From contig JACQQS010000070.1 of assembly GCA_016206925.1 (NCBI GenBank), forward strand, positions 1,899-65,898: a stretch of 64,000 bases of DNA, read 5' to 3'. Below the pieces are notes generated by a model. That model was given only the letters and a program-made list of their open reading frames with translations. It had not been told where the DNA came from and made no database searches. Shown piece by piece: positions 1 to 64,000 of the stretch. Both the position numbers and the translations under genes were made by a program. The stretch comes from Candidatus Omnitrophota bacterium. Its GTDB lineage: Bacteria > Omnitrophota > Omnitrophia > Omnitrophales > JACQQS01. Every line of letters starts with the position of its first letter. Positions within the stretch are counted from its first letter, which is position 1.

Positions 1-721
1 AGGAGGCAGTCCCCAGCAGCAGCTCGTTCTTTTAGGAATTGTTATCGGAGCGGCCGCCGTTGTTTTGCTTCTCGTAAACCGCGGTACGCTTCCGCGAAAT
101 GTGCAAAATATTCTTCCGCTCGGTGTTTTGGCCGTTTTGGTTCCCAGAATGTTCAGTATTATGCGGGTTAAACGTTTGCGCAGTAAATTCTCAGAACAGT
201 TTCCCGCCGCCATTCGCATGATGATGAATTCACTGAGGGCTGGGCATGATATCCGTTCGTCATTTGAGATGGTTTCGGAAGATATGCCTTCTCCGGTGCG
301 AGAGGAATTTGCGCACATCCTAAGGGAGTTAAACGTGGGCATAAACCTGGAGACCACTTTAAAGAATTTGCAACGCAGGATGGAATTAAGCGATGTGAAC
401 ATCTTTGTTGTGAGCGTGCTTTTGAATAATAAGTTGGGAGGAAACTTGACGGAGATTTTGCAAAAGCTGGAATACACCATGCGTGACCGAATTAAACTGA
501 GGCGTGAAATAAAATCTCTAACCGCACAGGGCCAAGCTTCGGCAATGCTCCTGACCATGCTGGTGCCGTCGGTAAGCGGATATATGTTTATCACCAGTCC
601 CGATTACATGCGGCCTCTTTGGACAACTTCGCTGGGTTTGTGGATTACGATCGGATGTTACCTTGCTGTATTGTTTGGCACCTTCATTTTGCTTCGGATG
701 GTCCATGTCAAGTTGGAGTAA
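1..721 (+). CDS. tadB: Tad/Flp pilus assembly membrane protein, TadB-like (T2SS F-domain); 5' end lies off-window
   Basis: The frame of ORF 65..721 stays open back to position 2. It is a polytopic membrane protein with a GspF/T2SSF-type cytoplasmic segment (LRAGHDIRSSFEMV..PVREEF..LNVGINLETTL). A second T2SSF paralog follows immediately, as in tadB-tadC pairs. Confidence 0.7.
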   Translation, partial: GGSPQQQLVLLGIVIGAAAVVLLLVNRGTLPRNVQNILPLGVLAVLVPRMFSIMRVKRLRSKFSEQFPAAIRMMMNSLRAGHDIRSSFEMVSEDMPSPVREEFAHILRELNVGINLETTLKNLQRRMELSDVNIFVVSVLLNNKLGGNLTEILQKLEYTMRDRIKLRREIKSLTAQGQASAMLLTMLVPSVSGYMFITSPDYMRPLWTTSLGLWITIGCYLAVLFGTFILLRMVHVKLE

Positions 722-748
722 ATTCTTTACGAAAGGGATGGGATCCAT

Positions 749-1603
749 TTGATCGGGTTTTTGGCAATTTTTGTTTTCATTTTATGCATCGGAATGTTGG
801 TTGTATCTATGACCGGCGGAAGCGCAAAGACGTCCGCGCGTCTCGGCGGTCTTTTAAAAGAGATTGATTCCCATCATACTGGTGCAGCACAATTAAAAGC
901 ACGTTCGTCATCGATTACACAGCTTCTAACAGCGTCGAAGTACGCAGTCCGCAAGCGCGCCGAAAAAACATTGCTCCGCGCGCTCCGCCTCATCATGATG
1001 AGTTCCCTTATCTTATGTGCATATACATTTGGTTTTCTGAAAGATCCGCCGCCCCTGTTAAAATACCTGAGCATTCTGGGCGCTGTGATCGGTGTTGTTC
1101 CTGTCATGTTTCTGAAAAGCTTTAAGAACAAGCGAAAGACAGCCATGGAGATTTCGCTTATAAACGTGATTGATCTTGTAGTCATCGGACTGGAGGCAGG
1201 AATGACGCTTCCGGCTATTCTTAAAGAGATCGTGGCGCAGGAACCGAATCCAAGAGATCCTTTGAAGTTGGAGATTGAGCAAATGTTGGCAGAAATGGAA
1301 GCGGGACTGGATTTCAATAAAGCTTTACGCGGCTTGGCTACGCGGAGTGAAATCCAGGAACTGCAAGTACTTGCGAGTGCCGTGGTTCAAGCAGAGCGCG
1401 TTGGTTCGGGGCTTGCCCAAACATTTCGAATCTACGGCGATGATTTAAGATCCTCACGCCGCGAGCTATTGAGGGCAAAGATGCAGAAGCTGCCTGTTAA
1501 AATGCTTTTGCCCATGGTGCTTTTTCTTCTTCTTCCTCTTATGGTCTTGATACTTGCTCCTGCCGGTTTGAGCATGATGGCCAGGTTTGTCAGCGTTGAG
1601 TAG
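749..1603 (+). CDS. tadC: Tad/Flp pilus assembly membrane protein, TadC-like (T2SS F-domain)
   Basis: TTG start at 749. T2SSF-type segment (GLEAGMTLPAILKEI...EMEAGLDFNKALRGL) plus a C-terminal TM helix. It sits directly after the TadB-like gene. Confidence 0.7.
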   Translation: MIGFLAIFVFILCIGMLVVSMTGGSAKTSARLGGLLKEIDSHHTGAAQLKARSSSITQLLTASKYAVRKRAEKTLLRALRLIMMSSLILCAYTFGFLKDPPPLLKYLSILGAVIGVVPVMFLKSFKNKRKTAMEISLINVIDLVVIGLEAGMTLPAILKEIVAQEPNPRDPLKLEIEQMLAEMEAGLDFNKALRGLATRSEIQELQVLASAVVQAERVGSGLAQTFRIYGDDLRSSRRELLRAKMQKLPVKMLLPMVLFLLLPLMVLILAPAGLSMMARFVSVE

Positions 1604-1604
1604 G

Positions 1605-1670
1605 AGAGAGCTATCAGCTATCAGTCGTCGGCTAAAATTTTTGGCTGAAAGCTGACGGCTGAGAGCTCAG
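1605..1670 (+). repeat. Intercistronic hairpin built from tandem heptamers
   Basis: The left arm is AGCTATC AGCTATC AGTCGTC (1609-1629). The right arm is GGCTGAA AGCTGAC GGCTGAG AGCTCAG (1643-1670). Positions 1609-1633 pair with 1643-1667 at 21 of 25 positions (17 WC + 4 GU) around the loop AAAATTTTT. Confidence 0.6.
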
Positions 1671-1687
1671 GGTAAGGAGATACTCCT

Positions 1688-2041
1688 TTGCGGATTCAAA
1701 ATATCTCACGTGGGACCGAAATTGCATTCTCGGCTGTTGAGGCGCGAGGTTTTTTGAATCGTCTGACAGGTCTAATCGGGAAAAAGTATTTGGAGAGGGG
1801 TTCGGGTTTGATTTTGCGTTCTTGCTCCTCGGTGCATACCCTGTGGATGCGCTTTCCCATCGATATTATTTTTGCAGATCGTGAGTTGGTGGTATGCAAA
1901 TTAATTCGAGATCTTAAACCTTGGTCGTTTAGTCCGATCATTTTATCAGCGCACTTAGCCATTGAGCTGCCGGCCGGTATGATTGATGCATCGCTGACTC
2001 AACTGAAAGATCAGATAACTCTCACCCCCAGCCCGTTCTAG
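1688..2041 (+). CDS. DUF192 family protein
   Basis: TTG start preceded by AAGGAG (1674-1679). Typical DUF192 pattern: RGLIGK..L..GSGLIL..C.SVHTLWMRFPIDIIF.D....V.K......PW. Confidence 0.75.
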   Translation: MRIQNISRGTEIAFSAVEARGFLNRLTGLIGKKYLERGSGLILRSCSSVHTLWMRFPIDIIFADRELVVCKLIRDLKPWSFSPIILSAHLAIELPAGMIDASLTQLKDQITLTPSPF

Positions 2042-2256
2042 GTCGGGCATCCTTTCTGTAAGTTACTATGATTAATAATGTTATGACTTTCCAGTACCCA
2101 TTTTCTAAAGTACTTCTGTCCTAAAGTTTTATCCGAAGTTTTATCCAGCTGAGTGGCGGCAAAAGCTAAGTAGCAGTATAATTCCCTTTTACCCGAATTT
2201 AGTGGTAAGCATTTGCCAGGTAATCGCGCGTGTTTTTAAATTAAGAGGAAACAGAG

Positions 2257-3444
2257 ATGGCTTTCTGTCCGGTGGAAGAGCTGATTGCAGAAGTAAAACA
2301 AGGCCGCATGATCATTGTGACCGATGATGAATCACGTGAAAATGAGGGCGATTTGATTTTGGCCGCGCATTTTACGTCGCCTGAAAACATAAACTTCATG
2401 ATGAAACATGCCAGAGGTCTCATATGTATTCCGATGACGGATAGCCGGCTTCAAAACCTTGGGCTTCGCGATATGGTCGATCAAAGTGATGATTCCATGC
2501 GAACGGCTTTTACCGTATCGGTGGATGCCAAGCATGGCGTAACGACGGGAATTTCCGCGCATGATCGATCGCGTACGATAGAAGTTCTCGCCGATCTCAA
2601 GTACTCGGGGAATGACATAGTAACGCCGGGCCACGTTTTCCCGCTTCGCGCAAAGAGAGGGGGAGTGCTCAGACGTTCCGGACATACGGAAGCAGCGATT
2701 GACTTGATGCGGCTTGCCGGGCTGAATGAGGTCGCCATTATATGCGAGATCATAAACGACGATGGTTCGATGGCCAGACTTCCGGATCTCGAGCAATTTG
2801 CGGCAACGCATGGTTTCAAAATGGGAACCATCGCGGATCTTATTAGTTACCGGAGGATGAGAGAAAAGCTTGTTGAATTTGTAGCGGAGGCCGACATACC
2901 GACCAAATTTGGAATGTGGCACGGCAAATTGTACCGATCGCTGATTGATCAAAAGGAGCACATGGCGCTCATTTTTGGAAAAATAGATGAAACACCCCAA
3001 TTGGTACGCGTTCATTCCGAATGTTTTACCGGTGACGTTCTTGGTTCCATGCGCTGTGATTGCCGGGCACAGCTCAATGCGGCTATGGAGAACATAGCTA
3101 AGGAAGGACGCGGAGTATTGCTTTATATCCGGCAGGAAGGACGCGGCATTGGTCTCGCAAACAAATTGAAAGCTTATGCACTTCAGGATCAGGGATATGA
3201 TACCGTGGAGGCCAACGAGAAGCTTGGATTCCGTCCGGACCTGCGCGATTACGGAATTGGCGCTCAAATTCTAAAAGATCTTGGCTTAAGCAAGATCCGG
3301 CTCTTGACCAATAATCCCAAGAAAATTATCGGATTGGAAGGGCATGGTTTACAAGTTGTTGAACGGATTCATATGGATGTTCAGCTCCACGAACTAAATA
3401 GGGATTATGTGCAAACAAAGCGTGAAAAGTTGGGGCATTTTTAG
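2257..3444 (+). CDS. ribBA: Bifunctional 3,4-dihydroxy-2-butanone-4-phosphate synthase / GTP cyclohydrolase II
   Basis: DHBP synthase motifs ([26 protein letters not shown]) are followed by GCH-II motifs ([29 protein letters not shown]). AAGAGG lies upstream of the ATG. Confidence 0.95.
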
Positions 3445-3452
3445 AGCGGGCC

Positions 3453-3968
3453 ATGAGCACTTACACTGGACGATTGGACGCGCGCGGCCGGCGTTTCGGC
3501 CTGGTTGTAGCGAGATTTAATGAATTTATCACGAGGCGGTTGCTGGATGCGGCGCAAAACGAGTTGCAAAGCCTCGGCGCCGAACTCAGTGATATTGACG
3601 TTGCGTGGGTTCCCGGAGCCATGGAGATACCTCTGGCTTGCCGCAAAATGGCAGAAACCGGGCGGGTTGAGGCCGTTATTGCCATGGCTTGCGTTTTGAA
3701 AGGAGAAACATCTCATTTCGAAGAGGTGGCCAGAGAGCTTGCTCATGGCGTTTCAACCGTTGCTTTGGACTCCAGTATCCCGGTTATTTACGGAGCCATT
3801 ACGGCGGATTCGCTCGAGCAAGCCATTCATCGTGCCGGCGGAAAAATGGGAAATAAAGGTCAGGATGCTGCGAGATCTGCTGTAGAGATGGCGAATCTAT
3901 TTCGGTCTCTAGGTGCCGGGCATCCGGAAGTTCAGGCAAGAATACGCCTTTTGAGCGGTGATGCGTAA
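3453..3968 (+). CDS. ribH: 6,7-dimethyl-8-ribityllumazine synthase
   Basis: RFGLVVARFNEFIT..L..GA...L, VPGAMEIP and ACVLKGETSHFE match lumazine synthase. It carries a ~15-aa C-terminal extension that overlaps nusB by 11 nt. Confidence 0.93.
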   Translation: MSTYTGRLDARGRRFGLVVARFNEFITRRLLDAAQNELQSLGAELSDIDVAWVPGAMEIPLACRKMAETGRVEAVIAMACVLKGETSHFEEVARELAHGVSTVALDSSIPVIYGAITADSLEQAIHRAGGKMGNKGQDAARSAVEMANLFRSLGAGHPEVQARIRLLSGDA

Positions 3969-4407
3969 ACGAACACTTGCCCGCGAACATTGCTTAAAGC
4001 TGCTTTATCAGATTAATTTGAGCGGCTTGGAGGATATTGCGGCGGTTCTCAACGACTACTGGAAAAATCTTCCGACACCGGCGGAAGAAGAAGTGATTCA
4101 ATTTGCGGAGCGGATTGTCAGAGGCACGATTGAACAGCTGACTTTTATTGACATGATCATATCGAAATATGCCGAGAATTGGAATCTAGAGCGAATGGCC
4201 GTTATCGATCGGAACGTTTTACGCGCCGCAACATATGAACTGCTTTTTCTTGCCGAGGAAATTCCCCCGAAAGTGGTAATTAATGAGTCCGTTAATTTGG
4301 CAAAGAAATTTTCTACGGAAGAATCGGGGCGCTTTGTAAACGGTGTGTTGGACAAAATAAATCATAGCGAACCACGCATTTCAATACCTCCGGCCGCCTC
4401 CTCATAA
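3958..4407 (+). CDS. nusB: Transcription antitermination factor NusB
   Basis: R..ARE.CLKLLYQ, AVIDRNVLRAATYEL and INESVNLAKKF..EESGRFVNGVLDKI are the NusB signature. Confidence 0.9.
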   Translation: MMRKRTLAREHCLKLLYQINLSGLEDIAAVLNDYWKNLPTPAEEEVIQFAERIVRGTIEQLTFIDMIISKYAENWNLERMAVIDRNVLRAATYELLFLAEEIPPKVVINESVNLAKKFSTEESGRFVNGVLDKINHSEPRISIPPAASS

Positions 4408-4439
4408 CCGCTAACTCAGTTAAAACTTCGAGTTATTTA

Positions 4440-5549
4440 ATGAACCGTTTGAATTTGAATTCAACTCATGAACTCTTGATGAAAAAAGCCCTCCAAATAG
4501 CTGAATTAGGGCGGGGGAAGGTGAGCCCCAATCCGCTTGTCGGCGCCTTGTTGGTGAAGAACGGTAATATTGTGGGCCGTGGTGCTCATCTTCGATTTGG
4601 AGGAGTACATGCCGAAATCAATGCTTTACACAGCGCGGGCGCCAGGGCCCGGGGGGCATATCTTTACGTTACGCTTGAACCCTGCTCTTCATGGGGCAAG
4701 ACGGGTCCCTGCGCAGACGCCATCGTTCGTTCTGGAGTTTCTAGGGTCTTTATTGGAGCTATGGATCCGAATCCTGTGAACCATGGAAAAGGCATTCGCA
4801 TTTTGCAGCGTGCGGGATTGAAAGTTGTGCACGGAATTCTGGCGGATCAAGTTTTGCGGCAGAACGCAGGCTTTACGAGCTTGCATCGAAAAGGCCGTCC
4901 TTATGCAATACTCAAGATGGCCCAGAGTTTGGACGGAAAAATCGCAACGTCGAAAGGCGAGTCAAAGTGGATTACCGGTGAGAAGACCAGGGCGTTTGTG
5001 CACCGGTTGCGAACCTCCGTTGATGCCATTCTGGTAGGAACAAATACCATACTTCGCGATAATCCAAGCCTGACTGCGCGGTTTGGCGTTTCAAATAAAA
5101 TGCATCCGGCCAGAATAATAATGGATCGAAAACTGCGCATGGGCACGAGCACAAAGGTGCTCAAGGCGAATGAAGCTCCTGTTTTTTATGCAACGTCTTC
5201 CAAAAATGTTTCTTTAGCTTCGACAGAACGTTTAGCCAAGCGAGCCGAAGTGATCGGCGTTCGCGAGAAAGGGAGGGGTCTTGATTTAAAGCAGTTGCTG
5301 AAAAAGCTGGGCCGGAAGGGAATCACGTCCATCTTGGTAGAAGGGGGCGGGGAACTAGCAGCCTCATTTTTAAAGGAGAAATTAGTGGACGAGGTTTATT
5401 GGTGTATCGCGCCTATTTTTGTAGGCGGCCGTAACTCAAAGACTTCAGTGGAAGGAAGGGGAATCGCAAGATTAAAACACGCATACCGGTTGAAGGACGT
5501 TAAAATACGTCGGATAGGAAACGATATAATCGTAAAAGGCAAGTTCTAG
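4440..5549 (+). CDS. ribD: Bifunctional riboflavin biosynthesis deaminase/reductase RibD
   Basis: CMP/dCMP deaminase zinc motif (HAEINAL ... TLEPCSSWGKTGPC) followed by a RibD_C reductase domain (KMAQSLDGKIA...ILVGTNTILRDNPSLT). Confidence 0.95.
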   Translation: MNRLNLNSTHELLMKKALQIAELGRGKVSPNPLVGALLVKNGNIVGRGAHLRFGGVHAEINALHSAGARARGAYLYVTLEPCSSWGKTGPCADAIVRSGVSRVFIGAMDPNPVNHGKGIRILQRAGLKVVHGILADQVLRQNAGFTSLHRKGRPYAILKMAQSLDGKIATSKGESKWITGEKTRAFVHRLRTSVDAILVGTNTILRDNPSLTARFGVSNKMHPARIIMDRKLRMGTSTKVLKANEAPVFYATSSKNVSLASTERLAKRAEVIGVREKGRGLDLKQLLKKLGRKGITSILVEGGGELAASFLKEKLVDEVYWCIAPIFVGGRNSKTSVEGRGIARLKHAYRLKDVKIRRIGNDIIVKGKF

Positions 5550-5550
5550 C

Positions 5551-6186
5551 ATGTTTTCCGGGATTATTGAGAGATTGGTTATTGTAGAAAAGCTCGAACG
5601 AACATCGAGAGGTGTTCGTTTCGCGATTGCGTACAAAAATGAGGTGGCTCCCGTTCAAGAAGGGGAGAGCATCGCCATTAACGGCGTATGTTTGACGGCT
5701 GCGGCAATGGAGGAAGGAAGATTTTGGGTGGAAGCGGTAAAGGAGACTTTGGAGGCTACGACACTTTCCAGTGTCAAAACACATGATCGCGTCAATCTTG
5801 AGCGTTCGCTAAAGGTCGGCGACAAGATCAGCGGACATTTTGTCTTGGGGCATGTCGACGGCGTTGCTGTAATTCAAAAAGTAAATCGAAATGCGGAGAC
5901 TCATGATCTCACATTAAAAGTGCCTGAAATTTGCGAGCCGTTCATGGTGGCCAAGGGTTCGATTGCTGTCGACGGCATCAGTCTGACTATTCAAGCGGTC
6001 CAGGGGAAAACTTGTTCTGTTGCTGTTATTCCGCATACCGCGGCCATGACGACACTGGGTTTCAGAAAAGAAGGAGACCGGGTGAACCTAGAAACAGACG
6101 TGCTGGCAAAGTATGTCCAATTAAGAAGTAATCCGGAGCAGCCATTTCCGTTTACCGTTGATTCGCTTCGCGAACTGGGGTTTTGA
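5551..6186 (+). CDS. ribE: Riboflavin synthase (alpha chain)
   Basis: N-terminal MFSGIIE and a duplicated lumazine-binding barrel (SIAINGVCLT / SIAVDGISLT). Confidence 0.95.
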   Translation: MFSGIIERLVIVEKLERTSRGVRFAIAYKNEVAPVQEGESIAINGVCLTAAAMEEGRFWVEAVKETLEATTLSSVKTHDRVNLERSLKVGDKISGHFVLGHVDGVAVIQKVNRNAETHDLTLKVPEICEPFMVAKGSIAVDGISLTIQAVQGKTCSVAVIPHTAAMTTLGFRKEGDRVNLETDVLAKYVQLRSNPEQPFPFTVDSLRELGF

Positions 6187-6214
6187 ATCTCCGGTAAAAA
6201 CCGGGTATTTTAGC

Positions 6215-6242
6215 TTGACATAACCCTTTATCAAAATATAAT
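6215..6242 (+). promoter_or_regulatory. Sigma70-type promoter candidate for the DUF4870 gene
   Basis: TTGACA (6215-6220), 16-nt spacer, TATAAT (6237-6242). It lies 24 nt upstream of the SD/ATG at 6266. Confidence 0.5.
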
Positions 6243-6265
6243 TTACAGTAATTTTGGAGGGAAAT

Positions 6266-6610
6266 ATGAGCGAACATTCCGACCCATCGAAAAAAGCCGC
6301 AGATCCGGAAATTGAAGAAGGCAAGTTTTTTGCTGCCGTTGGTTACATCTTTGTTTTGTGCTTGGTTCCGCTGATTCTCAAGAAAGGTAACAAGTTCGCC
6401 GCTTTTCACGGCAAGCAAGGTTTGGTCTTGTTGATCTTAGAAGTGGCGGCTGCCATTTTAAAAGTTGTCCCGGTCATCGGACCGGTGATTGCTACGCTTG
6501 CATTCGTTGTTTTCGGCATTTTGTCGCTCGTAGGCATTTTAAAGGTACTCATCGGAGAGTATTGGGAAATGCCGGTTGTCTATGATATTGCCAGAAAAAT
6601 CAACGTCTGA
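6266..6610 (+). CDS. DUF4870 (Tic20-related) small membrane protein
   Basis: I prefer ATG 6266, preceded by GGAGGG (6256-6261), over the TTG at 6254. It has three TM helices and the K.NKFAAFHGKQGL motif typical of DUF4870/COG3296. Confidence 0.6.
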   Translation: MSEHSDPSKKAADPEIEEGKFFAAVGYIFVLCLVPLILKKGNKFAAFHGKQGLVLLILEVAAAILKVVPVIGPVIATLAFVVFGILSLVGILKVLIGEYWEMPVVYDIARKINV

Positions 6611-6673
6611 TTCCGCTGGTGGACAGGCCGGCCTTCCTGCGCATCTTTAGTTCGTTTCTGAACCTATTTATAA

Positions 6674-6702
6674 TTGACCCCCTCTGGTTATTCGGGTAGA
6701 AT
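6674..6702 (+). promoter_or_regulatory. Sigma70-type promoter candidate
   Basis: TTGACC (6674-6679), 17-nt spacer, TAGAAT (6697-6702), upstream of the coiled-coil gene. Confidence 0.4.
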
Positions 6703-6746
6703 GCCCGTGCTTTTGCACTTTTCTTGCGGACAGGATAAATTCAATC

Positions 6747-8354
6747 ATGTTTACAAACACCCTTCGAGTTCTCAAAAAATCTCCCGCCTCAGACTGGAGC
6801 GTCATTCTAAATCCGATCCATAGCGAAATTGCCAAAAATGAAGCGGTTCAAAAAATTGTAGAAGTTTTCCCGATTACGGCGAGTGAGGCCGAAGAATTGG
6901 TTGAAAGAACCCCGCTCATTTTATTGGAATCTCTTTCAGAAGAAGATGCGCATCGAGTTCGCGAGCATTTTGCACGCGCCAACGTCGACTTGATGGTAAG
7001 CGTCGATGCAACGTTGCGGCGTCGTTGCTATAGGACGGTTTGGCCTGAGCGGCCGTCATTAGACTTCATCAAAAGGGTTGAATCAAGTCCAGCGGTTTCG
7101 GAGGATGATTTTCTAAGGAAGGACGAGCCGCGACGGGAAACGCCTGTCAATAATAGCCGTCCTGCGACTCTTGAGCGCTCTCCCGTAGATCGTTCCAAAC
7201 CCACACTAACCGATAATGGCTATTTTAAGTCCGTTCCTAAGAAAATAGAGAAATCGGACTTTGCTCGCCGCTACGCGTTCGAAGAAACGCCCCCCGAAGC
7301 CAGATATTCTGCCGAGCGGCTGCCAATGCCTGAGCGTGACTCGCTTATTGATGAGTTAAAGGATAGATTGCTGGGCATGCAGAGAAAAGCTTCTGAGGCC
7401 GAGGAAGAAAATAGGCGTCTCCGGTTGTCCCTCGAGAAGTTGGAGAAGGAAAAAAACGAACAGATGGCTGCCAACGGTTTGGAAACACAGCGCAGAAGTT
7501 TTGATTCGCTCAGTTTTGAATATGAAAAGAAGCAGGTACTATTGGAAGAAAAGGTCGAACAGTTAATCGATGAGCGAGACCAGTTAATCGATGATCTTTC
7601 CCGAGTCCGATCTCGACTTGGGGAGGTCGAGACGGAAAAAAACCGGTTATCATCCGAACAGGAAAGTGTGTTAAAGAAGCTTGCGTTCCGCGAGCAGGAG
7701 CTCGAGCAGATTAAAGTCGTGGTTGACCGGCAGCAGCGCCTGGAAGAAGAGAATAAGCAGCTGCGGTTGCGTTATGAGGATCTTGCTCAGGAAAGCGAGG
7801 AGCGTTACAAAAGGTTTCGGGAGATGGAAGGTGAGAGCAGAGCTGCTGAAATGCGCGCTCAACAGTTGACCGATGAAGTTCAGCGTTTAAAGAAGGAATT
7901 TGAAGAGGAACACGCGAGGGTCCGGGAGGAAGTTGATCTTCTCAGGCGGCGGGCGAAGGAGTTTGAGGTTGTGAAGGCGGAAAACAAGAGTATGCAGGAG
8001 GAACTTAGAGTCGCCCGCGATCGATTGAAGGAATTTACCATTAATCGGGAGCAGCAGGAAGCCATTGCCAAGAGATTGAGACTACAGAATGAGTTGATTG
8101 AGAAGGAAGCGCGGTTAAAGGAGCTGGTGAAAAAGCAGGAAATTATAGAGAGGGAAATTGTCGAACGCGGACAGGTTATCCAGCAGGTTCTCACGGAGCA
8201 GGAAGAAATAGAACGTGAAATTGTCCGTGCAAAGCAGGCTCAAAAGTATATTACTGAGCAAATCAAGTCGCGTGAAAAGCCGCATTTGAGGACACGCGGC
8301 CGGCTGGAAGTGAAATCGCCGGAGGCATTAAACGAAGTCGGCGAAGACATGTAA
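6747..8354 (+). CDS. Long coiled-coil protein with an L7/L12-C-terminal-like N-domain
   Basis: Residues ~30-85 (KNEAVQKIVEVFPITASEAEELVERTPLILLESLSEEDAHRVREHFARANVDLMV) align by eye with the ribosomal L7/L12 CTD pattern (..EAKDLVE.AP..L.E.VS.EEAE.IK..LE.AGA.V). Residues ~190-520 are E/R/K/L/Q-rich heptad-like coiled coil. Confidence 0.6.
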   Translation: MFTNTLRVLKKSPASDWSVILNPIHSEIAKNEAVQKIVEVFPITASEAEELVERTPLILLESLSEEDAHRVREHFARANVDLMVSVDATLRRRCYRTVWPERPSLDFIKRVESSPAVSEDDFLRKDEPRRETPVNNSRPATLERSPVDRSKPTLTDNGYFKSVPKKIEKSDFARRYAFEETPPEARYSAERLPMPERDSLIDELKDRLLGMQRKASEAEEENRRLRLSLEKLEKEKNEQMAANGLETQRRSFDSLSFEYEKKQVLLEEKVEQLIDERDQLIDDLSRVRSRLGEVETEKNRLSSEQESVLKKLAFREQELEQIKVVVDRQQRLEEENKQLRLRYEDLAQESEERYKRFREMEGESRAAEMRAQQLTDEVQRLKKEFEEEHARVREEVDLLRRRAKEFEVVKAENKSMQEELRVARDRLKEFTINREQQEAIAKRLRLQNELIEKEARLKELVKKQEIIEREIVERGQVIQQVLTEQEEIEREIVRAKQAQKYITEQIKSREKPHLRTRGRLEVKSPEALNEVGEDM

Positions 8355-8366
8355 CGCGGATCGGAT

Positions 8367-8768
8367 ATGCTGAAGGAAATGGCCTTATTTAAGATCAAGG
8401 TGGATGAGCGAAGGAGCGAGCAGGTCATCGTGCTCAAGGAGAAGAGCGGCAGCCGTCTGCTTCCGGTGGTCATCGGAATGGCGGAGGTCAATGCCATTAA
8501 GATGAAGTTGAGCGGCGTTAAACCTCCCAGGCCGTTAACCCACGACCTTTTGTTAAACGCAATAAGTGAATTGGGCGCGAAGTTGAGCAAGGTTTATATT
8601 GATAAGCTGGAAAATAATACCTTTCATGCCAAACTGGCGCTACAGCGGAACGGCAGCGAAGTTATCGTTGATGCCCGCCCTTCGGATAGTATCGCTTTGG
8701 CTTTACGCGCTGATTCTCCCATTTTTGTGGAAGAAGAGGTATTGGAGCAGGCGGGGCTTGGTGAGTAA
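8367..8768 (+). CDS. Bifunctional nuclease (DUF151/BFN) family protein
   Basis: LLPVVIGMAEVNAIKMKL.G.KPPRPLTHDLL and DARPSDSIALALRA..PIFV are the DUF151 signature. Confidence 0.8.
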   Translation: MLKEMALFKIKVDERRSEQVIVLKEKSGSRLLPVVIGMAEVNAIKMKLSGVKPPRPLTHDLLLNAISELGAKLSKVYIDKLENNTFHAKLALQRNGSEVIVDARPSDSIALALRADSPIFVEEEVLEQAGLGE

Positions 8769-8879
8769 AGATATCCCGGATATTTCCTGCAAAGTGAAAT
8801 TCCTTTCATTGAATCCTCCGTTAAATTCGCTTAAAATCATCCTATAGTTTCTAATTCCTGCGAAATTTTTTTCAAAAGG

Positions 8880-9812
8880 ATGGGTAATCAGATGGCAGAC
8901 TATGATGTAATGGTGATCGGAGCGGGGGGAGCCGGTCTTACGGCTGCGCTCTATACATCCCGTGCCATGCTCTCAACCATTGTTTTGGAGAAATTGACTC
9001 CCGGTGGGCAGATTGCCCTGACGGATGAAGTGGAGAATTATCCCGGGTTTCCGCAAGGAGTGACCGGTCCAAAAATATCGGAGTATATGCTGGAGCAGGC
9101 GAAAAAATACGGCGCGGAGTATGAACTTCGCGAGGTTGCATCAATCAAGCCGCAGGGAAAAGTGATTGAAGTCGAGACGCTTGAGGGAAATATTCGAGCA
9201 AAGGCCGTTATCGTTGCAACCGGAGCTTCCTATCGCCGCCTTGGCGTAACTGGCGAGGAAGCGCTTACGGGAAAAGGTGTTTCTTATTGCGCCACATGTG
9301 ACGGAGCTTTCTTTAAAGGAAAAGAATTGGTGGTGGTCGGCGGTGGCGATGCCGCGATGCAAGAAGGCATATTTTTAACGCGTTATGCAACTAAGATAAC
9401 CGTTGTGCACCGTCGGGACAAGTTGCGTGCTTCGCCGATTCTCCAGGACCGGGCGCGAAACAATCCGAAGATTTCTTTTACCTGGAATACGGTAATCGAT
9501 AGCATTAACGGTGCCAAGAAGGTCGAGTCCGTAACGTTGAAACATGTCGAGAGCGGAGCGAAACAGGATAAAAAGATAGATGGCGTATTTGTCTTTGTCG
9601 GGCAAATTCCTCAGACCGGTTTTTTAAAAGGTGTTCTCGAACTGGATGCCGGTGGATATATCATCACGCAAAATGGTTCGACTCAAACCGGCGTCAAAGG
9701 AGTTTTTGCATGTGGGGAAGTTAGAAGTGGAGCCGTCAAGCAATTGGTGTCGGCTTGCGGTGAGGGATGCGAGGCCGCGCTGGCAGCACAGCATTATATT
9801 GAAAATCAATGA
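8880..9812 (+). CDS. trxB: Thioredoxin-disulfide reductase
   Basis: FAD GxGxxG (VIGAGGAGLTAA), redox-active CATCDG, NADPH site VVGGGDAAMQEG, and C-terminal FACGEV. Confidence 0.95.
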   Translation: MGNQMADYDVMVIGAGGAGLTAALYTSRAMLSTIVLEKLTPGGQIALTDEVENYPGFPQGVTGPKISEYMLEQAKKYGAEYELREVASIKPQGKVIEVETLEGNIRAKAVIVATGASYRRLGVTGEEALTGKGVSYCATCDGAFFKGKELVVVGGGDAAMQEGIFLTRYATKITVVHRRDKLRASPILQDRARNNPKISFTWNTVIDSINGAKKVESVTLKHVESGAKQDKKIDGVFVFVGQIPQTGFLKGVLELDAGGYIITQNGSTQTGVKGVFACGEVRSGAVKQLVSACGEGCEAALAAQHYIENQ

Positions 9813-10324
9813 AGCCGGCCCATCCCGCTATTCTGAAGGCTTTCCGCATGTTTCGCGCGGGGATTTTGCTGCTCGTTTTGTCCGCCATGGCTGAGCCCGT
9901 TCACATACGAAATTTTGAAACTACCCTGTCGGATTTTTCTCTTCCCAAGCTGAACGGCGAGATGGTCAGCTTGTCAGATTTTAAAGGAAAAAATCCGGTT
10001 TTGCTCGTTTTCTTTGCAACGTGGTGCCTCCCCTGTAATGTCGAAGTTCCATTAGTCAATAAGATTCATCGTGAATATGGAGCGAAAGGCCTGGTACTTC
10101 TTGCCATTGATGTTCAGGAATCGAAAATGGAAGTGGAGCAATGGGCAAAAAAACGCGGCGTAGAATATCCGATTCTTCTCGATCAGAAGGGTTCGGTGGT
10201 TCTTGACTACGGGATTTATTCTGTTCCAACCAACATTCTCATTAATTTTGACGGTGAGGTTGCTTTCTGGCATAATGTGCTTCCAAACAAGCGTGTGCTT
10301 GACGCCGTTTTCAGAGGACAATAG
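9809..10324 (+). CDS. TlpA/ResA-like thiol:disulfide oxidoreductase (redoxin), exported
   Basis: ATGA overlap with the trxB stop. N-terminal signal/anchor, thioredoxin-fold motif FFATWCLPC, and Y.V...PT cis-Pro region. Confidence 0.8.
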   Translation: MKPAHPAILKAFRMFRAGILLLVLSAMAEPVHIRNFETTLSDFSLPKLNGEMVSLSDFKGKNPVLLVFFATWCLPCNVEVPLVNKIHREYGAKGLVLLAIDVQESKMEVEQWAKKRGVEYPILLDQKGSVVLDYGIYSVPTNILINFDGEVAFWHNVLPNKRVLDAVFRGQ

Positions 10325-10384
10325 TTTGCGTGGGCGCGCACGTTAGGTGTCTCAAGGCTGATTGGCCGAAAGGAGATTAGGCGC

Positions 10385-10693
10385 ATGGATTATCGTGAAG
10401 AGTTGATCAGGCAGGTAAATCAGCTGTTAGGCGTTCTCAAGCAGATGTTAAAAGCAAACGGTTCCAACAATCCCTTAGTTTGGAAAGATGAGATGGTTGG
10501 CGGCCTGACTTTGAATATATATTTTTGTGAATACCCTCAGTTTTCTGAGGATTCGGATGCTTTCGACAACCTGTTGGATAACGGCTTGTCTGAGGTTGAA
10601 TGGAGCGTTCAATCGGATGAGGGAGAATCGCTCAAATATGAACTGACGGATAGAGATTTGGAGTTTCTTAAGTCCAACGGGTTGGCATTTTAG
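10385..10693 (+). CDS. Hypothetical acidic protein (102 aa)
   Basis: ORF only; AGGAGA upstream. I recognise no family. Confidence 0.45.
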   Translation: MDYREELIRQVNQLLGVLKQMLKANGSNNPLVWKDEMVGGLTLNIYFCEYPQFSEDSDAFDNLLDNGLSEVEWSVQSDEGESLKYELTDRDLEFLKSNGLAF

Positions 10694-10787
10694 GTCTTGA
10701 TTTTACGCGCGAGAAACAGGTAAAGGGATAGCAACGCATTTGGCGCAGCTATCCCTTATTTTTTGGCTGGAAGAGTTCAGGAGAGAA

Positions 10788-11456
10788 ATGGGTAAGCAGT
10801 TGGTTATTTTCGATGCAGATGGTACGCTGGCCGATACAAATCATCAGTTTGTAGAGGCCTATCAAGAGGCTTTTCGAAGAATGGGAAGAGAAGTATCCGC
10901 GGATTTATTGCTTGCCACCGTGGGGATGGGGCATGACCAAGCTGTTCCGCTGGTGACATCGGCGGAGTGGTATAAAGATCATGGCGCCGAATTGATTGAA
11001 ATTGCCGAAAAGATTTATTTGGCGGAATATCTTAAAAAAAGCAGGCTTTTTTCCGGTGCTCTGGAGATCGTGTCGGCGCTCAAAATGAAAGGAAAATCCG
11101 TGGCACTGGCCAGTTCTTCACAGCGGGTGATTATAGATCATTACCTCACTTTTTTCCCCGGAGGGAAAGATGCATTTGCGGCCATCGTTACTTTTGACGA
11201 CGTAACACATTCAAAACCCCACCCTGAACTTTTTCAAAAAATTCTGGATAAACTTCGCATGTCTCCTTTCGAAACATGCGCCGTCGGTGACAGCACATGG
11301 GACATGCGAGCGGCGGAGCGTGCCAGCATTGACGCCATCGCCGTACTTTCGGGCGGCACGCCTGAAGAAGAATTAAAAAAGTACGGCGCAAAAGAAATCT
11401 ATAAAGATGTGAAGCATCTCCTGCGGTTATTGAATCGTTCCCTCATCATCACGTAG
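10788..11456 (+). CDS. HAD-superfamily hydrolase (phosphoglycolate phosphatase-like)
   Basis: I prefer ATG 10788 (AGGAGA 4 nt upstream) over the TTG at 10740. HAD motif I is FDADGTLADT, motif II LASSS, and motifs III/IV K....VGDSTWDM. Confidence 0.8.
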   Translation: MGKQLVIFDADGTLADTNHQFVEAYQEAFRRMGREVSADLLLATVGMGHDQAVPLVTSAEWYKDHGAELIEIAEKIYLAEYLKKSRLFSGALEIVSALKMKGKSVALASSSQRVIIDHYLTFFPGGKDAFAAIVTFDDVTHSKPHPELFQKILDKLRMSPFETCAVGDSTWDMRAAERASIDAIAVLSGGTPEEELKKYGAKEIYKDVKHLLRLLNRSLIIT

Positions 11457-11494
11457 GATTTAAACTAATCTCCAGAGGACAGGCGGCTGTAGAC

Positions 11495-12328
11495 ATGGCC
11501 GGGCAAAAAATTAAGGCGGCTTGCATCCAGATGGCGGCGACGTCGGATGTAGAAAAGAATTTAGATCTCGCCGAAAAAATGATTCGACGGGCCGTCAAAA
11601 AAGGCGCTCGGCTTGTTTGTCTCCCCGAAGTATTTCATTTCAGGGGGGATTCTTCCAAGCTGAATTTGATCTCCGGATTTATTCCCGGAAGCATTACCCG
11701 TCGATTTCAAAAGCTGGCAAAGGAAAAGGGGATTCACGTATTGCTGGGCTCCGTGATAGAGCGAAGCAAAAGACGGGGAAAATTTTATAATACAAGCGTG
11801 TTCATAGATTCGAAAGGCCGGATCATGGCCACGTATAGGAAGCGCCACTTATTTGAAATTCGGCGCCGGGGAATGGGGCAGATCGTTGAAGCCAAAGGCG
11901 GAATGTTGCGTGGAAACAAAGATGCCGTTGTCGACATCGAAGGGATTTGCCTGGGGCTTGCTGTTTGTTACGATATCCGCTTTCCGGAGTTCTTGGGACG
12001 ATTGGTCCGGAAGGGTGCGGAAATTATGCTGCTTCCCTCCAACTTTGTTTTTGAGACGGGGAAAGCTCATTGGGAAGTTCTCTGCCGTGCTCGGGCAATT
12101 GAAAATCTCTGCTATGTTGTCGCGCCCAATCAGGGCGGCAAAAACCCGCATTCGGGTGTGCGCTCTTTTGGCCGATCTCTGATCGTAGATCCGTGGGGCC
12201 GAGTACTGGCGCGCGGCTCTTTGTCCGGCAATGAAGTTCTGACAGCCACTTTGGATTTGGGACTCTTGAGACGGATCCGCCGCGAGTTTCCAACGCTGAA
12301 GAAGCGGTTTTCCTCCTCGTCTTTCTAA
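11495..12328 (+). CDS. Carbon-nitrogen hydrolase (nitrilase/omega-amidase family)
   Basis: CN-hydrolase catalytic E-K-C context: LPEVF, YRKRHLF and GLAVCYDIRFPE. Confidence 0.85.
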   Translation: MAGQKIKAACIQMAATSDVEKNLDLAEKMIRRAVKKGARLVCLPEVFHFRGDSSKLNLISGFIPGSITRRFQKLAKEKGIHVLLGSVIERSKRRGKFYNTSVFIDSKGRIMATYRKRHLFEIRRRGMGQIVEAKGGMLRGNKDAVVDIEGICLGLAVCYDIRFPEFLGRLVRKGAEIMLLPSNFVFETGKAHWEVLCRARAIENLCYVVAPNQGGKNPHSGVRSFGRSLIVDPWGRVLARGSLSGNEVLTATLDLGLLRRIRREFPTLKKRFSSSSF

Positions 12329-12401
12329 ATTCGTGATCGGCAAGCGGCTTCATGATTTTTAATTGTGATTTCAGATCGGGTTGTATAGGTTTTGTAAAAG
12401 G

Positions 12402-13643
12402 CTAACGGCGCGCTCCGCCACCCCCCGGACCGCCACCGCGTGGTCCTCCACCTTGTCTGCCGTGTTGTGGACCTTGGGGCCCGCCGCCGGCTCCTCCGCG
12501 CGCTCCGCCGCTCATAGGACCGCTGTGCGGTGAACCATTAGGCCCGCCGCCATGGCCTCCTTGAAAAGCTTCGGGGTTTTGATGGCCTCCCTGCGCTCCG
12601 CCTGTGCTACGGGGTCCTTCTCCTTGCATGCGGAAACCTTCGGACCCGCCTCTTTTATTGTCCTGTGGTCCCCGATGTTCGCCGCGCATACTGCCCATTT
12701 CACCGCGCATGCCGGGCATATTACCGCGCTCACTGCCGAACCCGTTTTCGCGGCGGTTTTCCTGCATCACTTCTTTCGCATGATGCCGCTCCTGCCTGTC
12801 GGACACCCCGTCATGATTTTGGTCCGCCTTGCGTTCAAACTGATTCTGCATCTGATGTTCTCGCGCTTCTTTTCTTTCACCGGGTCCGAGAAAGCCGTCG
12901 TTGTTTTTATCTGCAATGTCAAAAAAACCTTCCGGCTTGTAATTTCCTTCTGAACTAAGGATACCGCCCGACGGATTTTGCATTCCATCAGGCACGCTTT
13001 CAAAAGCAGCGGGCTCTACCTGAAAAGGATTCATTTGTTCCTGTCCATTCATCATGTGTTCGCGCGCAAGCTTCCTTTCGAAATCATCCACAAAACCATC
13101 CTGATTTCTGTCGGCTTTGCCTTGAAAAGGCATGAACTCTCCGGATCCGTTGCTGTTTCCTTGCGTGTCTGACTCAACTTGGCCATCGTGTGCTTCTGCC
13201 CAGGCACGCTCGAGAGGCCCGATTCTTCCGTCGTTATTCTTGTCCAGAACGTCACGCATATGTTCTGCTTTCATCTGATCGCGAGTCATATCCGCCGCTT
13301 TTGCCTCACGCGGTCCGATCCGGCCATCTTTATTTCTATCGGCTCTTGGCCCGTTCATTTCGTCCATGCCGAGTTTGTCTTTATGATGCTCAGCCATATT
13401 AGCGGCGTGTCCTTGATGACCCTGCATCCCTTGCGGACGCATTTCGTGTCCGGGTCCACCGGCCTGATTGTGCATAGCCGGACCGGGATTTCCACCTTGT
13501 GGTTTGTGTCCACCGTCCAAATTTCCTTGGGGGTGATTTGCGGGACCGCCGCCGTGACGTGGCGGTTCAGCTAAAGAGAGATTGTTGAGGGAGAAGAAAG
13601 CAACAACGATTGCTACGAGAATGACTAGCAGATTTCTGGGCAT
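12402..13643 (-). CDS. Secreted protein with five EF-hand-type loops and Gly/Pro/His/Met-rich tails
   Basis: I prefer the start at 13643 (GGAGG 6 nt upstream; signal peptide MPRNLLVILVAIVVAFFSLNNLSLA) over 13688. There are five 12-residue D-x-N-x-D-G-x-(I/V/L)-x-x-x-E loops: DRNKDGRIGPRE, DKNNDGRIGPLE, DRNQDGFVDDFE, DKNNDGFLGPGE and DQNHDGVSDRQE. Confidence 0.75.
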   Translation of the reverse strand: MPRNLLVILVAIVVAFFSLNNLSLAEPPRHGGGPANHPQGNLDGGHKPQGGNPGPAMHNQAGGPGHEMRPQGMQGHQGHAANMAEHHKDKLGMDEMNGPRADRNKDGRIGPREAKAADMTRDQMKAEHMRDVLDKNNDGRIGPLERAWAEAHDGQVESDTQGNSNGSGEFMPFQGKADRNQDGFVDDFERKLAREHMMNGQEQMNPFQVEPAAFESVPDGMQNPSGGILSSEGNYKPEGFFDIADKNNDGFLGPGERKEAREHQMQNQFERKADQNHDGVSDRQERHHAKEVMQENRRENGFGSERGNMPGMRGEMGSMRGEHRGPQDNKRGGSEGFRMQGEGPRSTGGAQGGHQNPEAFQGGHGGGPNGSPHSGPMSGGARGGAGGGPQGPQHGRQGGGPRGGGPGGGGARR

Positions 13644-13903
13644 TTTGAGCCTCCGTGCGAAAAATTCCTTATTAAAATGAGTGGCCAACTAAAAAATAGG
13701 CGCTCAGCACGCCTACAGTAAAAGCCTGCCATATGCTTCTGTGGATGTCAAAGAGAGAGAGAGTCGAGTGGAAGGAATTTTTTCGTGGAATTTTTGCGGG
13801 AAATAGATTTCTTCGGATAAGTTCCTATAATTTCTGATATTAAAAATAGCCATCCGGAAATTTTTGCATCCATAAGTTGTGGAAAACAAATGTATTACAA
13901 TTC

Positions 13904-13932
13904 TTGACATATGTTTGCAGCTTCAATAGAAT
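13904..13932 (+). promoter_or_regulatory. Sigma70-type promoter candidate for rplU-rpmA
   Basis: TTGACA (13904-13909), 17-nt spacer, TAGAAT (13927-13932). Confidence 0.5.
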
Positions 13933-13955
13933 CATGCACTTTTGGAGGCTGGACA

Positions 13956-14288
13956 ATGAAAGTTAAAGCGATAATTCGGGACAGGGGCCATCAATTAACC
14001 GTTAGTGAAGGCGATGTTTTTGAAGTAAACCGCCTGAATGGAAAAATTGGTACAGAAGTCTCGTTGAACGAGGTCTTATGCGTGGATACGGGAGAAGAAG
14101 TTCGTGTCGGCCAACCTCTTTTAAAAGGTGCCGCGGTTCATTGCAAGATTATGGACCACACGCGCGGCAAGAAAGTTTTTACGTTCAAGATAAAACGCCG
14201 TAAGAATTACCGTAGAAGGTCAGGGCACCGTCAAGACCTGACAAAACTAGTGGCGAAAAGCATTAAATTCCTGCCCGCCGGCGGGTAG
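13956..14288 (+). CDS. rplU: 50S ribosomal protein L21
   Basis: I prefer ATG 13956 (GGAGG upstream) over 13911. MKVKAII..RGHQL.V.EGDV and HTRGKKV..FK.KRRKNYRR..GHRQ match L21. Confidence 0.93.
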   Translation: MKVKAIIRDRGHQLTVSEGDVFEVNRLNGKIGTEVSLNEVLCVDTGEEVRVGQPLLKGAAVHCKIMDHTRGKKVFTFKIKRRKNYRRRSGHRQDLTKLVAKSIKFLPAGG

Positions 14289-14308
14289 GCTAATCTTTCG
14301 GACTAACC

Positions 14309-14554
14309 ATGGCACACACCAAAGGACAAGGTAGCACACAGAATGGGCGCGACAGCCGCCCCAAGAGTTTGGGTGTGAAAGCCTATGGCGGACAGTTTGT
14401 CACAAAAGGTTCTATTATCATACGCCAGAGGGGAACTCGATTTTCACCCGGCCAAAATGTAGGCAAAGGCAACGATTACACTTTGTTTGCCTTGAAGGAC
14501 GGAATTGTTCAATTTCTGTCCAATCGCAGAGTCAACGTTTTACCGAAAAACTAA
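14309..14554 (+). CDS. rpmA: 50S ribosomal protein L27
   Basis: [47 protein letters not shown] is canonical L27. Confidence 0.95.
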
Positions 14555-14589
14555 ATCCCGGCTCCTTTCTTCTGCTGTGAGTCGGACAA

Positions 14590-14619
14590 GAAACCACCCT
14601 TGCGGTGGTTTTCTTTTTT
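14590..14619 (+). terminator. Rho-independent terminator candidate after rpmA
   Basis: GAAACCACC / GGTGGTTTTC stem (7-9 bp) with loop CTTGC, followed by a T-run (TTTTTT). Confidence 0.55.
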
Positions 14620-14641
14620 AAAGGAGCATTGACGCCTTACC

Positions 14642-15598
14642 ATGTTTATTGATGAAGTTGCCATTACCGTTCAGTCAGGATCAGGAGGACGCGGGTGTGA
14701 AAGTTTTTGTCTGCGTACCGATCATAAGAAGGTTCCCGATGGCGGTGACGGCGGCAAGGGAGGCGATATCATCTTCTGCGCGGATAAAAACGTTTCCGGT
14801 TTGGAAGACTTTGTCAACAGGCGCGTTATTCGTGCAGAGGCCGGTGGATCCGGAGGAGCAAATTTTAAAACCGGCAGGAGCAGTGCTCCAGTTGTTATGC
14901 GACTCCCTTGCGGTACGCTCATTTTAAATCGGGAAACCGATCTCCGAATTCGAGATCTTGCTGACCATGGCGATGAGGTTGTCGTGGCAAAAGGCGGAAG
15001 AGGGGGCGCAGGCAATCAACATGGTCGTCGCGTGTGTGATCCTGGTGAGGGTCATGCTGTTCAATTAATGTTGATTCTCAAACTGGTCAGTCATGTCGCG
15101 TTGGTTGGCCTGCCCAACAGTGGAAAATCTCTTCTCTTGAATCAATTAACCGGCGCGCGCGCCAAAGTAGATACTTACCCTTTCTCGACGAAATCTCCTC
15201 AACTGGGCGTGTTCGAAGCCTCTGATTATCGTCAGCTAAAAATATGCGAGCTGCCGGGAATTCTGGAAGGTTCTCACGCCGGAAAAGGGCTTGGCAACAA
15301 ATTTTTAAGGCATCTTGAGCGGACACAGCTGATCGTCGTACTGCTGGATCCATTCAATGACTACAAATTGGGCGTGCGCGAAGGTTATAAAGTGCTTCTT
15401 CATGAGCTGGGGCGCTATGCCGAAAATATACCCGATATTCCTCGCATGATCGTTGTCAATAAATCTGATCTGCCCGGCTTTGCTAAGCGCTTAGCCGGCA
15501 TGAAGTCCGAATTCAAGGAACCGGTATTTCTAGTTTCTGCGCTGACGGGAAACGGAATCGATAAGTTAAAGCAGGCATTGGAGCGAGCTGTCTCATGA
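14642..15598 (+). CDS. obg: GTPase Obg/CgtA (short form, no C-terminal TGS-like domain)
   Basis: Obg-fold N-terminus (MFIDEV.I.V.SG.GG.G..SF...DGG.GG.GG.I) and G domain (GLPNSGKSLLLN, ELPG, NKSD). It is only 318 aa. Confidence 0.9.
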   Translation: MFIDEVAITVQSGSGGRGCESFCLRTDHKKVPDGGDGGKGGDIIFCADKNVSGLEDFVNRRVIRAEAGGSGGANFKTGRSSAPVVMRLPCGTLILNRETDLRIRDLADHGDEVVVAKGGRGGAGNQHGRRVCDPGEGHAVQLMLILKLVSHVALVGLPNSGKSLLLNQLTGARAKVDTYPFSTKSPQLGVFEASDYRQLKICELPGILEGSHAGKGLGNKFLRHLERTQLIVVLLDPFNDYKLGVREGYKVLLHELGRYAENIPDIPRMIVVNKSDLPGFAKRLAGMKSEFKEPVFLVSALTGNGIDKLKQALERAVS

Positions 15599-16731
15599 AT
15601 ACGAATGCGGGTAATCTTTGTAAGCGCGTCCGCCGCATTGTTCTAAAGATCGGTACAAGCGTGCTAACAACCGCGAAAGGTCATTTTTCGCTTGCGGCCG
15701 TTAATCAGCTGGTCAATCAGATTGCTTCCTTGAGAAAGGATGGCAAGGAAATGATCGTTGTCAGTTCCGGAGCCATTGCCTGCGGAATGGATACGCTTCG
15801 GATTACGGCCCGGCCCAGGACGCTTCCCGAACTTCAGGCTTGCGCAGCCGTGGGGCAGGGCAAGCTGATGAAAGCATACGAAGATGCAGCCATTCAACAT
15901 GGTTTTCATACCGCTCAGATTTTGCTTACCCGGGACGGTCTCTACGACCGTTTGCGTTACCTGAATTTTCGAAATACCTTGAATTCTTTGCTCGCCCTCG
16001 GCGCCGTTCCCATTGTAAATGAAAACGATTCGGTCAGCACCGATGAGATAAGGTTTGGAGATAATGACATGCTTTCAGCGCTCGTGGCTGCGGCCGTTCA
16101 GCCGGATTTGCTCATACTTTTGACGGATGTTTCCGGATTAATCGATCGCGCCAAACATACACGCATTCCGCGAATCGCTTCCGTGACTGAATTGGATCAC
16201 GCCATAAAGAATCATGTTTATGACGAGGTCAGGCAACATACCGTGGGAGGCATGTTTGCGAAATTAAAGGCCATCCGCATTGTGATGCGGTCCGGCGTTA
16301 CGGCCGTAATGGCGGACGGCAAGTTGGAGAATATACTTGAGGATATTCTTCAAGAGAAAGATTGTGGTACATTTTTTATTCCTGTGAAAAGCAGATTAAA
16401 AGGCCGCAAACAATGGTTGGCCCACCATGCGAAAGTGAAGGGCGTATTGGCCGTCGATAGCGGCGCTTACGAAGCGCTTGTGATGTCGGGCAAAAGTCTT
16501 TTGGCTAGCGGAGTCCGGCGCGTTGAAGGAAATTTTAAGGAAGGAGACATTGTCTCTATCTGCGATCATCACTGCCGCGAATTCGCCAGGGGGCTTGTTA
16601 ATTACTCGTACGAAGATTTATGCAAGATTATGGGAAAGAAAAGCCAGGAGATAAGTGCTATACTGAACGCCACAACGTTCCGGGAAGTTATTCATCGAGA
16701 CAATCTTGCCGTACTTCTGGAGAACGAATGA
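15595..16731 (+). CDS. proB: Glutamate 5-kinase (with PUA domain)
   Basis: ATGA overlap with obg. RIVLKIGTSVLT, VSSGAIA.G and NENDSVSTDEIRFGDND motifs, plus a C-terminal PUA domain (GDIVSI...ARGLVNYS). Confidence 0.95.
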   Translation: MNTNAGNLCKRVRRIVLKIGTSVLTTAKGHFSLAAVNQLVNQIASLRKDGKEMIVVSSGAIACGMDTLRITARPRTLPELQACAAVGQGKLMKAYEDAAIQHGFHTAQILLTRDGLYDRLRYLNFRNTLNSLLALGAVPIVNENDSVSTDEIRFGDNDMLSALVAAAVQPDLLILLTDVSGLIDRAKHTRIPRIASVTELDHAIKNHVYDEVRQHTVGGMFAKLKAIRIVMRSGVTAVMADGKLENILEDILQEKDCGTFFIPVKSRLKGRKQWLAHHAKVKGVLAVDSGAYEALVMSGKSLLASGVRRVEGNFKEGDIVSICDHHCREFARGLVNYSYEDLCKIMGKKSQEISAILNATTFREVIHRDNLAVLLENE

Positions 16732-17987
16732 CGACCTCCAAATTGGCTTTCCTTCTTGCTAAGAGGGCCCAAGACGCCGCCTCGGTCCTGGCCCAACTGC
16801 CTTCCGTGAAAAAGATTAAAATCCTTCGCGATGTGGCCCGGCGCATGCGCGGTTCGGTCAAATTCATGCTTGCTGCCAATCGGCGCGATGTGGAAACCGC
16901 CAAGAAACATGACTTGCCGCCTGCCATGTTCGATCGGCTTTCTCTAAATGAGAGTCGGATCCAGGCCATGGCGAAAGCTGTGGATGACGTGGCCGTATTG
17001 CCGGATCCTATAGGAGTGTGCCAGAAGCGTTGGACAAGACCCAACGGTCTTAAACTTGAAAGAGTGACGGTGCCGCTCGGGGTGATATTGATCATATTTG
17101 AATCTCGGCCAAATGTGTCAAGCGAATGCGCATCACTTTGCCTTAAGAGCGGGAATAGCGTCATTTTGCGGGGCGGCAAGGAGGCATTTCATTCGAACCG
17201 GGCGATTGCGGGAATCTATCAGAGCGTATATGAAAAACATGGGGTTTCCAAAGCAGCCTGTCAGGCGGTCAGTACAACGGATCGCAAGCTCGTGTCGGAG
17301 CTTCTTAAACAGGATGATTTGATCAATTTGGTTATTCCGCGCGGAGGGGAAGGTCTTATTCGAACCGTTGCCTCAGAATCTCGCATTCCGGTGATTAAAC
17401 ATTACAAGGGAATTTGCCACGTCTTCATTGATAAAAACGCAGATTTGGAGCAAGCCGTCCAAATCGTTATCAATGCGAAATGCCAACGGCCCTCGGTTTG
17501 CAATGCTATCGAAACATTGCTTGTTCACCGGGCTGTTGCCGGACGGGCACTGCCGGCTGTTTGCTCTGCGCTGGAAGAAGAAGGCTGTGAGTTAAGAGGA
17601 GATGCGGAAACGAGAAGAATTGTCGGCAAGAGTGTTTCACCCGCTTCGGAAGAGGATTGGCGTACGGAATACCTGGATAAAATTCTTTCTATCCGTATCG
17701 TGAAAGACATCGATACGGCTATTGATCACATTAGAAAATATGGTTCGGCGCATACGGATGCCATCGTATCGAAAGATGTTCGAGCCATACAGAAATTCGT
17801 TCAACAAGTGGATTCGTCATCCGTGATGGTCAATGCGTCAACTCGGTTCTCCGACGGAAATGAGTACGGCTTTGGAGCGGAGATGGGTATCTCTACGGAC
17901 AAGATTCATGCGCGCGGGCCCATGGGACTCGAGGGATTAACATCTTATAAGTACATCGTCCGCGGAAAAGGGCATATAAGGAAGTGA
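16728..17987 (+). CDS. proA: Glutamate-5-semialdehyde dehydrogenase
   Basis: I prefer ATG 16728 (ATGA overlap with the proB stop) over 16620, which would overlap proB by 112 nt. Motifs include IFESRPNV, ILRGGKEA, PRGG..LI, CNA.ETLLVH, and HTDAI and NASTRF.DG..FG.GAE.GIST.K.HARGP. Confidence 0.95.
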   Translation: MTTSKLAFLLAKRAQDAASVLAQLPSVKKIKILRDVARRMRGSVKFMLAANRRDVETAKKHDLPPAMFDRLSLNESRIQAMAKAVDDVAVLPDPIGVCQKRWTRPNGLKLERVTVPLGVILIIFESRPNVSSECASLCLKSGNSVILRGGKEAFHSNRAIAGIYQSVYEKHGVSKAACQAVSTTDRKLVSELLKQDDLINLVIPRGGEGLIRTVASESRIPVIKHYKGICHVFIDKNADLEQAVQIVINAKCQRPSVCNAIETLLVHRAVAGRALPAVCSALEEEGCELRGDAETRRIVGKSVSPASEEDWRTEYLDKILSIRIVKDIDTAIDHIRKYGSAHTDAIVSKDVRAIQKFVQQVDSSSVMVNASTRFSDGNEYGFGAEMGISTDKIHARGPMGLEGLTSYKYIVRGKGHIRK

Positions 17988-18553
17988 AGATAGGAATTGT
18001 CGGCGGATCGTTTGACCCGCCGCATTTCGGGCATTTAAACCTGGCGGAAGAAGCAAAAAGGCGGTTGTCGTTAGATCGTGTTTATTTGGTCCCCGCCGGC
18101 CAACCTCCCCACAAATCACCTGAGGATCTTTCGCCGCCATTACTTCGATATAGAATGACACGCCTTGCGGTACGGAACCGGCCTGGGCTCGAAGTCTCGG
18201 ATGCCGAAATCAGGCGGCCCCCTCCATCCTATACGGTTGACACCTTAAGAGACTTTCGGCAGGAATTCCCTTACCCTCATGAATTATTTTTTATTGTCGG
18301 CGAGGACTCGCTCGGAATTATTCATACCTGGAAAGATCTGCCCATCATTTTTGAGTCATGCCGTTTTTTTGCCGCTACGCGGCCGGGCTTTGAGTTCGTT
18401 TTTTATCCGGAAGAAGTCAGGAAGCTTGCCATCGATGGTTTGGATATTGCCTCCTCAGAAATTCGAAAGAAAATCAAAGAGGGCGAGGATGTTAACGAAT
18501 TCGTTCCCTACAAAGTCTTGCAGTTGATTGAGAAGGAAGGACTCTACCGTTAA
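17984..18553 (+). CDS. nadD: Nicotinate-nucleotide adenylyltransferase
   Basis: GTGA overlap with proA. GIVGGSFDPPHFGHL (HxGH) and a C-terminal ISS.EIR motif. Confidence 0.9.
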   Translation: MKIGIVGGSFDPPHFGHLNLAEEAKRRLSLDRVYLVPAGQPPHKSPEDLSPPLLRYRMTRLAVRNRPGLEVSDAEIRRPPPSYTVDTLRDFRQEFPYPHELFFIVGEDSLGIIHTWKDLPIIFESCRFFAATRPGFEFVFYPEEVRKLAIDGLDIASSEIRKKIKEGEDVNEFVPYKVLQLIEKEGLYR

Positions 18554-18559
18554 GGTCCG

Positions 18560-19864
18560 ATGGCGCTTCACCTGCTTTTAGGCATTTTGCTGCTTCTCGT
18601 TTGCTCCGCGTTTTTTTCCGGAACCGAAACAGCGATTTTTTCTCTCTCCACCCTTGAGCGAAAACGCCTGTCTGCTCAGCGCTCCCGCCGAAGTACATGG
18701 GTGGAGCGCCTCATTCAATCCCCTGAGCGCACGCTGGTCACCATTCTCATCGGAAACGTTTTGGTCAATACGCTGGCCTTCGTGTTGATTACCCTTATTA
18801 CGTTGCGTTTCCTAGGTGTTCGATGGCTGGGTTTTATGATGGCTTTGTTTACGTTTGTTCTCCTTATGCTTGGAGAGATCCTGCCCAAGGTTTATGCCGT
18901 CCGGCGAAATGAGGAATGGGCGGCATGGGCAGCCGTTCCTTTAAGTGCTTTTGCAGTGGTTATTTGGCCGGCACGCAGGATCGTCCGATTCGTCACAGAC
19001 AGGATAATGAACAGTTTGCTTCGCGTTTCTGAAGCAGGACCAGTCCGCGGTTCCGTGAGCGGCCGGAGCTTGGAAGGGGCGGGCCTCGCTGCTGAAACGG
19101 CAGGCACTTCCCCCGATGCCGTGGTTCATTCCGAAGATGAGCTTAAGACCTTGGTTAGGATTAGCGCCGAGGAAGGTGTGCTTCCCTATGAAGAAACGGA
19201 AATGATCCGGAAGCTTTTGGCGCTTGGCGACAGACAAGTCAAGGAGATTATGACGCCCAGAACTCAAATTGTCAGATTTGACTTGGATGATGATGCTGGC
19301 CAATTGGTGGAAACCATTAGGAAAAATCACGTGAGTTTCATACCCATCTATCAAAAATCCATCGATAATATTATGGGGGTTTTATCTGCTGAAAAGTTCA
19401 TGCTTTCCGATCGTGCTTCCATAAAACCGTTGATTGAGCCCGCGTACTTTGTACCGGAGACGAAGCGCATTGACGAACTCTTTCTGGAATTTCAAAAGGA
19501 CAAACACGATGTTGCTATCGCGGTAGATGAGCACGGTGGCACGGCCGGTTTGGTCACGGATGAGGATATTCTTGAAGAGATTTTCGGCGAGATCTACGAT
19601 GAATATGAAGCACCGCGGCCGATGGTTCAAAAGATTTCTTCGAATGAATTTGTCGTCGACGCAAAAATTTCACTGCGGGAATTTAACGAGTTTTTTAACG
19701 CAAACCTTTTTTCCGAATCGGAAGAAACGCTTGCGGGATTTCTTTTGGAGCGTTTGGGGCATATTCCGGCGCCTGCCGAGCAATTGAAGCAAGATCGATG
19801 GTCATTTTACATTCTTTCGGTTGAGCACCGCCGGATCAATCAAGTGCGGGTGGTTCGCACATGA
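18560..19864 (+). CDS. CNNM/HlyC-CorC family transporter (DUF21 + CBS pair + CorC_HlyC)
   Basis: DUF21 TM domain (FFSGTETAIFSL...GEILPK), a CBS pair (VKEIMTPR...VDEHGGTAGLVTDEDILEEIFGEI.DE) and a C-terminal transporter-associated domain. Confidence 0.85.
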   Translation: MALHLLLGILLLLVCSAFFSGTETAIFSLSTLERKRLSAQRSRRSTWVERLIQSPERTLVTILIGNVLVNTLAFVLITLITLRFLGVRWLGFMMALFTFVLLMLGEILPKVYAVRRNEEWAAWAAVPLSAFAVVIWPARRIVRFVTDRIMNSLLRVSEAGPVRGSVSGRSLEGAGLAAETAGTSPDAVVHSEDELKTLVRISAEEGVLPYEETEMIRKLLALGDRQVKEIMTPRTQIVRFDLDDDAGQLVETIRKNHVSFIPIYQKSIDNIMGVLSAEKFMLSDRASIKPLIEPAYFVPETKRIDELFLEFQKDKHDVAIAVDEHGGTAGLVTDEDILEEIFGEIYDEYEAPRPMVQKISSNEFVVDAKISLREFNEFFNANLFSESEETLAGFLLERLGHIPAPAEQLKQDRWSFYILSVEHRRINQVRVVRT

Positions 19865-20814
19865 TGTTTTCGATCGTTATCATTTTGATCGGCTTTGCCT
19901 CGCTGGCTTTTTTCGCGGGCATCGAGATGTCGTTTGTTTCCTCAAACAAGCTCAAGATGCGCCACAAAGCGGAAAAGGGTTCTCCGTCCGCTCGGATCGT
20001 TGTGGAGATGAGTAACCAGCCGCAGCTTTTCCTGGCTTCCGTTCTTTTGTATCAGAACGTCAGTCACGTTATGCTGACCGCCGCCTTCGCCTATCTGCTG
20101 GAGGAGGCGTTTCATATCAGCGATCCTTTAGTCGACACGGCAATTCTAGCGCCGTTCGTTGTCATTTTTGCCGAAATGTTGCCCAAAGAGGTTTGCAGAC
20201 GAAAGGCAGACGAACTGATTCTTATTTCGGCGCATTTTTTACATTTTTTGTTAAGAGCAACAGCCCCGCTGGTGGATTACGTTATCGGCCTTAGTAATCG
20301 GATTATACGCAAGCTTGAAGGGACGGAACCGAAGCGGAGTGCGTTTGTAAGCCGGAATGAGTTGAAAGCTTTAATACATGAAAGCGCCCGCAAAGGCATT
20401 GTACTTGAACACGAAAGAAGATTAATTGACAAGATCTTTGAGTTTGAGAATCGCCCCGTTTCTGAAATCATGCAGCCGTTGACTGCCGTCAGCCGAATTT
20501 CCATTCACGAAGATATCGGCAGCCTTAAACTTTTGGCGAGGAAAAACAGGAGTGATGCATTTTGGGCAGTCGCTTATGAAAATGAAGTCGCAAATGTCGT
20601 CGGCATCGTGCACTTGTTTGACGTTCTGTTTGAGGAAAACGAGAGCACGGCAATCCGGCCATTTGTCCGGATGCCGCTTTTCATACGCAGTACCACGTCT
20701 ACCGAAGAAGCTTTCCTTTTGCTGCAATCGAAGCGCCAAACAAAGGCCGTCGTTATCGATAATTCCAGCCGGGCGGTCGGAATGATCACCATACACGGTC
20801 TCATTCAGTTTTGA
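19861..20814 (+). CDS. CNNM-like DUF21 + CBS-pair membrane protein (no CorC_HlyC domain)
   Basis: ATGA overlap with the upstream paralog. FFAGIEMSFVS...AEMLPKE and a CBS pair (VSEIMQP...). It ends before a CorC_HlyC domain. Confidence 0.8.
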   Translation: MMFSIVIILIGFASLAFFAGIEMSFVSSNKLKMRHKAEKGSPSARIVVEMSNQPQLFLASVLLYQNVSHVMLTAAFAYLLEEAFHISDPLVDTAILAPFVVIFAEMLPKEVCRRKADELILISAHFLHFLLRATAPLVDYVIGLSNRIIRKLEGTEPKRSAFVSRNELKALIHESARKGIVLEHERRLIDKIFEFENRPVSEIMQPLTAVSRISIHEDIGSLKLLARKNRSDAFWAVAYENEVANVVGIVHLFDVLFEENESTAIRPFVRMPLFIRSTTSTEEAFLLLQSKRQTKAVVIDNSSRAVGMITIHGLIQF

Positions 20815-20889
20815 AACAGTTTTTCCGAAATGCAAATACTTTCTCCGCCAGAGCCTTTTAAAAAATCTGAATTTTACTAAAACTTTGGC

Positions 20890-20918
20890 TTGACTCCACT
20901 TAGAGCCCGTTATAAAAT
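20890..20918 (+). promoter_or_regulatory. Promoter candidate for the ParA-CBM48 operon
   Basis: TTGACT (20890-20895), 17-nt spacer, TAAAAT (20913-20918). Confidence 0.35.
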
Positions 20919-20945
20919 CCATTCCGCTTACGAAAAAGGTGCCTT

Positions 20946-22463
20946 TTGCGCGTCCTTGCCATTTGTAATCAAAAAGGTGGCTGTGGTAAGACGACTACAA
21001 GTATTAACTTAGGGGCATCGCTTTCCTTCCTGGGGAAAAAAATCCTCCTCATAGATTTTGATCCGCAAGCTCACTCCACGATCGGACTCGGTGTAAAGGC
21101 GGAAGAGCTGGAGCAGAGCATTTTTGATGTTCTAAATCCTGAAAGCGCTAAACGCCCCACATTACAGGACATCACCATTCAGGTTGAGAAAAACCTTTGG
21201 TTGGCCCCCTCTCAAATTGTGTTGACGGCTATCGAGCAGCAGCTGGCGGGAGTGCCAAAGCGCGAAGAATATCTGTGGTCTGCCTTAAGCCGTGTACAAA
21301 AGAACTACGATTTTGTTCTGATTGATTGCCCGCCAAATCTGGGTCTTCTTACGTTTAATGCGCTTCGGGCAGCGGGCGAGGCTATCATAACTATCGAGCC
21401 TAGTTCCTTTTCGGTACATGGATTGGTGAAAGTCAATGAGACCATCAATGTATTGAAAGAGCAAATCCAGCATTCGGTTACCGTGCATGCTTTATTGACC
21501 ATGCTTGACAACCGGAACAAGTTTTCCAGAGAAATGGTAGATCAAATTCGGGACATATACCGTGATCGTGTTTTGAGAACGGTGATTCGGAATAACATAC
21601 GGTTGAGGGAAGCCGCACAGGCGGGGCGGCCTATTACAAGATTCGATCGTCACTCTACCGGTTTTCACGATTATCTGAGCTTGGCATCCGAGATGATCGA
21701 ACGTGGCGCGAAGCGACAAACAGCGGATGTGAGTGTACTGAGGGCTGAAGAAGAAAGGCTTGCGAAATTGCTCACCGAACGGGATACAGACAAGTTAGAA
21801 ACATCTCCGTCCGAAGAAGAAAGAATTTTAGATAGCGCATCAGGCGAAAAAGTTGTTGAGGATGAAGAGTCAAGTGAAGAGCAGCTTACGATTTGTTCCG
21901 GAGGGGAAATCGGCGGAGAAGGGGAAACCGAAGAATCAAACGCAGTGTCGGAACCGGCTTCCGTTGAAACCGTTGCGGAGCAGCATTCACCTATTAAGAA
22001 AGAAGACGTGCTTTTTCAAAAAGAACCTCTTACTTCAAAAGGTGTTTCCTTACCGGATACATGCTCTAAAGTAGAGGATTCCGAACCTGTAGAATCTCAA
22101 AATCCCGATGTGACTACCGGAAAAGAAGAGAGACCTCGGGAAAAATCTCCCGCGGTTTCACCGCTTCTGCCCATAAAGGGAATACGCAAGTACCCGTTAA
22201 AGGTTTCGGGAGGATATCTTTTTATTTGCAAGTGTCCCGGGGCAAAAGCAGTGCAGATTGTCGGGGATTTCACGAACTGGATTGCGGTAAATATGAATTC
22301 GCCCGGCGGAAAAAGCGGGTTCTGGACGCGCGTTTTTTCACTAACCCCCGGCTCACACAAGTATAAATTCATTGTAGATGGTGAATGGGTAAACGATATA
22401 AACAACTCGAACTACCAGCGTAACCCCTACGGCGGCATTGATTCTATAGTTGGAGTGCCTTAG
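20946..22463 (+). CDS. ParA/Soj-family ATPase fused via an acidic linker to a CBM48/AMPK-beta-type glycogen-binding module
   Basis: TTG start. Residues 1-255 are ParA/Soj (deviant Walker A NQKGGCGKTTTS, DFDPQAHST, Walker B VLIDCPPNLG). Residues ~256-415 are an E/S/P-rich linker. Residues ~420-505 (YLFICKCPGAKAVQIVGDFTNW...GFWTRVFSLTPGSHKYKFIVDGEWVND) match the AMPK-beta GBD pattern (V.L.GSFNNW...L.EG.H.YKF.VDG.W..D). Confidence 0.85.
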   Translation: MRVLAICNQKGGCGKTTTSINLGASLSFLGKKILLIDFDPQAHSTIGLGVKAEELEQSIFDVLNPESAKRPTLQDITIQVEKNLWLAPSQIVLTAIEQQLAGVPKREEYLWSALSRVQKNYDFVLIDCPPNLGLLTFNALRAAGEAIITIEPSSFSVHGLVKVNETINVLKEQIQHSVTVHALLTMLDNRNKFSREMVDQIRDIYRDRVLRTVIRNNIRLREAAQAGRPITRFDRHSTGFHDYLSLASEMIERGAKRQTADVSVLRAEEERLAKLLTERDTDKLETSPSEEERILDSASGEKVVEDEESSEEQLTICSGGEIGGEGETEESNAVSEPASVETVAEQHSPIKKEDVLFQKEPLTSKGVSLPDTCSKVEDSEPVESQNPDVTTGKEERPREKSPAVSPLLPIKGIRKYPLKVSGGYLFICKCPGAKAVQIVGDFTNWIAVNMNSPGGKSGFWTRVFSLTPGSHKYKFIVDGEWVNDINNSNYQRNPYGGIDSIVGVP

Positions 22464-22466
22464 ACC

Positions 22467-23195
22467 ATGGAAGAGGTTGTGCGTTCTTCTTCCTCGAAGA
22501 ACCCTCGAACAATCAGAGAAGTTTCCCACCTTTTTCTTTCTTCCGTTTCCCATGAAACAGAGAAAGTTACACGAATGCCGTTGATGAGCTGTTATGTAAC
22601 CAGGAATGTCAAGGACGTGAATCGGGCGATCCGGGAGACCGTTCTGTTGCTCCGTGACGGGGAGAAGCTTGTTTATGTCGGCTGCCTGGATGAGAACCCT
22701 TTTCATTTGAAGTCAGCCGCCGAGTTTGAGGTTCTTCAAGTTTCCAGCAGTAGACTCCTCGATTTTCATGCAGCGAAAGAAGCCGTTTCGCTTTCATCTA
22801 AAGTGCTGCCGGAGTATTTCTTTTTAACATTTAGCGAGAATGATTGCGCCTTGCTGGATCCGCTCTTTAGCATGATCAGCATTTATTTGGTTATCCTGCC
22901 ATCTACCGGTCGGGATATAACGGAAGCATACAAATTTATGAAAGCCATAAGCTCGCTCGGCAGTCGTACAAACTGGTTTTTCCGTTTCCACCCGGAAGAA
23001 TCGGTTACCGTAAGCCAGCGGATTGGAGAAGCCTATCAAAAATTTTCGGAAAAATTCTTGCGTGTACCGATCCAAATCTTGCACTCGGGAATACCGGGTG
23101 CGCTCAGACATTGGCAGCATGTACTGACCGAGCCGAATCCGGATTTGGTTCGTGAGCAAAGCCGTCTATTAAGCAGGATTTTTGAGGATGCCTGA
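22467..23195 (+). CDS. Hypothetical protein; possible P-loop-less MinD/ParA-fold relative
   Basis: It starts 3 nt after the ParA-CBM48 stop. The C-terminal two thirds resemble the MinD/ParA core after Walker B (EYFFLTFS....LLDPLFSMISIYLVILPSTGRDITEAYKFMKAI...FL.VPIQILHSGIP). No KGGxGK(T/S) is present. This is by-eye inference only. Confidence 0.45.
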   Translation: MEEVVRSSSSKNPRTIREVSHLFLSSVSHETEKVTRMPLMSCYVTRNVKDVNRAIRETVLLLRDGEKLVYVGCLDENPFHLKSAAEFEVLQVSSSRLLDFHAAKEAVSLSSKVLPEYFFLTFSENDCALLDPLFSMISIYLVILPSTGRDITEAYKFMKAISSLGSRTNWFFRFHPEESVTVSQRIGEAYQKFSEKFLRVPIQILHSGIPGALRHWQHVLTEPNPDLVREQSRLLSRIFEDA

Positions 23196-23883
23196 ATCTA
23201 TTCTGGTTTTCCGAAAACAAACGGCGGAACTCAAAGGTACGGACGCCGATTTGGCATTAAGCTGTGCGGCAGAGTATCTTGATGAGCCATTGCATGCCCA
23301 TCCGGTCGCAACATTTAGCAGCGGGTGCTGTCTTAGCGTCTCACGCACCAAAGGCATTCTCCTGGTGTATTTCTTTAAGAATCCTTCGCTTTTCCTTGGT
23401 AAACTCGGTTCGATGTTGAACGATTACGCCAAGACTTTGAAACTTCGGCATGAGATTTTGGCCAAATATCCTTATTTATCCGCTTCTACCTTGGAAGAAA
23501 AAATAAATGTTTATGTTTTTGTCCCGTCTTTTGAGGAAGATTGGTCCGAAGTCGCCGCTTTGATTCGCATTCCGCTGGAGATCATACCCTTCAGTATCGT
23601 TACTTCACGTAATCAGCAGGCCATTGTACTGGAAAATGGTAGAACCATTCCGCATGGTCAACTTCCGCCCTTGGCGCATTCTTTCGAAGCGGCTAAGGCG
23701 GCGGCGGTTCTATCGCAGCAAGAAGAGTGGGAGCGAGAAATAGTACAGCCGAAACAGCCTTCAACAGCTCTGGAGAGTTACTTCCAGCGAGCCAAGCTGA
23801 ACAGCGAAGAGATAAAATCACTGCTTGATTTTGAGCTGCAGCTTGAGAATATCAAGTCGTCTACTTCTCAAATTTCCGTCTAA
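23182..23883 (+). CDS. Hypothetical protein (233 aa), third gene of the ParA-CBM48 operon
   Basis: It overlaps the upstream gene by 14 nt. I recognise no family. The C-terminus is E/Q-rich. Confidence 0.45.
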   Translation: MRMPESILVFRKQTAELKGTDADLALSCAAEYLDEPLHAHPVATFSSGCCLSVSRTKGILLVYFFKNPSLFLGKLGSMLNDYAKTLKLRHEILAKYPYLSASTLEEKINVYVFVPSFEEDWSEVAALIRIPLEIIPFSIVTSRNQQAIVLENGRTIPHGQLPPLAHSFEAAKAAAVLSQQEEWEREIVQPKQPSTALESYFQRAKLNSEEIKSLLDFELQLENIKSSTSQISV

Positions 23884-23930
23884 TTCCTCCTGCCAAAAAT
23901 TCTTCTGGGGTATTCAAACAAATATGATAG

Positions 23931-23961
23931 AATGCAAATCCATCTTGCATTTTCATTTTTT
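23931..23961 (+). terminator. Rho-independent terminator candidate closing the ParA-CBM48 operon
   Basis: ATGCAA / TTGCAT stem (6 bp) with loop ATCCATC, followed by TTTCATTTTTTT. Confidence 0.5.
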
Positions 23962-24017
23962 TGGTGTTGATAAATCAGGATCGTTAGAGCGGCATCTTTA
24001 TCTGAGAGACATCTGGA

Positions 24018-24740
24018 ATGGACACATCATTCAAGGGCACATTCATATCGACATTGAAGCAAGCGCAGGTCTTGGATAAGGAAATCTACGATCTCAGTGC
24101 CATGGTTGAAAATATTCCCAAGGAACTCAATGCGCTCAACGAAGATTTCCGGATACGGAAGGCCACCCTCGAAAGCCTAACCCAGGAATTGCGAGCGCTC
24201 CAGCTCAAGCACAAAGAGTTGGATAATGATCTCAAAGCACGCGAAGCTAACGTAACGAAATTGGATGCGCAGCTTTCTCAGGTTAAAACCAACAAAGAAT
24301 ATGCGGCTTTACAGCAGGAGATCAGAGCGCTCAAAGCGGACATTTCTTTGGTAGAAGAGAAGATCATATTGCTGTTCGACGAAATAGATGCCCAGCAGGC
24401 TAAAGTAAATCTCGAGAAAGAACGATTGAATCAGGAAGAAGCGGTTCTTACCCGAAAGAAGAAGGAGATTGAGGAACAAAAAGCCAAATCCCTTGAGCGG
24501 ATCAAGGATCTTACCACGCAGAGAGCCGATATTTTGAAGCAGGTTGACCGAGAAATCGTCAACCGGTATGAAAGTATAGTTAAACATAAAGACGGCTTGG
24601 CTCTATCACCCCTTCAGGATGAGAATTGCGGTGTTTGTCAAATGACCATTCGGCCGCAGGTGCAAAATGAAGTGCGATTGGCCGGAAGACTGGTCTTTTG
24701 CGAAAGTTGCGGCCGCATTCTTTACGCCGACAACGCTTGA
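24018..24740 (+). CDS. COG1579/DUF164 coiled-coil protein with a C4 zinc ribbon
   Basis: A long coiled coil followed by C-terminal CGVCQM....(18)....FCESCGRILY, as in the zf-RING_7/COG1579 family. Confidence 0.8.
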   Translation: MDTSFKGTFISTLKQAQVLDKEIYDLSAMVENIPKELNALNEDFRIRKATLESLTQELRALQLKHKELDNDLKAREANVTKLDAQLSQVKTNKEYAALQQEIRALKADISLVEEKIILLFDEIDAQQAKVNLEKERLNQEEAVLTRKKKEIEEQKAKSLERIKDLTTQRADILKQVDREIVNRYESIVKHKDGLALSPLQDENCGVCQMTIRPQVQNEVRLAGRLVFCESCGRILYADNA

Positions 24741-24926
24741 AGTTAAGTTAAAACATCCTCCGTTTTTACCTCTGGCCCCAATTTCACGGGTATTCCCTCA
24801 AGATTTTTTCTCCCAACGTCGATGATTGAATTGCATCATTAATCCCCACATTTTGTGCTCTTTGATAAAAAGGATACAGCTTATTGAGCTGTGCATACTG
24901 AATACAAGGCGATTCTAAAGAGCCTA

Positions 24927-24955
24927 TTGACAACAACTTAGAGCTAAGTTATTAT
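24927..24955 (+). promoter_or_regulatory. dcw (mraZ) promoter candidate
   Basis: TTGACA (24927-24932), 17-nt spacer, TATTAT (24950-24955). Confidence 0.5.
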
Positions 24956-24963
24956 CTCCCAAA

Positions 24964-24993
24964 AAATGGTGTATTGTGGGGAATTGTGGAGAA
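24964..24993 (+). promoter_or_regulatory. Putative MraZ operator: three TGGNG boxes phased at 10 nt
   Basis: TGGTG (24967), TGGGG (24977) and TGGAG (24987). The last two lie in a perfect ATTGTGG(G/A)GAA repeat. The boxes sit between the -10 element and the mraZ ATG (25002). Confidence 0.45.
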
Positions 24994-25001
24994 TACTCTA
25001 A

Positions 25002-25457
25002 ATGTTCTACGGTGAATATGAACATGCTCTCGATGCCAAAGACCGCGTTATTATTCCGGCAAAGTTCCGCGAGGTATTCAAGGAACAGTATGCTGAAAAA
25101 TTCTATATGACACGGGGGCTTGATCGGTGCCTGTTTCTATTCATCGAAGAGGAGTGGCGCATCCAGGAAAAAAAACTGAAGTTGCTCTCGTTCACGCGGG
25201 AGCAAGCGCGTGCTTTTAACCGTTTATTTTTCTCTGGTGCAAGCGAAGTGACTTGCGATAAGCAGGGGAGAATTCTGATTCCCCAATATTTGAAGAAGTA
25301 CGCCGGCATCAATGAGCAAGTGATGATTATCGGGGTAACCAATCGAGTAGAAATCTGGGATAAAAACACGTGGGGAAATTTCAGCCAGAAGCATCTTGGA
25401 TCTTATGAAACGCTGGCGGAAAAACTTCTAGAAGGAGAGGGAGGACAGCCTGCATGA
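25002..25457 (+). CDS. mraZ: Division/cell-wall cluster transcriptional regulator MraZ
   Basis: MFYGEYEH.LD.KDRVIIPAKFR and a second SpoVT-AbrB half (CDKQGRILIPQ.L...AGI) are the MraZ duplicated-domain signature. Confidence 0.95.
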   Translation: MFYGEYEHALDAKDRVIIPAKFREVFKEQYAEKFYMTRGLDRCLFLFIEEEWRIQEKKLKLLSFTREQARAFNRLFFSGASEVTCDKQGRILIPQYLKKYAGINEQVMIIGVTNRVEIWDKNTWGNFSQKHLGSYETLAEKLLEGEGGQPA

Positions 25458-25798
25458 AGCCAAGAGTTATCCGAAAAGATTCTTCCGTAAACGTTTTTGT
25501 CTGTAACGGTGATTTAGATGCGCCGCACATGACTCGCATAAGCCACAAAGTTTCCCGCCTAATGCATCGAAGACATATCAACGTTCTTCTGGATTTACGC
25601 AAAGCGCGTTTTGTGGATCTGGCGAGTCTCGGTATTCTGGTGGATCGTCTTCGAAAAATACGCCAGCGGGAGGGCGATATTCGCTTGTGCAATCTTCGGC
25701 CTCGTGTTTCCGAAACGCTCAGACTGGTTGGTTTAAACGGATTGATTCAATCGTTTGGCACACGAGAGGAGGCTTTAGAGAGTTTTCATTTTGCATGA
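25454..25798 (+). CDS. STAS-domain protein (anti-sigma-factor antagonist-like)
   Basis: ATGA overlap with the mraZ stop and an 8-nt overlap with the rsmH start. STAS pattern: V.V..GDLD......I......L......NVLLDL....FVDLASLGILV....K....EGDIRLCNLRP.V.ETLRLVGL...I. Confidence 0.8.
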   Translation: MKPRVIRKDSSVNVFVCNGDLDAPHMTRISHKVSRLMHRRHINVLLDLRKARFVDLASLGILVDRLRKIRQREGDIRLCNLRPRVSETLRLVGLNGLIQSFGTREEALESFHFA

Positions 25799-26663
25799 GC
25801 CCGTTTTAGTTACCGAGGTTATTCAAGGGCTGGCGCTTCGCCCGGGGCAAATCGTGGTTGATCTAACGGCAGGGAGTGGCGGACATGCCGAAAAGCTGCT
25901 TGAGATTGTGGGGAGTCTGGGGCAGTTGATTTTAGTTGACCGGGATCCGGATGCGATAGAACGATGCCGGGAACGTCTGCGCGATAAGCGCGATAGGGTG
26001 AAAATCTGTAGAGCTGCTTTTTCTGAATGTGGGCGGGTTCTTTCACAACTCCATGTCGAAAAGGTTCACGGAATTTTGATCGATCTTGGCGTTTCCCGCG
26101 AGCAGTTGGAGGGTCCTTCACGCGGATTTAGCTTCATGCGGGAAGGTCCGCTCGATATGCGCATGGATCCAAATCTCCCCGTGTCTGCGGCTGATCTGGT
26201 GCGGACTTTACCGGAAGGAGACTTGGCTGATGCTATTTGGCGCTACGGAGAGGAGCGTTTTTCGCGGCGCATAGCTCGTGCAATTTGCAAGGAGCGGGAG
26301 AAAGCGTCTATCGATTCCACAAAAACCCTCGCGGATATTGTCAGTAAAGCCGTCGGCAGAAGAGGGAAAATTCATCCGGCCACAAGGGTTTTTCAAGCCT
26401 TGCGCATTTTGGTGAATCAAGAGTTGACCGAGCTTGAAACGGTTTTGCCGGTTGCGGTCGAGCGATTGGTCACCGGGGGCCGGCTGGCCGTAATTGCTTA
26501 TCATTCGCTGGAAGACCGGATCGTGAAAAAGTTTTTCAGGAAAGAGAAAGAAACGGGACAAATTTTTTTAGTCAACAAGAAACCGGTCACTGCTTCGCGA
26601 ACCGAGATCGAACAGAATCCTTCGGCGCGAAGCGCCAAGCTTAGAATTGTAGCGAGGTCATAA
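25791..26663 (+). CDS. rsmH: 16S rRNA (cytosine1402-N4)-methyltransferase
   Basis: HEPVL..EV...L, VDLT.G.GGHAE.LL, DLGVS..QL and FSF...GPLDMRMD are the RsmH/MraW signature. TTG start. Confidence 0.95.
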   Translation: MHEPVLVTEVIQGLALRPGQIVVDLTAGSGGHAEKLLEIVGSLGQLILVDRDPDAIERCRERLRDKRDRVKICRAAFSECGRVLSQLHVEKVHGILIDLGVSREQLEGPSRGFSFMREGPLDMRMDPNLPVSAADLVRTLPEGDLADAIWRYGEERFSRRIARAICKEREKASIDSTKTLADIVSKAVGRRGKIHPATRVFQALRILVNQELTELETVLPVAVERLVTGGRLAVIAYHSLEDRIVKKFFRKEKETGQIFLVNKKPVTASRTEIEQNPSARSAKLRIVARS

Positions 26664-26664
26664 A

Positions 26665-27048
26665 TTGAGCGCCAACGCGGCAAAAAAGGTGGCAGCCATC
26701 GTAGCGCTTTCCTCCCTGGCCATGCTTGGCTTTGTCGTATTGCGGACAGAAATGCTTGAACGGTCTTACGCAATACAGGAGTGCGGCAGGGAATTAAGAG
26801 AAAGCCGCGAGCATTTGCGGGTACTTCAATTTGAGGTTGGCCAGAAAAAGGCGCTGGCGAATCTGGACTCCATCAGCAATCGTTTGTCTAGTAGCCTTTC
26901 ACGGCCCGCACGTGTAAATCATCTGGTCATACAAAACGTCCAAACGCCGGTCATCGAACCGCAAAACCTGGCGTTTCCGCAGAACTTTTTCTCCTTGTTT
27001 AGCGTGGTTCCCGAAGCTTTTGCGAAGAGCGATGATAAAACCTCTTAG
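26665..27048 (+). CDS. FtsL-like small bitopic division protein
   Basis: Called from its position between rsmH and ftsI, a single N-terminal TM helix (VAAIVALSSLAMLGFVVL) and a following short coiled coil. Sequence alone is not diagnostic. Confidence 0.5.
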   Translation: MSANAAKKVAAIVALSSLAMLGFVVLRTEMLERSYAIQECGRELRESREHLRVLQFEVGQKKALANLDSISNRLSSSLSRPARVNHLVIQNVQTPVIEPQNLAFPQNFFSLFSVVPEAFAKSDDKTS

Positions 27049-27099
27049 ACGGATGTAGCCTTTCCGCCACGGTTCGAAAAATCCAAGACAAGGTCTTAC

Positions 27100-28782
27100 G
27101 TGTTAGAGAGTCGTCTTCAGATTGTCACGGGGTTCATGGTCTTGTCCTTCCTTTTTTTGCTCACTCGCCTATTTTCGCTCCACATTCTGGAGCATACCTA
27201 TTGGACGGAATATGCCGCGCGCCAGCACAGGTTGACGCTTACCATTCCTCCCGATCGCGGGATGATTCTGGATCGTAACGGCAAGCCGCTCGCAACTTCA
27301 AAACTGGCTCCCTCGGTGTACGGTGTTCCTTATGAAGTGACCGATATTAAAACGGCGGCCAGGACGATTTCGCCTATTTTGGGAGAGAAGTCTGATTTCA
27401 TAACGGAACGCTTGGCGAGAGAAAAATCATTTGTATGGATTAAGCGGCAGGTGACGGATAAAGAGGTTTCGGAACTCAGGCGGCTGGCGGTTCCCGGAAT
27501 AGCCATCCGATATGAAAATAAGCGATTTTATCCGCAGGGTGAGCTGCTGGCTCCGGTGCTGGGCTTCTGTAGTATCGATGAGACGGGTCTTGAAGGCATT
27601 GAATTGGCATACAACCATTATCTTGCGGGAAGGTCCGGAGAGCGGTCAACACGCCGGGATGCGCTCGGAAGGCCGCTTGCCGCGTTTGACCAGAAACTCA
27701 TTTCGGCTGTTGACGGGCACAATATTACCCTGACGGTTGACCGATTCATTCAGTTTCACACGGAGGTCGCATTGCGCGAAGCCATTGAAAAATGGAAAGC
27801 CAAAGGCGGCATGGCCGTTGTCATCAATCCGCATACCGGCGAAATTCTCGCGATCGCCTCGTTGCCTTCCTTTGATCCGAATAACTTCCAGGATGTTTCA
27901 ACCGAGCAGCGCCGCAACAAGCCGATCACGGACTACTATGAACCCGGTTCGACATTTAAGTTCATTACCGCTTCGGCAGCTTTGGAAACTCAGATGTTCA
28001 CTTTTGACTCCAGGATTTATTGCGAAAACGGAGCATACAAAGTGAGTTCGCATATCCTGCATGACGTGAAGCCATACGGTGAGATCGCGTTTCCCGAGGT
28101 ATTCATTAATTCGAGCAATATCGGAACGGTAAAGATCGCCCAGAAAGTCGGAGCACAGAAAATTTACTCCTACGTGAAAAAATTCGGATTTGGCGAAAAG
28201 ACGTTGGTAGATTTGCTGGGAGAGGAGCAGGGCGTAGTTTATCCTCCGGAAAAATGGTCAAAGCTTTCCATAAGCGCAATTCCGATCGGTCATGAAGTGG
28301 GTGTAACGGCCTTGCAAGTTGTGCGGGCTATTTCGGTGATTGCCAATGGTGGAAAGTTGATGCGGCCATATATTATTAAAGAAGTCAGAGATCAGAAAAA
28401 CGGAATGCTCATTGAGCGGCGCGAACCGGTTTTGGAGAGACGGGCGATTGAGCCGGAAACCGCCAAACAAGTAAATGAAATTCTGAAACGCGTCATAGAG
28501 GAAGGCACCGGAAAGCAAGCCAAGATACCGGGCATTGCCGTTGCCGGCAAGACCGGAACGGCGCAAAAGTTAAATCCCGATGGGAAAACGTACGCGCATG
28601 ACCGGCATGTCTCTTCGTTCGTGGGATATGTGCCGGCGGATGATCCCCGGTACGCCATGGTTGTGGTTATCGATGAGCCCAAAGGAAAGTATTACGGCGG
28701 AACGGTTGCCGCACCTGTGTTTAAAGCCGTATTACAAGAAGTACTTCTTCAGGAAGGGATCCTGTCTGAAGCCCGCGCCTGA
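27100..28782 (+). CDS. ftsI: Penicillin-binding protein (FtsI/PBP3-type class B transpeptidase)
   Basis: N-terminal TM anchor and PBP dimerisation domain. Transpeptidase motifs: SxxK (GSTFKFITA), SxN (NSSNIG) and KTGT (AGKTGTAQ). Confidence 0.9.
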   Translation: MLESRLQIVTGFMVLSFLFLLTRLFSLHILEHTYWTEYAARQHRLTLTIPPDRGMILDRNGKPLATSKLAPSVYGVPYEVTDIKTAARTISPILGEKSDFITERLAREKSFVWIKRQVTDKEVSELRRLAVPGIAIRYENKRFYPQGELLAPVLGFCSIDETGLEGIELAYNHYLAGRSGERSTRRDALGRPLAAFDQKLISAVDGHNITLTVDRFIQFHTEVALREAIEKWKAKGGMAVVINPHTGEILAIASLPSFDPNNFQDVSTEQRRNKPITDYYEPGSTFKFITASAALETQMFTFDSRIYCENGAYKVSSHILHDVKPYGEIAFPEVFINSSNIGTVKIAQKVGAQKIYSYVKKFGFGEKTLVDLLGEEQGVVYPPEKWSKLSISAIPIGHEVGVTALQVVRAISVIANGGKLMRPYIIKEVRDQKNGMLIERREPVLERRAIEPETAKQVNEILKRVIEEGTGKQAKIPGIAVAGKTGTAQKLNPDGKTYAHDRHVSSFVGYVPADDPRYAMVVVIDEPKGKYYGGTVAAPVFKAVLQEVLLQEGILSEARA

Positions 28783-29717
28783 CGCTCCAGATAATCGGCA
28801 ACTTGCTGAGCCGTATTTGTTCCTTCCAATTGATCAATCTCGTATGTTCCGGCCGGGCTTGTTACGTTAATTTCAGTCAACCGCTCGCCGATGATATCGA
28901 TGCCGACAAAATGATGGCCTTTTATAAGAAGCGTCTCTCCGACCACTCTGGAAATTTCTTCCTCACTCCGTGAGAGTTTGTGACGAACGGCGCGGCCGCC
29001 CTGATCCATATTGGCAATGAATTTCCCTTCGGGTGGAATTCTTGAAAACGCTCCGAGAATTTTTCCGCCAAGCAAAAGCACGCGCACATCGCCCAACTGC
29101 TGGACCGCGGAAAGGTATTGCTGTGCCATGACCGTTTTACATCCGTTTTGAGTAAGACGCGCAAGTGTTTTTTCTAGAGCCGCCTCACGGGGCTCAAAGC
29201 GGCGGATGCCCTGTCCTCCTTTTTGATCGAGCGGCTTCACGATGATCTTGCCGTTGAGCTCTTTGGCAAATCGCGCGATGAAAGAAGCGTTTGCGGTGAC
29301 CAGCGTCGGAGCAATAAACATTGGGAATTCCAAAATGGAAAGTTTTTCATTGGTTTCACGGAGGCCGGCGGGACTATTTAAGATAAATGTCTTTCCGGAA
29401 ATTAACCCGAGCAGCTGCGTTAAATAAAGGTACTCGCTGTCGAAAGGCGGTTCTTTGCGGATGAAGATAACATCGGCGTCTGAAAGGTTGAAATCCGGGA
29501 TGTCATCCGTTACGGATATTCCCTGGGAACTGGTAACGTTTAGTTTCCTGAGCCGCGCAGACAGCACCGAATTTCTCACATAAGCACCGCCCATCTCAAG
29601 GGCAAAAACCTCATGTCCCCGCGCGCAAGCCGCAGTCATGATGGCGCAGGAGGTATCTTCTTTCCAGTCGAGCTTTTCGATGGGGTCCAGTACAAAAACG
29701 ATCTTCAACATGAGCAT
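28749..29717 (-). CDS. gshB: Glutathione synthetase (prokaryotic ATP-grasp GshB)
   Basis: N-terminal MLKIVFVLDPIEKL....DTS.A.M.AA..RGHEV matches the GshB N-domain. ATP-grasp part: IVKPLDQKGGQGI, GDVRVLLLGGK and ERLTEINVTSP. Its 3' end overlaps the ftsI 3' end by 34 nt (convergent). Confidence 0.88.
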   Translation of the reverse strand: MLMLKIVFVLDPIEKLDWKEDTSCAIMTAACARGHEVFALEMGGAYVRNSVLSARLRKLNVTSSQGISVTDDIPDFNLSDADVIFIRKEPPFDSEYLYLTQLLGLISGKTFILNSPAGLRETNEKLSILEFPMFIAPTLVTANASFIARFAKELNGKIIVKPLDQKGGQGIRRFEPREAALEKTLARLTQNGCKTVMAQQYLSAVQQLGDVRVLLLGGKILGAFSRIPPEGKFIANMDQGGRAVRHKLSRSEEEISRVVGETLLIKGHHFVGIDIIGERLTEINVTSPAGTYEIDQLEGTNTAQQVADYLERQARASDRIPS

Positions 29718-29817
29718 CCTTTTTCGAGCGGTACTTACTCAATTTGCGTATGGTACAATGCAATCCAAAAGGTGAACGGGCCGCATTATAACTCAGAACC
29801 AGCCGGCATAAAAGTTT

Positions 29818-31179
29818 ATGACCGAATTCAACCGAAAACAGGGCACGGACGTCGAAATAGCACTCGGAGATCTGAAAGGGTACTTCCTCCGGTTTGCAAA
29901 GCCGAAAGAAAAGCACCGTCTGGGCGCTGAGTGTGAGCTCTTTGGTTTATTCGAAAAAACAGGACAGCCCATTCCCTACTTCGGAAAACAGGGAATCGAA
30001 GGTGTTTTGAACGGCTTTGTTGAGAAATTCCGCTGGACGAAAAAGGAAGAAAAAGGTCATGTAATCGCCCTTGAACGCGGCGGCGACTTCATTACGCTCG
30101 AACCCGGCGCTCAGGTGGAATTGAGCGCTTCCCCGGTTCGCACTTTGAATGAGGTGGAGAAGCAAATTAAAACATTTCACCAAGAGATCAAAGCGATAGG
30201 AATGGATTTGGGAATTGTTTGGCTGAGCGTGGGAACCCAGCCCCTGGCGAAAGCCGGGGAGATGCCCTGGGTGCCCAAAGCACGTTACGAAATCATGCGC
30301 CGCTATCTGGCCGCCCACGGCAGCCGTTCGCACGATATGATGCAGAGAACGGCCACGAACCAGTTTAACGTGGATTTTGAAAGCGAAGGGGACGCTCTTG
30401 AGGTCATGAAAATCGTATTTCGCCTTGCGCCGTTCGCGATCACCGCGTTTGCAAACTCGCCGCTCTTTGAGGGCCGCGTCACCGGTTATCAGAGTTACCG
30501 AAATCATATCTGGCACGGAACGGACGCCGACCGGAGCGGGCTTATCCAGATTTTTGCGGAGGGAAACGGTTCGCTCGACGATTATCTTGACTATGTCCTC
30601 GATGTTCCGGCGTTCTTTATTATCCGGCAGAATGAATGGATTCCGCTTGAAGGAATTACGTTCCGGCAATACTTGGAGAAAGGCTTTGGCTTCTACCGCG
30701 CCACCCTGGAGGACTTTAACCTGCATCTGACCGGGATATTTCCTGAGTGCCGGATAAAAGATCACATTGAAATTCGTGGGCTGGATGCACAGGCGCCGCA
30801 GTTTATTATGGCCGCGTTTGCTTTTTGGAAAGGAATTCTGGAGACGCTGGACACGCGGTCGGCCGCATTGGATTTGGTCAAAGATCTGACATGGCCGGAG
30901 CTAAAAGAACTGTATCGAGATTTGCCCCATCAGGGTTTGAATGTTCATGTCGGCGCGTGCTCAGCTGGGGAAATTTCCAGGAAACTCTTCGAAATTGCGC
31001 TATTCGGCCTTTCGTCAACAAGCAGGGGGAGCGGCCAAAGTGCCGACCGGATTTATCTGGAGCGCTTTTTTCATGAATACGCCGGAATATCAAAGACGCC
31101 GGCGGAGGATGTTCTTGCGAATTGGAGCCGTTTGAATTCCGGTAAGTGGCTGTCGGCCTTTGAGCGTTGTCTTGTCTAA
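29818..31179 (+). CDS. Glutamate--cysteine ligase, GCS2/plant-type family
   Basis: A ~450-aa protein with GCS2-like blocks (GAECELFG, ITLEPGAQVELS, RLAPFAITAFANSPLFEG, FPECRIKDHIEIRG.D). It is divergently paired with gshB. Confidence 0.72.
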   Translation: MTEFNRKQGTDVEIALGDLKGYFLRFAKPKEKHRLGAECELFGLFEKTGQPIPYFGKQGIEGVLNGFVEKFRWTKKEEKGHVIALERGGDFITLEPGAQVELSASPVRTLNEVEKQIKTFHQEIKAIGMDLGIVWLSVGTQPLAKAGEMPWVPKARYEIMRRYLAAHGSRSHDMMQRTATNQFNVDFESEGDALEVMKIVFRLAPFAITAFANSPLFEGRVTGYQSYRNHIWHGTDADRSGLIQIFAEGNGSLDDYLDYVLDVPAFFIIRQNEWIPLEGITFRQYLEKGFGFYRATLEDFNLHLTGIFPECRIKDHIEIRGLDAQAPQFIMAAFAFWKGILETLDTRSAALDLVKDLTWPELKELYRDLPHQGLNVHVGACSAGEISRKLFEIALFGLSSTSRGSGQSADRIYLERFFHEYAGISKTPAEDVLANWSRLNSGKWLSAFERCLV

Positions 31180-31279
31180 TGGCGTGTAATTCCTCCCGAA
31201 TGGACAAACGCCTATCTTGTGATAAAATCCTCACTTAGATTCCCCGGTCTCCGCCAAAAAGGTTGGTAGGCGGATCCGT

Positions 31280-31304
31280 GTTGGGTAATAATCGCAAACG
31301 GGGC
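31280..31304 (+). repeat. Upstream copy of a 25-nt direct repeat (GTTGGGTAATAATCGCAAACGGGGC)
   Basis: Identical to 31356-31380, whose last 6 nt are the first 6 nt of tRNA-Pro. Confidence 0.9.
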
Positions 31305-31374
31305 AGCACAAAGTTCCAAGGGAGGTGCAGTCCCGTTGACATTATAATGAACCCAGTTGGGTAATAATCGCAAA

Positions 31375-31451
<77 letters not shown>

Positions 31452-31457
31452 CTTGAG

Positions 31458-31520
31458 CGTAAAAGTAAAAGCGAAAAAGGAAAGAAGTATTCTTTTGCCT
31501 TTTTGCTTTGCGTTTTAACT
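31458..31520 (+). terminator. Long imperfect A-rich/U-rich hairpin after tRNA-Pro (possible terminator)
   Basis: The left arm GTAAAAGTAAAAGCGAAAAAGGAAAGA pairs with TCTTTTGCCTTTTTGCTTTGCGTTTTAAC, with bulges, around the loop AGTAT. The right arm ends in T-runs. Confidence 0.4.
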
Positions 31521-31544
31521 TTTTAAGTGCAAAGCGGGCTTTAG

Positions 31545-31826
31545 GTGGAGAAACGGCTTGAAGCTATTTTTAAGGGACATGTCCAAGGCGTCGGGTTTCG
31601 TTTTACCGTTCAAAGCCTTGCCGGGAAATTTGATATAAAAGGCTTTGTTGAAAATCTGGGAGACGGCAATGTACAGATAGTGGCCGAAGGGGAGGAGCAG
31701 GAACTTTCGGCATTTCTTTTGGCCGTCAGGAATTCCAATTTGAAAAATTACATTCGGGATTTTGAGGTTAGCTGGCCGGCCCCCACCGGTGAATTTACGG
31801 AATTCTTTGTTCGCTCTGGCGGCTAG
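31545..31826 (+). CDS. acyP: Acylphosphatase
   Basis: GTG start. F.G.VQGVGFR, .G.V.N..DG.V and AEGEE..L..F match the acylphosphatase signatures. Confidence 0.85.
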   Translation: MEKRLEAIFKGHVQGVGFRFTVQSLAGKFDIKGFVENLGDGNVQIVAEGEEQELSAFLLAVRNSNLKNYIRDFEVSWPAPTGEFTEFFVRSGG

Positions 31827-31848
31827 CTAATACGTTTTCCCCTTTCTT

Positions 31849-35260
<3,412 letters not shown>

Positions 35261-36201
35261 ATCTAAAACACCGGCTTCCGGAAAATTTGTGGACGCGGTC
35301 CGCGATTTTCTGTTTTATCTTTCCGTTGAGCGCGGACTGGCAAAAAATTCTATTGACGCCTACCGCTGTGATCTCGGCAAATACGGCAGCTTTCTTTCAA
35401 AGCAGGGTATCGGCGATTTAAATCTCGTTCAAACAAAAGACATCACCCAGTTTCTGATTTACGAACGGAACGCGGGTTCCGAAGCCGCTACGCTCGCTCG
35501 CGCACTGGTGGCCGTCAAAATACTGCATCGCTTTTTGACGCGGGAGAAAAAGTTAAAGCGCGATGTTACCGTGACCCTGGATTCCCCGCGGCTGTGGAAG
35601 CGATTGCCTGTTTTTTTGTCGCGCATGGAAATGGAAAAGATTCTTTCAAAGCCGAACGGACGTACGATGACCGGCTGCCGGGACCGCGCTATTCTGGAAC
35701 TTTTCTACTCAACGGGCCTTCGGGTTTCAGAATTGGTAAATCTTCGCGTGGACGGTTTGAATTTGGATGCCGGATTTCTAAAATGCGTCGGTAAGGGCAG
35801 CAAGGAACGGCTGGTTCCCGTTGGAAGTGCGGCGAAGGAAGCGGTGGCACGGTACCTTGACCGTGTGAAATCCGAGCGGGCCAAGAGCGGTTCGTCGTTC
35901 GTGTTTCTGGGTCGCCGCCGTTCGCCTCTTACGCGCATGACCGTCTGGAATATTATTCGCCGCTACTCCAAATTGGCTAGAATCTCGAAGACCGTTTCCC
36001 CGCACACATTTCGGCATTCCTTTGCCACGCATCTTCTCGAAGGCGGTGCCGATCTGCGCGTTGTGCAGGAGCTGCTTGGCCATGCCGACATTGCGACAAC
36101 GCAAATCTACACACACGTATCACAGGACCGTTTGAAATCCGTGCATGAACAGTTTCACCCGCGGCCTTGAAACAGGTACCGGAGAGAAAGGATTGGAAAT
36201 T

Positions 36202-36543
36202 ATGCATTACAAGAATCTCTTATTTTTCGTTTTCCTCGCTTTATTTTTGGTTCCCGTAGCTTCTTCTGCTGAGGAGGAGGATAAGATTGAGCCTGCGCGG
36301 TATGAAAAATACGACCACGGCGTAATCGGAAAACCGGGGGATGCGGCGGAAAGGATGGTTCTTGGATTTGAAAAAAACCGGGAAATGAAACCCGCCGGAA
36401 ACATTGTTCACGTTGAGAGCACCGATGATTATTTGGGCAAAGGCATAGAGGAAATTAAGTCCAAAGTTTCGAAGCTGGAAGCAAGATTGTCCGAAACAGA
36501 GAGAAGATTAGGCGCTCTCGAAGCCAAATTTAAGAAAGGTTGA
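36202..36543 (+). CDS. Small secreted protein with a C-terminal coiled coil
   Basis: I prefer ATG 36202 (signal peptide MHYKNLLFFVFLALFLVPVASSA) over 36145. I recognise no family. Confidence 0.5.
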   Translation: MHYKNLLFFVFLALFLVPVASSAEEEDKIEPARYEKYDHGVIGKPGDAAERMVLGFEKNREMKPAGNIVHVESTDDYLGKGIEEIKSKVSKLEARLSETERRLGALEAKFKKG

Positions 36544-36552
36544 AATGCCGAT

Positions 36553-36876
36553 TCATATTCCAGTTACATCTTCATAATCTCTTGACCGCGTACTCGTGAT
36601 TTTGTGAATCAGTAAATCTTCGGGAGTTACCACTTTTGCCTTAACCCCTGCAAATTACAAAGACGGCTCCTTTTAATTGCGTTATGCTCAAGCACGTTTT
36701 CAGCAATGATGAAATCTACTTTTCCCCAGGCTTTTGCTTTTTTGAAGCGCATGGGAATGACCCCTGCTTGGTTCGCCGTGGACCGATACGGCAATTCCTC
36801 CCAGAATAGCGTATCGGACTTTTTCGGAGGATAAAAATTGGGTGAGCGACTTCAGGAGAATTTGAAACGAATTCAC
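36553..36876 (-). pseudogene. Frameshifted remnant of a small nucleotidyltransferase-fold (MNT-like) gene
   Basis: Three - strand reading-frame pieces together resemble a ~108-aa NTase. Piece 1 is VNSFQILLKSLTQFLSSEKVRYAILGGIAVSVHGEP (GTG at 36876, stop at 36700-36702). Piece 2 is ..GKVDFIIAENVLEHNAIK... Piece 3 is ..AKVVTPEDLLIHKITSTRSRDYEDVTGI* (stop at 36553-36555). At least two frameshifts are needed. Confidence 0.4.
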
Positions 36877-37217
36877 GGCTGGACGCGGCTAAACAAGGCA
36901 TGAATACGGCTTAGCGCCCGTATTTTAGACAAATGCATGCGCCGAGCATGGCGATTTTTAGGCAAGTTTTCCGCAAATAAATGGAAATCTTTCAGAAGTT
37001 GTGCACTCCTGGTTTTCGATAGCCTGGGCAAAAATTTCCGGCGATACTTTTCCTCGGTTCGGTGCAGTTGTTTCCATCGATTCATATTGCGATTCCCATG
37101 TGAAGCGAAATAAAAGCGGCTGATTATATTTAACCGGCGAAGACTTGTAAATGTTTGCCTATGAAGGGTTTTAACTTGCAGAGCGCCCTTAAATGGCTTA
37201 ATTATTCGTTTTGACAT
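36873..37217 (-). CDS. Doubtful ORF (114 aa, extremely basic), GTGA-coupled to the NTase remnant
   Basis: ORF only, with R/K-rich low-complexity composition. An alternative frame holds a 66-codon ORF over the same DNA. It may itself be decayed. Confidence 0.2.
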   Translation of the reverse strand: MSKRIIKPFKGALQVKTLHRQTFTSLRRLNIISRFYFASHGNRNMNRWKQLHRTEEKYRRKFLPRLSKTRSAQLLKDFHLFAENLPKNRHARRMHLSKIRALSRIHALFSRVQP

Positions 37218-37354
37218 GCTATGTACATATAGTATACTAAGCCGTTCTTGTTACTACCCCTAGTCGAAACCCAGTTAAAAGGCGGATGTTCATATATACC
37301 TACAAGCTTACTTAGGGACATGTAAGTAAGCGGATGTGTGTTGTCCGTGCCGGA

Positions 37355-37432
37355 GGCGCTATCGTCTAGGCCGGCCTAGGACGTCAGATTCTCATTCTGA
37401 AAACACGGGTTCGAATCCCGTTAGCGCTACCA
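37355..37432 (+). tRNA. tRNA-Glu (anticodon CTC), CCA encoded
   Basis: Acceptor GGCGCTA/TAGCGCT (G1:U72), D arm GTCT..GGAC, anticodon stem TCAGA/TCTGA with loop TTCTCAT, 4-nt variable loop, T arm ACGGG-TTCGAAT-CCCGT, then ACCA. Confidence 0.9.
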
Positions 37433-37435
37433 AAA

Positions 37436-37497
37436 GCGTGAAGCGTGAAGCGTGAAGCGTGAAGCGTAGGTCATGTGCTTGGCGCTTCACAATTCAC
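37436..37497 (+). repeat. Tandem heptamer array (GCGTGAA x4.7) forming a hairpin with a downstream complement
   Basis: GCGTGAA occurs at 37436, 37443, 37450 and 37457, plus a partial GCGTA. Positions 37452-37466 pair with 37483-37497 (8 bp + 2 mismatches + 5 bp). The structure abuts the purB SD AAGGAGG (37498-37504). Confidence 0.8.
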
Positions 37498-37512
37498 AAG
37501 GAGGTTGAGGTA

Positions 37513-38835
37513 ATGATCGATCGTTACACGCGCCGGGAAATGGGTGCCGTTTGGACTGAGGAAGCAAAGCTCAAACAGTGGCTTGCCGTTGAAATAGCGG
37601 CCGCAGAAGCGCTCGCCAAGTACGGCTACATCCCCAGATCGGTTCCGGCAAAGCTGAAACGAGTTTCCTTCGATGTAAAGAGGGTCCAGGAAATCGAGGA
37701 AACCGTAAAGCACGACGTCATCGCGTTCCTGACCAATATTTCCGAATCCATGGGTGAAGATTCAAGGTTCGTGCATTACGGGCTTACATCCTCGGATGTT
37801 TTGGATACAGCCTTGGCGTTGCAGATCAAAGAGGCCGGAATGGTTCTTCGTAAAGGACTGAGCGATTTAATTGATGTATTGAAGGAAAGAGCGTTAGAAC
37901 ATCAATACACGCTTATGGTGGGGCGGAGTCACGGTGTTCACGCAGAGCCGACGACATTCGGCTTGAAGATAGCGCTCTTCTATGCGGAATTTAAGCGGCA
38001 CGCCGAGCGGCTCGATCACGCGCTTGACCAGGTGGCGTTTGGAAAAATTTCCGGCGCCGTGGGTACATTTGCCAATGTCGATCCGCAGGTGGAAGAATAC
38101 ACATGCAAGCTCCTGGGCTTGAAGCCGGAACCCATTTCGACCCAGATTATCCAGCGCGACCGCCACGCAGAATTTGTCGCCACGCTGGCGCTTATGGGTT
38201 CTTCGCTTGAAAAGCTGGCGACGGAAATCCGCCACCTTCAGAAAACTGAGACGCAGGAAGTCCAGGAAGAATTCTCGCAAGGCCAAAAGGGTTCCTCCGC
38301 CATGCCGCACAAGCGTAATCCGGTGACCTGCGAGCGGATTGCCGGTCTTTCTCGAATACTTCGCGGTAACGCGGTGGCGGCGCTTGAAAACATTGCGCTT
38401 TGGCACGAGCGCGACATCACGCATTCGTCCGTGGAGCGGATAATTATTCCGGACACTTCCATATTGGCCGATTACATGCTGAGCCAGATGACGAAAGTTG
38501 TCCGTAACCTTGTCGTTAACAAGGAAAATATGGAGCAGAATTTGAAGTTAAGCCGCGGCATGATTTTCTCGCAAGGACTGCTTCTAAATCTAATTTCAAA
38601 GGGCCTTTCCCGTGAAGATACGTATGCACTTGTACAGAAAGCCTCAGCGCAAGTGTGGGCCGATGAGAAAATGGATTTGAAAGGCGTTGCGCTTAAAGAC
38701 AAGGAAATCCGACGCTATTTGAGCGCCAAGGAGATCGAAGTTATTTTTGACTTTTCGTACCACACGAAAAACGTGAATAAGATTTTCGCGCGACTAGGAC
38801 TCGGGAAGATTAAACGGACAACTAAGGTAGGATAG
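37513..38835 (+). CDS. purB: Adenylosuccinate lyase
   Basis: I prefer ATG 37513 (AAGGAGG upstream) over 37459, which would read through the heptamer array. MIDRYTR.EM...W and the fumarate-lyase signature GSSAMPHKRNP. Confidence 0.95.
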   Translation: MIDRYTRREMGAVWTEEAKLKQWLAVEIAAAEALAKYGYIPRSVPAKLKRVSFDVKRVQEIEETVKHDVIAFLTNISESMGEDSRFVHYGLTSSDVLDTALALQIKEAGMVLRKGLSDLIDVLKERALEHQYTLMVGRSHGVHAEPTTFGLKIALFYAEFKRHAERLDHALDQVAFGKISGAVGTFANVDPQVEEYTCKLLGLKPEPISTQIIQRDRHAEFVATLALMGSSLEKLATEIRHLQKTETQEVQEEFSQGQKGSSAMPHKRNPVTCERIAGLSRILRGNAVAALENIALWHERDITHSSVERIIIPDTSILADYMLSQMTKVVRNLVVNKENMEQNLKLSRGMIFSQGLLLNLISKGLSREDTYALVQKASAQVWADEKMDLKGVALKDKEIRRYLSAKEIEVIFDFSYHTKNVNKIFARLGLGKIKRTTKVG

Positions 38836-38840
38836 TATCC

Positions 38841-38909
38841 GTCATTCCCGCGTAAGCGGGAATCCAGTGGATTTGTAATTCACTAGACCCCCGCTTTCGC
38901 GGGGGCGAC
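38841..38909 (+). repeat. Composite palindromic (REP-like) element
   Basis: Arm A is GTCATTCCCGCGTAAGCGGGAATCCAGTGGAT (38841-38872). The reverse complement of arm A' (38878-38909) is GTCGCCCCCGCGAAAGCGGGGGTCTAGTGAAT, about 25/32 identical. Each arm also folds on its own: ATTCCCGC-GTAA-GCGGGAAT and CCCCCGC-TTTC-GCGGGGG. Confidence 0.75.
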
Positions 38910-38932
38910 AACGGTCTAAAGGAGAAAAGGAA

Positions 38933-39682
38933 ATGACGACCATGGTGCAGGAAAAAAATGTAACGGTGCCTAAAAAAGGTAAACAGATTTATGAAGGCAA
39001 GGCCAAGAAACTTTTTGAGACGGACAATCCTGACCTTGTGATTCAGGAGTTCAAAGACGATGCCACTGCTTTTAACGCGAAGAAGCGGGGGACCATCGTC
39101 GGAAAAGGTGTAATCAACAACAAAATTTCAGCCATGCTTTTTCAGCTTCTGGAGAAAGAAAGTGTTCCAACGCATTTCGTAAAACTTCTCTCGGACCGCG
39201 AAATGCTGGTGAAGCGCCTTGAGATTGTGAAGGTCGAGATGACCATCCGGAATATTGCCGCGGGAGGACTTACTCGCACCACCGGAATTCCGGAGGGCAC
39301 GAAGCTGAAAAAGCCTGTGCTCGAATACCACTACAAATCCGACGAGTTGGACGATCCGCTTATCAACATGGATCATATACGTGAGTTAGGCATTGCGACG
39401 GAAGAGGAAATGAAGCAGATCGACAAAATGACGCTCAAAGTCAATGAATTGCTGAAAGCTTTCTTCGCGAAGGCCAAAATTGACTTGATCGATTTTAAGC
39501 TTGAATTCGGACGCCATCACGGAAAGATATTGCTCGGCGACGAGATTTCGCCGGACACCTGCCGTTTTTGGGAACAGGGCACGGGGCGGAAGCTGGACAA
39601 GGACCGTTTTCGCCGCGATTTGGGAGATGTGGAAGGCGCTTACGAAGAAATGCTCAAACGAGTTTCTGAGAAGTTAAGTTGA
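38933..39682 (+). CDS. purC: Phosphoribosylaminoimidazole-succinocarboxamide (SAICAR) synthase
   Basis: YEGKAKK.F.T, ..FKDD.TAFN..K and [21 protein letters not shown] match PurC. Confidence 0.95.
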
Positions 39683-39689
39683 AGCGGTT

Positions 39690-39944
39690 ATGACTCAATT
39701 TAAAGCTCGAGTTTATGTTCAGCTAAAACCTTCGGTGCTCGATCCCCAGGGAAAAGCGATCGAGCATGCTCTTTCGGCGCTCGGCTTTTCGGCGGCCAAG
39801 AATGTTCGTGTCGGAAAATATTTTGATTTGGAAGTGAATGCCGATTCCAAGGAAGCGGCCGAAAAGCGTCTCGGCGAAATGGCGCACACACTTTTGGCCA
39901 ACCCGGTCATAGAAAATTTTTCCGTGAGCCTGGATATGAATTAG
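39690..39944 (+). CDS. purS: FGAM synthase subunit PurS
   Basis: An 84-aa protein with V.V.LKPSVLDPQGKAIEHAL..LGF and .VRVGK.F.L, placed before purQ-purL. Confidence 0.9.
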   Translation: MTQFKARVYVQLKPSVLDPQGKAIEHALSALGFSAAKNVRVGKYFDLEVNADSKEAAEKRLGEMAHTLLANPVIENFSVSLDMN

Positions 39945-39946
39945 AT

Positions 39947-40069
39947 GAAATTCGAATGTCGAAATTCGAAACAAATTTAAATTTCAAATGTTCGAATGAC
40001 CAAAAAAGCCGTTTTGAACATTAGGATTTTGGTCATTGGGATTTGTTTCGGATTTGGTGCTTAGGATTT
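39947..40069 (+). repeat. Compound intercistronic hairpin built from short word repeats
   Basis: The left arm has direct repeats GAAATTCGAA (39947, 39961; period 14). The right arm has four GGATTT words (40024, 40039, 40050, 40064). The outer stem pairs 39962-39976 with 40041-40055 (15 bp, 1 GU). The inner stem pairs 39995-40005 with 40027-40037 (11 bp, perfect). An alternative 10-bp stem pairs 39987-39996 with 40013-40022. Confidence 0.65.
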
Positions 40070-40072
40070 GAT

Positions 40073-40765
40073 ATGAATGCGGTAGTAGTGGTATTTCCCG
40101 GTTCCAACTGCGATGCGGATTGTTTTCATGCATTGTCGGAAGTCATGGGCAGTCGCGTGAAGTTTGTGTGGCATAAAGAACGCGATCTTCCCAAGACGGA
40201 TGTGGTTGTATTGCCCGGAGGATTCAGTTACGGCGACTACCTTCGCACGGGCGCCATTGCGCGGTTTTCTCCCATTATGAGCGAGGTGAGGCGGCATGCC
40301 GAAAAAGACCGGCCTGTTGTCGGTATATGCAATGGGTTTCAGATTTTATTGGAGGCCGGATTACTTCCCGGAGCGATGCTTCGAAACCGATCGCTCAAGT
40401 TTTCCTGCAAGTTTGTCCATATTCAGGTGGCCAATAACCAGACCATGTTTACAAAAGCTTACCGCAAGCATCAAATATTAAAGATGCCCATCGCGCACGG
40501 CGAAGGCAATTATTTCTGCGACCATGACACGTTGAAGGAATTAAGAGAGAAGGGTCGCATCGCTTTCCGTTATGTTACCGAGAACGGAGAAGCGACAGAC
40601 CGCGCAAATCCCAACGGTTCCATGGACAACATCGCCGGTATTTTCAATGAACGGAAGAATATTTTGGGCATGATGCCGCATCCCGAAAGGGCTTCAGAGG
40701 GTGTCCTGAGTTCGACCGATGGCCAGGGTATTTGGGAATCGCTGGCGGAATGTGTAGGTGTTTGA
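40073..40765 (+). CDS. purQ: FGAM synthase glutaminase subunit PurQ
   Basis: I prefer ATG 40073 over 40043. [22 protein letters not shown], nucleophile elbow GICNGFQIL and MPHPER. Confidence 0.95.
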
Positions 40766-43001
40766 TTCTATGATGGTTCCTGTAGAAATCGACGAAAGGC
40801 TGATTGAAAAGCACGGCATAACGCCGGAAGAATATGCCCGCATAAAATCCATCCTCGGCCGGGAGCCGAATTTTACGGAACTCGGGATTTTTAGCGTCAT
40901 GTGGAGCGAGCATTGCAGCTACAAGAATTCCAAGCCGGTGCTGAAGCTTTTCCCGACAGAGGGCAGTAAAATTCTTGTGAAAGCGGGGCAGGAAAATGCC
41001 GGCGCCGTGGATATCGGCAAAGGTCAGGCGGTTGTGTTTAAAATCGAAAGTCATAACCATCCTTCAGCGGTCGAACCTTTTCAGGGAGCGGCCACGGGCG
41101 TGGGAGGCATTCTCCGCGATATCTTTACGATGGGTGCCCGCCCGATCCTTTTGATGGATTCACTCAGGTTTGGCCGGCTTGAGTCTCCGTCCACAAAGCA
41201 TCTATTCAGCGGGGTCATTTCCGGAATAGCGCATTACGGGAATTGCATGGGTATTCCGACTGTCGGAGGGGAAATTTATTTTGACGATGCTTATGAAGGA
41301 AATCCACTCGTCAATGTATTGGCTCTCGGCATTATTGAACATAAAAAGCTAGTTAAGGGTGCCGCGAAAGGTGAAGGTAACCCCGTGTATTATGTCGGGG
41401 CGGCAACGGGCCGGGACGGTTTGGGCGGTGCCAGTTTTGCGTCCCGAGAGTTAACAGAGGAGAGCCATGAAGATCGGCCGGCTGTACAGGTGGGCGACCC
41501 CTTTTTGGAGAAGCTTTTGATGGAAGCATGTTTGGAATTGATCGAAACCGGTGCTGTTGTAGGAATGCAGGACATGGGCGCGGCGGGGCTTACGTGTTCA
41601 ACCTGTGAAACGGCGGCGCGCGGCAATGCAGGCATTGAAATTGATTTACAACTTGTTCCGCGCCGGGAAACAGGGATGATTCCCTATGAAGTCATGCTAT
41701 CCGAAAGCCAGGAACGCATGTTGATCATCGTACAGGACAGCAAAAGACGCACTGTGGAGCAAATCTTCGACAAGTGGGACTTGCACGCGGTGCCGATCGG
41801 ACATGTGAAATCCGGGAGCAAAATGATTGTCCGGGACGGAGAGGAGACCGTTGCGGATATTCCGGCGAAGGCATTGACGGACGAGGGGCCCGTCTATCAC
41901 CGCGAGTTAAAAGAACCCGAATATTACGAGGAAGCAAAGCACTTCAATGTTGAGAATGTAAGCATCCCCAGAAATATGGGCAATGTACTCAAGCAGCTTC
42001 TGAGTTCGCTGAGCATCGCTTCGAAAGAATGGGTCTATGAGCAATATGATCATATGGTCAAGACGGACACGGTGTTGCTGCCCGGCCATGATGCGGCGCT
42101 CGTGCGTGTTAAAGGCAGACGGATCGGAATTGCGGTGTCCACCGACTGTAACGGTCTTTACACATATTTGGATCCCTATGAGGGTGGAAAGCACGCGGTG
42201 GCCGAAGCGGCGAGAAATGTGGTCTGCTCGGGCGCCAAGCCCGTGGCCATTACCAATTGTTTGAATTTCGGTAGTCCGATGAAACCGGAGATATTTTGGC
42301 AGTTTCGCCGCGCAGTCGAAGGTATGCGTGATGCGTGTCTGAAGTTCCATACGCCGGTCACGGGCGGAAACGTCAGTTTTTATAATGAAAGTCCGAGCGG
42401 CACCGTGTATCCGACTCCCGTGGTCGGAATGGTTGGAATTCTGGATGATATCGAGCATCGCATTCCATCGTTTTTCCAGAAGCCGGGCGATGAAATATTT
42501 CTCATGGGGCGGACCGGAAATGACCTGGGCGCGACTCAATATCTTGCCGTAGTGCACGGAATTAAGTCGGGGGTTGTGCCGGTACTGGATCTGGAGCGTG
42601 AAGCGCTCTTGCATGAATTCATGCTGGCGGCCGGCCGCGAATCGCTTTTGGCTTCTGCACATGATGTTTCCGACGGGGGTTTGGCGGTGGCATTGGCCGA
42701 ATGTCTTTTCGGCGTTCGCGGGAAACCGCTCGGAGCATACCTCAATCTGACGGAATTGAAGGAAACGGGAATCAGGGCTGATGCGATTCTCTTCGGAGAA
42801 ACAGCTTCCCGCGTTTTGGTCAGTGTCGAGCCAAAGAAACAGAAGAAACTGGAAAGACTTGCCAATCAGGCCGGAATAGAATGTTATCATATCGGCCGTG
42901 TTACGGAAGAGCAATTGCGGATCGACAAGTACATTCACGAGCTGAGTCTGGAACTGGAAATGCTTTACCGAAGCGCGATCAGAAAAGCCATGGGGGAATA
43001 A
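40758..43001 (+). CDS. purL: FGAM synthase II (PurL, small form)
   Basis: [42 protein letters not shown] and the duplicated AIR-synthase-like fold. It overlaps purQ by 8 nt. Confidence 0.95.
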
Positions 43002-43010
43002 CATTCATGC

Positions 43011-43077
43011 GAAACGAGCAACAAGAAACGAGTAACGTAAGACGTTCTTGTTACACGTTACGTGTTACTCGTTACTC
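43011..43077 (+). repeat. Intercistronic hairpin(s) with 14-nt and 7-nt word periodicity
   Basis: The left arm has GAAACGAG at 43011 and 43025 (period 14). The right arm has four tandem heptamers GTTACAC GTTACGT GTTACTC GTTACTC (43050-43077). Stem H2 pairs 43027-43038 with 43062-43073 (10 WC + 2 GU). Stem H1 pairs 43021-43030 with 43043-43051 (9 bp, 1 bulge). The two stems share 43027-43030, so they compete. Confidence 0.65.
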
Positions 43078-43092
43078 AGAAGGTTCGTGCAA

Positions 43093-44526
43093 ATGAATTC
43101 CGAGATATTGCATTTTGACGATCATCCGAGAGAGGAGTGCGGCGTATTCGGTATTTATGGTCATCCGCGCGCAGCCGAGATAACCTATCTCGGACTTTTT
43201 GCGCTGCAGCATCGCGGGGAAGAAAGCGCCGGTATTGTAACGAGTGACGGTGAGGACCTAAAAATTGTGCGCGGCTTGGGTCTGGTGAGCGACGCATTCA
43301 CGCAGGAGAATTTGGCGGGTCTCAAAGGAAATTCCGCAATAGGCCACGTTCGTTATTCCACAACGGGTTCGACGCTGCTTAAGAACGCTCAGCCACAGCT
43401 TGTCGAGTATTCCCGAGGCCAACTGGCGGTAGCGCACAATGGAAACATAACGAATGCGCGCCGGCTTCGCGATGAACTCGAAGCCTATGGTTCGATTTTT
43501 CAAAGCACGGTGGATTCGGAAATCATTATTCATTTAATGGCTAAGCCTACCTACCGAAATCGAGAGGAAAGTCTTGCCGGCTCACTGAACCGGCTGGAAG
43601 GGGCGTTTACGCTGGTCATGCTTACCGAAAGCGAAATGATCGGCGTGCGCGATCCCCATGGATTCCGCCCGTTGATATTGGGCAAGCTGGACGGGGGCTG
43701 GGTGCTGGCCAGCGAAACCTGCGCGCTGGATCTGATCGGCGCACAATTTGAAAGAGAAATTAATTCGGGTGAAGTTGTCATGATTGATCAAAAAGGACTT
43801 CGCAGCATTTATCCTTTCAGCGAAAAGCCTCTAACGCTTGCGCATTGCATATTCGAGCATGTTTATTTTGCCCGGCCCGATTCCGACATTTTCGGTCAAA
43901 ATGTCGGTCAAGTCAGAGAACGTCTCGGTATGGAATTGGCCAGGGAACACCCGGCCAAGGCGGATATCGTGATTGCCGTTCCGGATTCCGGAAATTTTGC
44001 AGCGCTTGGGTATGCCCGGCAAAGCGGAATTCCCATGGCCTCAGGCATTATGCGTAACCACTACATCGGACGGACATTCATAAACCCGTCGCAGTCCTCG
44101 CGGGAGTTTAATGTGCGGATCAAGTTAAATCCTATTCGCGCCGTGCTTCAGGGGAAACGGGTCATTGTCGTTGATGATTCAATCGTCAGGGGCAATACGG
44201 CCAGGTATCGCGTTAAATCCATCCGGGAAGCGGGCGCCAAAGAAGTTCACCTGAGAATCAGCTGCCCGCCCATCCGTTATCCGTGTTACTTTGGGATCGA
44301 TTTCCCTGATCCGGGTGAGCTGATTGCCAATTCCAAAAGCGTGGAAGAGATTGAGAAATTTCTGACTGTGGATTCCTTGGGTTATATCAGCAAGGAAGGA
44401 TTTATCCGGGCGGTAACGCAGGGTAAGAAAAATGATTATTGCACGGCATGCTTTTTCGGAAATTATCCCGTGGAAGTCGAGGAACGATTGGACAAATTTT
44501 TTATGGAAAGGAAGAAGAGATTATAA
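43093..44526 (+). CDS. purF: Amidophosphoribosyltransferase (propeptide + 4Fe-4S type)
   Basis: I prefer ATG 43093 over 43048. The catalytic Cys lies in CGVFGIYG after a 15-residue leader, so an N-terminal propeptide is implied. PRTase loop VIVVDDSIVRG.T. C-terminal Cys ligands (CYFGID.....CTACF.G.YP). Confidence 0.95.
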   Translation: MNSEILHFDDHPREECGVFGIYGHPRAAEITYLGLFALQHRGEESAGIVTSDGEDLKIVRGLGLVSDAFTQENLAGLKGNSAIGHVRYSTTGSTLLKNAQPQLVEYSRGQLAVAHNGNITNARRLRDELEAYGSIFQSTVDSEIIIHLMAKPTYRNREESLAGSLNRLEGAFTLVMLTESEMIGVRDPHGFRPLILGKLDGGWVLASETCALDLIGAQFEREINSGEVVMIDQKGLRSIYPFSEKPLTLAHCIFEHVYFARPDSDIFGQNVGQVRERLGMELAREHPAKADIVIAVPDSGNFAALGYARQSGIPMASGIMRNHYIGRTFINPSQSSREFNVRIKLNPIRAVLQGKRVIVVDDSIVRGNTARYRVKSIREAGAKEVHLRISCPPIRYPCYFGIDFPDPGELIANSKSVEEIEKFLTVDSLGYISKEGFIRAVTQGKKNDYCTACFFGNYPVEVEERLDKFFMERKKRL

Positions 44527-45545
44527 TGCGCCACACCATAACACGCGCGGCTGCGATGACGTATAGGCGCGCCGGTGTGAATGTTGATACGGCCAATCGT
44601 CTGGTTACGGACATCAAGCGCATGGTGCGAAGCACTCCTCAGCGCGGAGTTGTTTTGGGCATTGGCGGGTTTGCGGCTGTATTTGACATGCTGAAGAAAG
44701 TTCCGGCCGGTTCTTATCTGGTGTCTTCAACGGACGGCGTCGGCACCAAACTGGAAATTGCAAAGCTCAGGAATGACCACAAGACTGTAGGCATCGACCT
44801 GGTGGCTATGTGCGTAAACGATTTGATTACGGTCGGGGCCGAGCCCTTATTTTTTCTCGATTATTACGCCTGCGGAAAATTGCAACCGAGGCAGTTTCGT
44901 GAGGTCATCCGCGGAATTGTAGAAGGCTGTAAGCAGGCGGATTGCGCGCTAATTGGTGGAGAGACGGCGGAGATGCCGGGCATGTATTCCAACGGAACCT
45001 ATGACCTGGCTGGTTTTGCCGTAGGCGCCGTTTGGCCTAGAAATATCCCAAAACCGGAAAAAATCCGCGCAGGTGATTTACTTCTTGGATTTGCCTCAAG
45101 CGGCGTTCACAGCAACGGTTTTTCCCTGGTGAGGAAAATTTTCTCTGCCGGCCAGCTCCGGGGAACGGTCGGTAAGCGGCTTTTGACACCTACCGTTATT
45201 TATGTAAACGCCATGCGAAATTTGAGAAAGGCTGTTAAGATAAAAGGATTAATTCATGTTACAGGCGGCGGTTTTTATGACAACATCCCCCGTGTTTTCC
45301 CAAAAGATGTTGGGGCCTGGATTCGCAGGGGAAGTTGGCCAATTCCGGAAATTTTCGAAATCATTCAGCGAAAAGGAAAAATCCCTGAGCGTGAAATGTT
45401 TCGAACATTTAATATGGGTATAGGAATGATTGCGGTGCTGGATCCCCGGGAAATCGCGCGGGCAAAAAATTTGCTCCGCCGTTCCGGAATAAAGAGCTGG
45501 ATCATCGGTGAAATCTGCAAAGGCAGGGGAGTTGTTTTCGGATGA
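44526..45545 (+). CDS. purM: Phosphoribosylformylglycinamidine cyclo-ligase (AIR synthetase)
   Basis: I prefer ATG 44526 (TAATG overlap with the purF stop) over 44439. Y..AGV..D, STDGVGTK, DLVAMCVNDL and GGETAEMPG. Confidence 0.95.
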   Translation: MRHTITRAAAMTYRRAGVNVDTANRLVTDIKRMVRSTPQRGVVLGIGGFAAVFDMLKKVPAGSYLVSSTDGVGTKLEIAKLRNDHKTVGIDLVAMCVNDLITVGAEPLFFLDYYACGKLQPRQFREVIRGIVEGCKQADCALIGGETAEMPGMYSNGTYDLAGFAVGAVWPRNIPKPEKIRAGDLLLGFASSGVHSNGFSLVRKIFSAGQLRGTVGKRLLTPTVIYVNAMRNLRKAVKIKGLIHVTGGGFYDNIPRVFPKDVGAWIRRGSWPIPEIFEIIQRKGKIPEREMFRTFNMGIGMIAVLDPREIARAKNLLRRSGIKSWIIGEICKGRGVVFG

Positions 45546-46834
45546 AAATCTTAATCGTGGGCTCCGGCGGGCGTGAACATGCCGTTACATGGAAGGTAGT
45601 CAAGAGTCCGTTGGTACAAAAAACTTTTGTTGCTCCGGGGAATGCGGGCATTGCGGACTTGGCAGAATGCGTTGACATCAAGCCGGACGATATCGAGGGC
45701 CTTTTGGCATTTGCCAGGCGCGAGCATATTGATTTGACGATCGTAGGCCCGGAATCGCCTTTGGTTGCCGGGATTGTAGACCGGTTTCGTTCGGAAGGGC
45801 TTAAAATTTTCGGGCCGGAGAAAGCCGCGGCTGAGCTCGAAGGATCCAAGGTATTCAGCAAATCGATCATGAAAAAGTTTGGCGTTCCCACCGCTGAATA
45901 CCGCGTATTTGAAAGCGTTAACGATGCGAAGCAATATATCGTGGAATGCGAACCGCCCATTGTAGTGAAAGCGGACGGTCTGGCCGCGGGCAAGGGTGTT
46001 TTGGTGTGCGGTTCGGCGGAAGAAGGCGTGTGTGCCGTAAACGATTTAATCGAACAGCGGATCTTCGGCGAGGCCGGAAAAAGAGTTGTCATTGAACAGC
46101 ATCTTCGGGGTGAGGAATTGTCGATCCTTGCGTTTACGGATGGAAAGCAAATCCTTCCCCTGGCCAGCGCGCAGGACCATAAAAGGGTATTCGATGATGA
46201 CCGCGGTCCGAACACCGGCGGAATGGGCGCTTATTCACCTTGCCCACTCGTTCATGAAAATCAGATTGGTACGGTGGTCGAAAAAACCATTCGTCCGGTG
46301 ATTGACGGACTTCGTAGAGAGGGGATTCTTTACACGGGCGTAATTTATGCAGGTCTCATGATGACGGAAAAAGGCCCTTTTGTTTTGGAGTACAATTGCC
46401 GGTTCGGCGATCCGGAGACGCAGGCCATTTTGCCGAGACTTAAAGATGATATTGTTCCCGTTTTTCTACAGGTGGCCGAGAAGGATCTTGGACAACGTAC
46501 GCTGGAATGGGATTCAAGGGCCTGCGTCTCCGTCGTCATGGCTTCGGGCGGATATCCGGGCGCATACAAAAAGGGCTTTATCATTAAAGGTCTTGATGAA
46601 TTGAAGCACAAGCGTGATGTGATCGTATTTCATGCCGGTACGAGCCGGGGCGCGGAAAGGCAATATTTAACAGACGGGGGTCGTGTTTTGGCGGTTTCTG
46701 CGCTCGGTGCAGACGTTCGCGAGGCACGGGAACGGGCTTATCAAACGGTGGACATCATTTTCTTTCGCGAAGCGCATTATAGAAAAGACATCGGCTTAAA
46801 AGCTTTAAAACAGGGAGAGGCGGTGCGTCCATGA
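45542..46834 (+). CDS. purD: Phosphoribosylamine--glycine ligase
   Basis: MKILIVGSGGREHA, PGNAG, VVKADGLAAGKGV and EYN.RFGDPETQ. ATGA overlap with purM. Confidence 0.95.
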   Translation: MKILIVGSGGREHAVTWKVVKSPLVQKTFVAPGNAGIADLAECVDIKPDDIEGLLAFARREHIDLTIVGPESPLVAGIVDRFRSEGLKIFGPEKAAAELEGSKVFSKSIMKKFGVPTAEYRVFESVNDAKQYIVECEPPIVVKADGLAAGKGVLVCGSAEEGVCAVNDLIEQRIFGEAGKRVVIEQHLRGEELSILAFTDGKQILPLASAQDHKRVFDDDRGPNTGGMGAYSPCPLVHENQIGTVVEKTIRPVIDGLRREGILYTGVIYAGLMMTEKGPFVLEYNCRFGDPETQAILPRLKDDIVPVFLQVAEKDLGQRTLEWDSRACVSVVMASGGYPGAYKKGFIIKGLDELKHKRDVIVFHAGTSRGAERQYLTDGGRVLAVSALGADVREARERAYQTVDIIFFREAHYRKDIGLKALKQGEAVRP

Positions 46835-47334
46835 AGTCTCCGGAAGTTGCGGTACTCTTGGGCAGCGATTCCGATTTGCCGTTGATCGAGCCCGGGCTTG
46901 AGATATTCAAGAAATTCGGTATTTCTTATAAGGTGATGGTTTGTTCTGCCCATCGCAGTCCAGAGCTGGTGAGAGATTTTGTTTCGAAGGCAAAGGGGGA
47001 GGGGATTAAAGTTCTGATCGCCGCGGCGGGCGGCGCCGCGCATTTGGCGGGCGTGCTTGCCGCGCACAGTATCCTGCCCGTGATTGGGATTCCGATACCA
47101 ACGAAGGAACTGGGCGGCATGGACTCACTGCTTTCAACCGTGCAAATGCCGAGCGGTGTTCCCGTGGCCACGGTTGCCGTCGGGAAAGCCGGAGCCATCA
47201 ATGCGGCGGTTTTGGCCGCGCAGATTTTGGCTTTAAATAGTCTCGAGCTTAGCACGAAGCTTATGGATTACAAAAAAGATCTTGAGGAAGGCGTAAAACA
47301 GAAGAATGAAAATTTGAAATCTGCCGGGAAGTAA
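46831..47334 (+). CDS. purE: N5-carboxyaminoimidazole ribonucleotide mutase
   Basis: V..GSDSDLP, SAHR.P, AAAGGAAHL.GV.AA and PVIG.P match PurE. ATGA overlap with purD. Confidence 0.95.
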   Translation: MKSPEVAVLLGSDSDLPLIEPGLEIFKKFGISYKVMVCSAHRSPELVRDFVSKAKGEGIKVLIAAAGGAAHLAGVLAAHSILPVIGIPIPTKELGGMDSLLSTVQMPSGVPVATVAVGKAGAINAAVLAAQILALNSLELSTKLMDYKKDLEEGVKQKNENLKSAGK

Positions 47335-47426
47335 ACAGCTAAGATTACATTCGAGAGGATGATATTGCAACTCAGGAGGTAAAAACACAAGTCTGGCAAA
47401 CCGATCCGGGCCGAATCGACCATCGC

Positions 47427-48437
47427 ATGATCCGGGAGGCGGCCTCTCTGCTCCATTTGGGAAAACTGGTCATATTTCCGACAGAAACGGTTTACGGTAT
47501 CGCGGCGGCTATTTCGCAGAAGGAAGCGGCTGATCGGATCTACGAATTAAAGAACCGGCCGCCCGACAAGCCGCTTACTTGGCATGTCGCCGATTATGAT
47601 TATTTGAACAAGCAGGGCATAATGCTTTCACCGCTTGCGCGTGAGCTTAGCCGGCGGTTTTTGCCGGGCCCTTTAACCGTCATTGTAGCGGGCCAAAATA
47701 ATCAAACGGTGGGGCTTCGATTTCCGGATCACCCGGTTGCGCAGGCGTTGATAGAATCCGCAGGAGAGCCTCTTTTGGCCACGAGCGTAAATAAATCCGG
47801 GGACGAAGCTATTGCTTCCGGAAAAAAGGCGGCACGGCTTTTTAACGGCCGGGTTGACCTGGTTTTGGACAGCGGCGTCACCAGGTTTGGAATTGACTCA
47901 ACGGTCATTGATCTTACAAAGGATGAGCCGGCTATTCTCCGGCGCGGGCCATGGGTTAACGATATTGAGGAATTTATCAAAGAAGTTTCTTCCAGACCGA
48001 ATGTTGAGACCGAGCATATTCTTTTTGTCTGTACGGGAAATACCTGCCGCTCCGTAATGGCCGCCGGCTGGCTTTCTGCCGAAATTAAGCGGCGGGGCTT
48101 TCAAAATAAAATGTCTGTGGCGTCTTGCGGAACATCGGCAACGGAAGGTATGCCTGCCACACTCGAGGCGATTCAGGTGGTTCGCGCTTCCGGGGGTGAA
48201 ATATCCGGGCATCGGGCGCGCGGTTTGACCAAAAAACTTCTTCAAGATGCAACAAAGATTTTTGCAATGACCAGTTCCCATGTTGACGCCATCGTTAGAT
48301 TGGATTCACGCGCCGCATCAAAGGTTACTGTGCTGGGCATTCAGGATCCGCTGGGCAGCGATCTTAAGGTATATAAGGAAACACTGGAAGCATTGAAGCA
48401 AAACTTAAGGAAGTCCCTGACATGGCTCGCAGAGTAG
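47427..48437 (+). CDS. Fusion of L-threonylcarbamoyladenylate synthase (YrdC/Sua5 domain) with a low-molecular-weight protein phosphatase
   Basis: The N-terminal half is YrdC (G.LVIFPTETVYGIAA, GPLT.I, SVNKSG, DST.ID). The C-terminal half is LMW-PTP (ILFVCTGNTCRS P-loop, D-loop IQDPLG). The true N-terminus may lie upstream (see findings). Confidence 0.85.
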   Translation: MIREAASLLHLGKLVIFPTETVYGIAAAISQKEAADRIYELKNRPPDKPLTWHVADYDYLNKQGIMLSPLARELSRRFLPGPLTVIVAGQNNQTVGLRFPDHPVAQALIESAGEPLLATSVNKSGDEAIASGKKAARLFNGRVDLVLDSGVTRFGIDSTVIDLTKDEPAILRRGPWVNDIEEFIKEVSSRPNVETEHILFVCTGNTCRSVMAAGWLSAEIKRRGFQNKMSVASCGTSATEGMPATLEAIQVVRASGGEISGHRARGLTKKLLQDATKIFAMTSSHVDAIVRLDSRAASKVTVLGIQDPLGSDLKVYKETLEALKQNLRKSLTWLAE

Positions 48438-48883
48438 CCGTGGGCGCAGATCACGGCGGCTTCGAACTTAAAGGGATACTTATTGATTTTTTGAACTCAA
48501 AGGGATATATCGTAAAGGATTTTGGAACCTTTTCGGCGGATTCCTGCGATTACCCTGATTACAGTTTTTCAACAAGTGAGGCCGTTGCCGGAGGCGAGTT
48601 TGACTTTGGCCTTTTGATTTGCAGGTCCGGCATCGGCATGGCCATTTGTGCAAACAAGGTGCCGGGCATACGCGCGGGCTGTTGCGAGAATACTGCCCAG
48701 GCAAAGCGGGCCCGCCGGCATAATGATGCCAATGTGCTGGTACTGGCTGGAGATTATGTAAATAACGAGACTGCAAAAGAGGTGCTGCTGATGTTTTTGG
48801 AGACACCTTTTGAAGGCGGTCGACACCTGCGAAGGGTGAAACTCATAAATGATTACGATGCAAAACGTATCTCACACCGCTAA
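48422..48883 (+). CDS. rpiB: Ribose-5-phosphate isomerase B
   Basis: [29 protein letters not shown] and R.HNDANVL are RpiB/LacAB motifs. Confidence 0.9.
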
Positions 48884-50126
48884 GCAGCTTCGGGAAACCG
48901 ATCCGGAAATTTTTCAAGCCATTCAACGGGAAATCCGCCGGCAGAATGAAAATATCGAACTCATCGCCTCCGAGAACTTTGTATCCCGAGCCGTTCTGGA
49001 AGCGCAGGGTTCCGTACTCACGAACAAGTATGCCGAAGGTTATCCGGGCAAGAGATGGTACGGAGGGTGTGAGTTCGTTGATGTTGCGGAGCAGCTGGCC
49101 ATTGACCGTGCAAAGGCGCTGTTCGGCGCGGAACACGCCAATGTTCAGCCGCATTCGGGCACAACAGCCAATGTCATTGTTTACGCGGCGCTCCTCAACA
49201 TCGGCGATAAAATACTGGCCATGAACTTAAGTCACGGCGGCCATCTTACCCATGGTCATCCTCTGAATTTTTCCGGGAAATATTTTCAGATCATTCCTTA
49301 CGGCGTGGATGAAAAAAGCGAGCAAATCAATTATGATGAATTGGAACGGCTTGCGGTTGAACATAAGCCGAAATTGATTTTAATGGGCGCGTCGGCCTAC
49401 CCCCGCATAATTGATTTCAAACGCGGCCGCGAAATTGCAGACAAGGCCGGTGCCTATTTAATGGTGGATATGGCGCACATTGCCGGCTTAATTGCGGCTG
49501 GTTTGCATCCGAGCCCGGTGCCTTACGCCGATGTGGTGACCACTACAACGCATAAAACGCTTCGCGGTCCCCGCTCGGGCTTGATTCTTTCAAGGGAAAA
49601 ATATGCGAAGTCGATCGACCAATTGACGTTTCCGGGCCTTCAAGGCGGACCGCTCATGCACGTTATCGCGGCAAAGGCTGTTGCTTTAAAGGAAGCGATG
49701 TCGCCTGAGTTTAAAGAGTATCAGAAACAAATCATACGAAACGCTCAGACGCTCGCAAACGCCATGTCGCGCCTCGGATGGCGAATCGTTTCGGGCGGTA
49801 CCGACAATCATCTCATGCTTGTCGATGTGAAAAAGCGCGGATTTACAGGCAAAGACGTTCAGCTTGCCCTGGACCAAGTACACATTACGGTGAATAAAAA
49901 CGTAATTCCATTCGATCAGGAAAGTCCCTTCAAAGCCAGCGGAATTCGCCTGGGTACGCCGAGTGTAACTACGCGGGGCATGAAAGAGAAAGAAATGGAA
50001 TTCATTGCTCAACTTATCGATCGGACAACAAATGCTCTAAGCAATCCGCAGGAAACAAAGCACATTGCCGGCGAGGTCCTTGCTCTCACAAAGAAATTTC
50101 CTTTGTATGAAGATTTACTTGCTTAA
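48849..50126 (+). CDS. glyA: Serine hydroxymethyltransferase
   Basis: [40 protein letters not shown] and the PLP lysine block [12 protein letters not shown]. The start may instead be 48858. Confidence 0.95.
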
Positions 50127-50184
50127 ACAGCGCATGCCGTTTGATGGGCCAGCTATTTCCAAGTTTAGGGAGGAATAAATTTTT

Positions 50185-50640
50185 ATGAAATGCCCGTATT
50201 GCAAAGTTTCGGATAAGGACCGGGTAGTGGATTCCCGTTCTTCGTCGGATGATTCCATCATCCGACGGCGGCGTCATTGCGACGCATGCGGGAGGCGCTA
50301 CACGACTTATGAACGCGTGGAAGTTTCTCCGACGTTCGTCGTCAAGAAGGATCAACGGCGGGAACCCTTCGAAAGGCAGAAAGTGCTTTCGGGAATCATG
50401 AAAGCCTGCGAGAAAAGGCCGGTAAGTGTTGAGGTACAGGAAGGGATCGTCGAAGAGCTCGAGAAAATGGTCGATGGACAGGGATACAATGAGATAACGA
50501 CAACGCAAATCGGTGAGTTCGTCATGGAGCGGTTGGCTGAAATTGATGAAGTGGCCTACGTCAGGTTTGCTTCCGTTTACCGGCAGTTCAAGGATGTCAC
50601 GCAGTTTATGAAGGAAGTGAACTCCCTTTTGAAGAAATGA
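50185..50640 (+). CDS. nrdR: Transcriptional repressor NrdR
   Basis: MKCPYC......V.DSR........RRRR.C..C..R.TTYE zinc ribbon followed by an ATP-cone. Confidence 0.95.
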   Translation: MKCPYCKVSDKDRVVDSRSSSDDSIIRRRRHCDACGRRYTTYERVEVSPTFVVKKDQRREPFERQKVLSGIMKACEKRPVSVEVQEGIVEELEKMVDGQGYNEITTTQIGEFVMERLAEIDEVAYVRFASVYRQFKDVTQFMKEVNSLLKK

Positions 50641-50758
50641 TTTTCTCGAAATCTTCCTCAAGCGAAGCGGGACCTAAGCCATTATAGTGCTGTATTTTAC
50701 GTTGAATATAACTGCTTCCTGTGTTAAAGTTACACTCACTGCGTAACGATATTTTTGT

Positions 50759-52150
50759 ATGGTCATAAGATATCGAAAGCTAATTCAAGGAAGGGTGGCT
50801 TTGAAGCAATTTCTATCGGTTGTGCTTTTTGTTTTTCTTCTCTCTTTTCTTTCCCAAGATCATGTCCTTGCCACAACTTCTTACGACCCGTATGCGCCCG
50901 TTTCCCGTGAAGAACGCGATGAGCGGTTAAGCTTAACCAAACGCCGCGAGTTCATCCGCCCGGTTGCAGATATTTTCGCCCTGCCTTTTGATATCGTAAA
51001 GCTCGCGCTGGACCCCGTCACCTATGAAGTTGAATCGCGTCATATTCCGCGTAAACTTACTTGGATTTATGACGAGCTGAAAGAGAAAGGCATCAAGCCT
51101 TTTATACAAAATAAAGGTAAGGGAGCTGCGGTCGGTTTGGATATCGAAGCGGTCAAGTTGGCCCGGCTGGAAGAGCGTCTGCCGGGCGTTGCATGGCATA
51201 ATAAAGTTAAGTGGATTTCGGTGCGTGATCAGTTTCTATTGAGCTCCGCGCCCAAGATCGATCGAATATTCGACACACCGCTTTCCCTGTGCGCCGGCTT
51301 TCAGTACGAATTGCTGGGAGAGGAGGATTTTTGGGGAATCGGTCCGGATTCCGGTTTAGGACAGGGTTCCAATTATGAGCAGGAAAAGACACAGTTTACG
51401 TTGGGTGCCGATTTTGATATTAATTTCGTTGCCAAGGCAACGTTCGATTTCGGGTATGAGCATGTAAACATCGCAGAAGGACATGACAGTAATGAAACGC
51501 ATGGCGGCGGGAAAAATAACATCAAAGCTGCTTTTCCGACGCTTGAGGGCATTAACGGATCGGATGAAATTAACTTTGTGTGGGGTCTCGAATACGACAG
51601 GCGCAATAATAACAAACGCCCGACGAAAGGGCACCGTGAGAAAATCACATTTGGCTACCACCATGGTGTCCGCGGTTCAGATGCCCGTTACTTCGAATAT
51701 TTGACCGATTTATCGATCTTTGTGCCGGTCTTCAGCGAACGCCGGGTGCTTGCGGTGCGCTTTTACGGCGAGCACAATAACGAACTGGATAGCGACGAAG
51801 TCCCGTTCTTTAATAAAGCCCGGCTGGGTGGCCATCAGACCGATCCGGAAGAGGGCCTGCCGCTTCGAAGTTTTGAACGGAACCGGTTTTTTGACGATTC
51901 GGTAGCTGTTCTAAACATTGAATATCGCTACAACATTTGGCATTATCGTGACTACAAGCTGGATGCGGTCGTTTTCTTTGATGAAGGACAGGTCTTTGAT
52001 AAGTTTTCGGAAATTCAATGGGGAGATTTTCAGGAATCTTACGGCGGCGGATTTAGAGTGTACGTGCTCGATAGAAATATCTTCACCGCGGAGATTGCGC
52101 ACGGCAACGAAGGGACAGAATTTTATGCGAGAACCGGTACCGTTTTTTAA
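50759..52150 (+). CDS. Omp85-family outer-membrane beta-barrel (Bac_surface_Ag-like), no recognisable POTRA
   Basis: Signal peptide. C-terminal Omp85 pattern (RLGGHQT...LRSFERNRF.DDS.AVLNIEYRY........LDAVVFFDEGQVF......SYGGGFRV) and terminal F (..YARTGTVF). The alternative start TTG 50801 has a better SD (AAGGAAGGG). Confidence 0.7.
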   Translation: MVIRYRKLIQGRVALKQFLSVVLFVFLLSFLSQDHVLATTSYDPYAPVSREERDERLSLTKRREFIRPVADIFALPFDIVKLALDPVTYEVESRHIPRKLTWIYDELKEKGIKPFIQNKGKGAAVGLDIEAVKLARLEERLPGVAWHNKVKWISVRDQFLLSSAPKIDRIFDTPLSLCAGFQYELLGEEDFWGIGPDSGLGQGSNYEQEKTQFTLGADFDINFVAKATFDFGYEHVNIAEGHDSNETHGGGKNNIKAAFPTLEGINGSDEINFVWGLEYDRRNNNKRPTKGHREKITFGYHHGVRGSDARYFEYLTDLSIFVPVFSERRVLAVRFYGEHNNELDSDEVPFFNKARLGGHQTDPEEGLPLRSFERNRFFDDSVAVLNIEYRYNIWHYRDYKLDAVVFFDEGQVFDKFSEIQWGDFQESYGGGFRVYVLDRNIFTAEIAHGNEGTEFYARTGTVF

Positions 52151-53825
52151 AGCCGTTTTGCAGCGGGCAAATTTACTTCTTGCCGTCGGCGTTGTTCTGG
52201 CGAGTGTGGCCGGCATTGCTATCGCCCAGGAAATGTCCGTCGAATCTCTGCCGGATGATTATACTCCGAAGGAGCGCAAGCAAGCGCTTGCGCTTGACGT
52301 TTACCGTCAGAATATTCATCAAGAGTTTACGCATTTTTTAAGGAAGAGTGAAACGATTCGCCACATCAAGCGCGGAAAATTGCCCGCACTTGATGTGAAC
52401 GATTTCGATGAAGTGCCGGATTCGCTTTTCTTTACGAACCGCCACGGGAAGAAGAAATTGTCCGGTCAGGAGTTAAAGGCGGGCCCTGTTCAGGGCAGTT
52501 CGGGTGGCCCAAGAACCGGCGAGTGGAAAGTAACCAAAGGCAAAAGCGGCGGCCTGAGTCGCGGTATGTTTATTGAAGATTCCGGCGGAGCAAAATTTCT
52601 TCTAAAATTTGATCCCGAAGATAATCCCGAAGTTGCCTCAGGCGCCGAAAGCGTTGCAAGCCGGACATTTCATGCCGTCGGATACAATGTTCCGGAGTAT
52701 TACGTCACTTATTTCAGCCGCGATCAATTGAGACCGGCTCCGGGTGCTAAATACTATGCAAAAAGTGGATTCAAGAAACCGCTGACCGATGAAGGAATCG
52801 ATGAAATTCTCTCTGGCGTTCCTCAAACAAGGGACGGCCGTTACCGGGCCTCCGCAAGCCGTCTTCTCCCGGGCGAAGTGCTGGGCCGTGAAGAATACGA
52901 CAGAAGGAGAAAGCAGGATCCGAACGACCCGGTTTGGCATCGTGACCGGCGCACATTCCGGGCTTTACGTGTTTTTGCCTCATGGATAAATTATTATGAT
53001 CTTGTGCCGCAAAATTCCCTTGAGGTTGTTGAAAGCGTCGATGGAAAGCGCGCTATCAGGCATTACATCATTGATTTTGGGTCCTCACTAGGCAGCGCGG
53101 GTAATTTGGTGAAGCCGGACATGTATGGGTTCGAGCATATGCTCGATTACGGTGAGGTCTTCAAGTCATTCATTACGCTCGGGTTTTATCGAAAGCCTTG
53201 GGAAAAGAGGGCGGATGAAATACCTCAAGAGATACCGCTCGCCTCCGTGGGCAATTTTGACAACAAGGAGTTTCACCCGGAAAAATGGAAAACACAGCTG
53301 CCTGTTTATGCGTTTAAAGAATTGACCCCTGCGGATGCTTTCTGGGCAGCCAAGATTATCATGGAGTTTAGCGACGAAGATATCCGAACACTAGTCGAAA
53401 CGGGTGAGTATACGGACAAACAGGCTGTGGATTATTTAACCCTGACCTTGGCCGAAAGACGCGACATGATCGGGCGTTACTGGTTTGATAAGGTTAGCCC
53501 GCTCGACGAAATAGACGCCGCCGCGCAAGGCGGAAATTTGTCCATCCGCTTTGTTGATCTTTCCGAAACGTATGGCTTTACCTCAGCCGGAGACACCTCG
53601 TACCGCTATGAAGTTTTCGATGTGGATTCCGATGGCGATAAAGAGAATTCTCTGGCATCCGGTATGGCGGAGCAGAGCCCTATTTCATTGACTCAGGGAC
53701 AATGGACACCGTCCGGAACAAATATCGTTGAGATACAAGCGAAGCGCAGCGCTTCTGGCGAATGGCTTCCCCCCGTGACTTTGGAGATATCGCAAGCTCA
53801 GCTTGCAGGAATCCATCGCGATTAG
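52125..53825 (+). CDS. Exported protein with kinase-like (PI3/4-kinase / protein-kinase-like fold) motifs
   Basis: I prefer ATG 52125 (signal peptide MREPVPFFKAVLQRANLLLAVGVVLASVAGIAIA), which overlaps the barrel gene by 26 nt, over 51918. Motifs in order: GAKFLLKF (Lys), GAESVASR (Glu), FASWINYYDLVPQNSL (D....N catalytic-loop-like) and HYIIDFGSSLGS (DFG-like). By-eye inference. Confidence 0.5.
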   Translation: MREPVPFFKAVLQRANLLLAVGVVLASVAGIAIAQEMSVESLPDDYTPKERKQALALDVYRQNIHQEFTHFLRKSETIRHIKRGKLPALDVNDFDEVPDSLFFTNRHGKKKLSGQELKAGPVQGSSGGPRTGEWKVTKGKSGGLSRGMFIEDSGGAKFLLKFDPEDNPEVASGAESVASRTFHAVGYNVPEYYVTYFSRDQLRPAPGAKYYAKSGFKKPLTDEGIDEILSGVPQTRDGRYRASASRLLPGEVLGREEYDRRRKQDPNDPVWHRDRRTFRALRVFASWINYYDLVPQNSLEVVESVDGKRAIRHYIIDFGSSLGSAGNLVKPDMYGFEHMLDYGEVFKSFITLGFYRKPWEKRADEIPQEIPLASVGNFDNKEFHPEKWKTQLPVYAFKELTPADAFWAAKIIMEFSDEDIRTLVETGEYTDKQAVDYLTLTLAERRDMIGRYWFDKVSPLDEIDAAAQGGNLSIRFVDLSETYGFTSAGDTSYRYEVFDVDSDGDKENSLASGMAEQSPISLTQGQWTPSGTNIVEIQAKRSASGEWLPPVTLEISQAQLAGIHRD

Positions 53826-53848
53826 ATTTACATGGCGGGAGTAAATCA

Positions 53849-54310
53849 ATGGGCATTACAGAACAGAAACCCCAGACCCGTTGGTCAGCATCCATCGGAT
53901 TTTTACTTTTAATTGCGCTGCCCGTCCTCCTGCTTTTACCGGAAGCATTCCAATTTCCTGCCAAAACCAGGGTTCTCCAAACAAGAAATGGCCTCGAGCA
54001 TATCCGGGAGCGCATCGGGCTTTTTTCACGGCATCATGGAAGGGCTCCTCATTCGCTATCGGAACTTCTCACGGAAACCTATGAAACCAAAGGATCCGTC
54101 AGAGAGCCGTATTTGGAGAAGATTCCGATCGAGACGATATCGTCTCAGGAGGGAACCGGAGAATTTGTGGACGTGTTAAATACGCAGGAAATACACAAGC
54201 CGGGAGGCTGGATGTATCAAATGGATTTGGGCGAGATCCACGTAAATGTCCACAAGAAGCTGGATAAGCGCTGGGGAGAATTTAGGGGCGAGATTCCGAG
54301 CAACTGGTGA
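53849..54310 (+). CDS. Hypothetical membrane-anchored protein, weakly pseudopilin/GspG-like
   Basis: I prefer ATG 53849 (GGGAG upstream). It has an N-terminal hydrophobic helix and a C-terminal GGWMYQMDLGEIHVN resembling the GspG-type GW.Y....G.I tail. No canonical prepilin G/FTLIE site. Confidence 0.35.
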   Translation: MGITEQKPQTRWSASIGFLLLIALPVLLLLPEAFQFPAKTRVLQTRNGLEHIRERIGLFSRHHGRAPHSLSELLTETYETKGSVREPYLEKIPIETISSQEGTGEFVDVLNTQEIHKPGGWMYQMDLGEIHVNVHKKLDKRWGEFRGEIPSNW

Positions 54311-55664
54311 CACCGATGGGATGTTGCTCCGATGCAAGAAATCGCAACATGCCGAGCCAGAGAATCACGGTTCCCCACGTCATGGCTCCCAAGTTTAATA
54401 ACGGTTTAAAGGCATATCCGAAAATTATAAAGAGAACCGAAAGCCAGACAGCCCATTTCAATAATTTTAGCTTCCCCGAAGTTGCCTCCTTTGTCTCCAA
54501 GACGGTGAACACTCCGAGATAAGCGGGAAATAGTGTTGAAAAATAATGCGACCAGGCCAAGGGCGAAGATATAAGAAGCACTGCAACGGGAACGGAAAAT
54601 TCAATAAGTTTTAAGCGGGCGTCATTCCGGTTTTTTCTCAAGAAATAGAAAGAGGACACGATTAGAATGAGGATGACCGCGTAAGATAACAAGCGCGGAA
54701 GCATGACGCCTCGCTCCATTAATCCTTCCCGGCTTCGAAGAATTAACCTGCACAGAACAGCATAAATCGACTGGTTCTTAAGGATAAAAGGATCGTGAAC
54801 TTGCCGCCACCACAGGAGTGGATCGGAGTAGAATTCATCATCCGTTGCGGGGATCCGATAGGTACTGAACGGCACCTTGTTCAACCATTGGTCGAGGTAT
54901 TCGAAATTTCTTTCAAATCCGAAATAAAGTCCCGGGAGAATGATAAGAAAAAGCGCTAGGCCGGCAAGCGTCCACAGGACGATTTTCCAGTTCTGTTTGA
55001 CGGCAAAGAATATCAGGAGTAAGGCTGCTGGAGTAACTTTGGTTGCGATAGCAAAGCCCAGTGAAAGACCGCATAGCGCGCTTTTTCTGCGGATCCATCC
55101 ATAGAGAGATAACATCAACGAAAGAAGAATGAGAATTCCGATCTGACCGCGCGTTGCCACATCGGAGAAGGGGATTGCACAGACAAAGAAGCTGAGACCG
55201 AGGATTTTCCATTTCTTTTGTGCCGCAAGATGTTCCGGAAGAAGTTTAAAAGAAATTCGGGCAATCCAGGCCAGGAAACCGATCGTAACCGCGTAAAAAG
55301 CCAGGGCGTTCCAGGCCAGCGAACCCCAGGCCAGTGAGATGAATAGAATAGATAGAAACGGCGGGCTCGTAAAAAACCAGGCCCGGCTGTTTTCAGCTTT
55401 GTAGATGTCTTTGCCGGTGAGCGCGTTTATTCCGGCTGCTTTATAAACGCCAAGATCAGTACGCTCTTTTATATCGAACCCTGCGCGGAATACCGTGGAT
55501 GCGCCTACGCCCATAATCGTTCCCGCGATGGCAATCGTGACAAGCCATTTGCGCGATTGGGCTAATAAACCGTTCGAGATTGATTTAAACTTCATGGGCC
55601 GGGAATTATATAACAGGCGCTGTTTTTCCGATATATCTTTTTTGATGTCTTTGATGTCAAACAA
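54282..55664 (-). CDS. Polytopic membrane glycosyltransferase-like protein (DUF2029/GT87- or GT-C-like)
   Basis: It has about 11 predicted TM helices with the loop organisation typical of GT-C enzymes. Family assignment is by general resemblance only. Confidence 0.5.
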   Translation of the reverse strand: MFDIKDIKKDISEKQRLLYNSRPMKFKSISNGLLAQSRKWLVTIAIAGTIMGVGASTVFRAGFDIKERTDLGVYKAAGINALTGKDIYKAENSRAWFFTSPPFLSILFISLAWGSLAWNALAFYAVTIGFLAWIARISFKLLPEHLAAQKKWKILGLSFFVCAIPFSDVATRGQIGILILLSLMLSLYGWIRRKSALCGLSLGFAIATKVTPAALLLIFFAVKQNWKIVLWTLAGLALFLIILPGLYFGFERNFEYLDQWLNKVPFSTYRIPATDDEFYSDPLLWWRQVHDPFILKNQSIYAVLCRLILRSREGLMERGVMLPRLLSYAVILILIVSSFYFLRKNRNDARLKLIEFSVPVAVLLISSPLAWSHYFSTLFPAYLGVFTVLETKEATSGKLKLLKWAVWLSVLFIIFGYAFKPLLNLGAMTWGTVILWLGMLRFLASEQHPIGVTSCSESRP

Positions 55665-55711
55665 TTAGACTTCACCGTAAAAATATTTCAATATTCGGAG
55701 CAAAGCCCTTC

Positions 55712-56575
55712 TTGGAAAAAATTTTGGTAACGGGGTTAAATGGTCTCATTGGCTGGCATTGCTTTCATGCTGCTCTCCGCCGCCATGAAACGTTCGGCAC
55801 ATTCAGCCGGTTTCATCCGCCGTTTGACCAAAACAATTGCGTTTATTCAAACCTCGATTCAAGAAAACGTACACGCGCCCTATTGGAAAAAACCAGGCCG
55901 AGCGTCATTATCCACACCAGGTGCATTTGCGATCTGGATGTCTGCGAAATTCAGCCAGCCCTGACCGAGCGGATCAATGTAGAAGGCACGCAACGGCTTC
56001 TTGAAGAAGCGGAGCGGATCGGCACCGTAAAGAAATTTTGTTACCTTTCGACCGACCACGTGTTTAACGGCGACCGTGGTCACTATTCTGAACTGGATAC
56101 ACCCTGCCCGAAGCATGTGTACGGCCGGACGAAAGTGGCAGCGGAAGGAATCGCTTGCCGTTCGCGATTGCCCTGGTTGATCGTGCGGCCGGGATTGGTC
56201 ATCGGTCGAAGCCCGCAAGGCAATAAAGGACCGCGTGACTGGCTGTTTTCCAGACTCCGCAAAGGACTTCAGTCGCATTTGTTTACCGATGAATGGCGGA
56301 CTCCGGTATGGGCCGAGGCGCTTTCAGAAAAAATCCTTCAGCTTATTGAAACCGGTCAGCAGGGTGTTTTTCATATTGCAGGTTGCGTGCGCATAAACCG
56401 TTATGAGCTTGGACTTGCACTGGCACGCCGGGAGGGAATCGATACGGTCGCGCTTCGATCAAAGTTTCGGGCCCAAGATAGGTGGAGCCATATCCGTCCG
56501 AACGAACTGACTTTAAAATCTGTATATCTGGAACCGCCGGAGTTTGAACTGGGGGCCTTTGGTAAGCATGCTTAA
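55712..56575 (+). CDS. SDR-family NAD(P)-dependent reductase, dTDP-4-dehydrorhamnose reductase (RmlD)-like
   Basis: TTG start. ILVTGLNGLIG Rossmann motif, STDHVFNG....Y.E.D...P...YGRTK..AE (RmlD substrate-binding pattern, YxxxK). Confidence 0.7.
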   Translation: MEKILVTGLNGLIGWHCFHAALRRHETFGTFSRFHPPFDQNNCVYSNLDSRKRTRALLEKTRPSVIIHTRCICDLDVCEIQPALTERINVEGTQRLLEEAERIGTVKKFCYLSTDHVFNGDRGHYSELDTPCPKHVYGRTKVAAEGIACRSRLPWLIVRPGLVIGRSPQGNKGPRDWLFSRLRKGLQSHLFTDEWRTPVWAEALSEKILQLIETGQQGVFHIAGCVRINRYELGLALARREGIDTVALRSKFRAQDRWSHIRPNELTLKSVYLEPPEFELGAFGKHA

Positions 56576-57071
56576 ACTCGTACGGCTATCCGATCCTCTG
56601 CTTCACCGCCGGTCTCGCCAAGTAGATCCTTGTGAAATCGTAGAAAGAAATTTTCAGCAAATGCTGGATATGCTTGTGAAAGCCATGAGGTACTATAAAG
56701 GTGTGGGTATTGCCGCTCCGCAAGTCGGAATCAATAAGAAAATTTTTGTGTGCGAAGTAGCGAATAATCCTCGTTACCCGTCCGCGCCTGAAATTCCTCT
56801 TCAGTTATTTCTTAATCCCCGGATCATCTGGATTTCTCCGGAAGAAACAATTTTGCAGGAAGGCTGTTTGAGCGTGCGGAATTTGCGGGGTGATGTCCCG
56901 AGATCGGCGAAGATTAGATTATCAGCCCTTGACAGATTCGGTAAACCCGTAGAAATAGCGGCGGAAAGCTTTCTAGCGCGCATTTTTCAGCACGAATGCG
57001 ACCATTTGAGCGGACATTTGTTTCTCGAAAGAGTACGCGATCATTCTACCGTTGTTCGGTCCAAGTTGTGA
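56568..57071 (+). CDS. def: Peptide deformylase
   Basis: I prefer ATG 56568 (8-nt overlap with the upstream stop) over 56544. Motifs GVGIAAPQVG, EGCLSV and HECDHL. Confidence 0.9.
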   Translation: MLKLVRLSDPLLHRRSRQVDPCEIVERNFQQMLDMLVKAMRYYKGVGIAAPQVGINKKIFVCEVANNPRYPSAPEIPLQLFLNPRIIWISPEETILQEGCLSVRNLRGDVPRSAKIRLSALDRFGKPVEIAAESFLARIFQHECDHLSGHLFLERVRDHSTVVRSKL

Positions 57072-57085
57072 CCGTTGAACAGTTC

Positions 57086-57113
57086 TTGAAATTTGGAATT
57101 TTTTTGCTAAAAT
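57086..57113 (+). promoter_or_regulatory. Promoter candidate for the ABC operon
   Basis: TTGAAA (57086-57091), 16-nt spacer, TAAAAT (57108-57113). Confidence 0.35.
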
Positions 57114-57173
57114 TTTTTTGTTCGAAAGCCGATAATAAACAAGATATTTAACTTCGTTATCTAAAGAACAAAT

Positions 57174-58136
57174 ATGATATCTGTTCAAAATCTCACAATG
57201 AACTATGGGAAGTTCAGGGCACTCCAGGGTGTTTCCTTTTCGATGGGCGAGAAGGAAATCCTCGGTTTGCTTGGGCCCAATGGCGCCGGCAAGACGACGG
57301 CCATGCGTATCATCACAACCTATCTTTATCCCACTTCAGGAACCGTTACGGTGGGCGGACACGATGTCGTGAAGCAGCCTTTGGAAGTACGAAAGCTTCT
57401 CGGTTATTTGCCCGAAGCAGCTCCTCTTTATCAAGATATGCAGGTCGAAGAATATCTTCGGTTTGTCGGCGAGGCGCGGGGCATTTATGGAGCCGGACTG
57501 GATAAGCGATTGGGGTGGGTGAAGGAAGCTTGCCAGATTGAATCGGTCTGGCGGCATACCGTATTTGAACTGTCCAAAGGATACCGCCAGCGCGTTGGGC
57601 TGGCGCAGGCTTTGATCCATAATCCGCGCGTGCTGATTCTGGATGAACCGACTTCCGGTCTGGACCCGCTGCAAATCATCGGAATTCGCGATCTCATCCG
57701 GCGTCTTGCGGAAGAGAAAACAATTATTTTCTCCACGCATATTCTTCAAGAAGTTGGCGCCATTGCTGATCGCATCGTTATTATCAATGACGGGCGGGTC
57801 ATTTCCGACGGCACACGTGAGGAGTTGTCGGAAAGAACATCAAGGTTTCAGAACGTCCATCTGGTGGTAAAAGGGGACATGCAGTCGGTCGAATCAGAAC
57901 TAAAATTGCTCGGCGTGTGCGATGAAATCCACTGCGAAGGCCACAGTGACGGCGGGTTTGTCCGATTTCGCATAACATCCCGAAGCAAGGTACCGGTGAT
58001 CCCGCTTATAGATGAGCTCGTGAAAAAGCAAAAATGGCCCCTTGCGGAGTTGGTCAAAGAAGACGCCAGTTTGGAAGAGACGTTCATTTCTCTTCTGCGC
58101 GAAGATGCGGCGGCGCGGCGGAAGGTGAAATCATGA
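57174..58136 (+). CDS. ABC transporter ATP-binding protein (ABC-2/GldA-like)
   Basis: Walker A GPNGAGKTT, Q-loop, signature LSKGYRQR, Walker B ILDEPTSGLD and H-loop STH. Confidence 0.9.
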   Translation: MISVQNLTMNYGKFRALQGVSFSMGEKEILGLLGPNGAGKTTAMRIITTYLYPTSGTVTVGGHDVVKQPLEVRKLLGYLPEAAPLYQDMQVEEYLRFVGEARGIYGAGLDKRLGWVKEACQIESVWRHTVFELSKGYRQRVGLAQALIHNPRVLILDEPTSGLDPLQIIGIRDLIRRLAEEKTIIFSTHILQEVGAIADRIVIINDGRVISDGTREELSERTSRFQNVHLVVKGDMQSVESELKLLGVCDEIHCEGHSDGGFVRFRITSRSKVPVIPLIDELVKKQKWPLAELVKEDASLEETFISLLREDAAARRKVKS

Positions 58137-60637
58137 CGCGGAACGGATTTACCATTTTTCTGCGCGAGCTCGGTGCTTATTTTAATTCCGCGATCGCATA
58201 CGTCTTCATCATCGTTTTTTCCCTGGTTACCGGTTTTCTGTATATGTCACAATTTTTTCTGATCAGCCGGGCCGATATGCGCGGATTTTTCGGCATTTTG
58301 CCGATTATTCTCTGTGTTTTTCTCCCGGCCGTGACCATGCGACTTTGGTCGGAGGATCAAAAAGGCAATACGCTGGAACTACTGCTTACCTTTCCCATGG
58401 AGCCGCAGGCTTTGGTCCTGGGCAAGTTTTTTGCCGCTTTTGTGTTTTATCTTATTGCGCTGCTCTCGACGGCCTTGATTCCAGTCATGCTTACGATCCT
58501 CGGCCGTCCAGATGTCGGCGCTATTCTTGGCGGATATTTCGGAGCCGTTCTTGTGGGGGCACTTTTTCTTTCTCTAGGGGCTTTTATTTCCGGTTTCTGC
58601 AAAGATCAGATCGTTTCCTTTATTTTGGCGGTGGTTGCCTGCTTTGGCTTTTATTTGATCGGACTGGAATTTATTGCAGCCTCCATTGACGGATGGGTTC
58701 CGGGGCTCGGATCATTTTTACAAAATTTCTTCGGCATGACACAGCATTTTGCAAGCTTCGAACGTGGCGTGCTCTCACTTTCGGATCTTTTGTATTTTGT
58801 GATCGGCGCCGGCATTTTCCTGACGCTGAACGGTTTTTGGGTAGAAGGGCGCATGCGACCGAGGGCCCGGACTATTTTTAGCAGCGTAGTGGGCATCTGC
58901 ATTTTGATATTCGTCGTTTCAAACTGGCTCTTGGAAGGCTTGTCATTCGGCCGTGTGGATTTGACCGAGGGGAAAATCTATACGGTTTCGGAAGCGAGCA
59001 AGACCATTCTGGAAAAATTGGAAGCCCCCGCAACTTTAAAGCTCTACATTTCTCCCCAGGAAAAGATGCCTACCGGTATGAAGACCATCGAGCAGGATAT
59101 GGTCGACAAATTGGATGAACTTCGCATTGTTTCAAACGGAAAGCTGAATTACAAAGTTCTCCACATTGAAGCTGCCGAGGTGGCTCAAGCAGGGGTAGAG
59201 GGTGAGGACTCTGAGATGTCGGAACTCGAACGGACGCTCCAGAGCAAGGGAATTCAGCCGTTCCAGGTCCGGAGTGTCGAAGCGGATGAAGTGGGTGTAA
59301 GCCTCATCTATTCCGCCATTTCGATAGCGTACAAGGAAAAACCGGAGGATATCATCCCGAGAATCTATCCGCAAAATCTGCCCGAGCTGGAATACTTGAT
59401 TGTTTCGAAGGTTTACCGGTTAACGCTCAAGGAAGACCCTAAGCTTGTATTGGTGGCCCCGTTTGAGGAAAAAGTTGTGGATCCCCAATTGAAGCAGTTA
59501 ATGGCTTCTTTGGGGCAAGAACTTCCGGACCAGTACAGGGAAGACAGTTATAAGCTTGTGGCCGATGCGTTGAGTTACGCGGGATATAAGTCAGATCGGA
59601 TCACATTAACCAGGGACAATAAGATTCCGGAGGGTACCAAAACCCTTCTTTTGATTGCGCCTGAAAGCCTTAATGACCGCCAGCGCTATGAAATTGCCCG
59701 CTTTCTCCGGGGCGGCGGATCGCTCTTTATCGCGTCTCAAAATTATAAATTCACGTATGATTCCAGCGGCGGACGCGGAATTCAAATTGATTCAAGGACG
59801 ATTGAGCATGGACTGGATTCACTTTTGGACGCCTGGGGACTTGGGCTGGATAAAGATTTCCTGATGGATGAGGAGAATGAGGCCTTAAATATTTCCGGCG
59901 CCGCGTCGCTTGGTCCGTTTGCGCTTTCCGTGCCCGTCCGAACGCCCATCCATGTTCTGGTCAAGGAAGAAGGAATGAATGCAGACGTTTCCATAACCTC
60001 CCGCTTATCCGTGATGCTTTATCTTTGGGGATCATCGCTCAAGCTTGACGAGAAAAAGCTGGAGGAAAATAAGCTTGTGGCTACAAAACTGCTCTGGTCA
60101 AGTCCGCGCTCCTGGCACGTGCCCTATCATGCCGGTCCGTTAAAAGTAACGGATATCGATCCGAAACGTTATTCCGCGACGGGTAAATTCCCCCTGGCAG
60201 TAATGGCGGAGGGGACCTTTCCCGATCCGTTTGAAGGAAAATCGGTCCCAACTTGGCCGGAAGACCCTGCAGCCCAAGACCCCAGCGTAGAGAAAACAGA
60301 GCCCGAACCTTTGCCTGTTGAGCCAAAACCGGGCAAACTGATTTTGATCGGTTGTTCGACATTTCTTGAAGAAAGTTTCTTTCAGGGTGGCGGGCATTTG
60401 AATTTTCTTTTAAATGCGGTTGATGCGCTGACTTTGGGAGAGGATTTGATTAAGGTTCGCTCCAAACAGCCGCTGGATCGTACGATACCGCGCATCTCTC
60501 AGGCAATGAGGGCCACCTGGAAAGTGCTGGTGACGTTCGTTCCCGTTATCGTGTTCGCATTACTCGGATTTTTCCGAATTCTGTTGCGCCAGCGCGCCAA
60601 GCAAAATTATCTAAAGTCACTGGCAACGGCCGTATGA
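58133..60637 (+). CDS. Fusion of an ABC-2 permease (GldF-like) with a GldG-like ABC-associated domain
   Basis: I prefer ATG 58133 (ATGA overlap with the ATPase stop) over 58034. Residues 1-~260 are a 6-TM ABC-2 permease. The remainder is a large extracytoplasmic domain ending in a TM helix, like GldG (..LLLIAPES...E..I..FL..GG.L....). Confidence 0.72.
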   Translation: MTRNGFTIFLRELGAYFNSAIAYVFIIVFSLVTGFLYMSQFFLISRADMRGFFGILPIILCVFLPAVTMRLWSEDQKGNTLELLLTFPMEPQALVLGKFFAAFVFYLIALLSTALIPVMLTILGRPDVGAILGGYFGAVLVGALFLSLGAFISGFCKDQIVSFILAVVACFGFYLIGLEFIAASIDGWVPGLGSFLQNFFGMTQHFASFERGVLSLSDLLYFVIGAGIFLTLNGFWVEGRMRPRARTIFSSVVGICILIFVVSNWLLEGLSFGRVDLTEGKIYTVSEASKTILEKLEAPATLKLYISPQEKMPTGMKTIEQDMVDKLDELRIVSNGKLNYKVLHIEAAEVAQAGVEGEDSEMSELERTLQSKGIQPFQVRSVEADEVGVSLIYSAISIAYKEKPEDIIPRIYPQNLPELEYLIVSKVYRLTLKEDPKLVLVAPFEEKVVDPQLKQLMASLGQELPDQYREDSYKLVADALSYAGYKSDRITLTRDNKIPEGTKTLLLIAPESLNDRQRYEIARFLRGGGSLFIASQNYKFTYDSSGGRGIQIDSRTIEHGLDSLLDAWGLGLDKDFLMDEENEALNISGAASLGPFALSVPVRTPIHVLVKEEGMNADVSITSRLSVMLYLWGSSLKLDEKKLEENKLVATKLLWSSPRSWHVPYHAGPLKVTDIDPKRYSATGKFPLAVMAEGTFPDPFEGKSVPTWPEDPAAQDPSVEKTEPEPLPVEPKPGKLILIGCSTFLEESFFQGGGHLNFLLNAVDALTLGEDLIKVRSKQPLDRTIPRISQAMRATWKVLVTFVPVIVFALLGFFRILLRQRAKQNYLKSLATAV

Positions 60638-61980
60638 AGAAGAGTCAAATAATCTTTTTGCTTGTGCTGCTTATGGCGCTGGTCGCCCTTGTTGTTTTTA
60701 AAAAATCCCGCGTTCCCCCGGAGCTTACACGGGAAGAATATGCCGAGCTGGTTGTTGATCTGCGGGATACCGAAAGTGTGCAGGGTATTGATATCCACCA
60801 AGGCGCCGATGAACAGCCTCTGCTGCGATTGGTTCGGTCCGGAGAATATTGGTCCATGCCGCTTCGCTGGGATTTGCCCGTACAGCAAAAGAAAGTGACC
60901 GATGCGTTGAACATGTTAAAAGATTTAAAAGGTGAACTGCGCGGCAGCGACGAGAAGCTTTTTGGTGACTTTGGCATCGAAAATGACAAAGCGTACCATA
61001 TCAAAATGAAGGGGTTGGATGACAAAGAGCTGCTGCATCTTTTGATCGGCATTGAAAAGCCAACGTATGGTTCTTCTTTTGTGCGCATGGCGGATTCTGC
61101 CAAAGTTTATTTGGTGGATTACAATTTGATGGTGACATTTGGCATTACGAGCGGCGACGTCAAGACCATCGACGAGAAGCAGTGGGCCGATCTTAAGACA
61201 CCCGATTTTAACAATACTGATGTTACAGGCATTCGAATTGAAAAGCGTCCTGAGGGCGGCTCAGCGCAGGTAGTTGAGTTAAGCAAGAGCACGGATGCCG
61301 AGAGCGGCCTGGCGCGCTGGGCCTTCGCGAGGCTGGATCTCCCATTTAGCGTGGACGCCGGCAAGGTATCGCAGTACTTGGACGAAATTAAGCGCGTTAC
61401 GGGAATTGATTTTCACGATCCTGCGGGGACCGAATACGGTTTTGACAACTTTCATATGACGGTTACACTGGACGCCGATTCGGAAGATAAGAAAAAACTT
61501 TATACGGTCGGGGGCGTTTCAAGCAGCGGCTCGGAATCACGCTACATGCGTGTTGAAGAAGGCCGGCCGGTTCTCACGATATCGAAGTATTCCCTGAAAA
61601 GTATGGATGTGGACGAAAGTTACTTCTTCCCGGCAAATCCGTTCGGCATTGACAAAGAAAAGACCGCCTCCGTTTCCATTCACAAGCCCGATAGCGAGAA
61701 GAAAATAGAGAGCGAGAAATTTGACGAGGAGACGGCCTTAATCAATGCATTAAAGGAGCTTTCCGCAACCCGGCTGCTCAACGCCGATGAATCCCGGAAG
61801 GTGAAGCCGGGCAGCGAGAAGTTTTGGATAGAAGTTGTTCCAAAAGAAGGCGAGCCTCAACAGGTTGACGTAGGCGAGGTATTGGGTGAGGGGAAAGACG
61901 AATATGCGGTCCGGCTTCGGAATGGAACAACGGCGTTTGCCATTTCTAAAAACATCTACCAACGAGTTTTCGAGACTTAA
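60634..61980 (+). CDS. DUF4340-like anchored protein (usual partner of GldG-type systems)
   Basis: ATGA overlap with the upstream gene. N-terminal TM anchor, then repeated beta-rich modules. The assignment rests on context and general resemblance. Confidence 0.55.
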   Translation: MKKSQIIFLLVLLMALVALVVFKKSRVPPELTREEYAELVVDLRDTESVQGIDIHQGADEQPLLRLVRSGEYWSMPLRWDLPVQQKKVTDALNMLKDLKGELRGSDEKLFGDFGIENDKAYHIKMKGLDDKELLHLLIGIEKPTYGSSFVRMADSAKVYLVDYNLMVTFGITSGDVKTIDEKQWADLKTPDFNNTDVTGIRIEKRPEGGSAQVVELSKSTDAESGLARWAFARLDLPFSVDAGKVSQYLDEIKRVTGIDFHDPAGTEYGFDNFHMTVTLDADSEDKKKLYTVGGVSSSGSESRYMRVEEGRPVLTISKYSLKSMDVDESYFFPANPFGIDKEKTASVSIHKPDSEKKIESEKFDEETALINALKELSATRLLNADESRKVKPGSEKFWIEVVPKEGEPQQVDVGEVLGEGKDEYAVRLRNGTTAFAISKNIYQRVFET

Positions 61981-62384
61981 GTTTTCTCTTCTCTCTCTTC
62001 GTCCCGCCGTCTGAACTTCGCCGCCTGGGCGGCAGCCGCATTTGTTGTTTCGAGAAGCACGGCGCCCGTGCAGGGTTTTTTTAAATACGCAAACGCCCCA
62101 TGCTGCTTGGCGACTTTTTCAACCTCGGTGTCCCGCAGTCCTGTGAGCAAAATCACCTGAATCTCCGGATAAGCTTCTTTGATCATCTTTAAGCACTGAA
62201 CGCCTCCGATATCGGGCAGCATGAGATCCAGGACCACAATGTTTGGCTCCACAATTCGAAGTTGCTGAAAAAGATCATGCCCCGTCGTAATGGCGCTTAC
62301 TTCGTAACCCGCATGCGCAAGGCGTTCTTCCATTACCGACGCGAAACCCATATCATCATCTACAATCAATACTTTTACGGCCAT
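61977..62384 (-). CDS. Single-domain response regulator (CheY-like receiver)
   Basis: VLIVDDD, phospho-acceptor context VVLDLMLPD, LT and K(P) motifs. No output domain. Confidence 0.85.
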   Translation of the reverse strand: MAVKVLIVDDDMGFASVMEERLAHAGYEVSAITTGHDLFQQLRIVEPNIVVLDLMLPDIGGVQCLKMIKEAYPEIQVILLTGLRDTEVEKVAKQHGAFAYLKKPCTGAVLLETTNAAAAQAAKFRRRDEEREEKT

Positions 62385-62394
62385 GCACCCACCT

Positions 62395-63300
62395 TTAGTT
62401 TTCTAAATCTGCCTTTGGATCGGTATCGGATGTTTCGGCGGACTGAGGGATTTCGTTTTCAACAGGCAGTGTTTCTTGAGCAGCCATAGATTCTGCCGGT
62501 TGCGGTAAAGCTGTTTGAGTTTCTGGAGCGGTTGACTGAATGGGTTCCGGTGGTGCGGGAGGAGGAAGAAGGTTTTTTAATTCAGCTTGTTTTTCGATAT
62601 CCTCGACTACTTTTCCGACCACTTCGTTTTCCTTAAAGGATAAATAGGATTTTTTCCATTGCTCTTTATTTTTGTCAAATTCTTCGCGGCGTTTCTTCTC
62701 GGCATCTTCCGTATCTTCCTTCTTTTCCGTCTGATCAGCCTCATCGGTTTTTTCCGTGGGCGGGGGAGGAACAAAAAGACCTTTATACCATGTCCACACC
62801 TCCTCATCGTCCGGTTCAAGTTTTGGTCTGTAGCCGTTCAGAAGCTTTTGAACGGCGAGAAAGTTTCTCATCTGCTCCTCAAAAGCGCGTGGATTTTCTC
62901 CGAATACATTGCGGATCCAAGCTTCATAACGAATTTTGTCAAACCCCTCGTTTCCTGAAAAAAAAGATTCGATTTGCTTAATCACTTCGCCGTCCGGCAC
63001 CTTGATTCCGCGCTGTTTCGCTGCGTGGACAAGTGTAACATGTTTCCAAACTTCGTCTTGAATTTTTTGGGGTGTCCTATTAGGATCGTTGCCGATCGCG
63101 GTCAGAAGTTGGACGGAGCGTTCGGCCCGCTCAAATTCTGTCGTCGAAACTTTTTCGCCGAAAACGTATCCGGCGACATCGCCATGAGATTGCTGTTGGA
63201 CGGCAATCGTTCCTGCGCCCCAGATGGCAAAGCCCAGAATGACGGTCCAGGCAAAGATGTGTGTATTTTTTTTTAAGAGTCCTAAGATTGTATATGGCAT
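62395..63300 (-). CDS. Membrane-anchored SurA-N/PpiD-like periplasmic chaperone-like protein (no PPIase domain seen)
   Basis: N-terminal TM anchor followed by a SurA_N-like segment (VAGYVFGEKVSTTEFERAERS...). The C-terminus is E/K/P-rich and low complexity. Confidence 0.5.
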   Translation of the reverse strand: MPYTILGLLKKNTHIFAWTVILGFAIWGAGTIAVQQQSHGDVAGYVFGEKVSTTEFERAERSVQLLTAIGNDPNRTPQKIQDEVWKHVTLVHAAKQRGIKVPDGEVIKQIESFFSGNEGFDKIRYEAWIRNVFGENPRAFEEQMRNFLAVQKLLNGYRPKLEPDDEEVWTWYKGLFVPPPPTEKTDEADQTEKKEDTEDAEKKRREEFDKNKEQWKKSYLSFKENEVVGKVVEDIEKQAELKNLLPPPAPPEPIQSTAPETQTALPQPAESMAAQETLPVENEIPQSAETSDTDPKADLEN

Positions 63301-63455
63301 ACTCTTATGTCAACGTTGAACTTGGGCTATTATATGCGGTCGCGTAAGCAGATAGCAATATTTACCTAAGCATAGGCTACGATTGAAGATAGCGATAATA
63401 TTTCTTGATTTAGCCAAGGCCCTATGCTACGATCACAAAAAATTTACGGGCCGGC

Positions 63456-64000
63456 ATGAGACAACTGAGAACCTGCATTTACATTTTATTTGCTCTAAGC
63501 TTCGTAGCATTGCTTCTTACCGTTCTTGTTTTCTCCAAGCGTGAAAATGAAAAAGCCAAGCGTCTCGAGGTGGAAGCGCAGGTAAAAGAACTTTTGGGAG
63601 AAAAGGACCGACTGACACAAGCCTATGATTCTGCCAAGACCGCAAAAGGAGAGGCAGAAACCAAGCTGGATCAGGAAATTAGAAGGGCCAGGGAACTGGA
63701 GCAGGAATTGGTCATTGAAAAACGCGAAAAGGATCAACTGGCGGGTCAGGTGGCTACGCTTTCACGCGATTTGGAGACATTGAATACGGACTATGAAGCC
63801 GTCCAGTCGAAATACGAGGATGTTGCTCGTACCGTAAAGCAGCTCAAGGATAAATTTGAACAGTTAAAGCGGCAGAGGGCTTCCGAACCGGTAGAATTGC
63901 CTCCGGTCGTGGTCAAGCCGGAAAAGGATCTTAAGGGTGAGGTTCTTGTCGTGAATGACGTCTTTAAATTTGTTGTGATCAATTTGGGTCAAAATGACGG
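63456..64000 (+). CDS. Membrane-anchored coiled-coil protein, 3' end off-window
   Basis: ATG 63456. It translates to MRQLRTCIYILFALSFVALLLTVLVFS (TM helix), about 120 aa of coiled coil, then ..GEVLVVNDVFKFVVINLGQNDG, and is still open at 64000. It is absent from the ORF track because no stop falls within the window. Confidence 0.55.
   Translation, partial: MRQLRTCIYILFALSFVALLLTVLVFSKRENEKAKRLEVEAQVKELLGEKDRLTQAYDSAKTAKGEAETKLDQEIRRARELEQELVIEKREKDQLAGQVATLSRDLETLNTDYEAVQSKYEDVARTVKQLKDKFEQLKRQRASEPVELPPVVVKPEKDLKGEVLVVNDVFKFVVINLGQND

Follow-up and report, generated by a model that had tools for sequence, protein, structure and literature searches.

A ParA/Soj-type ATPase with a C-terminal CBM48 module, encoded beside a pseudo-ATPase and an orphan protein, belongs to a widespread and undescribed variant of ParA/MinD positioning systems

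The three-gene locus described here is a real, widespread, and undescribed variant of the ParA/MinD positioning systems. It lies on the plus strand of the window (the whole 64,000-nucleotide stretch of Candidatus Omnitrophota DNA that was analyzed) and encodes an ATPase joined to a carbohydrate-binding module (gene 1), a P-loop-less ATPase relative (gene 2), and a protein of no recognized family (gene 3). Our reading, put forward tentatively, is that the locus specifies a ParA/MinD-type positioning module in which the ATPase carries its own hook for alpha-glucans and the products of genes 2 and 3 serve as its partners. Should its cargo be glycogen, the module may be the first machine known to position this polymer actively. 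A literature search turned up no description of such a system, in agreement with an earlier note on this DNA, which knew of none. The features of the locus are as follows, in window coordinates.

20890..20918, +, sigma-70-like promoter match, TTGACT-N17-TAAAAT (10/12 consensus positions)
20946..22463, +, gene 1, ParA/Soj-type ATPase with acidic linker and CBM48/AMPK-beta-like module (505 aa, TTG start)
20946..21710, +, ParA/Soj ATPase core of gene 1, aa 1-255 (Pfam AAA_31, 1e-51)
20973-20996, +, Walker A, KGGCGKTT, residues 10-17
21048-21068, +, Walker A', LIDFDPQ
21315-21335, +, Walker B, VLIDCPP
21504-21521, +, LDNRNK, containing the Arg equivalent to Soj R189
21711..22205, +, acidic Ser/Glu/Pro-rich linker (165 aa)
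22206..22460, +, CBM48/AMPK-beta-type carbohydrate-binding module, aa 421-505 (above Pfam cutoffs)
22263-22280, +, GDFTNW, containing a platform Trp
22362-22388, +, YKFIVDGEW, containing the platform Lys and Trp
22428-22445, +, platform segment YGGIDS
22467..23195, +, gene 2, P-loop-less FlhG/MinD-like pseudo-ATPase (242 aa)
22497..22544, +, N-terminal partner peptide of gene 2, KNPRTIREVSHLFLSS, resembling the ParA-interaction motif at the ParB N terminus
23188..23883, +, gene 3, orphan protein (231 aa)
23794..23844, +, C-terminal tail motif of gene 3, KLNSEEIKSLLDFELQL, of the form L-[ST]-x-E-E-x-x-x-hydrophobic (from alignments)
23925..23961, +, AT-rich hairpin followed by a T-run, a weak terminator-like site (8-bp stem, -9.9 kcal/mol)

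Gene 1 has a well-supported ATPase core. The protein is identical to an NCBI entry annotated as "AAA family ATPase" from a Candidatus Omnitrophica metagenome-assembled genome, and its core matches CbiA (2e-18) in addition to AAA_31. Its nearest solved structures are chromosomal ParA (8ray, 1.4e-47) and Thermus thermophilus Soj (1wcv, 5.8e-37), with McdA structures detectable as relatives at about 2e-13. The earlier note had described an intact Soj/ParA core with a deviant Walker A motif, and this description holds: the Walker A, A', and B motifs and the Soj R189-equivalent Arg are all present, and the family alignment shows them to be invariant or nearly so. Given these intact motifs, we propose that gene 1 encodes an active Soj-like ATPase. 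The acidic linker, earlier put at about 160 aa, contains 18% Glu and 11.5% Ser, with a pI of 4.5 and a net charge of -17, and is probably disordered. Linker length across the ParA-CBM family ranges from 15 to 167 aa (median, 30).

The C-terminal module of about 85 aa was likewise correctly recognized as AMPK-beta/CBM48-like, and the profile searches that the earlier note had proposed for gene 1 matched models for both ends of the protein. AMPK1_CBM scored 42.3 bits (8.5e-11) against a cutoff of 26.8, and CBM_48 scored 25.9 bits against a cutoff of 22.4. The best solved relatives are the CBMs of AMPK beta1 and beta2 (about 1e-6), and the nearest relatives by sequence are the glycan-binding CBMs of AMPK-beta, pullulanase, SEX4, and LSF1. 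The Trp/Lys/Trp platform predicted to contact glycan is strongly conserved (∼96 to 100% of 184 family members). The equivalent of AMPK-beta1 W100 is kept in 184/184 proteins, that of K126 in 181/184 (as Lys or Arg), that of W133 in 176/184, and that of N150 in 176/184 (as Asn or Asp). The predicted ligand of the module is glycogen or a different alpha-glucan of the cytoplasm.

Gene 2 shows no Pfam match and no GK[ST] motif when analyzed singly. A profile built from 27 orthologues matched FlhG (4rz2, 3.4e-19) and FleN (5j1j, 2.7e-12) over the whole fold, and comparison with ParA profiles by hhalign gave colinear matches with E values of about 1e-4 to 1e-3. A syntenic orthologue (locus L012) clears the Pfam cutoffs for ParA and CbiA and matches FleN at 1.5e-10. 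The P-loop is absent from 44/45 orthologues; gene 2 thus has the MinD/ParA-type fold without a P-loop that had been suspected. AlphaFold models were unusable for gene 2 (pLDDT, 32) and gene 3 (pLDDT, 49).

The N terminus of gene 2 carries a conserved peptide, RTIREVSHLFLSS, which reads KLGRGLEDFSHFFLS in relatives and resembles the ParA-activating tip of ParB; positions R14 through S26 are invariant in close homologues. An HMM of this peptide, run over 3925 N termini, retrieved almost exclusively ORFs located directly 3' of ParA or ParA-CBM genes. Conversely, an HMM of the ParB N-terminal peptide recovered variants such as KLGRGLEDFSHFFLS, and seven partner proteins were among its 13 best non-ParB matches from 2446 N termini. 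Because of this ParB-like peptide, gene 2 is likely to act as the ATPase activator.

Gene 3 consists of an alpha/beta domain (about 150 aa), a linker that varies, and a helix at its C terminus, and has no match in Pfam, NCBIfam, or the PDB. Many loci have its domain 3' of gene 2, and in at least five (L105, L124, L132, L147, and L149) the two are fused, with the domain at the C terminus of gene 2. Several phyla show the tail motif in gene 3 proteins that stand alone; the forms fused to gene 2 lack it. Two orthologues match NucS weakly (5.5e-5 and 0.03), and no NucS similarity was detected for the gene 3 of the window itself. By eye, catalytic and typical DNA-contact motifs are not evident in the latter, and nuclease-type catalytic residues are not conserved in the gene 3 alignments.

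The three genes keep company in different phyla while their other surroundings differ; the earlier note had proposed checking this in related genomes. All of the best 120 database matches to gene 1 carry AMPK1_CBM (PF16561), and the ParA-CBM fusion occurs in Omnitrophota, Planctomycetota, Myxococcota, Gemmatimonadales, and Gammaproteobacteria. Copies of the module are present in Omnitrophota, Myxococcota, Gammaproteobacteria, and Phycisphaerae, as well as in Nitrospirae without the CBM. Where a partner with the N-terminal peptide was present and enough downstream sequence was available, the gene 3 domain was found in 19/22 loci; about 19 of 63 ParA-CBM loci have no recognizable partner nearby. 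Since the Nitrospirae locus (L019) encodes ParA, gene 2, and gene 3 with no CBM, the core system can work without this module. Other partner types, namely, an upstream single-pass membrane protein and a 180-aa protein, have a similar peptide; thus, the ATPase with its CBM is the constant part. No signatures of glgA, glgB, glgC, or glgP were found within ∼7 to 8 kb at any of about 100 loci, nor were glycogen-metabolism signatures found among the window's ten largest ORFs.

The observations of the earlier note hold, and its interpretation is partly supported. Genes 1 and 2 are separated by exactly 3 nt, as had been stated, but the 14-nt overlap between genes 2 and 3 exists only if gene 3 starts at the TTG codon at 23182. 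The ATG at 23188, which gives an overlap of 8 nt, is the more likely start because the NCBI model is 231 aa long and homologues begin with MPEP or MSEP. The promoter-like site is present, but four such sites in the region compare with 4.6 expected in shuffles, so the match is a weak indication only. The hairpin and T-run near 23930-23961 (earlier placed at 23931-23961) are also present but no better than chance, with a z-score of -0.64 against shuffles, and a terminator scan did not report the site. The promoter and terminator signals behind the label of a self-contained operon thus lack statistical support. Housekeeping genes (obg, proBA, nadD, and a division cluster) surround the locus, in an order conserved within Omnitrophota. 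In this phylum, and in this phylum only, the module lies immediately 5' of the mraZ-rsmH-ftsL-ftsI cluster.

In the mechanism that we favor, ATP-bound dimers of gene 1 would most likely bind the nucleoid nonspecifically, while the CBM48 module, held on the long flexible acidic linker, would bind glycogen or another cytoplasmic alpha-glucan. The catalytically dead gene 2 would dock on gene 1 through its N-terminal peptide and stimulate ATP hydrolysis, with gene 3 acting physically together with gene 2. Repeated rounds of attachment and stimulated detachment would distribute or segregate glycogen particles across the nucleoid, as opposed to their passive polar accumulation. Glycogen is the putative cargo in this scheme. 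Genes 2 and 3 together, however, resemble a ParB analogue that might itself mark the cargo; in that case the marker would be these two proteins, and the CBM might serve to anchor the ATPase to a matrix or as a sensor instead of a cargo hook. It would anchor or sequester the ATPase on glycogen or report the status of carbon stores, and the complex of genes 2 and 3 (activating peptide, scaffold, and NucS-like, possibly DNA-binding domain) would be the cargo or landmark. The outcome would be placement of a DNA- or division-related structure relative to glycogen bodies or a coupling of segregation or division to energy reserves. We consider this arrangement somewhat unlikely. The ParB-like peptide does sit on gene 2, gene 2-gene 3 fusions in some lineages are like a single ParB-type adaptor, and L019 pairs a CBM-less ParA with both genes. 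The weak NucS matches point the same way, but the window's gene 3 shows neither that similarity nor evident catalytic or DNA-contact motifs. In Escherichia coli, glycogen condensates push nucleoids aside and move the site of division (PMC12706056). Adjacency to the division cluster also speaks for this arrangement but is confined to Omnitrophota. Finally, the partners vary while the CBM is constant, which fits a CBM-bound object as the common cargo.

The lack of a genomic link to glycogen metabolism is also consistent with reuse of the CBM48-like beta-sandwich for binding gene 3, gene 2, or another protein, with no glycan involved. Candidate ligands would be the conserved short motifs of the partners, at the N terminus of gene 2 and in the C-terminal tail of gene 3, and the AMPK-beta CBM indeed packs against the kinase domain. 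This explanation is improbable, as the best-conserved residues are those of the sugar platform and the nearest relatives are glycan-binding CBMs. Far less probable still is a role in antiphage defense or mobile-element maintenance, in which a ParA-like ATPase would act with a nuclease-fold protein. A single orthologue of gene 3 (L094) has matches of about 1e-7 to two candidate families in PADLOC (PDC-S11 and PDC-S18), and module neighborhoods differ among phyla. Against this, the window's genes 1 to 3 have no meaningful PADLOC match, nuclease-type residues are not conserved in gene 3 by eye, the surroundings are housekeeping genes in conserved synteny, and the genes seen adjoining the module include no integrase, transposase, or plasmid gene.

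Among known systems, the chromosomal ParA/Soj-ParB/Spo0J pair (type Ia ParABS) resembles the locus in the gene 1 core, with its deviant Walker A motif and R189-equivalent Arg, and in a neighboring partner that opens with a basic LG(R/K)GL-type peptide. Here, in contrast, the partner has no ParB fold (no helix-turn-helix, no ParB N-domain, and no Pfam match) and instead combines a catalytically dead FlhG relative with an orphan domain; the system has no known parS site; and the ATPase bears a CBM48 module, which is not known from any described ParA. FlhG and FleN resemble gene 2 by profile over nearly its full length (4rz3 matching together with 4rz2), and the N-terminal peptide of FlhG activates its partner NTPase, FlhF. 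Gene 2 differs from them in its lost P-loop, in its ParB-like peptide in place of the FlhG DQAxxLR motif, in having no evident C-terminal membrane-targeting helix, and in having no flagellar genes nearby.

McdA/McdB, PpfA/TlpT, ParC/ParP, and PomXYZ also combine a ParA-type ATPase with small partners and distribute a cytoplasmic, non-DNA body, as is proposed here. PomXYZ, like the present locus, comprises three proteins, and its activator works through an N-terminal peptide. In those systems the link to cargo resides on the adaptor, whereas here the candidate cargo-binding module is on the ATPase and the adaptor contains a pseudo-ATPase; genes 2 and 3 have no sequence similarity to any described adaptor. 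The CBM48 family itself (AMPK-beta, SEX4, LSF1, pullulanase, and branching-enzyme N-domains) shares the Trp/Lys/Trp sugar platform, but the carrier here is a ParA ATPase rather than a kinase scaffold, phosphatase, or glycoside hydrolase. Two functional analogies, neither involving homology, match the alternative roles of the CBM. MinD has a surface-targeting membrane helix at the C terminus of its ATPase, analogous to the CBM as a matrix anchor, although the MinD element binds lipid and not glycan. PhaM, which is not an ATPase, tethers polyhydroxybutyrate (PHB) storage granules to the nucleoid for their inheritance and is analogous to the CBM as a cargo tether.

Each of the module's three genes has an identical NCBI entry from a Candidatus Omnitrophica MAG ('AAA family ATPase' for gene 1, HY587_07725 for gene 2, and HY587_07730 for gene 3); their positions in the window are as follows.

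20946-22463, + strand: gene 1 (505-aa ORF), ParA/Soj-type ATPase with a C-terminal CBM48/AMPK-beta module (ParA-CBM)
22467-23195, + strand: gene 2 (242-aa ORF), P-loop-less FlhG/MinD-like protein
23182/23188-23883, + strand: gene 3 (231 aa in the NCBI model), orphan protein

Gene 3 more probably starts at the ATG at 23188 than at 23182, because the NCBI model has 231 aa and homologs open with MPEP or MSEP. Of the tight packing reported in the earlier note, the 3 nt separating genes 1 and 2 are exact, but the reported 14-nt overlap of genes 2 and 3 shrinks to 8 nt with the likelier start. The operon signals are likewise present but do not exceed chance. The promoter-like TTGACT-N17-TAAAAT at 20890 is one of 4 such sites, versus 4.6 expected in shuffled sequence. 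The hairpin and T-run at 23930-23961 (AT-rich 8-bp stem, -9.9 kcal/mol) have a z-score of -0.64 and went unreported by the terminator scan. Thus, what delimits the operon is not these signals but comparative evidence and the intergenic gaps of ~130 nt.

Three features previously read from gene 1, namely, an intact Soj/ParA core, an acidic linker, and a glycogen-binding module, were all confirmed. The core scored above the curated Pfam cutoffs for AAA_31 (1e-51, 175.9 bits versus 27) and CbiA (2e-18, 67 bits versus 25.4), and the nearest solved structures are a chromosomal ParA (8ray, 1.4e-47) and Soj (1wcv, 5.8e-37). The deviant Walker A motif (xKGGxxGK[ST], with its signature N-terminal Lys) reads KGGCGKTT at residues 10 to 17. 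Within a 30-sequence family alignment, K10, G11, G12, G14, K15, and T16 are invariant, as are D37, D39, and D129 of Walker A' and Walker B. The equivalent of Bacillus subtilis Soj R189 (DAR-TN), a residue important for nonspecific DNA binding, is R190 (LDNRNK), a nearly invariant position across the family; it provides an indirect indication that gene 1 may dimerize in an ATP-dependent manner and bind DNA nonspecifically. The Arg of the motif RNxRLxE was ruled out as the R189 equivalent, as counting in Bacillus Soj places R189 in DAR-TN. The linker, estimated earlier at ~160 aa, spans 165 aa (18% Glu, pI 4.5, net charge -17) and is the longest in its family (median, 30 aa).

The C-terminal module exceeded the cutoffs of the AMPK1_CBM and CBM_48 models (42.3 bits versus 26.8 and 25.9 versus 22.4, at residues 430 to 495) and, among solved structures, came closest in alignment (~1e-6) to the CBMs of AMPK beta1 and beta2, which bind glycogen. 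At the positions of AMPK beta1 W100, K126, W133, L146, and N150, the sugar-platform residues of the AMPK beta1 CBM-cyclodextrin structure, gene 1 carries W, K, W, Y, and D. Across 184 ParA-CBM proteins, the W100 position is Trp in all 184, K126 is Lys or Arg in 181, W133 is Trp in 176, and N150 is Asn or Asp in 176. Given this conservation, the sugar platform, including the aromatics predicted to contact carbohydrate, is under purifying selection, and the module is a candidate binder of glycogen or another alpha-glucan. Some ParA-CBM clades also have a short conserved peptide behind the CBM at the extreme C terminus, either ...EEILNE/ILDE (proteins P0005-P0011 and P0022) or ...KPVEFPELM (P0030 and P0040-P0047), which may be a further interaction motif.

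The fusion is widely distributed. The best 120 matches to gene 1 in a search of 5.8 billion proteins all (120/120) contained PF16561 beside ParA domains. Scanning one genome per species retrieved full-length fusions from Omnitrophota, Planctomycetota (Planctomycetia, Phycisphaerae, Sedimentisphaerales, and Kuenenia), Myxococcota, Gemmatimonadales, and Gammaproteobacteria, including Thiogranum, and a metagenome scan seeded with the CBM alone added 80 loci. A CBM alignment of 26 sequences was too diverse for the locus scan, for which a 10-sequence version was used. NCBIfam holds no dedicated ParA-CBM model (every match fell far under its cutoff), and our literature searches turned up no report of a glycogen-binding domain on a ParA.

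The three-gene neighborhood is conserved in relatives, with genes 2 and 3 recurring downstream of ParA(-CBM) genes in several phyla amid differing surroundings. Among 63 distinct full-length ParA-CBM loci, 30 encode a downstream partner with the N-terminal peptide of gene 2 and 9 an upstream membrane partner; 19 have no recognizable partner, although some show the motif by eye, and the flanks were too short in 5. Of the partner-bearing loci, 22 have 1.8 kb or more of downstream sequence, and 19 of these 22 contain the gene 3 domain. Neighboring genes vary between clades: NadD and CNNM genes in the window's clade; IleRS, a two-component system, and an HD-GYP protein in another Omnitrophota clade; and Ppx-GppA, EI24, and a PGM_PMM-family gene in Myxococcota. 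The module thus acts as a self-contained unit. One exception, locus L019 of a Nitrospirae MAG (8001-10410), encodes a 300-aa ParA without a CBM, followed by orthologs of gene 2 (LDDISHFFLS peptide) and gene 3; thus, a core of ParA, pseudo-FlhG, and gene 3 can exist without the glycan module. In two Myxococcota loci (L006:7517-8050 and L007:7886-8458), the third gene is unrelated to gene 3 and encodes a protein of 177 to 190 aa with an alpha/beta-hydrolase-like GxGxG elbow lacking the Ser; the Myxococcota loci L015 and L016 have a normal gene 3. Separately, the ParA-CBM proteins of 406 to 465 aa in loci L096, L106, L111, L114, L131, L137, and L150 have no recognizable partner on either side, their neighbors being genes whose products are secreted or exported. 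Apparently, these ParA-CBM proteins are either true orphans or served by a partner encoded elsewhere.

As a single sequence, gene 2 gave no match in Pfam, NCBIfam, or PADLOC. Its relatives are scarce, with 5 found by word-indexed homolog search and 11 proteins, none of them ParA, retrieved when HMMER compared the gene 2 profile with all 1.8 billion representatives. Early hhalign comparisons with tiny alignments were not significant, and the AlphaFold2 model (mean pLDDT of 32, from an alignment of 5 sequences) yielded only noise in Foldseek against the PDB (TM-scores <0.2). The homology of gene 2 became clear only after partners had been harvested from 160 related loci, using ORFs downstream of ParA-CBM genes (167 loci, 6,268 ORFs) and iterative search. 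The Omnitrophota profile first gained the syntenic proteins of a dozen other loci and then the L012 (1.6e-7) and L019 (6e-12) orthologs, with bona fide ParA proteins joining only later. A profile of 27 P-loop-less orthologs, from which those of L012 and L094 were left out, matched FlhG (4rz2/4rz3) at 3.4e-19 over profile positions 45 to 255 of 270 and FleN at 2.7e-12; hhalign against ParA profiles gave E values of 9.8e-5, across 200 colinear columns, and 1.1e-3. The GK[ST] motif is absent from gene 2 of the window and from 44 of 45 orthologs. The sole keeper, from L012, retains the P-loop TGGDRTPGKST, scores above the Pfam ParA and CbiA cutoffs, and matches FleN at 1.5e-10. The FlhG/FleN matches and the missing GK[ST] uphold the earlier reading of a P-loop-less MinD/ParA-like protein and, on this sequence evidence, gene 2 is a catalytically dead FlhG/FleN relative, a pseudo-ATPase rather than an ATPase. 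Neither a ParB N-domain (CTPase) nor an HTH was matched in gene 2 by Pfam or NCBIfam, the protein body being FlhG-like. A MinD-like membrane helix at its C terminus was considered and ruled out, as the residues concerned align with the final helix of the core.

At the N terminus of gene 2 proteins, basic residues precede a strongly conserved motif, which reads RTIREVSHLFLSS in the window and LSEISHLFLSS, KLGRGLEDFSHFFLS, KLGRGLDEVADFWLS, or KKLIRGLKDISPLF elsewhere. For comparison with the ParA-interacting, LG(R/K)GL-type peptide of ParB/Spo0J, orthologs read KLGRGLEDFSHFFLS in L162, KLGRGLDEVADFWLS in L008, and KRLGKSLDDISHFFLS in L019; the window peptide keeps the Arg and the hydrophobic tail but has lost LGxGL. 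The LGRGL variants resemble the N terminus of the ParB/Spo0J proteins that, in these data, are encoded just after ordinary Soj genes. When an HMM of the gene 2 17-mer was run against 3,925 N termini, essentially all matches at E < 0.03 were ORFs immediately downstream of ParA(-CBM), including proteins outside its training set. Conversely, an HMM of the ParB peptide, run against 2,446 N termini, placed ParA-CBM partners at 7 of its 13 best non-ParB matches, each weak (E of 0.05 to 7), where we estimate that ~0.3 would be expected by chance. The ParB N-terminal peptide stimulates the ATPase activity of Soj/ParA; by analogy, we infer that the gene 2 peptide may act likewise on gene 1. At locus L094, a 616-aa protein ~1 kb downstream of the module (4587-6434) has a basic N terminus with KKLGKGL and scores weakly with the peptide HMM and the body HMM of gene 2; it is possibly another partner-like protein at this locus.

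Two further partner types were observed. In Omnitrophota loci without gene 2, a single-pass membrane protein of ~190 aa, starting MTRDEIYDHLAKVYLGK, is encoded upstream. Its start follows the pattern M(T/N)(R/K)(D/E)EIY(D/E)HLA(K/Q)VYLGK and leads into a run of Lys residues and a transmembrane helix; downstream, these loci encode a small membrane protein. The ~190-aa protein looks like an alternative, membrane-anchored partner of the same ATPase. The third type, directly downstream of ParA-CBM, comprises proteins of ~180 aa that start MEKKSLGRGLEDIADIFISQKK, the peptide version closest to that of ParB, and in which no FlhG-like body is detectable.

L013:7423-7998, upstream ~190-aa membrane partner
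L014:334-927, upstream ~190-aa membrane partner
L020:6532-7101, upstream ~190-aa membrane partner
L021:7408-7977, upstream ~190-aa membrane partner
L026:369-941, upstream ~190-aa membrane partner
L091:4610-5179, upstream ~190-aa membrane partner
L138:5432-6037, upstream ~190-aa membrane partner
L089:1088-1627, ~180-aa downstream partner
L092:1535-2083, ~180-aa downstream partner
L112:271-819, ~180-aa downstream partner

Because related peptides head these differing neighbors, the ATPase and CBM are the constant part of the system and the peptide-bearing partner the interchangeable one. The portable N-terminal peptide is also a practical marker for finding the partners of orphan ParA proteins in genomes.

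Gene 3 of the window has no relative in Pfam, NCBIfam, or the PDB, and profiles of 11, 19, and 22 sequences retrieved nothing from PDB sequences. Word-indexed search found 3 relatives, and the AlphaFold2 model (pLDDT of 49, shallow alignment) gave only noise in Foldseek against the PDB. Comparative data tie gene 3 to gene 2, since its domain of ~150 aa either follows gene 2, as in Omnitrophota, Myxococcota, Gammaproteobacteria, Nitrospirae, and loci without an assigned taxon, or is fused to the gene 2 C terminus. Fusions were detected in L105, L124, L132, L147, and L149 (HMM E values down to 1e-21) and recognized by eye in the Phycisphaerae loci L071 and L087. The fused proteins (390 to 575 aa) comprise the N-terminal peptide, the FlhG-like body, a Pro/Ala-rich linker, and, at the extreme C terminus, the gene 3 domain.

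L105:7366-8916, gene 2-gene 3 fusion
L124:7275-8762, gene 2-gene 3 fusion
L132:2161-3711, gene 2-gene 3 fusion
L147:7283-9001, gene 2-gene 3 fusion
L149:7274-8443, gene 2-gene 3 fusion
L071:9425-10711, gene 2-gene 3 fusion
L087:2033-3286, gene 2-gene 3 fusion

In free-standing gene 3 proteins, the domain is followed by a variable linker and a conserved terminal helix (L-[ST]-x-E-E-x-x-x-hydrophobic), a tail motif absent from the fused forms. Two gene 3 orthologs, those of L094 (5.5e-5, 22 bits versus a cutoff of 216) and L012 (0.03), gave subthreshold matches to the NucS-type PD-(D/E)xK HMM at the start of the NucS nuclease domain, and the N-terminal domain of the L094 ortholog (2919-3617) also matched the PADLOC candidates PDC-S11 and PDC-S18 (~1e-7). 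Gene 3 of the window matched neither these candidates nor NucS, and the gene 3 alignment has no conserved E-x-K of a catalytic D...E-x-K. These hints are a lead toward a gene 3 domain derived from a NucS-like fold, possibly an inactivated PD-(D/E)xK.

Other genes adjoin the module in Omnitrophota. A coiled-coil and zinc-ribbon protein (Pfam Zn_ribbon_9, weak CT398_CC; window 24018-24740, also L001-L005) is always encoded between gene 3 and mraZ in this phylum. In other phyla the module lacks this gene, which therefore probably lies outside the core system but may have a lineage-specific link to it. Between mraZ and rsmH lies a gene for a 114-aa STAS-domain protein of the anti-sigma-antagonist type (window 25454-25798, also L001-L005), an unusual position at the head of the division/cell-wall cluster that is kept in all related Omnitrophota loci examined. 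With the window annotated in part, this cluster seems, over 27100-31179, to end after ftsI (27100-28782); what follows is an ORF on the minus strand and a glutamate-cysteine ligase of the GCS2 type, with no mur or fts genes next.

Taken together, we tentatively favor, at somewhat short of even chances, a model in which a Soj-like ATPase with a CBM48 hook distributes glycogen through peptide-triggered release. Gene 1 in its ATP form would bind the nucleoid while its tethered CBM48 held alpha-glucan bodies. The ParB-like peptide of the pseudo-ATPase, jointly with gene 3, would then trigger hydrolysis and release gene 1, and glycogen would be spread out instead of lying as a passive polar condensate. 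In Escherichia coli, glycogen forms such a condensate, which displaces the nucleoid and skews division (PMC12706056). Glycogen remains a plausible candidate cargo; counted against it are the CBM-less variant in L019 and the lack of any glycogen gene near the module. Signature motifs of glgA, glgB, glgC, glgP, and GH13 were found in none of the loci searched, and Pfam retrieved only housekeeping genes from ten large ORFs of the window.

The main, though unlikely, alternative is a reversal of roles in which genes 2 and 3 are the ParB analog, marking DNA or another cargo, while the CBM anchors or sequesters the motor on glycogen or senses it. Less probable still, set beside a sugar platform kept across the family, is that the CBM48-like beta-sandwich serves as a protein-protein module. 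A defense role is very improbable: PADLOC found nothing meaningful in genes 1 to 3 of the window, the best match (E = 0.009) covering 30 residues of the P-loop. Returning to the glycogen-distribution model, its furthest-reaching form, for several phyla, is more doubtful than the model itself. In that form, a dedicated ParA machine would actively position or partition alpha-glucan bodies by means of a hook on the ATPase, a degenerate FlhG-like pseudo-ATPase activator that has acquired a ParB-type peptide, and a new, possibly DNA-binding orphan domain. If true, no earlier system would be known that actively segregates a carbohydrate store, nor any earlier ParA system with a dead ParA/MinD-family protein as adaptor.

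For placing chromosomes, plasmids, carboxysomes, chemoreceptor arrays, flagella, and the divisome, ParA/MinD ATPases are the general bacterial solution. To our knowledge, carbohydrate stores are not among their cargos. A glycogen-binding module built into a conserved ParA would add a new cargo class, reveal a new design in which the motor itself carries the cargo hook and a pseudoenzyme serves as activator, and open the control of glycogen inheritance to direct testing. Against these known systems, the module is an undescribed, widespread variant of ParA/MinD positioning systems rather than a categorically new kind.

Follow-up and report, generated by a model that had tools for sequence, protein, structure and literature searches.

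The spacer between tRNA-Glu and purB in the stretch of Omnitrophota DNA analyzed here (64,000 nt, hereafter the window) contains a hairpin whose arms are built from 7-nt units. We consider it somewhat better than an even chance that this hairpin is a DNA-level palindromic repeat element, transcribed as a passenger, and one case of a widespread type of intergenic repeat DNA. The heptamer-armed hairpin is a variant of already described heptamer repeats, the closest of which are the inverted GGGAATC arrays of Xanthomonas, STRR, and the TAACTGA repeats; a conserved regulatory RNA at the tRNA-Glu/purB spacer is not supported.

Anatomy of the tRNA-Glu/purB spacer

The promoter upstream of tRNA-Glu (Table 1) lies in a block (37201-37313) that is ~77% conserved in the two nearest relatives, L002 and L005, with the promoter hexamers visible in both, and probably drives a single transcript comprising tRNA-Glu and the pur operon. 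A terminator scan found no terminator-like site between tRNA-Glu and purB. Being located inside this transcript, the hairpin would be transcribed as well.

Most of the anatomy given in the preliminary description was recovered. The tandem GCGTGAA array of 4.7 copies is present, TRF reporting 4.9 copies of a 7-nt unit (100% identity) in 37434-37467; the start at 37436, 3 nt after the CCA, was borne out. The 15-nt arm pairing joins 37452-37466 with 37483-37497 (13/15 positions paired), and the proposed multiple helix registers exist, with 37438-58 and 37445-65 also pairing with 37477-97 and the three registers (I4, I5, I25) being 81-87% complementary. The hairpin directly abuts the purB Shine-Dalgarno sequence, the right arm ending at 37497 and AAGGAGG starting at 37498. 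Lag-7 identity is 0.94 in the left arm vs 0.65 in the right arm, and a 14-mer of the left arm produced three exact matches at the array and none elsewhere in the 64-kb window. The element is both a head-to-tail heptamer repeat of at least 3-4 copies in non-coding DNA and an inverted pair of heptamer arrays, with the same unit on opposite strands, closely spaced, convergent, and stem-loop-capable. The + strand RNA folds at -31.1 kcal/mol, a stability that none of 200 dinucleotide shuffles (-17.8 +/- 2.6) reached (z -5.2). A Chi-like reading of GAAGCGT was considered as well.

Table 1. Positions of the features discussed, numbered from the first nucleotide of the window
Feature	Position	Strand	Remarks
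Heptamer-armed hairpin, ~4+4 units	1605..1670	+	Between T2SS-F-like gene and DUF192 gene; GCTGANN family
A/T-rich imperfect palindrome 3' of tRNA-Pro	31456..31522	+	Not counted in the class
Sigma-70-like promoter TTGACA-16-TATACT	37211..37238	+	11/12 consensus positions matched
tRNA-Glu, anticodon CUC, encoded CCA	37355..37432	+	ARAGORN; Rfam tRNA 58.7 bits
Left arm, 4 perfect GCGTGAA units + partial GCGTA (4.7 copies)	37436..37468	+	TRF score 68
Hairpin loop/inner spacer	37469..37476	+	Minimum-free-energy and centroid structures
Right arm, ~3 degenerate complementary units GCTTGGC GCTTCAC AATTCAC	37477..37497	+	Inverted repeats I4, I5, I25
purB ribosome-binding site AAGGAGG	37498-37504	+	Sequence
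purB	ATG 37513, runs to 38835	+	Sequence
Composite hairpin between purS and purQ	39944..40072	+	Outer GAAATTC/GGATTTN-type heptamers; cross-phylum dispersed family
Heptamer-armed hairpin, 4+4 units, between purL and purF	43009..43079	+	Lag-7 identity 0.76, both arms

Comparison with the nearest relatives

The PurB encoded in the window is 100% identical to P0001, an adenylosuccinate lyase from a Candidatus Omnitrophica MAG. The searched collections contained no relative above 83% PurB identity, the level of L002 and L005, both of which are syntenic with the window. Their orthologous tRNA-Glu is 97% identical, with CGT instead of CCA following it, the distance from tRNA to ribosome-binding site is 6 nt, and the entire tRNA-Glu/purB junction, in which no seed palindrome was found, spans 22 nt. 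The purS/purQ and purL/purF genes abut or overlap in these relatives (purL and purF overlap in L002). Heptamer elements are absent from the three orthologous pur junctions of L002 and L005: the counterpart of 39944-40072 is missing in both and that of 43009-43079 in L002. Because the junctions are compact in both relatives at three pur sites, the elements at these sites are lineage-specific insertions; their absence from the orthologous junctions means that they do not represent conserved regulatory RNAs, and on these grounds we rejected cis-regulation of the pur operon by a conserved RNA.

An exact look-up of the window PurB returned no record, and a PurB search of genome contigs returned an archaeal protein as the sole match (43%). 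The metagenome PurB alignment scan was saturated by distant relatives (52-64% identity), which are too distant for orthology, and the corresponding loci therefore served as a 945-kb background.

Sister elements and strand preference

Periodicity in the window is specific to a lag of 7 nt. Among 28-nt scanning windows with an identity threshold of 0.7, 35 reached at least 0.7 at lag 7 and none at lags 4, 5, 6, or 8, and these 35 fall at 1642-73, 37426-77, 39943-74, and 43007-81. Each site has its own heptamer, and each arm sequence, including that of 43009-43079, is single-copy within 64 kb. The element at 1605-1670 consists of the units AGCTATC AGCTATC AGTCGTC GGCTAAA / TGAAAGC TGACGGC TGAGAGC (fold -35.0), and the one at 43009-43079 of GAAACGA GCAACAA GAAACGA GTAACGT / GTTACAC GTTACGT GTTACTC GTTACTC. 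The composite element at 39944-40072 encloses a perfect inner stem, AATGACCAAAA/TTTTGGTCATT (fold -37.2). The preliminary description had attributed the architecture of the purB-side hairpin to all three of these sites and, in a looser version, to 31458-31520. The attribution is correct for 1605-1670 and 43009-43079, holds for the outer arms only at 39944-40072, and fails at 31456-31522, which we excluded from the class: identity there is 0.57/0.59/0.62 at lags 6/7/8, hence not specific to a period of 7, and its + strand fold is non-significant (z -1.5). This palindrome is absent in L005, and L002 carries a different insert at this position. For the other elements, dinucleotide shuffling gave + strand z scores of -5.2 (purB side), -5.5 (1605-1670), -3.6 (39944-40072), and -2.3 (43009-43079). 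All elements lie, as described, between an upstream stop codon or tRNA and the next start, the class usually occupying the gap from the stop codon to the next ribosome-binding site, and the postulated common rule of construction defines a real class, namely, inverted arrays of 7-nt units that are strongly intergenic.

The strand specificity claimed along with this architecture, namely, that the partly G-U pairing exists only in + strand RNA, did not survive. The minus strands fold significantly too (z -5.0, -4.3, -2.8, and -3.6), folding with DNA parameters likewise gives significant results for either strand, and in 43005-43082 the minus strand is the more stable one. The sense strand folds better in 4 of the 5 window elements, which together have 28 G-U pairs vs 13 A-C mismatches (p 0.03), and both observations would also be expected under RNA-level selection. 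The G-U excess is weak and tracks the G excess of the + strand (GC skew +0.09), with the one keto-poor element (43009-43079) favoring the minus strand. No sense bias was detected among elements in co-directional contexts: overall, the sense strand is more stable in 11/17 cases (p 0.33), and the ratio is about 6 to 5 outside the window. The copies of the 39944-40072 family comprise 3 sense and 6 antisense ones. Given that both strands fold, that there is no sense bias, and that the junctions of the relatives lack the elements, the view of these hairpins as an RNA-level, sense-strand family is not upheld.

Heptamer arrays in other DNA and dispersed families

In a census of 997 kb of other metagenomic DNA, intergenic periodic clusters numbered 47 at lag 7, 27 at lag 14, and at most 12 at any other lag. 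The lag-7 clusters are strongly intergenic, with 47/72 located in the 8% of the sequence that is non-coding (p 2e-33); an inverted partner (z >= 4) accompanies 30/72, leaving ~60% without one. Among IMG/VR arrays picked purely as tandem repeats, 15/66 heptamer arrays and 0/5 octamer arrays have an inverted partner. Viral contigs with (GCGTGAA)3 numbered 8; the corresponding counts were 7, 13, and 21 for three permuted heptamers and 3 and 2 for two octamer controls. A restricted heptamer vocabulary was rejected, given that the units are diverse (CTGA in 12/55) and the permuted controls as common as GCGTGAA. The hairpin-bearing loci are highly diverged, with GC contents of 44-66% and, for most pairs, PurB identities of 48-70%, and mismatches cluster weakly by phase of the period (62 vs 55.8 expected, p 0.02).

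No homologous hairpin copy of the purB-side element was found in the window, and 1.5 Mb of other DNA matched its tandem array only, so that its mobility rests on analogy; two loci, L091 and L092, have the GCGTGAA unit and the layout in common with it, not clear ancestry. Searches of 1.5 Mb with blastn-short likewise produced no homologues of 1600-1675 and 43005-43082.

Two of the sister elements belong to dispersed families. The element at 39944-40072 was aligned with copies from L016, L026, L123, L141-L144, and L147; the arms are kept in at least 9 copies, with nhmmer arm matches at E values of 3e-6 and 5e-4, and 6-kb contigs elsewhere contain two or three copies of the family. L016 belongs to a Deltaproteobacteria MAG, further copies reside on phage-like contigs, and two strains with 98% identical PurB differ by the presence or absence of 310 nt involving this family. 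Five pairs show double changes, and no common flank was found among 12 copies. A search of plasmid and cultured-phage collections with L144 1427-1563 returned no match, to which the low-complexity filter may contribute, and a literature search for the arm sequences returned a chance primer match only. Putative CsrA-type GGA sites in 40030-40072 were dismissed, considering that GGA lies within the stem and that the family copies occur in both orientations.

The second family, GCTGANN, to which 1600-1675 was assigned by pattern, is present on at least 120 contigs, at densities reaching 22 arrays per 12 kb, and the architecture and polarity of 1605-1670 match 37 elements on IMG/VR contigs. At L202 3297-3389, AGCTATCAGCTATCAGC aligns with AGCTATCAGCTATCAGT in the left arm of 1605-1670 at 16/17 positions. 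The modal arrangement is 4+4 units, and arm polarity is fixed in a ratio of 40 to 2. The 5-nt core is kept, and the two variable positions neither pair nor homogenize: in the stem, they pair at chance (0.34 vs 0.375), which implies that stem stability is not maximized, and neighboring units have an identical variable dinucleotide in just 18% of cases, unlike fresh slippage products. The fixed core together with the free positions points to a sequence-specific constraint, such as a binding factor or the register of an enzyme, that a purely selfish or neutral model leaves unexplained.

Relationship to known repeats

REP/REPIN and MITE-type elements are extragenic hairpins of 60-180 nt with two inverted arms, multi-copy and variably present between strains, that occur in either orientation and are co-transcribed; REP-type repeats lack target-site duplications. 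The heptamer hairpins resemble these elements in being small, extragenic, inverted-arm structures, multi-copy in the case of the sister families, and inserted in either orientation. They differ in that REPs have a conserved palindrome with GTAG, whereas here the arms are direct arrays of 7-nt iterons and no RAYT or transposase was found, and in that classical MITEs combine inverted ends with target-site duplications, whereas these inverted arms generally lack them. The omega repressor of inc18 plasmids, a ribbon-helix-helix protein, reads WATCACW heptads in direct and inverted orientation, and its operators are, like the arms here, contiguous 7-bp units, direct and inverted; omega operators, however, are plasmid promoter or partition sites with one heptad sequence, and here neither a protein of this type nor a comparable promoter context was identified.

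The author of the preliminary description had not seen the elements described as a class, yet the heptamer excess, STRR, the TAACTGA repeats, the Geobacter elements, and the Xanthomonas GGGAATC pairs have been published. Xanthomonas genomes contain 70-75 convergent inverted GGGAATC array pairs each (Rehm et al. 2015, PMC4692102), which are transcribed from either strand and differ in length between related species. Like the elements of the window, these are intergenic, mostly consist of ~4 tandem heptamers in convergent arrays, and are stem-loop- or cruciform-capable. Xanthomonas, however, has a single dominant, G-rich heptamer, which was investigated for G-quadruplex formation, and two species have 83% of the sites in common, whereas the 64 kb analyzed here contain four non-G4 heptamers, at sites that the nearest relatives lack. 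STRR and the heptanucleotide excess (Mazel 1990 and Mrazek 2007, as summarized in PMC4692102 and PMC4679880) agree in the tandem intergenic 7-nt units, the several unit sequences per genome, and the proposed slippage; by definition, however, STRR are direct arrays of few fixed heptamers genome-wide and do not include inverted hairpins or ~4-unit arrays. The recurrence of a few heptamers at many loci that characterizes STRR1-3, GGGAATC, and TAACTGA was not seen within 64 kb. The TAACTGA repeats of Beggiatoaceae (PMC4679880) and the GGACCGG x4 and MTYCTGA x5 repeats of Geobacter metallireducens (PMC2700814), interpreted as translational regulator sites, are similar in having 2-6 heptamer copies, most of them in intergenic DNA, that stop a few nt short of the start codon, and have the CTGA core in common with the GCTGANN family. 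They differ in being nearly all direct and in one orientation to the downstream gene (1 inverted among 170 sets), as opposed to the inverted pairs here. REPINs are the subject of PMC3116915.

Origin of the element and alternative explanations

As a DNA-level palindromic repeat, the element would have been inserted or have grown in the Omnitrophica lineage of the window, within the former 22-nt tRNA-Glu/purB junction. The class comprises heptamer arrays, often inverted pairs, with some families dispersed within genomes, across phyla, and onto phage-like contigs; in occurring in either orientation, with no target-site duplications, these families behave similarly to REPIN- or MITE-type selfish repeats, and mobility of this copy may be extrapolated from them. 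In 20/21 elements, flanking direct repeats do not exceed the chance level, with no conserved target, the exception being GATATGAAT, which flanks 39944-40072 (p 0.015, uncorrected); no transposase, RAYT, or other mobilizing gene was identified, and 10 window proteins scanned lack a Y1-transposase domain. The arms could subsequently change via slippage in the 7-nt register, leaving the left arm perfect and the right arm degenerate. In the transcript, the element can fold into a stem-loop (about -31 kcal/mol) without sequestering the purB ribosome-binding site, and it might be tolerated because translation is not blocked; in effect, it is most likely a passive structural passenger, which, after excision of the tRNA, might lie as a stem-loop at the 5' end of the purB mRNA and act as an exonuclease barrier.

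The evidence bears differently on the alternatives. Birth in place, without mobility, by 7-nt slippage that expanded a quasi-palindrome and template switching that copied the expansions between arms, appears a real, if minority, possibility: it would account for the contrast between a perfect 4.7-copy and a degenerate arm, for arbitrary heptamers forming arrays about equally often, for the majority of lag-7 arrays without an inverted partner, and for the failure to find a target-site duplication or a homologous hairpin copy, and polymerase slippage has been proposed to favor heptamers (Mrazek 2007, as cited in PMC4679880). Against it stand the 22-nt junction of the relatives with no seed palindrome, the membership of two sister elements in dispersed multi-copy families, the 18% sharing of variable dinucleotides between GCTGANN neighbors, and the 40-to-2 arm polarity. 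Rather unlikely, in our view, is that these are sense-selected intercistronic RNA elements serving as 3'-exonuclease barriers, processing or protein-binding sites, or gates of the ribosome-binding site. The strong sense folds, the preference for the sense strand, and the G-U excess are compatible with such a role, as are the exact stop-to-RBS placement, with the ribosome-binding sites unpaired at 37498, 1674, and 43079, the capacity of spare heptamers to pair with purB codons 4-7 in a long fold, and the 5 double-change pairs. These are offset by the empty pur junctions of the relatives, by the significant minus-strand folds and the strand composition behind the G-U bias, by a sense preference of only 11 to 6 overall and its reversal in the 39944 family, and by the chance pairing of the GCTGANN variable positions.

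We regard as improbable to a much greater degree a DNA binding site (operator, centromere-like, or nucleoid site) whose cognate protein recognizes 7-bp heptads. The 5-nt core with strict 7-bp spacing and two free positions, the modal 4+4 units and fixed polarity of GCTGANN, the equivalence of the two strands, and the annotation of Geobacter heptanucleotide arrays as putative global regulator sites (PMC2700814) all speak for protein recognition. The heptamer, however, differs at each window site, and therefore no single protein can read all of them; the sites lie inside operons rather than at promoters, no candidate binding protein was identified, and relatives with the same operon lack the elements. 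An ordinary signal, that is, an intrinsic terminator of tRNA-Glu, an attenuator, or a purine-responsive purB leader, would fit a stable GC-containing stem 3' of a tRNA and 5' of a pur gene, and is nevertheless most improbable and at odds with the sequence: AAGGAGG, not a U tract, follows the stem, the terminator scan was empty here while identifying a canonical terminator at ~14588-14620, the operon of the relatives has only its 22-nt spacer, and no Rfam family matched even at E <= 5 (Rfam 15 detected two tRNAs only at gathering score in the window, and nothing credible at E <= 5 in 36400-37600). True terminators in the window have U tracts, which the heptamer hairpins lack. Least credible of all is an artefact of MAG assembly or amplification; the DNA is of MAG origin and repeat copy number can be mis-assembled, but the architecture recurs in dozens of independent assemblies, including the neighborhoods of two complete genomes and IMG/VR contigs, and the inserts are flanked by intact frames and ribosome-binding sites. 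The consensus of integron attC sites is GTTRRRY, which the heptamers do not resemble, and the genes of the pur operon do not form an array of cassettes, so that attC was rejected as well.

Implications for annotation and for the heptamer excess

For annotation, heptamer hairpins should be masked as repeats, not treated as regulatory RNAs or terminators, and spurious ORFs through them should be ignored. Palindromes in a 7-nt register colonize spacers of uncultured bacteria and phage-like contigs, and a compact, translationally coupled pur operon tolerates structured inserts of 60-130 nt at several junctions. Beyond the single-genome literature, the family with AAATCCG...CGGATTT arms is common to Omnitrophica and Deltaproteobacteria genomes, and GCTGANN is very abundant, with a strict core, spacing, and polarity, so that the question "why heptamers?" can now be addressed by seeking a factor that recognizes or generates a 5-nt word at intervals of 7 nt.

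More speculatively, and in our estimate probably not the case, heptamer-armed palindromes might constitute a distinct, largely undescribed superfamily of non-autonomous mobile elements, typically of 4+4 units, in whose arms of fixed polarity a conserved 5-nt core recurs every 7 nt and two positions are free, copied or mobilized by an enzyme working in a 7-nt register, across phyla and via phages. If this were true, STRR, GGGAATC, TAACTGA, and the Geobacter elements would be local views of one superfamily, whose proliferation and decay would explain the long-noted intergenic heptanucleotide excess of prokaryotes, an excess that our lag-7 census of 997 kb reproduces.

Results

Heptamer-armed hairpins in the window

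The tRNA-Glu/purB spacer of the window, whose PurB is 100% identical to the Candidatus Omnitrophica MAG protein P0001, contains a hairpin with heptamer-built arms (the index element). The left array comprises 4.9 copies at 100% identity (TRF), the right arm complements it in three registers at 81–87% (inverted-repeat search), and the + strand RNA folds at −31.1 kcal/mol (z −5.2; 200 dinucleotide-shuffled sequences give −17.8 ± 2.6). Given the array, the multi-register pairing and the fold, the hairpin is genuine rather than a chance feature, and the anatomy given in the preliminary description, a tandem heptamer array folding on a downstream complement before the purB Shine-Dalgarno sequence, is borne out.

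Features in the window
Feature	Position	Description	Fold z
Element	1605–1670	4+4-unit hairpin	−5.5
Palindrome	31456–31522	after tRNA-Pro, A/T-rich	+ strand not significant
ORF	34589–35260	lipoprotein-like, just past the ligA stop
GC-rich hairpins	34600–34670	two in tandem (54 nt, 18 codons), in frame
Conserved block	37201–37313	promoter and ~75 nt beyond
Promoter	37211–37238	TTGACA-16-TATACT, near consensus
tRNA-Glu(CUC)	37355–37432	encoded CCA at end (37430–37432)
Index left arm	37436–37468	4 perfect GCGTGAA units and a partial unit, after the AAA following CCA
Index inner spacer		8 nt, between the arms
Index right arm	37477–37497	GCTTGGCGCTTCACAATTCAC, ~3 degenerate complementary units
AAGGAGG	37498	directly after right arm
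purB ATG	37513
purB/purC insert	38841–38915	two GC-rich palindromes, GTCATTCCCGCGTAAGCGGGAATCC and GACCCCCGCTTTCGCGGGGGCGAC
purS/purQ element	39944–40072	7-nt period in outer arms only; perfect 11-bp inner stem
purL/purF element	43009–43079	4+4-unit hairpin	−2.3 (+), −3.6 (minus)

Autocorrelation across the whole window yielded 35 lag-7 segments of at least 0.7 identity and none at lags 4, 5, 6 or 8, with signals at 1642–73, 37426–77, 39943–74 and 43007–81. The recurrence of the architecture claimed earlier thus holds for the element at 1605–1670 and for purL/purF, and for purS/purQ in the outer arms only. The palindrome after tRNA-Pro was excluded from the class, as it has no specific 7-nt period and no significant + strand fold. 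Elsewhere between the genes of the window there are promoters and one canonical U-tract terminator, and no hairpins of this kind.

Orthologous junctions in relatives

The nearest PurB relatives among 5.8 billion proteins are 83% identical, and their contigs (L002 and L005) are syntenic with 31.3–49 kb of the window. On each contig, 6 nt separate tRNA-Glu from the ribosome-binding site (whole spacer, 22 nt) and 7 nt separate purS from purQ; in L002, purL overlaps purF. The compactness of these junctions argues that the window elements are insertions of about 62, 129 and 90 nt rather than conserved RNA motifs.

The CCA of tRNA-Glu is encoded in the window, and 97% identical orthologues have CGT after the discriminator (L002 9977–9979); the CCA may have arrived together with the insert, in which case the 3′ maturation route of this tRNA would differ. 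The purB/purC junction carries another insert type (the L002 spacer is 17 nt), with homologous pieces in L066 (both halves), L047, L098 (twice) and L005 (15448–15476, adjoining a 34-aa GIY-YIG fragment, Pfam E 5e-5). The tandem GC-rich hairpins in the N-terminal part of this lipoprotein-like ORF (34589–35260) are missing from its L002 orthologue and look like either a palindromic insert tolerated in the signal-peptide n-region or the result of a shifted start codon. The site after tRNA-Pro, occupied by the palindrome in the window and by a 23-nt spacer in L005, carries in L002 (4516–4632) a ~90-nt insert that repeats the ~25 last nt of the tRNA and its trailer and resembles an attachment-site scar, and this site appears to be an insertion hot spot. 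Judging from L005, with a 117-nt hairpin (CGTCATTGCGAGG...CCTCGCAATGACG) at purC/purS (12097–12213) and a 1.8-kb insert with a Band_7 gene and more palindromes at purL/purF (15404–17234), other repeat types have apparently colonised the pur operon in that relative.

Transcription and strand asymmetry

The promoter upstream of tRNA-Glu is kept in the window, L002 and L005, and a scan revealed no terminator-like site between tRNA-Glu and purB, so the hairpin is most probably transcribed as part of a single tRNA-Glu/pur transcript. The block containing the promoter is ~77% conserved in L002 and L005, has no Rfam match, and lies ~200 nt from tRNA-Glu in these relatives versus 42 nt in the window. 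In a predicted fold of 191 nt, the cloverleaf and the hairpin both form, with leftover heptamers able to pair with purB codons 4–7. If transcribed, the RNA stem-loop is predicted to form and, once the tRNA has been excised, might as a side effect stabilise the 5′ end of purB.

Pairing had been proposed to exist only in + strand RNA, a claim at odds with the significant folds of the minus strands (z −5.0, −4.3, −2.8 and −3.6), with that of 43005–43082 being more stable than its + strand, and with DNA-parameter folds, significant for both strands. With both kinds of transition scored equally in the arm alignment, the arm pairs comprised 125 Watson-Crick, 28 + strand G-U, 13 A-C and 15 other (28 versus 13, p = 0.03). 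This asymmetry in folding and G-U pairing tracks strand composition and does not require RNA selection, because G is in excess on the window's + strand (GC skew +0.093), and keto content is 0.54–0.57 in the four elements favouring that strand and 0.46 in the one favouring the minus strand.

Census of heptamer arrays

Periodicity at lags 4 to 15, each scanned segment contributing the same 21 comparisons, was surveyed in 997 kb of DNA (80 loci around distant PurB relatives from a metagenome scan, plus the window, L002 and L005), ~92% of it coding, with crude ORF calls as the genes of the comparison loci. Intergenic periodic clusters numbered 47 at lag 7, 27 at lag 14 and at most 12 at each other lag, and coding clusters peaked at multiples of three. 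The non-coding 8% held 47 of the 72 lag-7 clusters (p 2e-33), and 30 of the 72 lay no more than 250 nt from a complementary partner (z ≥ 4). The folds are long stems, several of them broken every 7 nt. The carrier loci are highly diverged (PurB 48–70% identical in most pairs, GC 44–66%), and the elements fill their spacers tightly, 1–25 nt from the flanking ORFs. The heptamer-arm class is therefore general and extends beyond the window. In co-directional contexts, the sense strand folded more stably 11 times out of 17 (p 0.33), and ~6 times out of 11 once the window's own elements are set aside.

The GCGTGAA sequence itself is not special. Eight IMG/VR contigs contain an exact (GCGTGAA)3; arrays of three heptamers with its letters permuted are found in 7, 13 and 21, and two octamer arrays of equal total length in 3 and 2. 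Among these arrays, picked solely as tandem, an inverted partner accompanied 15 of 66 heptamer versus 0 of 5 octamer arrays. Two loci (L091 and L092) share the index layout of (GCGTGAA)n, ACGCTTCAC units, AAGGAG or AAGGGAG, and a start codon. L090, a 12-kb contig labelled viral in IMG/VR, has four (GCGTGAA)n arrays, three just upstream of gene starts (3226–3268, 6817–6847 and 9809–9839, with an (AAATCGT)n heptamer array coming next in the latter two) and one that is a blastn match alone (4361–4403).

Two dispersed families

The purS/purQ element aligns, through both arms and partly the core, with copies in L016, L026, L123, L141–L144 and L147; the arms (left, AAATCCGAA..CGAAACAAAT; right, ATTTGTTTCGGATTTCGTGCTTMGGATTT) enclose variable centres. 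Arm profiles (nhmmer, with E-values that are rough for such short repetitive matches) recovered the aligned copies and also additional ones (second and third) in L143 and L147, both 6-kb contigs. The family spans phyla, because L016 derives from a Deltaproteobacteria (Desulfobacterales-like) MAG, with a PurB 99% identical to the record P0121 on CP070704. Three copies are sense and six antisense to flanking genes, and no common flanking target or duplication was found among the copies. L151, a strain whose flanks are nearly the same and whose PurB is 98% identical, lacks the 310-nt hairpin-carrying segment of L016 (L016 3701–4010 versus L151 4292–4293), a segment with CTAG at its boundaries and ~20-nt imperfect inverted ends; a second indel of 93 nt lies 50 nt beyond. 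RNAalifold predicted 18 pairs across nine copies, five with double changes, which would fit arm symmetry maintained by whatever mechanism.

The element at 1605–1670 fits a family whose 5′ arm is built of TCAGC units and whose 3′ arm is built of GCTGA units, and the GCTGANN x3 pattern occurs in at least 120 IMG/VR contigs (L153–L272, e.g., L258, L263 and L202). Among the matches listed, as many as 22 arrays lie within 12 kb, 40 of 42 strict inverted pairs have the polarity of 1605–1670, and the elements lie mostly between co-directional genes, near flanking ORFs; in 37 elements, the modal form is 4+4 units and the two variable positions pair at chance (0.34 versus 0.375), with only 18% of adjacent units sharing the variable dinucleotide. 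Some phage-like IMG/VR contigs among these matches are extremely rich in such hairpins. Neither plain slippage nor selection for stem stability accounts for the strict 5-nt core, which recurs every 7 nt with free positions that do not pair, or for the 40 to 2 polarity among the matches listed; both features hint at a candidate factor reading or writing DNA in a 7-nt register.

Discussion

A selected, orientation-specific RNA function, as proposed in the preliminary description, finds no support in orthologous conservation, strand asymmetry or the orientation of family copies. The simplest account of all the data is a DNA-level repeat element, in which a palindrome with heptamer-iteron arms would colonise intergenic spacers and its arms would additionally change by slippage. 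The index copy appears to bear the signatures of both slippage (a perfect left array versus a degenerate right arm) and insertion (it is missing in relatives). No second copy was found in the 64-kb window and the comparison DNA, so that its presumed mobility is argued by analogy with the neighbouring elements.

The preliminary description knew of no account of such a class, but heptamer arrays have been published. Heptanucleotides are over-represented among prokaryotic simple repeats, a finding credited, together with the slippage proposal, to Mrazek 2007 in the summary given by PMC4679880, and three tandem heptanucleotides of Calothrix are cited as STRR in PMC4692102. TAACTGA repeats of Beggiatoaceae stand right before start codons (PMC4679880), and Geobacter metallireducens has heptanucleotide elements of four and five units (PMC2700814). 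The nearest known case is Xanthomonas, with 70–75 convergent inverted GGGAATC array pairs per genome, most often of four units and with either strand transcribed (PMC4692102). We found no description of the purS/purQ and GCTGANN families, and a text search for the AAATCCG/CGGATTT arms of the former returned no paper. Unlike the known cases, several unrelated heptamers occur here within one 64-kb stretch, the host belongs to Omnitrophota, and two neighbours of the index element belong to cross-lineage families.

What the first reader, a model, noticed from the sequence alone, without database searches (positions are those of the whole stretch)
50759..53825. POTRA-less Omp85-type barrel translationally overlapped with an exported kinase-like protein
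The 463-aa protein has a signal peptide, the Omp85/Bac_surface_Ag C-terminal pattern and a terminal Phe. I see no POTRA-like N-domain. Its last 26 nt overlap the start of a 566-aa signal-peptide protein. That protein's central region carries, in the correct order:
- a beta3-Lys-like FLLKF;
- a helix-C-Glu-like AES;
- a catalytic-loop-like YYDLVPQN (D....N);
- a IIDFGS (DFG) motif.

This resembles PI3/4-kinase or HipA/protein-kinase-like folds. A kinase-like enzyme destined for the periplasm or surface and paired with a dedicated barrel would resemble a two-partner export pair with an unusual cargo. This is inference from motifs only.
Basis: inference. Interest (0 to 1): 0.55.

Follow-up and report, generated by a model that had tools for sequence, protein, structure and literature searches.

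The report
Exported kinase-like enzyme with dedicated barrel
A POTRA-less outer-membrane barrel gene overlaps the gene for an exported, unannotated kinase-like enzyme; this pair recurs in hundreds of bacterial species, often beside an ATP/ADP-type transporter and exported phosphatases, which suggests phosphorylation outside the cytoplasm.

Summary
ORF 50759..52150 is a 16-strand Omp85 barrel with no POTRA domain. Its last 26 nt overlap ORF 52125..53825, a 566-aa protein with a signal peptide.

The 566-aa protein has no Pfam or NCBIfam family. Its confident AlphaFold model matches secreted and atypical kinases: H. pylori CtkA, Fam20C and HipT. 19 of 60 family members give weak HipA_2 hits.

The pair is a conserved unit:
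- 67 of 69 loci have the barrel gene directly upstream.
- At least 579 species genomes carry the family, in Omnitrophota, Zixibacteria, Acidobacteria, Ignavibacteria and others.
- Pairwise distances of the two proteins correlate at r = 0.92.

In relatives, though not in this window, the operon also holds an NTT or NTT-HEAT nucleotide exchanger. It also holds an exported phosphoesterase (PTP or Metallophos) and sometimes a DUF5329 lipoprotein.

The best reading is an envelope phosphorylation module. ATP supply by the transporter and the substrate are inference. Two-partner secretion is not supported: there is no POTRA domain, no TPS domain, and the barrel keeps a BamA-like lid-lock. PI3/4-kinase membership is not supported either.

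The parts
50759..52150 (+). POTRA-less (noNterm-type) Omp85 outer-membrane barrel, 463 aa
   Evidence: Pfam Omp85 E = 1.8e-18. AF2 model with 16 strands. Foldseek matches BamA and TamA barrels, with TamA barrel 4n74 at TMt 0.75.
50759..50875 (+). Omp85 signal peptide (approx. aa 1-39, ...HVLA|TT)
   Evidence: Read directly from the sequence. No predictor was run.
50906..51085 (+). Periplasmic N-terminal helical extension of the barrel (aa 50-109), in place of POTRA
   Evidence: AF2 helices 50-93 and 96-109, pLDDT 53-87. Conserved residues P76, K99, W102.
51092..52132 (+). 16-strand beta-barrel (aa 112-458)
51866..51868 (+). Loop-6 Arg370 of the (L/V)RG(Y/F) motif (LRSF here, LRGY in the consensus), invariant
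51974..51988 (+). beta13 FxDxG lid-lock motif (FFDEG). G410 is invariant; F406 and D408 are >= 90% conserved
52125..52150 (+). 26-nt overlap: the Omp85 C-terminal beta-signal (…YARTGTVF-stop) read in another frame as MREPVPFF of the partner
   Evidence: The same -26 ATG occurs in about 26 Omnitrophota loci.
52125..53825 (+). Exported kinase-like protein, 566 aa, with no Pfam or NCBIfam family
52125..52229 (+). Signal peptide or signal anchor (aa 1-35, ...AIA|QE)
   Evidence: Read directly from the sequence. Homologues carry signal peptides or lipoboxes.
52392..52445 (+). Family-specific N-terminal motif DVNDFDEVPDSLFFTNRH. E96 and R106 are invariant in 79 sequences
52524..53147 (+). Kinase-like core (aa 134-341): beta1-beta3, helix C, beta4-5, an insert, helix E, the catalytic loop, a beta-hairpin and DFG
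   Evidence: AF2 secondary structure. Foldseek hits to CtkA, Fam20C and HipT. Weak HipA_2 and HipA_C hits on the N-lobe of relatives.
52533..52568 (+). Gly-rich loop TKGKSGGLSRGM (G139, K140, G143, G147)
52605..52607 (+). K161, the beta3 Lys
   Evidence: 64/79 conserved.
52647..52649 (+). E175, the helix-C Glu
   Evidence: 71/79 conserved.
52992..53015 (+). Catalytic loop YYDLVPQN with D292 and N297. The family consensus is (H/N)xDx(R/K)xxN; here V294 replaces the usual R/K
53067..53084 (+). IIDFGS, the DFG-type metal-binding Asp317
   Evidence: D317 73/79 and F318 78/79 conserved.
53307..53486 (+). Helical domain (aa 395-454) with invariant D404, W407 and R445
53502..53819 (+). C-terminal FnIII/Ig-like beta-sandwich (aa 460-565), ending in a conserved G-I-x-H-x-D
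   Evidence: Foldseek hits to cytokine-receptor FnIII domains and monobodies. Alignment.

Best explanation
The two genes encode a conserved, co-inherited envelope module.

The first product is a 16-strand, BamA/TamA-like Omp85 barrel. In place of POTRA domains it has a short helical periplasmic extension. The second product is exported by Sec, with a signal peptide here and as a lipoprotein in other phyla. It is a remote HipA/CtkA-like member of the protein-kinase-like superfamily with a complete catalytic set: Gly-rich loop, K161, E175, D292, N297 and D317-F-G.

I propose three steps:
- The barrel assembles or anchors its partner at the outer membrane.
- The partner acts there as an ATP-dependent phosphotransferase on an envelope substrate, whether protein, lipid or glycan is unknown.
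- In most lineages the co-operonic NTT or NTT-HEAT antiporter supplies ATP to the periplasm in exchange for ADP, and a co-operonic exported phosphoesterase reverses the mark.

Shown:
- the anatomy, the export signals, the kinase-like fold and the motif conservation
- synteny, overlap and co-variation of the pair
- operon partners in relatives

Inferred:
- physical interaction of the pair
- catalysis and use of ATP
- direction of nucleotide transport
- the substrate

The window's own copy belongs to a small sub-clade with no transporter within 10 kb and with V/I instead of R/K at position 294. Its chemistry or nucleotide source may therefore differ.
For: **Fold**
- The AF2 model has pLDDT 89.6 and pTM 0.88.
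- Foldseek against PDB gives CtkA 3akk at E = 1.8e-4 and TMt 0.55, Fam20C 4kqa at probability 0.99, and HipT 7ab3 at probability 0.93.
- 19 of 60 members hit Pfam HipA_2 (best E = 7e-5) and 12 of 60 hit HipA_C. The three hits inspected map to the N-lobe, roughly aa 122-206.

**Motifs**
- The catalytic residues are conserved in 81-95% of 79 sequences, and D292 is invariant in the broader A3 alignment.
- Members outside Omnitrophota read H-x-D-x-K-x-x-N ... I-D-F-G.

**Export**
- Signal peptides or lipoboxes are present in every lineage examined.

**Partnership**
- The Omp85 gene lies immediately upstream in 67/69 loci.
- The genes overlap by 26 nt or are separated by gaps of at most about 35 nt in most loci.
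- Pairwise distance matrices correlate at r = 0.92, with 0 of 999 Mantel permutations reaching that value.
- Paralogues on one contig each keep their own barrel (L036 and L044).

**Operon partners in relatives**
- A TLC/NTT gene lies within 6 kb in 42/80 loci. It passes the Pfam threshold and often carries HEAT repeats.
- Exported PTP/DSP phosphatases occur in 8 loci.
- DUF5329 lipoproteins occur in 24 loci.
- In Zixibacteria, Latescibacteria and Ignavibacteria the order is Omp85, kinase-like, Metallophos lipoprotein, NTT(-HEAT), cNMP-binding.
- In Acidobacteria the order is Omp85, kinase-like, NTT, Metallophos with a signal peptide.
- NTT-HEAT fusions are reported as widespread in free-living bacteria with unknown function (PMC5381601).
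Against: - No biochemical data exist for any member.
- No sequence-level membership in a kinase family was found. The HipA hits are below Pfam cut-offs, and hhalign against E. coli HipA, WaaP and an ePK gave nothing.
- Structural matches are moderate (TM 0.35-0.55).
- The most strictly invariant residues (E96, R106, D152, R276, D404, W407, R445) are not the canonical kinase residues. K161 is E in 11/79 and N297 is D in 9/79, largely in one Omnitrophota sub-clade.
- The window protein lacks the R/K at D+2.
- The window and its closest relative have no NTT, PTP, Metallophos or DUF5329 nearby.
- The periplasm is conventionally considered ATP-free, and characterised NTTs import ATP.
- No test of physical interaction was possible.
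Confidence: 0.5

Rival explanations
1. Two-partner-secretion-like export. The Omp85 barrel translocates the kinase-like protein, or flips the lipoprotein form, to the cell surface or the medium, where it acts on a host, prey or surface substrate.
For: - The barrel and the exported partner are co-transcribed and overlapping.
- The best structural match, CtkA, is described in its PDB entry as a cell-translocating H. pylori kinase.
- noNterm Omp85s with downstream lipoprotein genes have been proposed as possible lipoprotein translocators (PMC11358297).
- The FCB-type homologues are lipoproteins.
Against: - There is no POTRA domain.
- The partner has no TPS domain or beta-helix.
- The barrel keeps the BamA-type lid-lock, R370 plus FxDxG.
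- The module sits in core-genome contexts and is present in diverse phyla.
- An inner-membrane nucleotide exchanger and exported phosphoesterases in the same operon fit a periplasmic reaction better than a surface one, where ATP would be unavailable.
Confidence: 0.2
2. A non-catalytic role. The kinase-like protein is a pseudokinase or ligand-binding scaffold that partners the barrel in outer-membrane biogenesis, for example assembly of particular OMPs or lipid handling, by analogy with BamA-BamD, LptD-LptE or TamA-TamB.
For: - The barrel is BamA/TamA-like.
- The strictly invariant residues lie outside the canonical catalytic set.
- One sub-clade has K140E, K161E and N297D.
- The window sub-clade lost R/K294.
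- The neighbours in this window are envelope-glycan genes, GT87 and an RmlD-like gene.
Against: - D292 is invariant, and K161, E175, N297 and D317 are >= 90% conserved in the broad alignment. That is unusual for a pure scaffold.
- Recurrent linkage to a nucleotide transporter and to two unrelated phosphoesterase folds points to phosphoryl chemistry.
Confidence: 0.15
3. Nucleotide scavenging. The barrel admits external nucleotides, the kinase-like protein and the phosphoesterase process them in the periplasm, and the NTT imports them. In Omnitrophota this would amount to energy parasitism.
For: - NTT family members characterised so far import nucleotides (PMC5381601).
- Metallophos enzymes include periplasmic nucleotidases and cyclic-nucleotide phosphodiesterases; the match to SpdA here is weak.
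Against: - A kinase needs a phosphoryl donor in the periplasm anyway.
- Dephosphorylating nucleotides would defeat import by an NTT.
- Omp85 barrels are not known as solute channels, and this one keeps its lid-lock.
- The operon occurs in lineages with large genomes: 3.8 Mb and 4.1 Mb complete records.
Confidence: 0.1

Closest known systems
HipA-like kinases, including H. pylori CtkA (PDB 3akk), HipT (7ab3) and Pfam HipA_C / HipA_2
   Same: - Bilobal kinase-like fold (Foldseek E about 1e-4, TMt 0.55 for CtkA).
- Weak but recurrent N-lobe sequence similarity: 19/60 and 12/60 members.
- A Lys, Glu, D-x4-N, then D arrangement, with about 25 residues between the two Asp.
   Different: - All Pfam hits are below the gathering thresholds.
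- hhalign against E. coli HipA found nothing.
- The protein carries a Sec signal or lipobox and an invariant N-terminal DEVPDSxFFTNR motif.
- It has an insert of about 65 aa in the core, a helical domain and a C-terminal FnIII-like domain.
- It is not next to an antitoxin but to an Omp85 barrel.
Fam20C and other secretory-pathway kinases of eukaryotes
   Same: - A signal-peptide-bearing kinase-like enzyme that works outside the cytosol.
- Structural similarity (probability 0.99, TMt about 0.35).
- From my own knowledge: their compartment depends on a dedicated ATP importer, which parallels the operonic NTT.
   Different: - Eukaryotic, with no detectable sequence similarity.
- No barrel partner.
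- The analogy is functional, not evidence of homology.
noNterm Omp85 subfamily (Heinz and Lithgow 2014, PMC4104836; Leptospira LIC12252/12254/12258, PMC11358297)
   Same: - A 16-strand Omp85 barrel without POTRA.
- Lid-lock motifs retained.
- A lipoprotein or exported-protein gene directly downstream.
- Function unknown.
   Different: - This barrel has a helical N-terminal extension of about 60-70 aa, where the Leptospira proteins have 22-43 aa periplasmic regions.
- No DUF5982 hit.
- The partner is a kinase-like enzyme rather than a DUF1566 or Big-domain lipoprotein.
- The NCBIfam Omp85_fam match is far below its cut-off (94.7 versus 200 bits).
Two-partner secretion (TpsB/TpsA, e.g. FhaC/FHA) and TamA/TamB
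   Same: An Omp85-family barrel gene is tightly coupled to the gene of an exported partner.
   Different: - No POTRA domains and no ShlB-type match.
- The partner has neither a TPS domain and beta-helix nor an AsmA/DUF490-type fold.
NTT-HEAT nucleotide-transporter fusions (Major, Embley and Williams 2017, PMC5381601)
   Same: The transporters next to the pair in relatives are TLC/NTT proteins with C-terminal HEAT repeats. In FCB phyla they are followed by a cNMP-binding protein, exactly the arrangement that paper describes.
   Different: - That paper searched for 'kinase', 'Omp85' and 'periplasm' returns zero occurrences.
- None of these transporters is present in the 64-kb window.

Membership tests
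Omp85 superfamily (PF01103) | 16-strand C-terminal beta-barrel recognised by the family profile | tested here: met
   Pfam E = 1.8e-18, 67.6 bits against a cut-off of 24. AF2 model with 16 strands. Foldseek to BamA/TamA at E about 1e-13 to 1e-14.
Omp85 superfamily (PF01103) | Loop-6 (V/L)RG(Y/F) Arg, the beta13 FxDxG lid-lock, and a C-terminal aromatic residue | tested here: met
   R370, G410 and F463 are invariant; F406 and D408 are >= 90% conserved.
BamA / TamA / TpsB (POTRA-bearing Omp85s) | One or more periplasmic POTRA domains | tested here: not met
   No POTRA model at E <= 1. The AF2 N-region is helical only.
Two-partner secretion (type Vb) | TpsA cargo with an N-terminal TPS domain and a beta-helix | tested here: not met
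   No Pfam hit. The model is an alpha/beta kinase-like core plus a helical domain and a beta-sandwich.
noNterm Omp85 subfamily | Omp85 barrel lacking any recognisable N-terminal periplasmic domain | tested here: met
   Caveat: a helical extension of about 60 aa with conserved residues is present, so 'no N-terminal domain' holds only in the sense of no known domain.
Protein-kinase-like superfamily | Bilobal fold with beta3 Lys, helix-C Glu, catalytic-loop Asp and Asn, and a DFG-type Asp in that order | tested here: met
   Foldseek hits to CtkA, Fam20C and HipT. Residues lie in the expected elements of the model and are conserved.
Protein-kinase-like superfamily | ATP binding and phosphotransfer activity | not testable with these tools
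   Needs biochemistry.
HipA-like kinases (PF07804 HipA_C, PF20613 HipA_2) | Profile match above the Pfam gathering score | tested here: not met
   The window protein gives no hit. Relatives give sub-threshold hits in 19/60 and 12/60 members (best E = 7e-5; best inspected 18.1 bits against 27). hhalign against E. coli HipA found nothing.
PI3/PI4-kinase family (PF00454) | Profile match or closest structural neighbours | tested here: not met
   No Pfam hit at E <= 1 in the window protein or in 60 relatives. Not among the top 50 Foldseek matches.
Fam20 secretory kinases | Sequence membership in the Fam20 family | tested here: not met
   No Pfam hit. There is only a fold-level match, probability 0.99 and TMt about 0.35.
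NTT/TLC nucleotide transporters (operon partner in relatives) | PF03219 match above threshold | tested here: met
   27.7-90.3 bits against a cut-off of 21 in 8 proteins from relatives. Absent from the window. Transport specificity and direction were not testable.

The most novel reading that the evidence does not exclude
Many diderm bacteria run an ATP-dependent phosphorylation system in the periplasm or outer membrane.

Its proposed parts are:
- an NTT or NTT-HEAT antiporter that exports ATP and retrieves ADP;
- a Sec-exported HipA/CtkA-like kinase, held by a dedicated POTRA-less Omp85 barrel, that phosphorylates an envelope substrate;
- an exported PTP or Metallophos enzyme that erases the mark.

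This would be a bacterial counterpart of the Fam20C plus lumenal ATP-transporter system of the eukaryotic secretory pathway. It would also assign functions to both NTT-HEAT fusions and a noNterm Omp85 clade.
Probability: 0.3. Interest if true: 0.9.

Novelty: new variant of a known kind. Interest (0 to 1): 0.72.

Why it matters
The periplasm is generally treated as lacking ATP, so energy-dependent chemistry there is thought to need trans-envelope machines.

A very large, unannotated family of exported kinase-like enzymes contradicts that expectation. One search found 3646 representative proteins in the 50%-identity library, and one search found at least 579 species genomes. The family keeps its catalytic residues and is repeatedly encoded with a nucleotide exchanger and exported phosphoesterases. 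Together these suggest a testable route to extracytoplasmic phosphorylation in bacteria.

The finding also offers concrete hypotheses for two orphan groups. One is the NTT-HEAT transporters of free-living bacteria, whose function is unknown (PMC5381601). The other is the noNterm Omp85 barrels, whose function is also unknown (PMC11358297). In addition it defines a protein family that has no Pfam or NCBIfam model.

Tried and rejected
**Sequence searches for a kinase family**
- Pfam and NCBIfam on the 566-aa protein gave nothing except a sub-threshold DUF4330 hit on the N-terminal region.
- phmmer and two profile searches against PDB sequences gave no kinase. The only results were chance hits to armadillo repeats, AbxO and an IgA-Fc-receptor.
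- hhalign of the family profile against E. coli HipA, E. coli WaaP and an ePK Ser/Thr kinase from L080 found no relationship. Single-sequence targets make this a weak test.

**Alternative assignments considered and dropped**
- PI3/4-kinase: no support.
- Horizontal-transfer island: GC content is flat across the window, and the locus lies among housekeeping genes.

**Local features checked**
- Promoter and terminator scans around the pair were no better than shuffles.
- The downstream 182-aa ORF 53762..54310 has no Pfam hit and no homologue in any fetched locus, so I do not count it as part of the module.

**The two loci without an adjacent barrel**
- L080 has a Ser/Thr-kinase-TPR gene inserted between the two genes.
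- L083 has only fragmentary ORFs upstream.

**Literature**
- Searches for the pair, for DUF5329 and for Omnitrophota nucleotide translocases found nothing relevant.


Full report
**1.

ORF 50759..52150 (+) encodes 463 aa ending in ...YARTGTVF. ORF 52125..53825 (+) encodes 566 aa. They overlap by 26 nt, so the barrel's C-terminal beta-signal and stop codon are read in another frame as MREPVPFF(K) of the second protein. The second protein is 100% identical to a 'hypothetical protein' of a Candidatus Omnitrophica MAG and has the same start. GC content is flat across the window. The neighbours are housekeeping genes: purine biosynthesis, Sua5, rpiB, glyA and nrdR upstream; GT87, an RmlD-like gene, def and an ABC system downstream. 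Nothing suggests an island.

**2. The barrel**

- Pfam Omp85 matches at E = 1.8e-18. No POTRA, ShlB or other N-domain model matched at E <= 1.
- NCBIfam gives only sub-threshold Omp85_fam and BamA matches.
- An AF2 model built on 35 homologues (pLDDT 82.5) has a signal peptide, two long low-confidence helices (aa 50-109) and 16 strands (aa 112-458). There is no POTRA unit.
- Foldseek finds BamA and TamA barrels. The TamA barrel 4n74 scores TMt 0.75.
- The loop-6 Arg (R370; LRGY in the consensus, LRSF here), the beta13 FxDxG motif (FFDEG) and the terminal Phe are invariant or nearly so.

This is a noNterm-type Omp85. Published work describes that group as functionally unknown. In Leptospira its members are followed by lipoprotein genes (PMC11358297 and PMC4104836).

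**3. The partner is kinase-like**

It has no Pfam or NCBIfam family and no relative in PDB by sequence. The family is very large:
- more than 1346 clusters found with the window query;
- 6582 found with an Ignavibacteria query;
- 3646 representative proteins in the 50%-identity library.

All listed members are unnamed or 'hypothetical' and lack a Pfam domain.

The AF2 model on 53 homologues is confident, with pLDDT 89.6 and pTM 0.88. Its best enzyme matches in PDB are:
- H. pylori CtkA: E = 1.8e-4, TMt 0.55;
- the Golgi casein kinase Fam20C: probability 0.99;
- HipT: probability 0.93.

The C-terminal 100 residues match FnIII-type beta-sandwiches.

The secondary-structure order matches a protein-kinase-like core:
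- beta1-Gly-rich loop-beta2 (134-151);
- beta3 ending in K161;
- a helix carrying E175;
- beta4 and beta5, then an insert;
- a helix at 281-287, then the loop with D292 and N297;
- a beta-hairpin (298-315), then D317-F-G.

Conservation across 79 sequences from several phyla is K161 64, E175 71, D292 75, N297 67 and D317 73. In a broader 60-sequence alignment D292 is invariant and the other four are >= 90% conserved. Members outside Omnitrophota read (N)H-x-D-x-K-x-x-N ... I-D-F-G-S. When 60 members were scanned individually, 19 gave sub-threshold hits to Pfam HipA_2 (best E = 7e-5) and 12 to HipA_C. The three hits I inspected map to the N-lobe.

I therefore place the family as a remote HipA/CtkA-like branch of the kinase-like superfamily, not as a member of any defined family. 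PI3/4-kinase is not supported.

Four caveats apply:
- hhalign against single HipA, WaaP and ePK sequences was negative.
- The strictly invariant residues (E96, R106, D152, R276, D404, W407, R445) lie outside the canonical set.
- One Omnitrophota sub-clade carries K140E, K161E and N297D.
- The window protein and its three closest relatives have V or I where the family has R/K at D+2.

**4. It is extracytoplasmic**

The window protein begins with a basic n-region, an 18-residue hydrophobic stretch and AIA|QE. Omnitrophota homologues have similar signal peptides. Homologues in Zixibacteria, Ignavibacteria, Calditrichia, Deltaproteobacteria and Poribacteria have lipoboxes, so they are lipoproteins. 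No signal-peptide predictor was available, so this is read from the sequences.

**5. The pair is a conserved unit**

A scan of one genome per species found relatives in at least 579 genomes. Most are Omnitrophota. Others are labelled Zixibacteria, Acidobacteria/Blastocatellia, Ignavibacteria, Calditrichaceae, Poribacteria, Deltaproteobacteria, Bacteroidota and Deferribacteres.
- Of 69 loci with enough upstream sequence, 67 have an Omp85 homologue immediately upstream on the same strand. The two exceptions are an inserted Ser/Thr-kinase gene (L080) and a fragmentary region (L083).
- About 26 Omnitrophota loci keep an ATG exactly 26 nt before the barrel's stop. Most others have gaps of 1-35 nt.
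- The conserved 'LFK' at residues 7-9 of the partner is simply the barrel's 'F-stop' read in the other frame.
- Pairwise distances of the two proteins across 64 loci correlate at r = 0.92, with 0 of 999 Mantel permutations reaching that value. This is expected from co-inheritance and does not prove contact.
- Two divergent copies on one contig each have their own barrel (L036 and L044).

**6. Operon partners in relatives**

| Lineage | Gene order |
|---|---|
| Many Omnitrophota | (exported PTP/DSP phosphatase), Omp85, kinase-like, NTT-HEAT, DUF5329 lipoprotein; or NTT-HEAT, DUF5329, Omp85, kinase-like |
| Zixibacteria, an unclassified bacterium, Latescibacteria, Ignavibacteria | Omp85, kinase-like lipoprotein, Metallophos lipoprotein, NTT(-HEAT), cNMP-binding protein (the Zixibacteria locus L091 has a plain NTT and no cNMP-binding gene) |
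| Acidobacteria | Omp85, kinase-like, NTT, Metallophos with signal peptide |

Overall 42 of 80 loci have a TLC/NTT gene within 6 kb. That is far above what one or two such genes per genome would give by chance; this is my estimate, not a computed statistic.

The NTT-HEAT followed by a cNMP-binding protein is the arrangement described by Major et al. 2017. They found these fusions widely in free-living bacteria and could not assign a function. Searching that paper for 'kinase', 'Omp85' and 'periplasm' returned no occurrences (PMC5381601).

None of these partners is in the 64-kb window or within 10 kb in the closest relative.

**7. Interpretation**

Every non-transporter component carries an export signal. 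Two unrelated phosphoesterase folds recur beside the kinase-like gene. The gene order is shuffled between phyla while the set is kept. Together these point to phosphoryl chemistry in the envelope.

The most economical model has four parts:
- The barrel holds or assembles the kinase-like enzyme at the outer membrane.
- The enzyme uses ATP.
- The NTT, being an exchanger, delivers ATP to the periplasm and retrieves ADP.
- The phosphoesterase reverses the modification.

All four steps are inference, and the substrate is unknown. The rivals are a TPS-like surface export, a non-catalytic scaffold role in outer-membrane biogenesis, and nucleotide scavenging. I weigh them in the report sections.

For the window's own sub-clade the model is weaker, because it has no local transporter and has lost R/K294.

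**8. Novelty**

The components belong to known superfamilies: Omp85, protein-kinase-like and NTT. The kinase-like family itself has no model in Pfam or NCBIfam. Its obligatory pairing with a POTRA-less barrel and the operon architecture were not found in the literature searches I could run. I rate it a new variant of known kinds, with about a 30% chance that it represents a new kind of system: ATP-dependent periplasmic phosphorylation.

Noticed in passing
L048, L051-L053, L056, L057, L059, L060, L065, L070 (kinase-like genes near locus coordinates 5900-7650; L048 at 531-2177, L052 at 5241-6893 and L056 at 864-2513): A sub-clade of Omnitrophota homologues has K140E, K161E and N297D (…AAEQRGIYPRFW…LLEFDP…DLRESDTLD…) but keeps D292 and D317-F and its own upstream Omp85. 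It may be a pseudo-enzyme or have altered chemistry.
   Followed up: partly
L036 and L044 (both on contig JBMONI010000012.1); L008 and L045 (same MAG, nzgw333): Some genomes carry two divergent copies of the pair, each kinase-like gene with its own barrel. L036 versus L044 differ by 47% in the kinase-like protein and 60% in the barrel.
   Followed up: partly
window 52143..52150 and the equivalent positions in homologues: The conserved 'LFK' or 'FFK' at residues 7-9 of the kinase-like protein is a by-product of the overlap. It is the barrel's terminal Phe codon plus TAA read in the +1 frame.
   Followed up: yes
window 53762..54310 (+): A 182-aa ORF overlaps the 3' end of the kinase-like gene by 64 nt and contains a hydrophobic segment. 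It has no Pfam hit and no homologue in any fetched locus, and the closest relative (L087) has no gene there. It is probably not part of the module and may not be a gene.
   Followed up: partly
window 54282..55664 (-) and 55712..56575 (+): A GT87-family membrane glycosyltransferase and an RmlD/epimerase-like gene directly follow the pair. The same arrangement is conserved in the closest relative (L087). This envelope-glycan context is specific to this sub-clade.
   Followed up: partly
window 47427..48437 (+): In the closest relative (L087) the syntenic 361-aa gene carries Sua5/YciO/YrdC and low-molecular-weight phosphatase (LMWPc) Pfam hits in one product. The 336-aa window ORF at the same position was not scanned.
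   Followed up: no
L081:2365-3756 (Poribacteria): A second Omp85 gene, this one with a POTRA domain (Pfam Omp85 plus POTRA), lies directly downstream of the kinase-like gene, in addition to the POTRA-less one upstream.
   Followed up: no
L091:7561-8469 (Zixibacteria, CP070813): A PAP2-family membrane phosphatase gene sits immediately upstream of the Omp85 gene. PAS/response-regulator and 7TMR-DISM histidine-kinase genes flank the FCB-type operons, as also seen in L092 and L093.
   Followed up: no
L001, L003, L005, L088: In many Omnitrophota the module is inserted at a fixed core-genome position, after rpsP-trmD-rplS-rnhB-YraN and before a PALP (cysK-like) gene and a JAB gene. The window sub-clade has it after nrdR instead.
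   Followed up: partly
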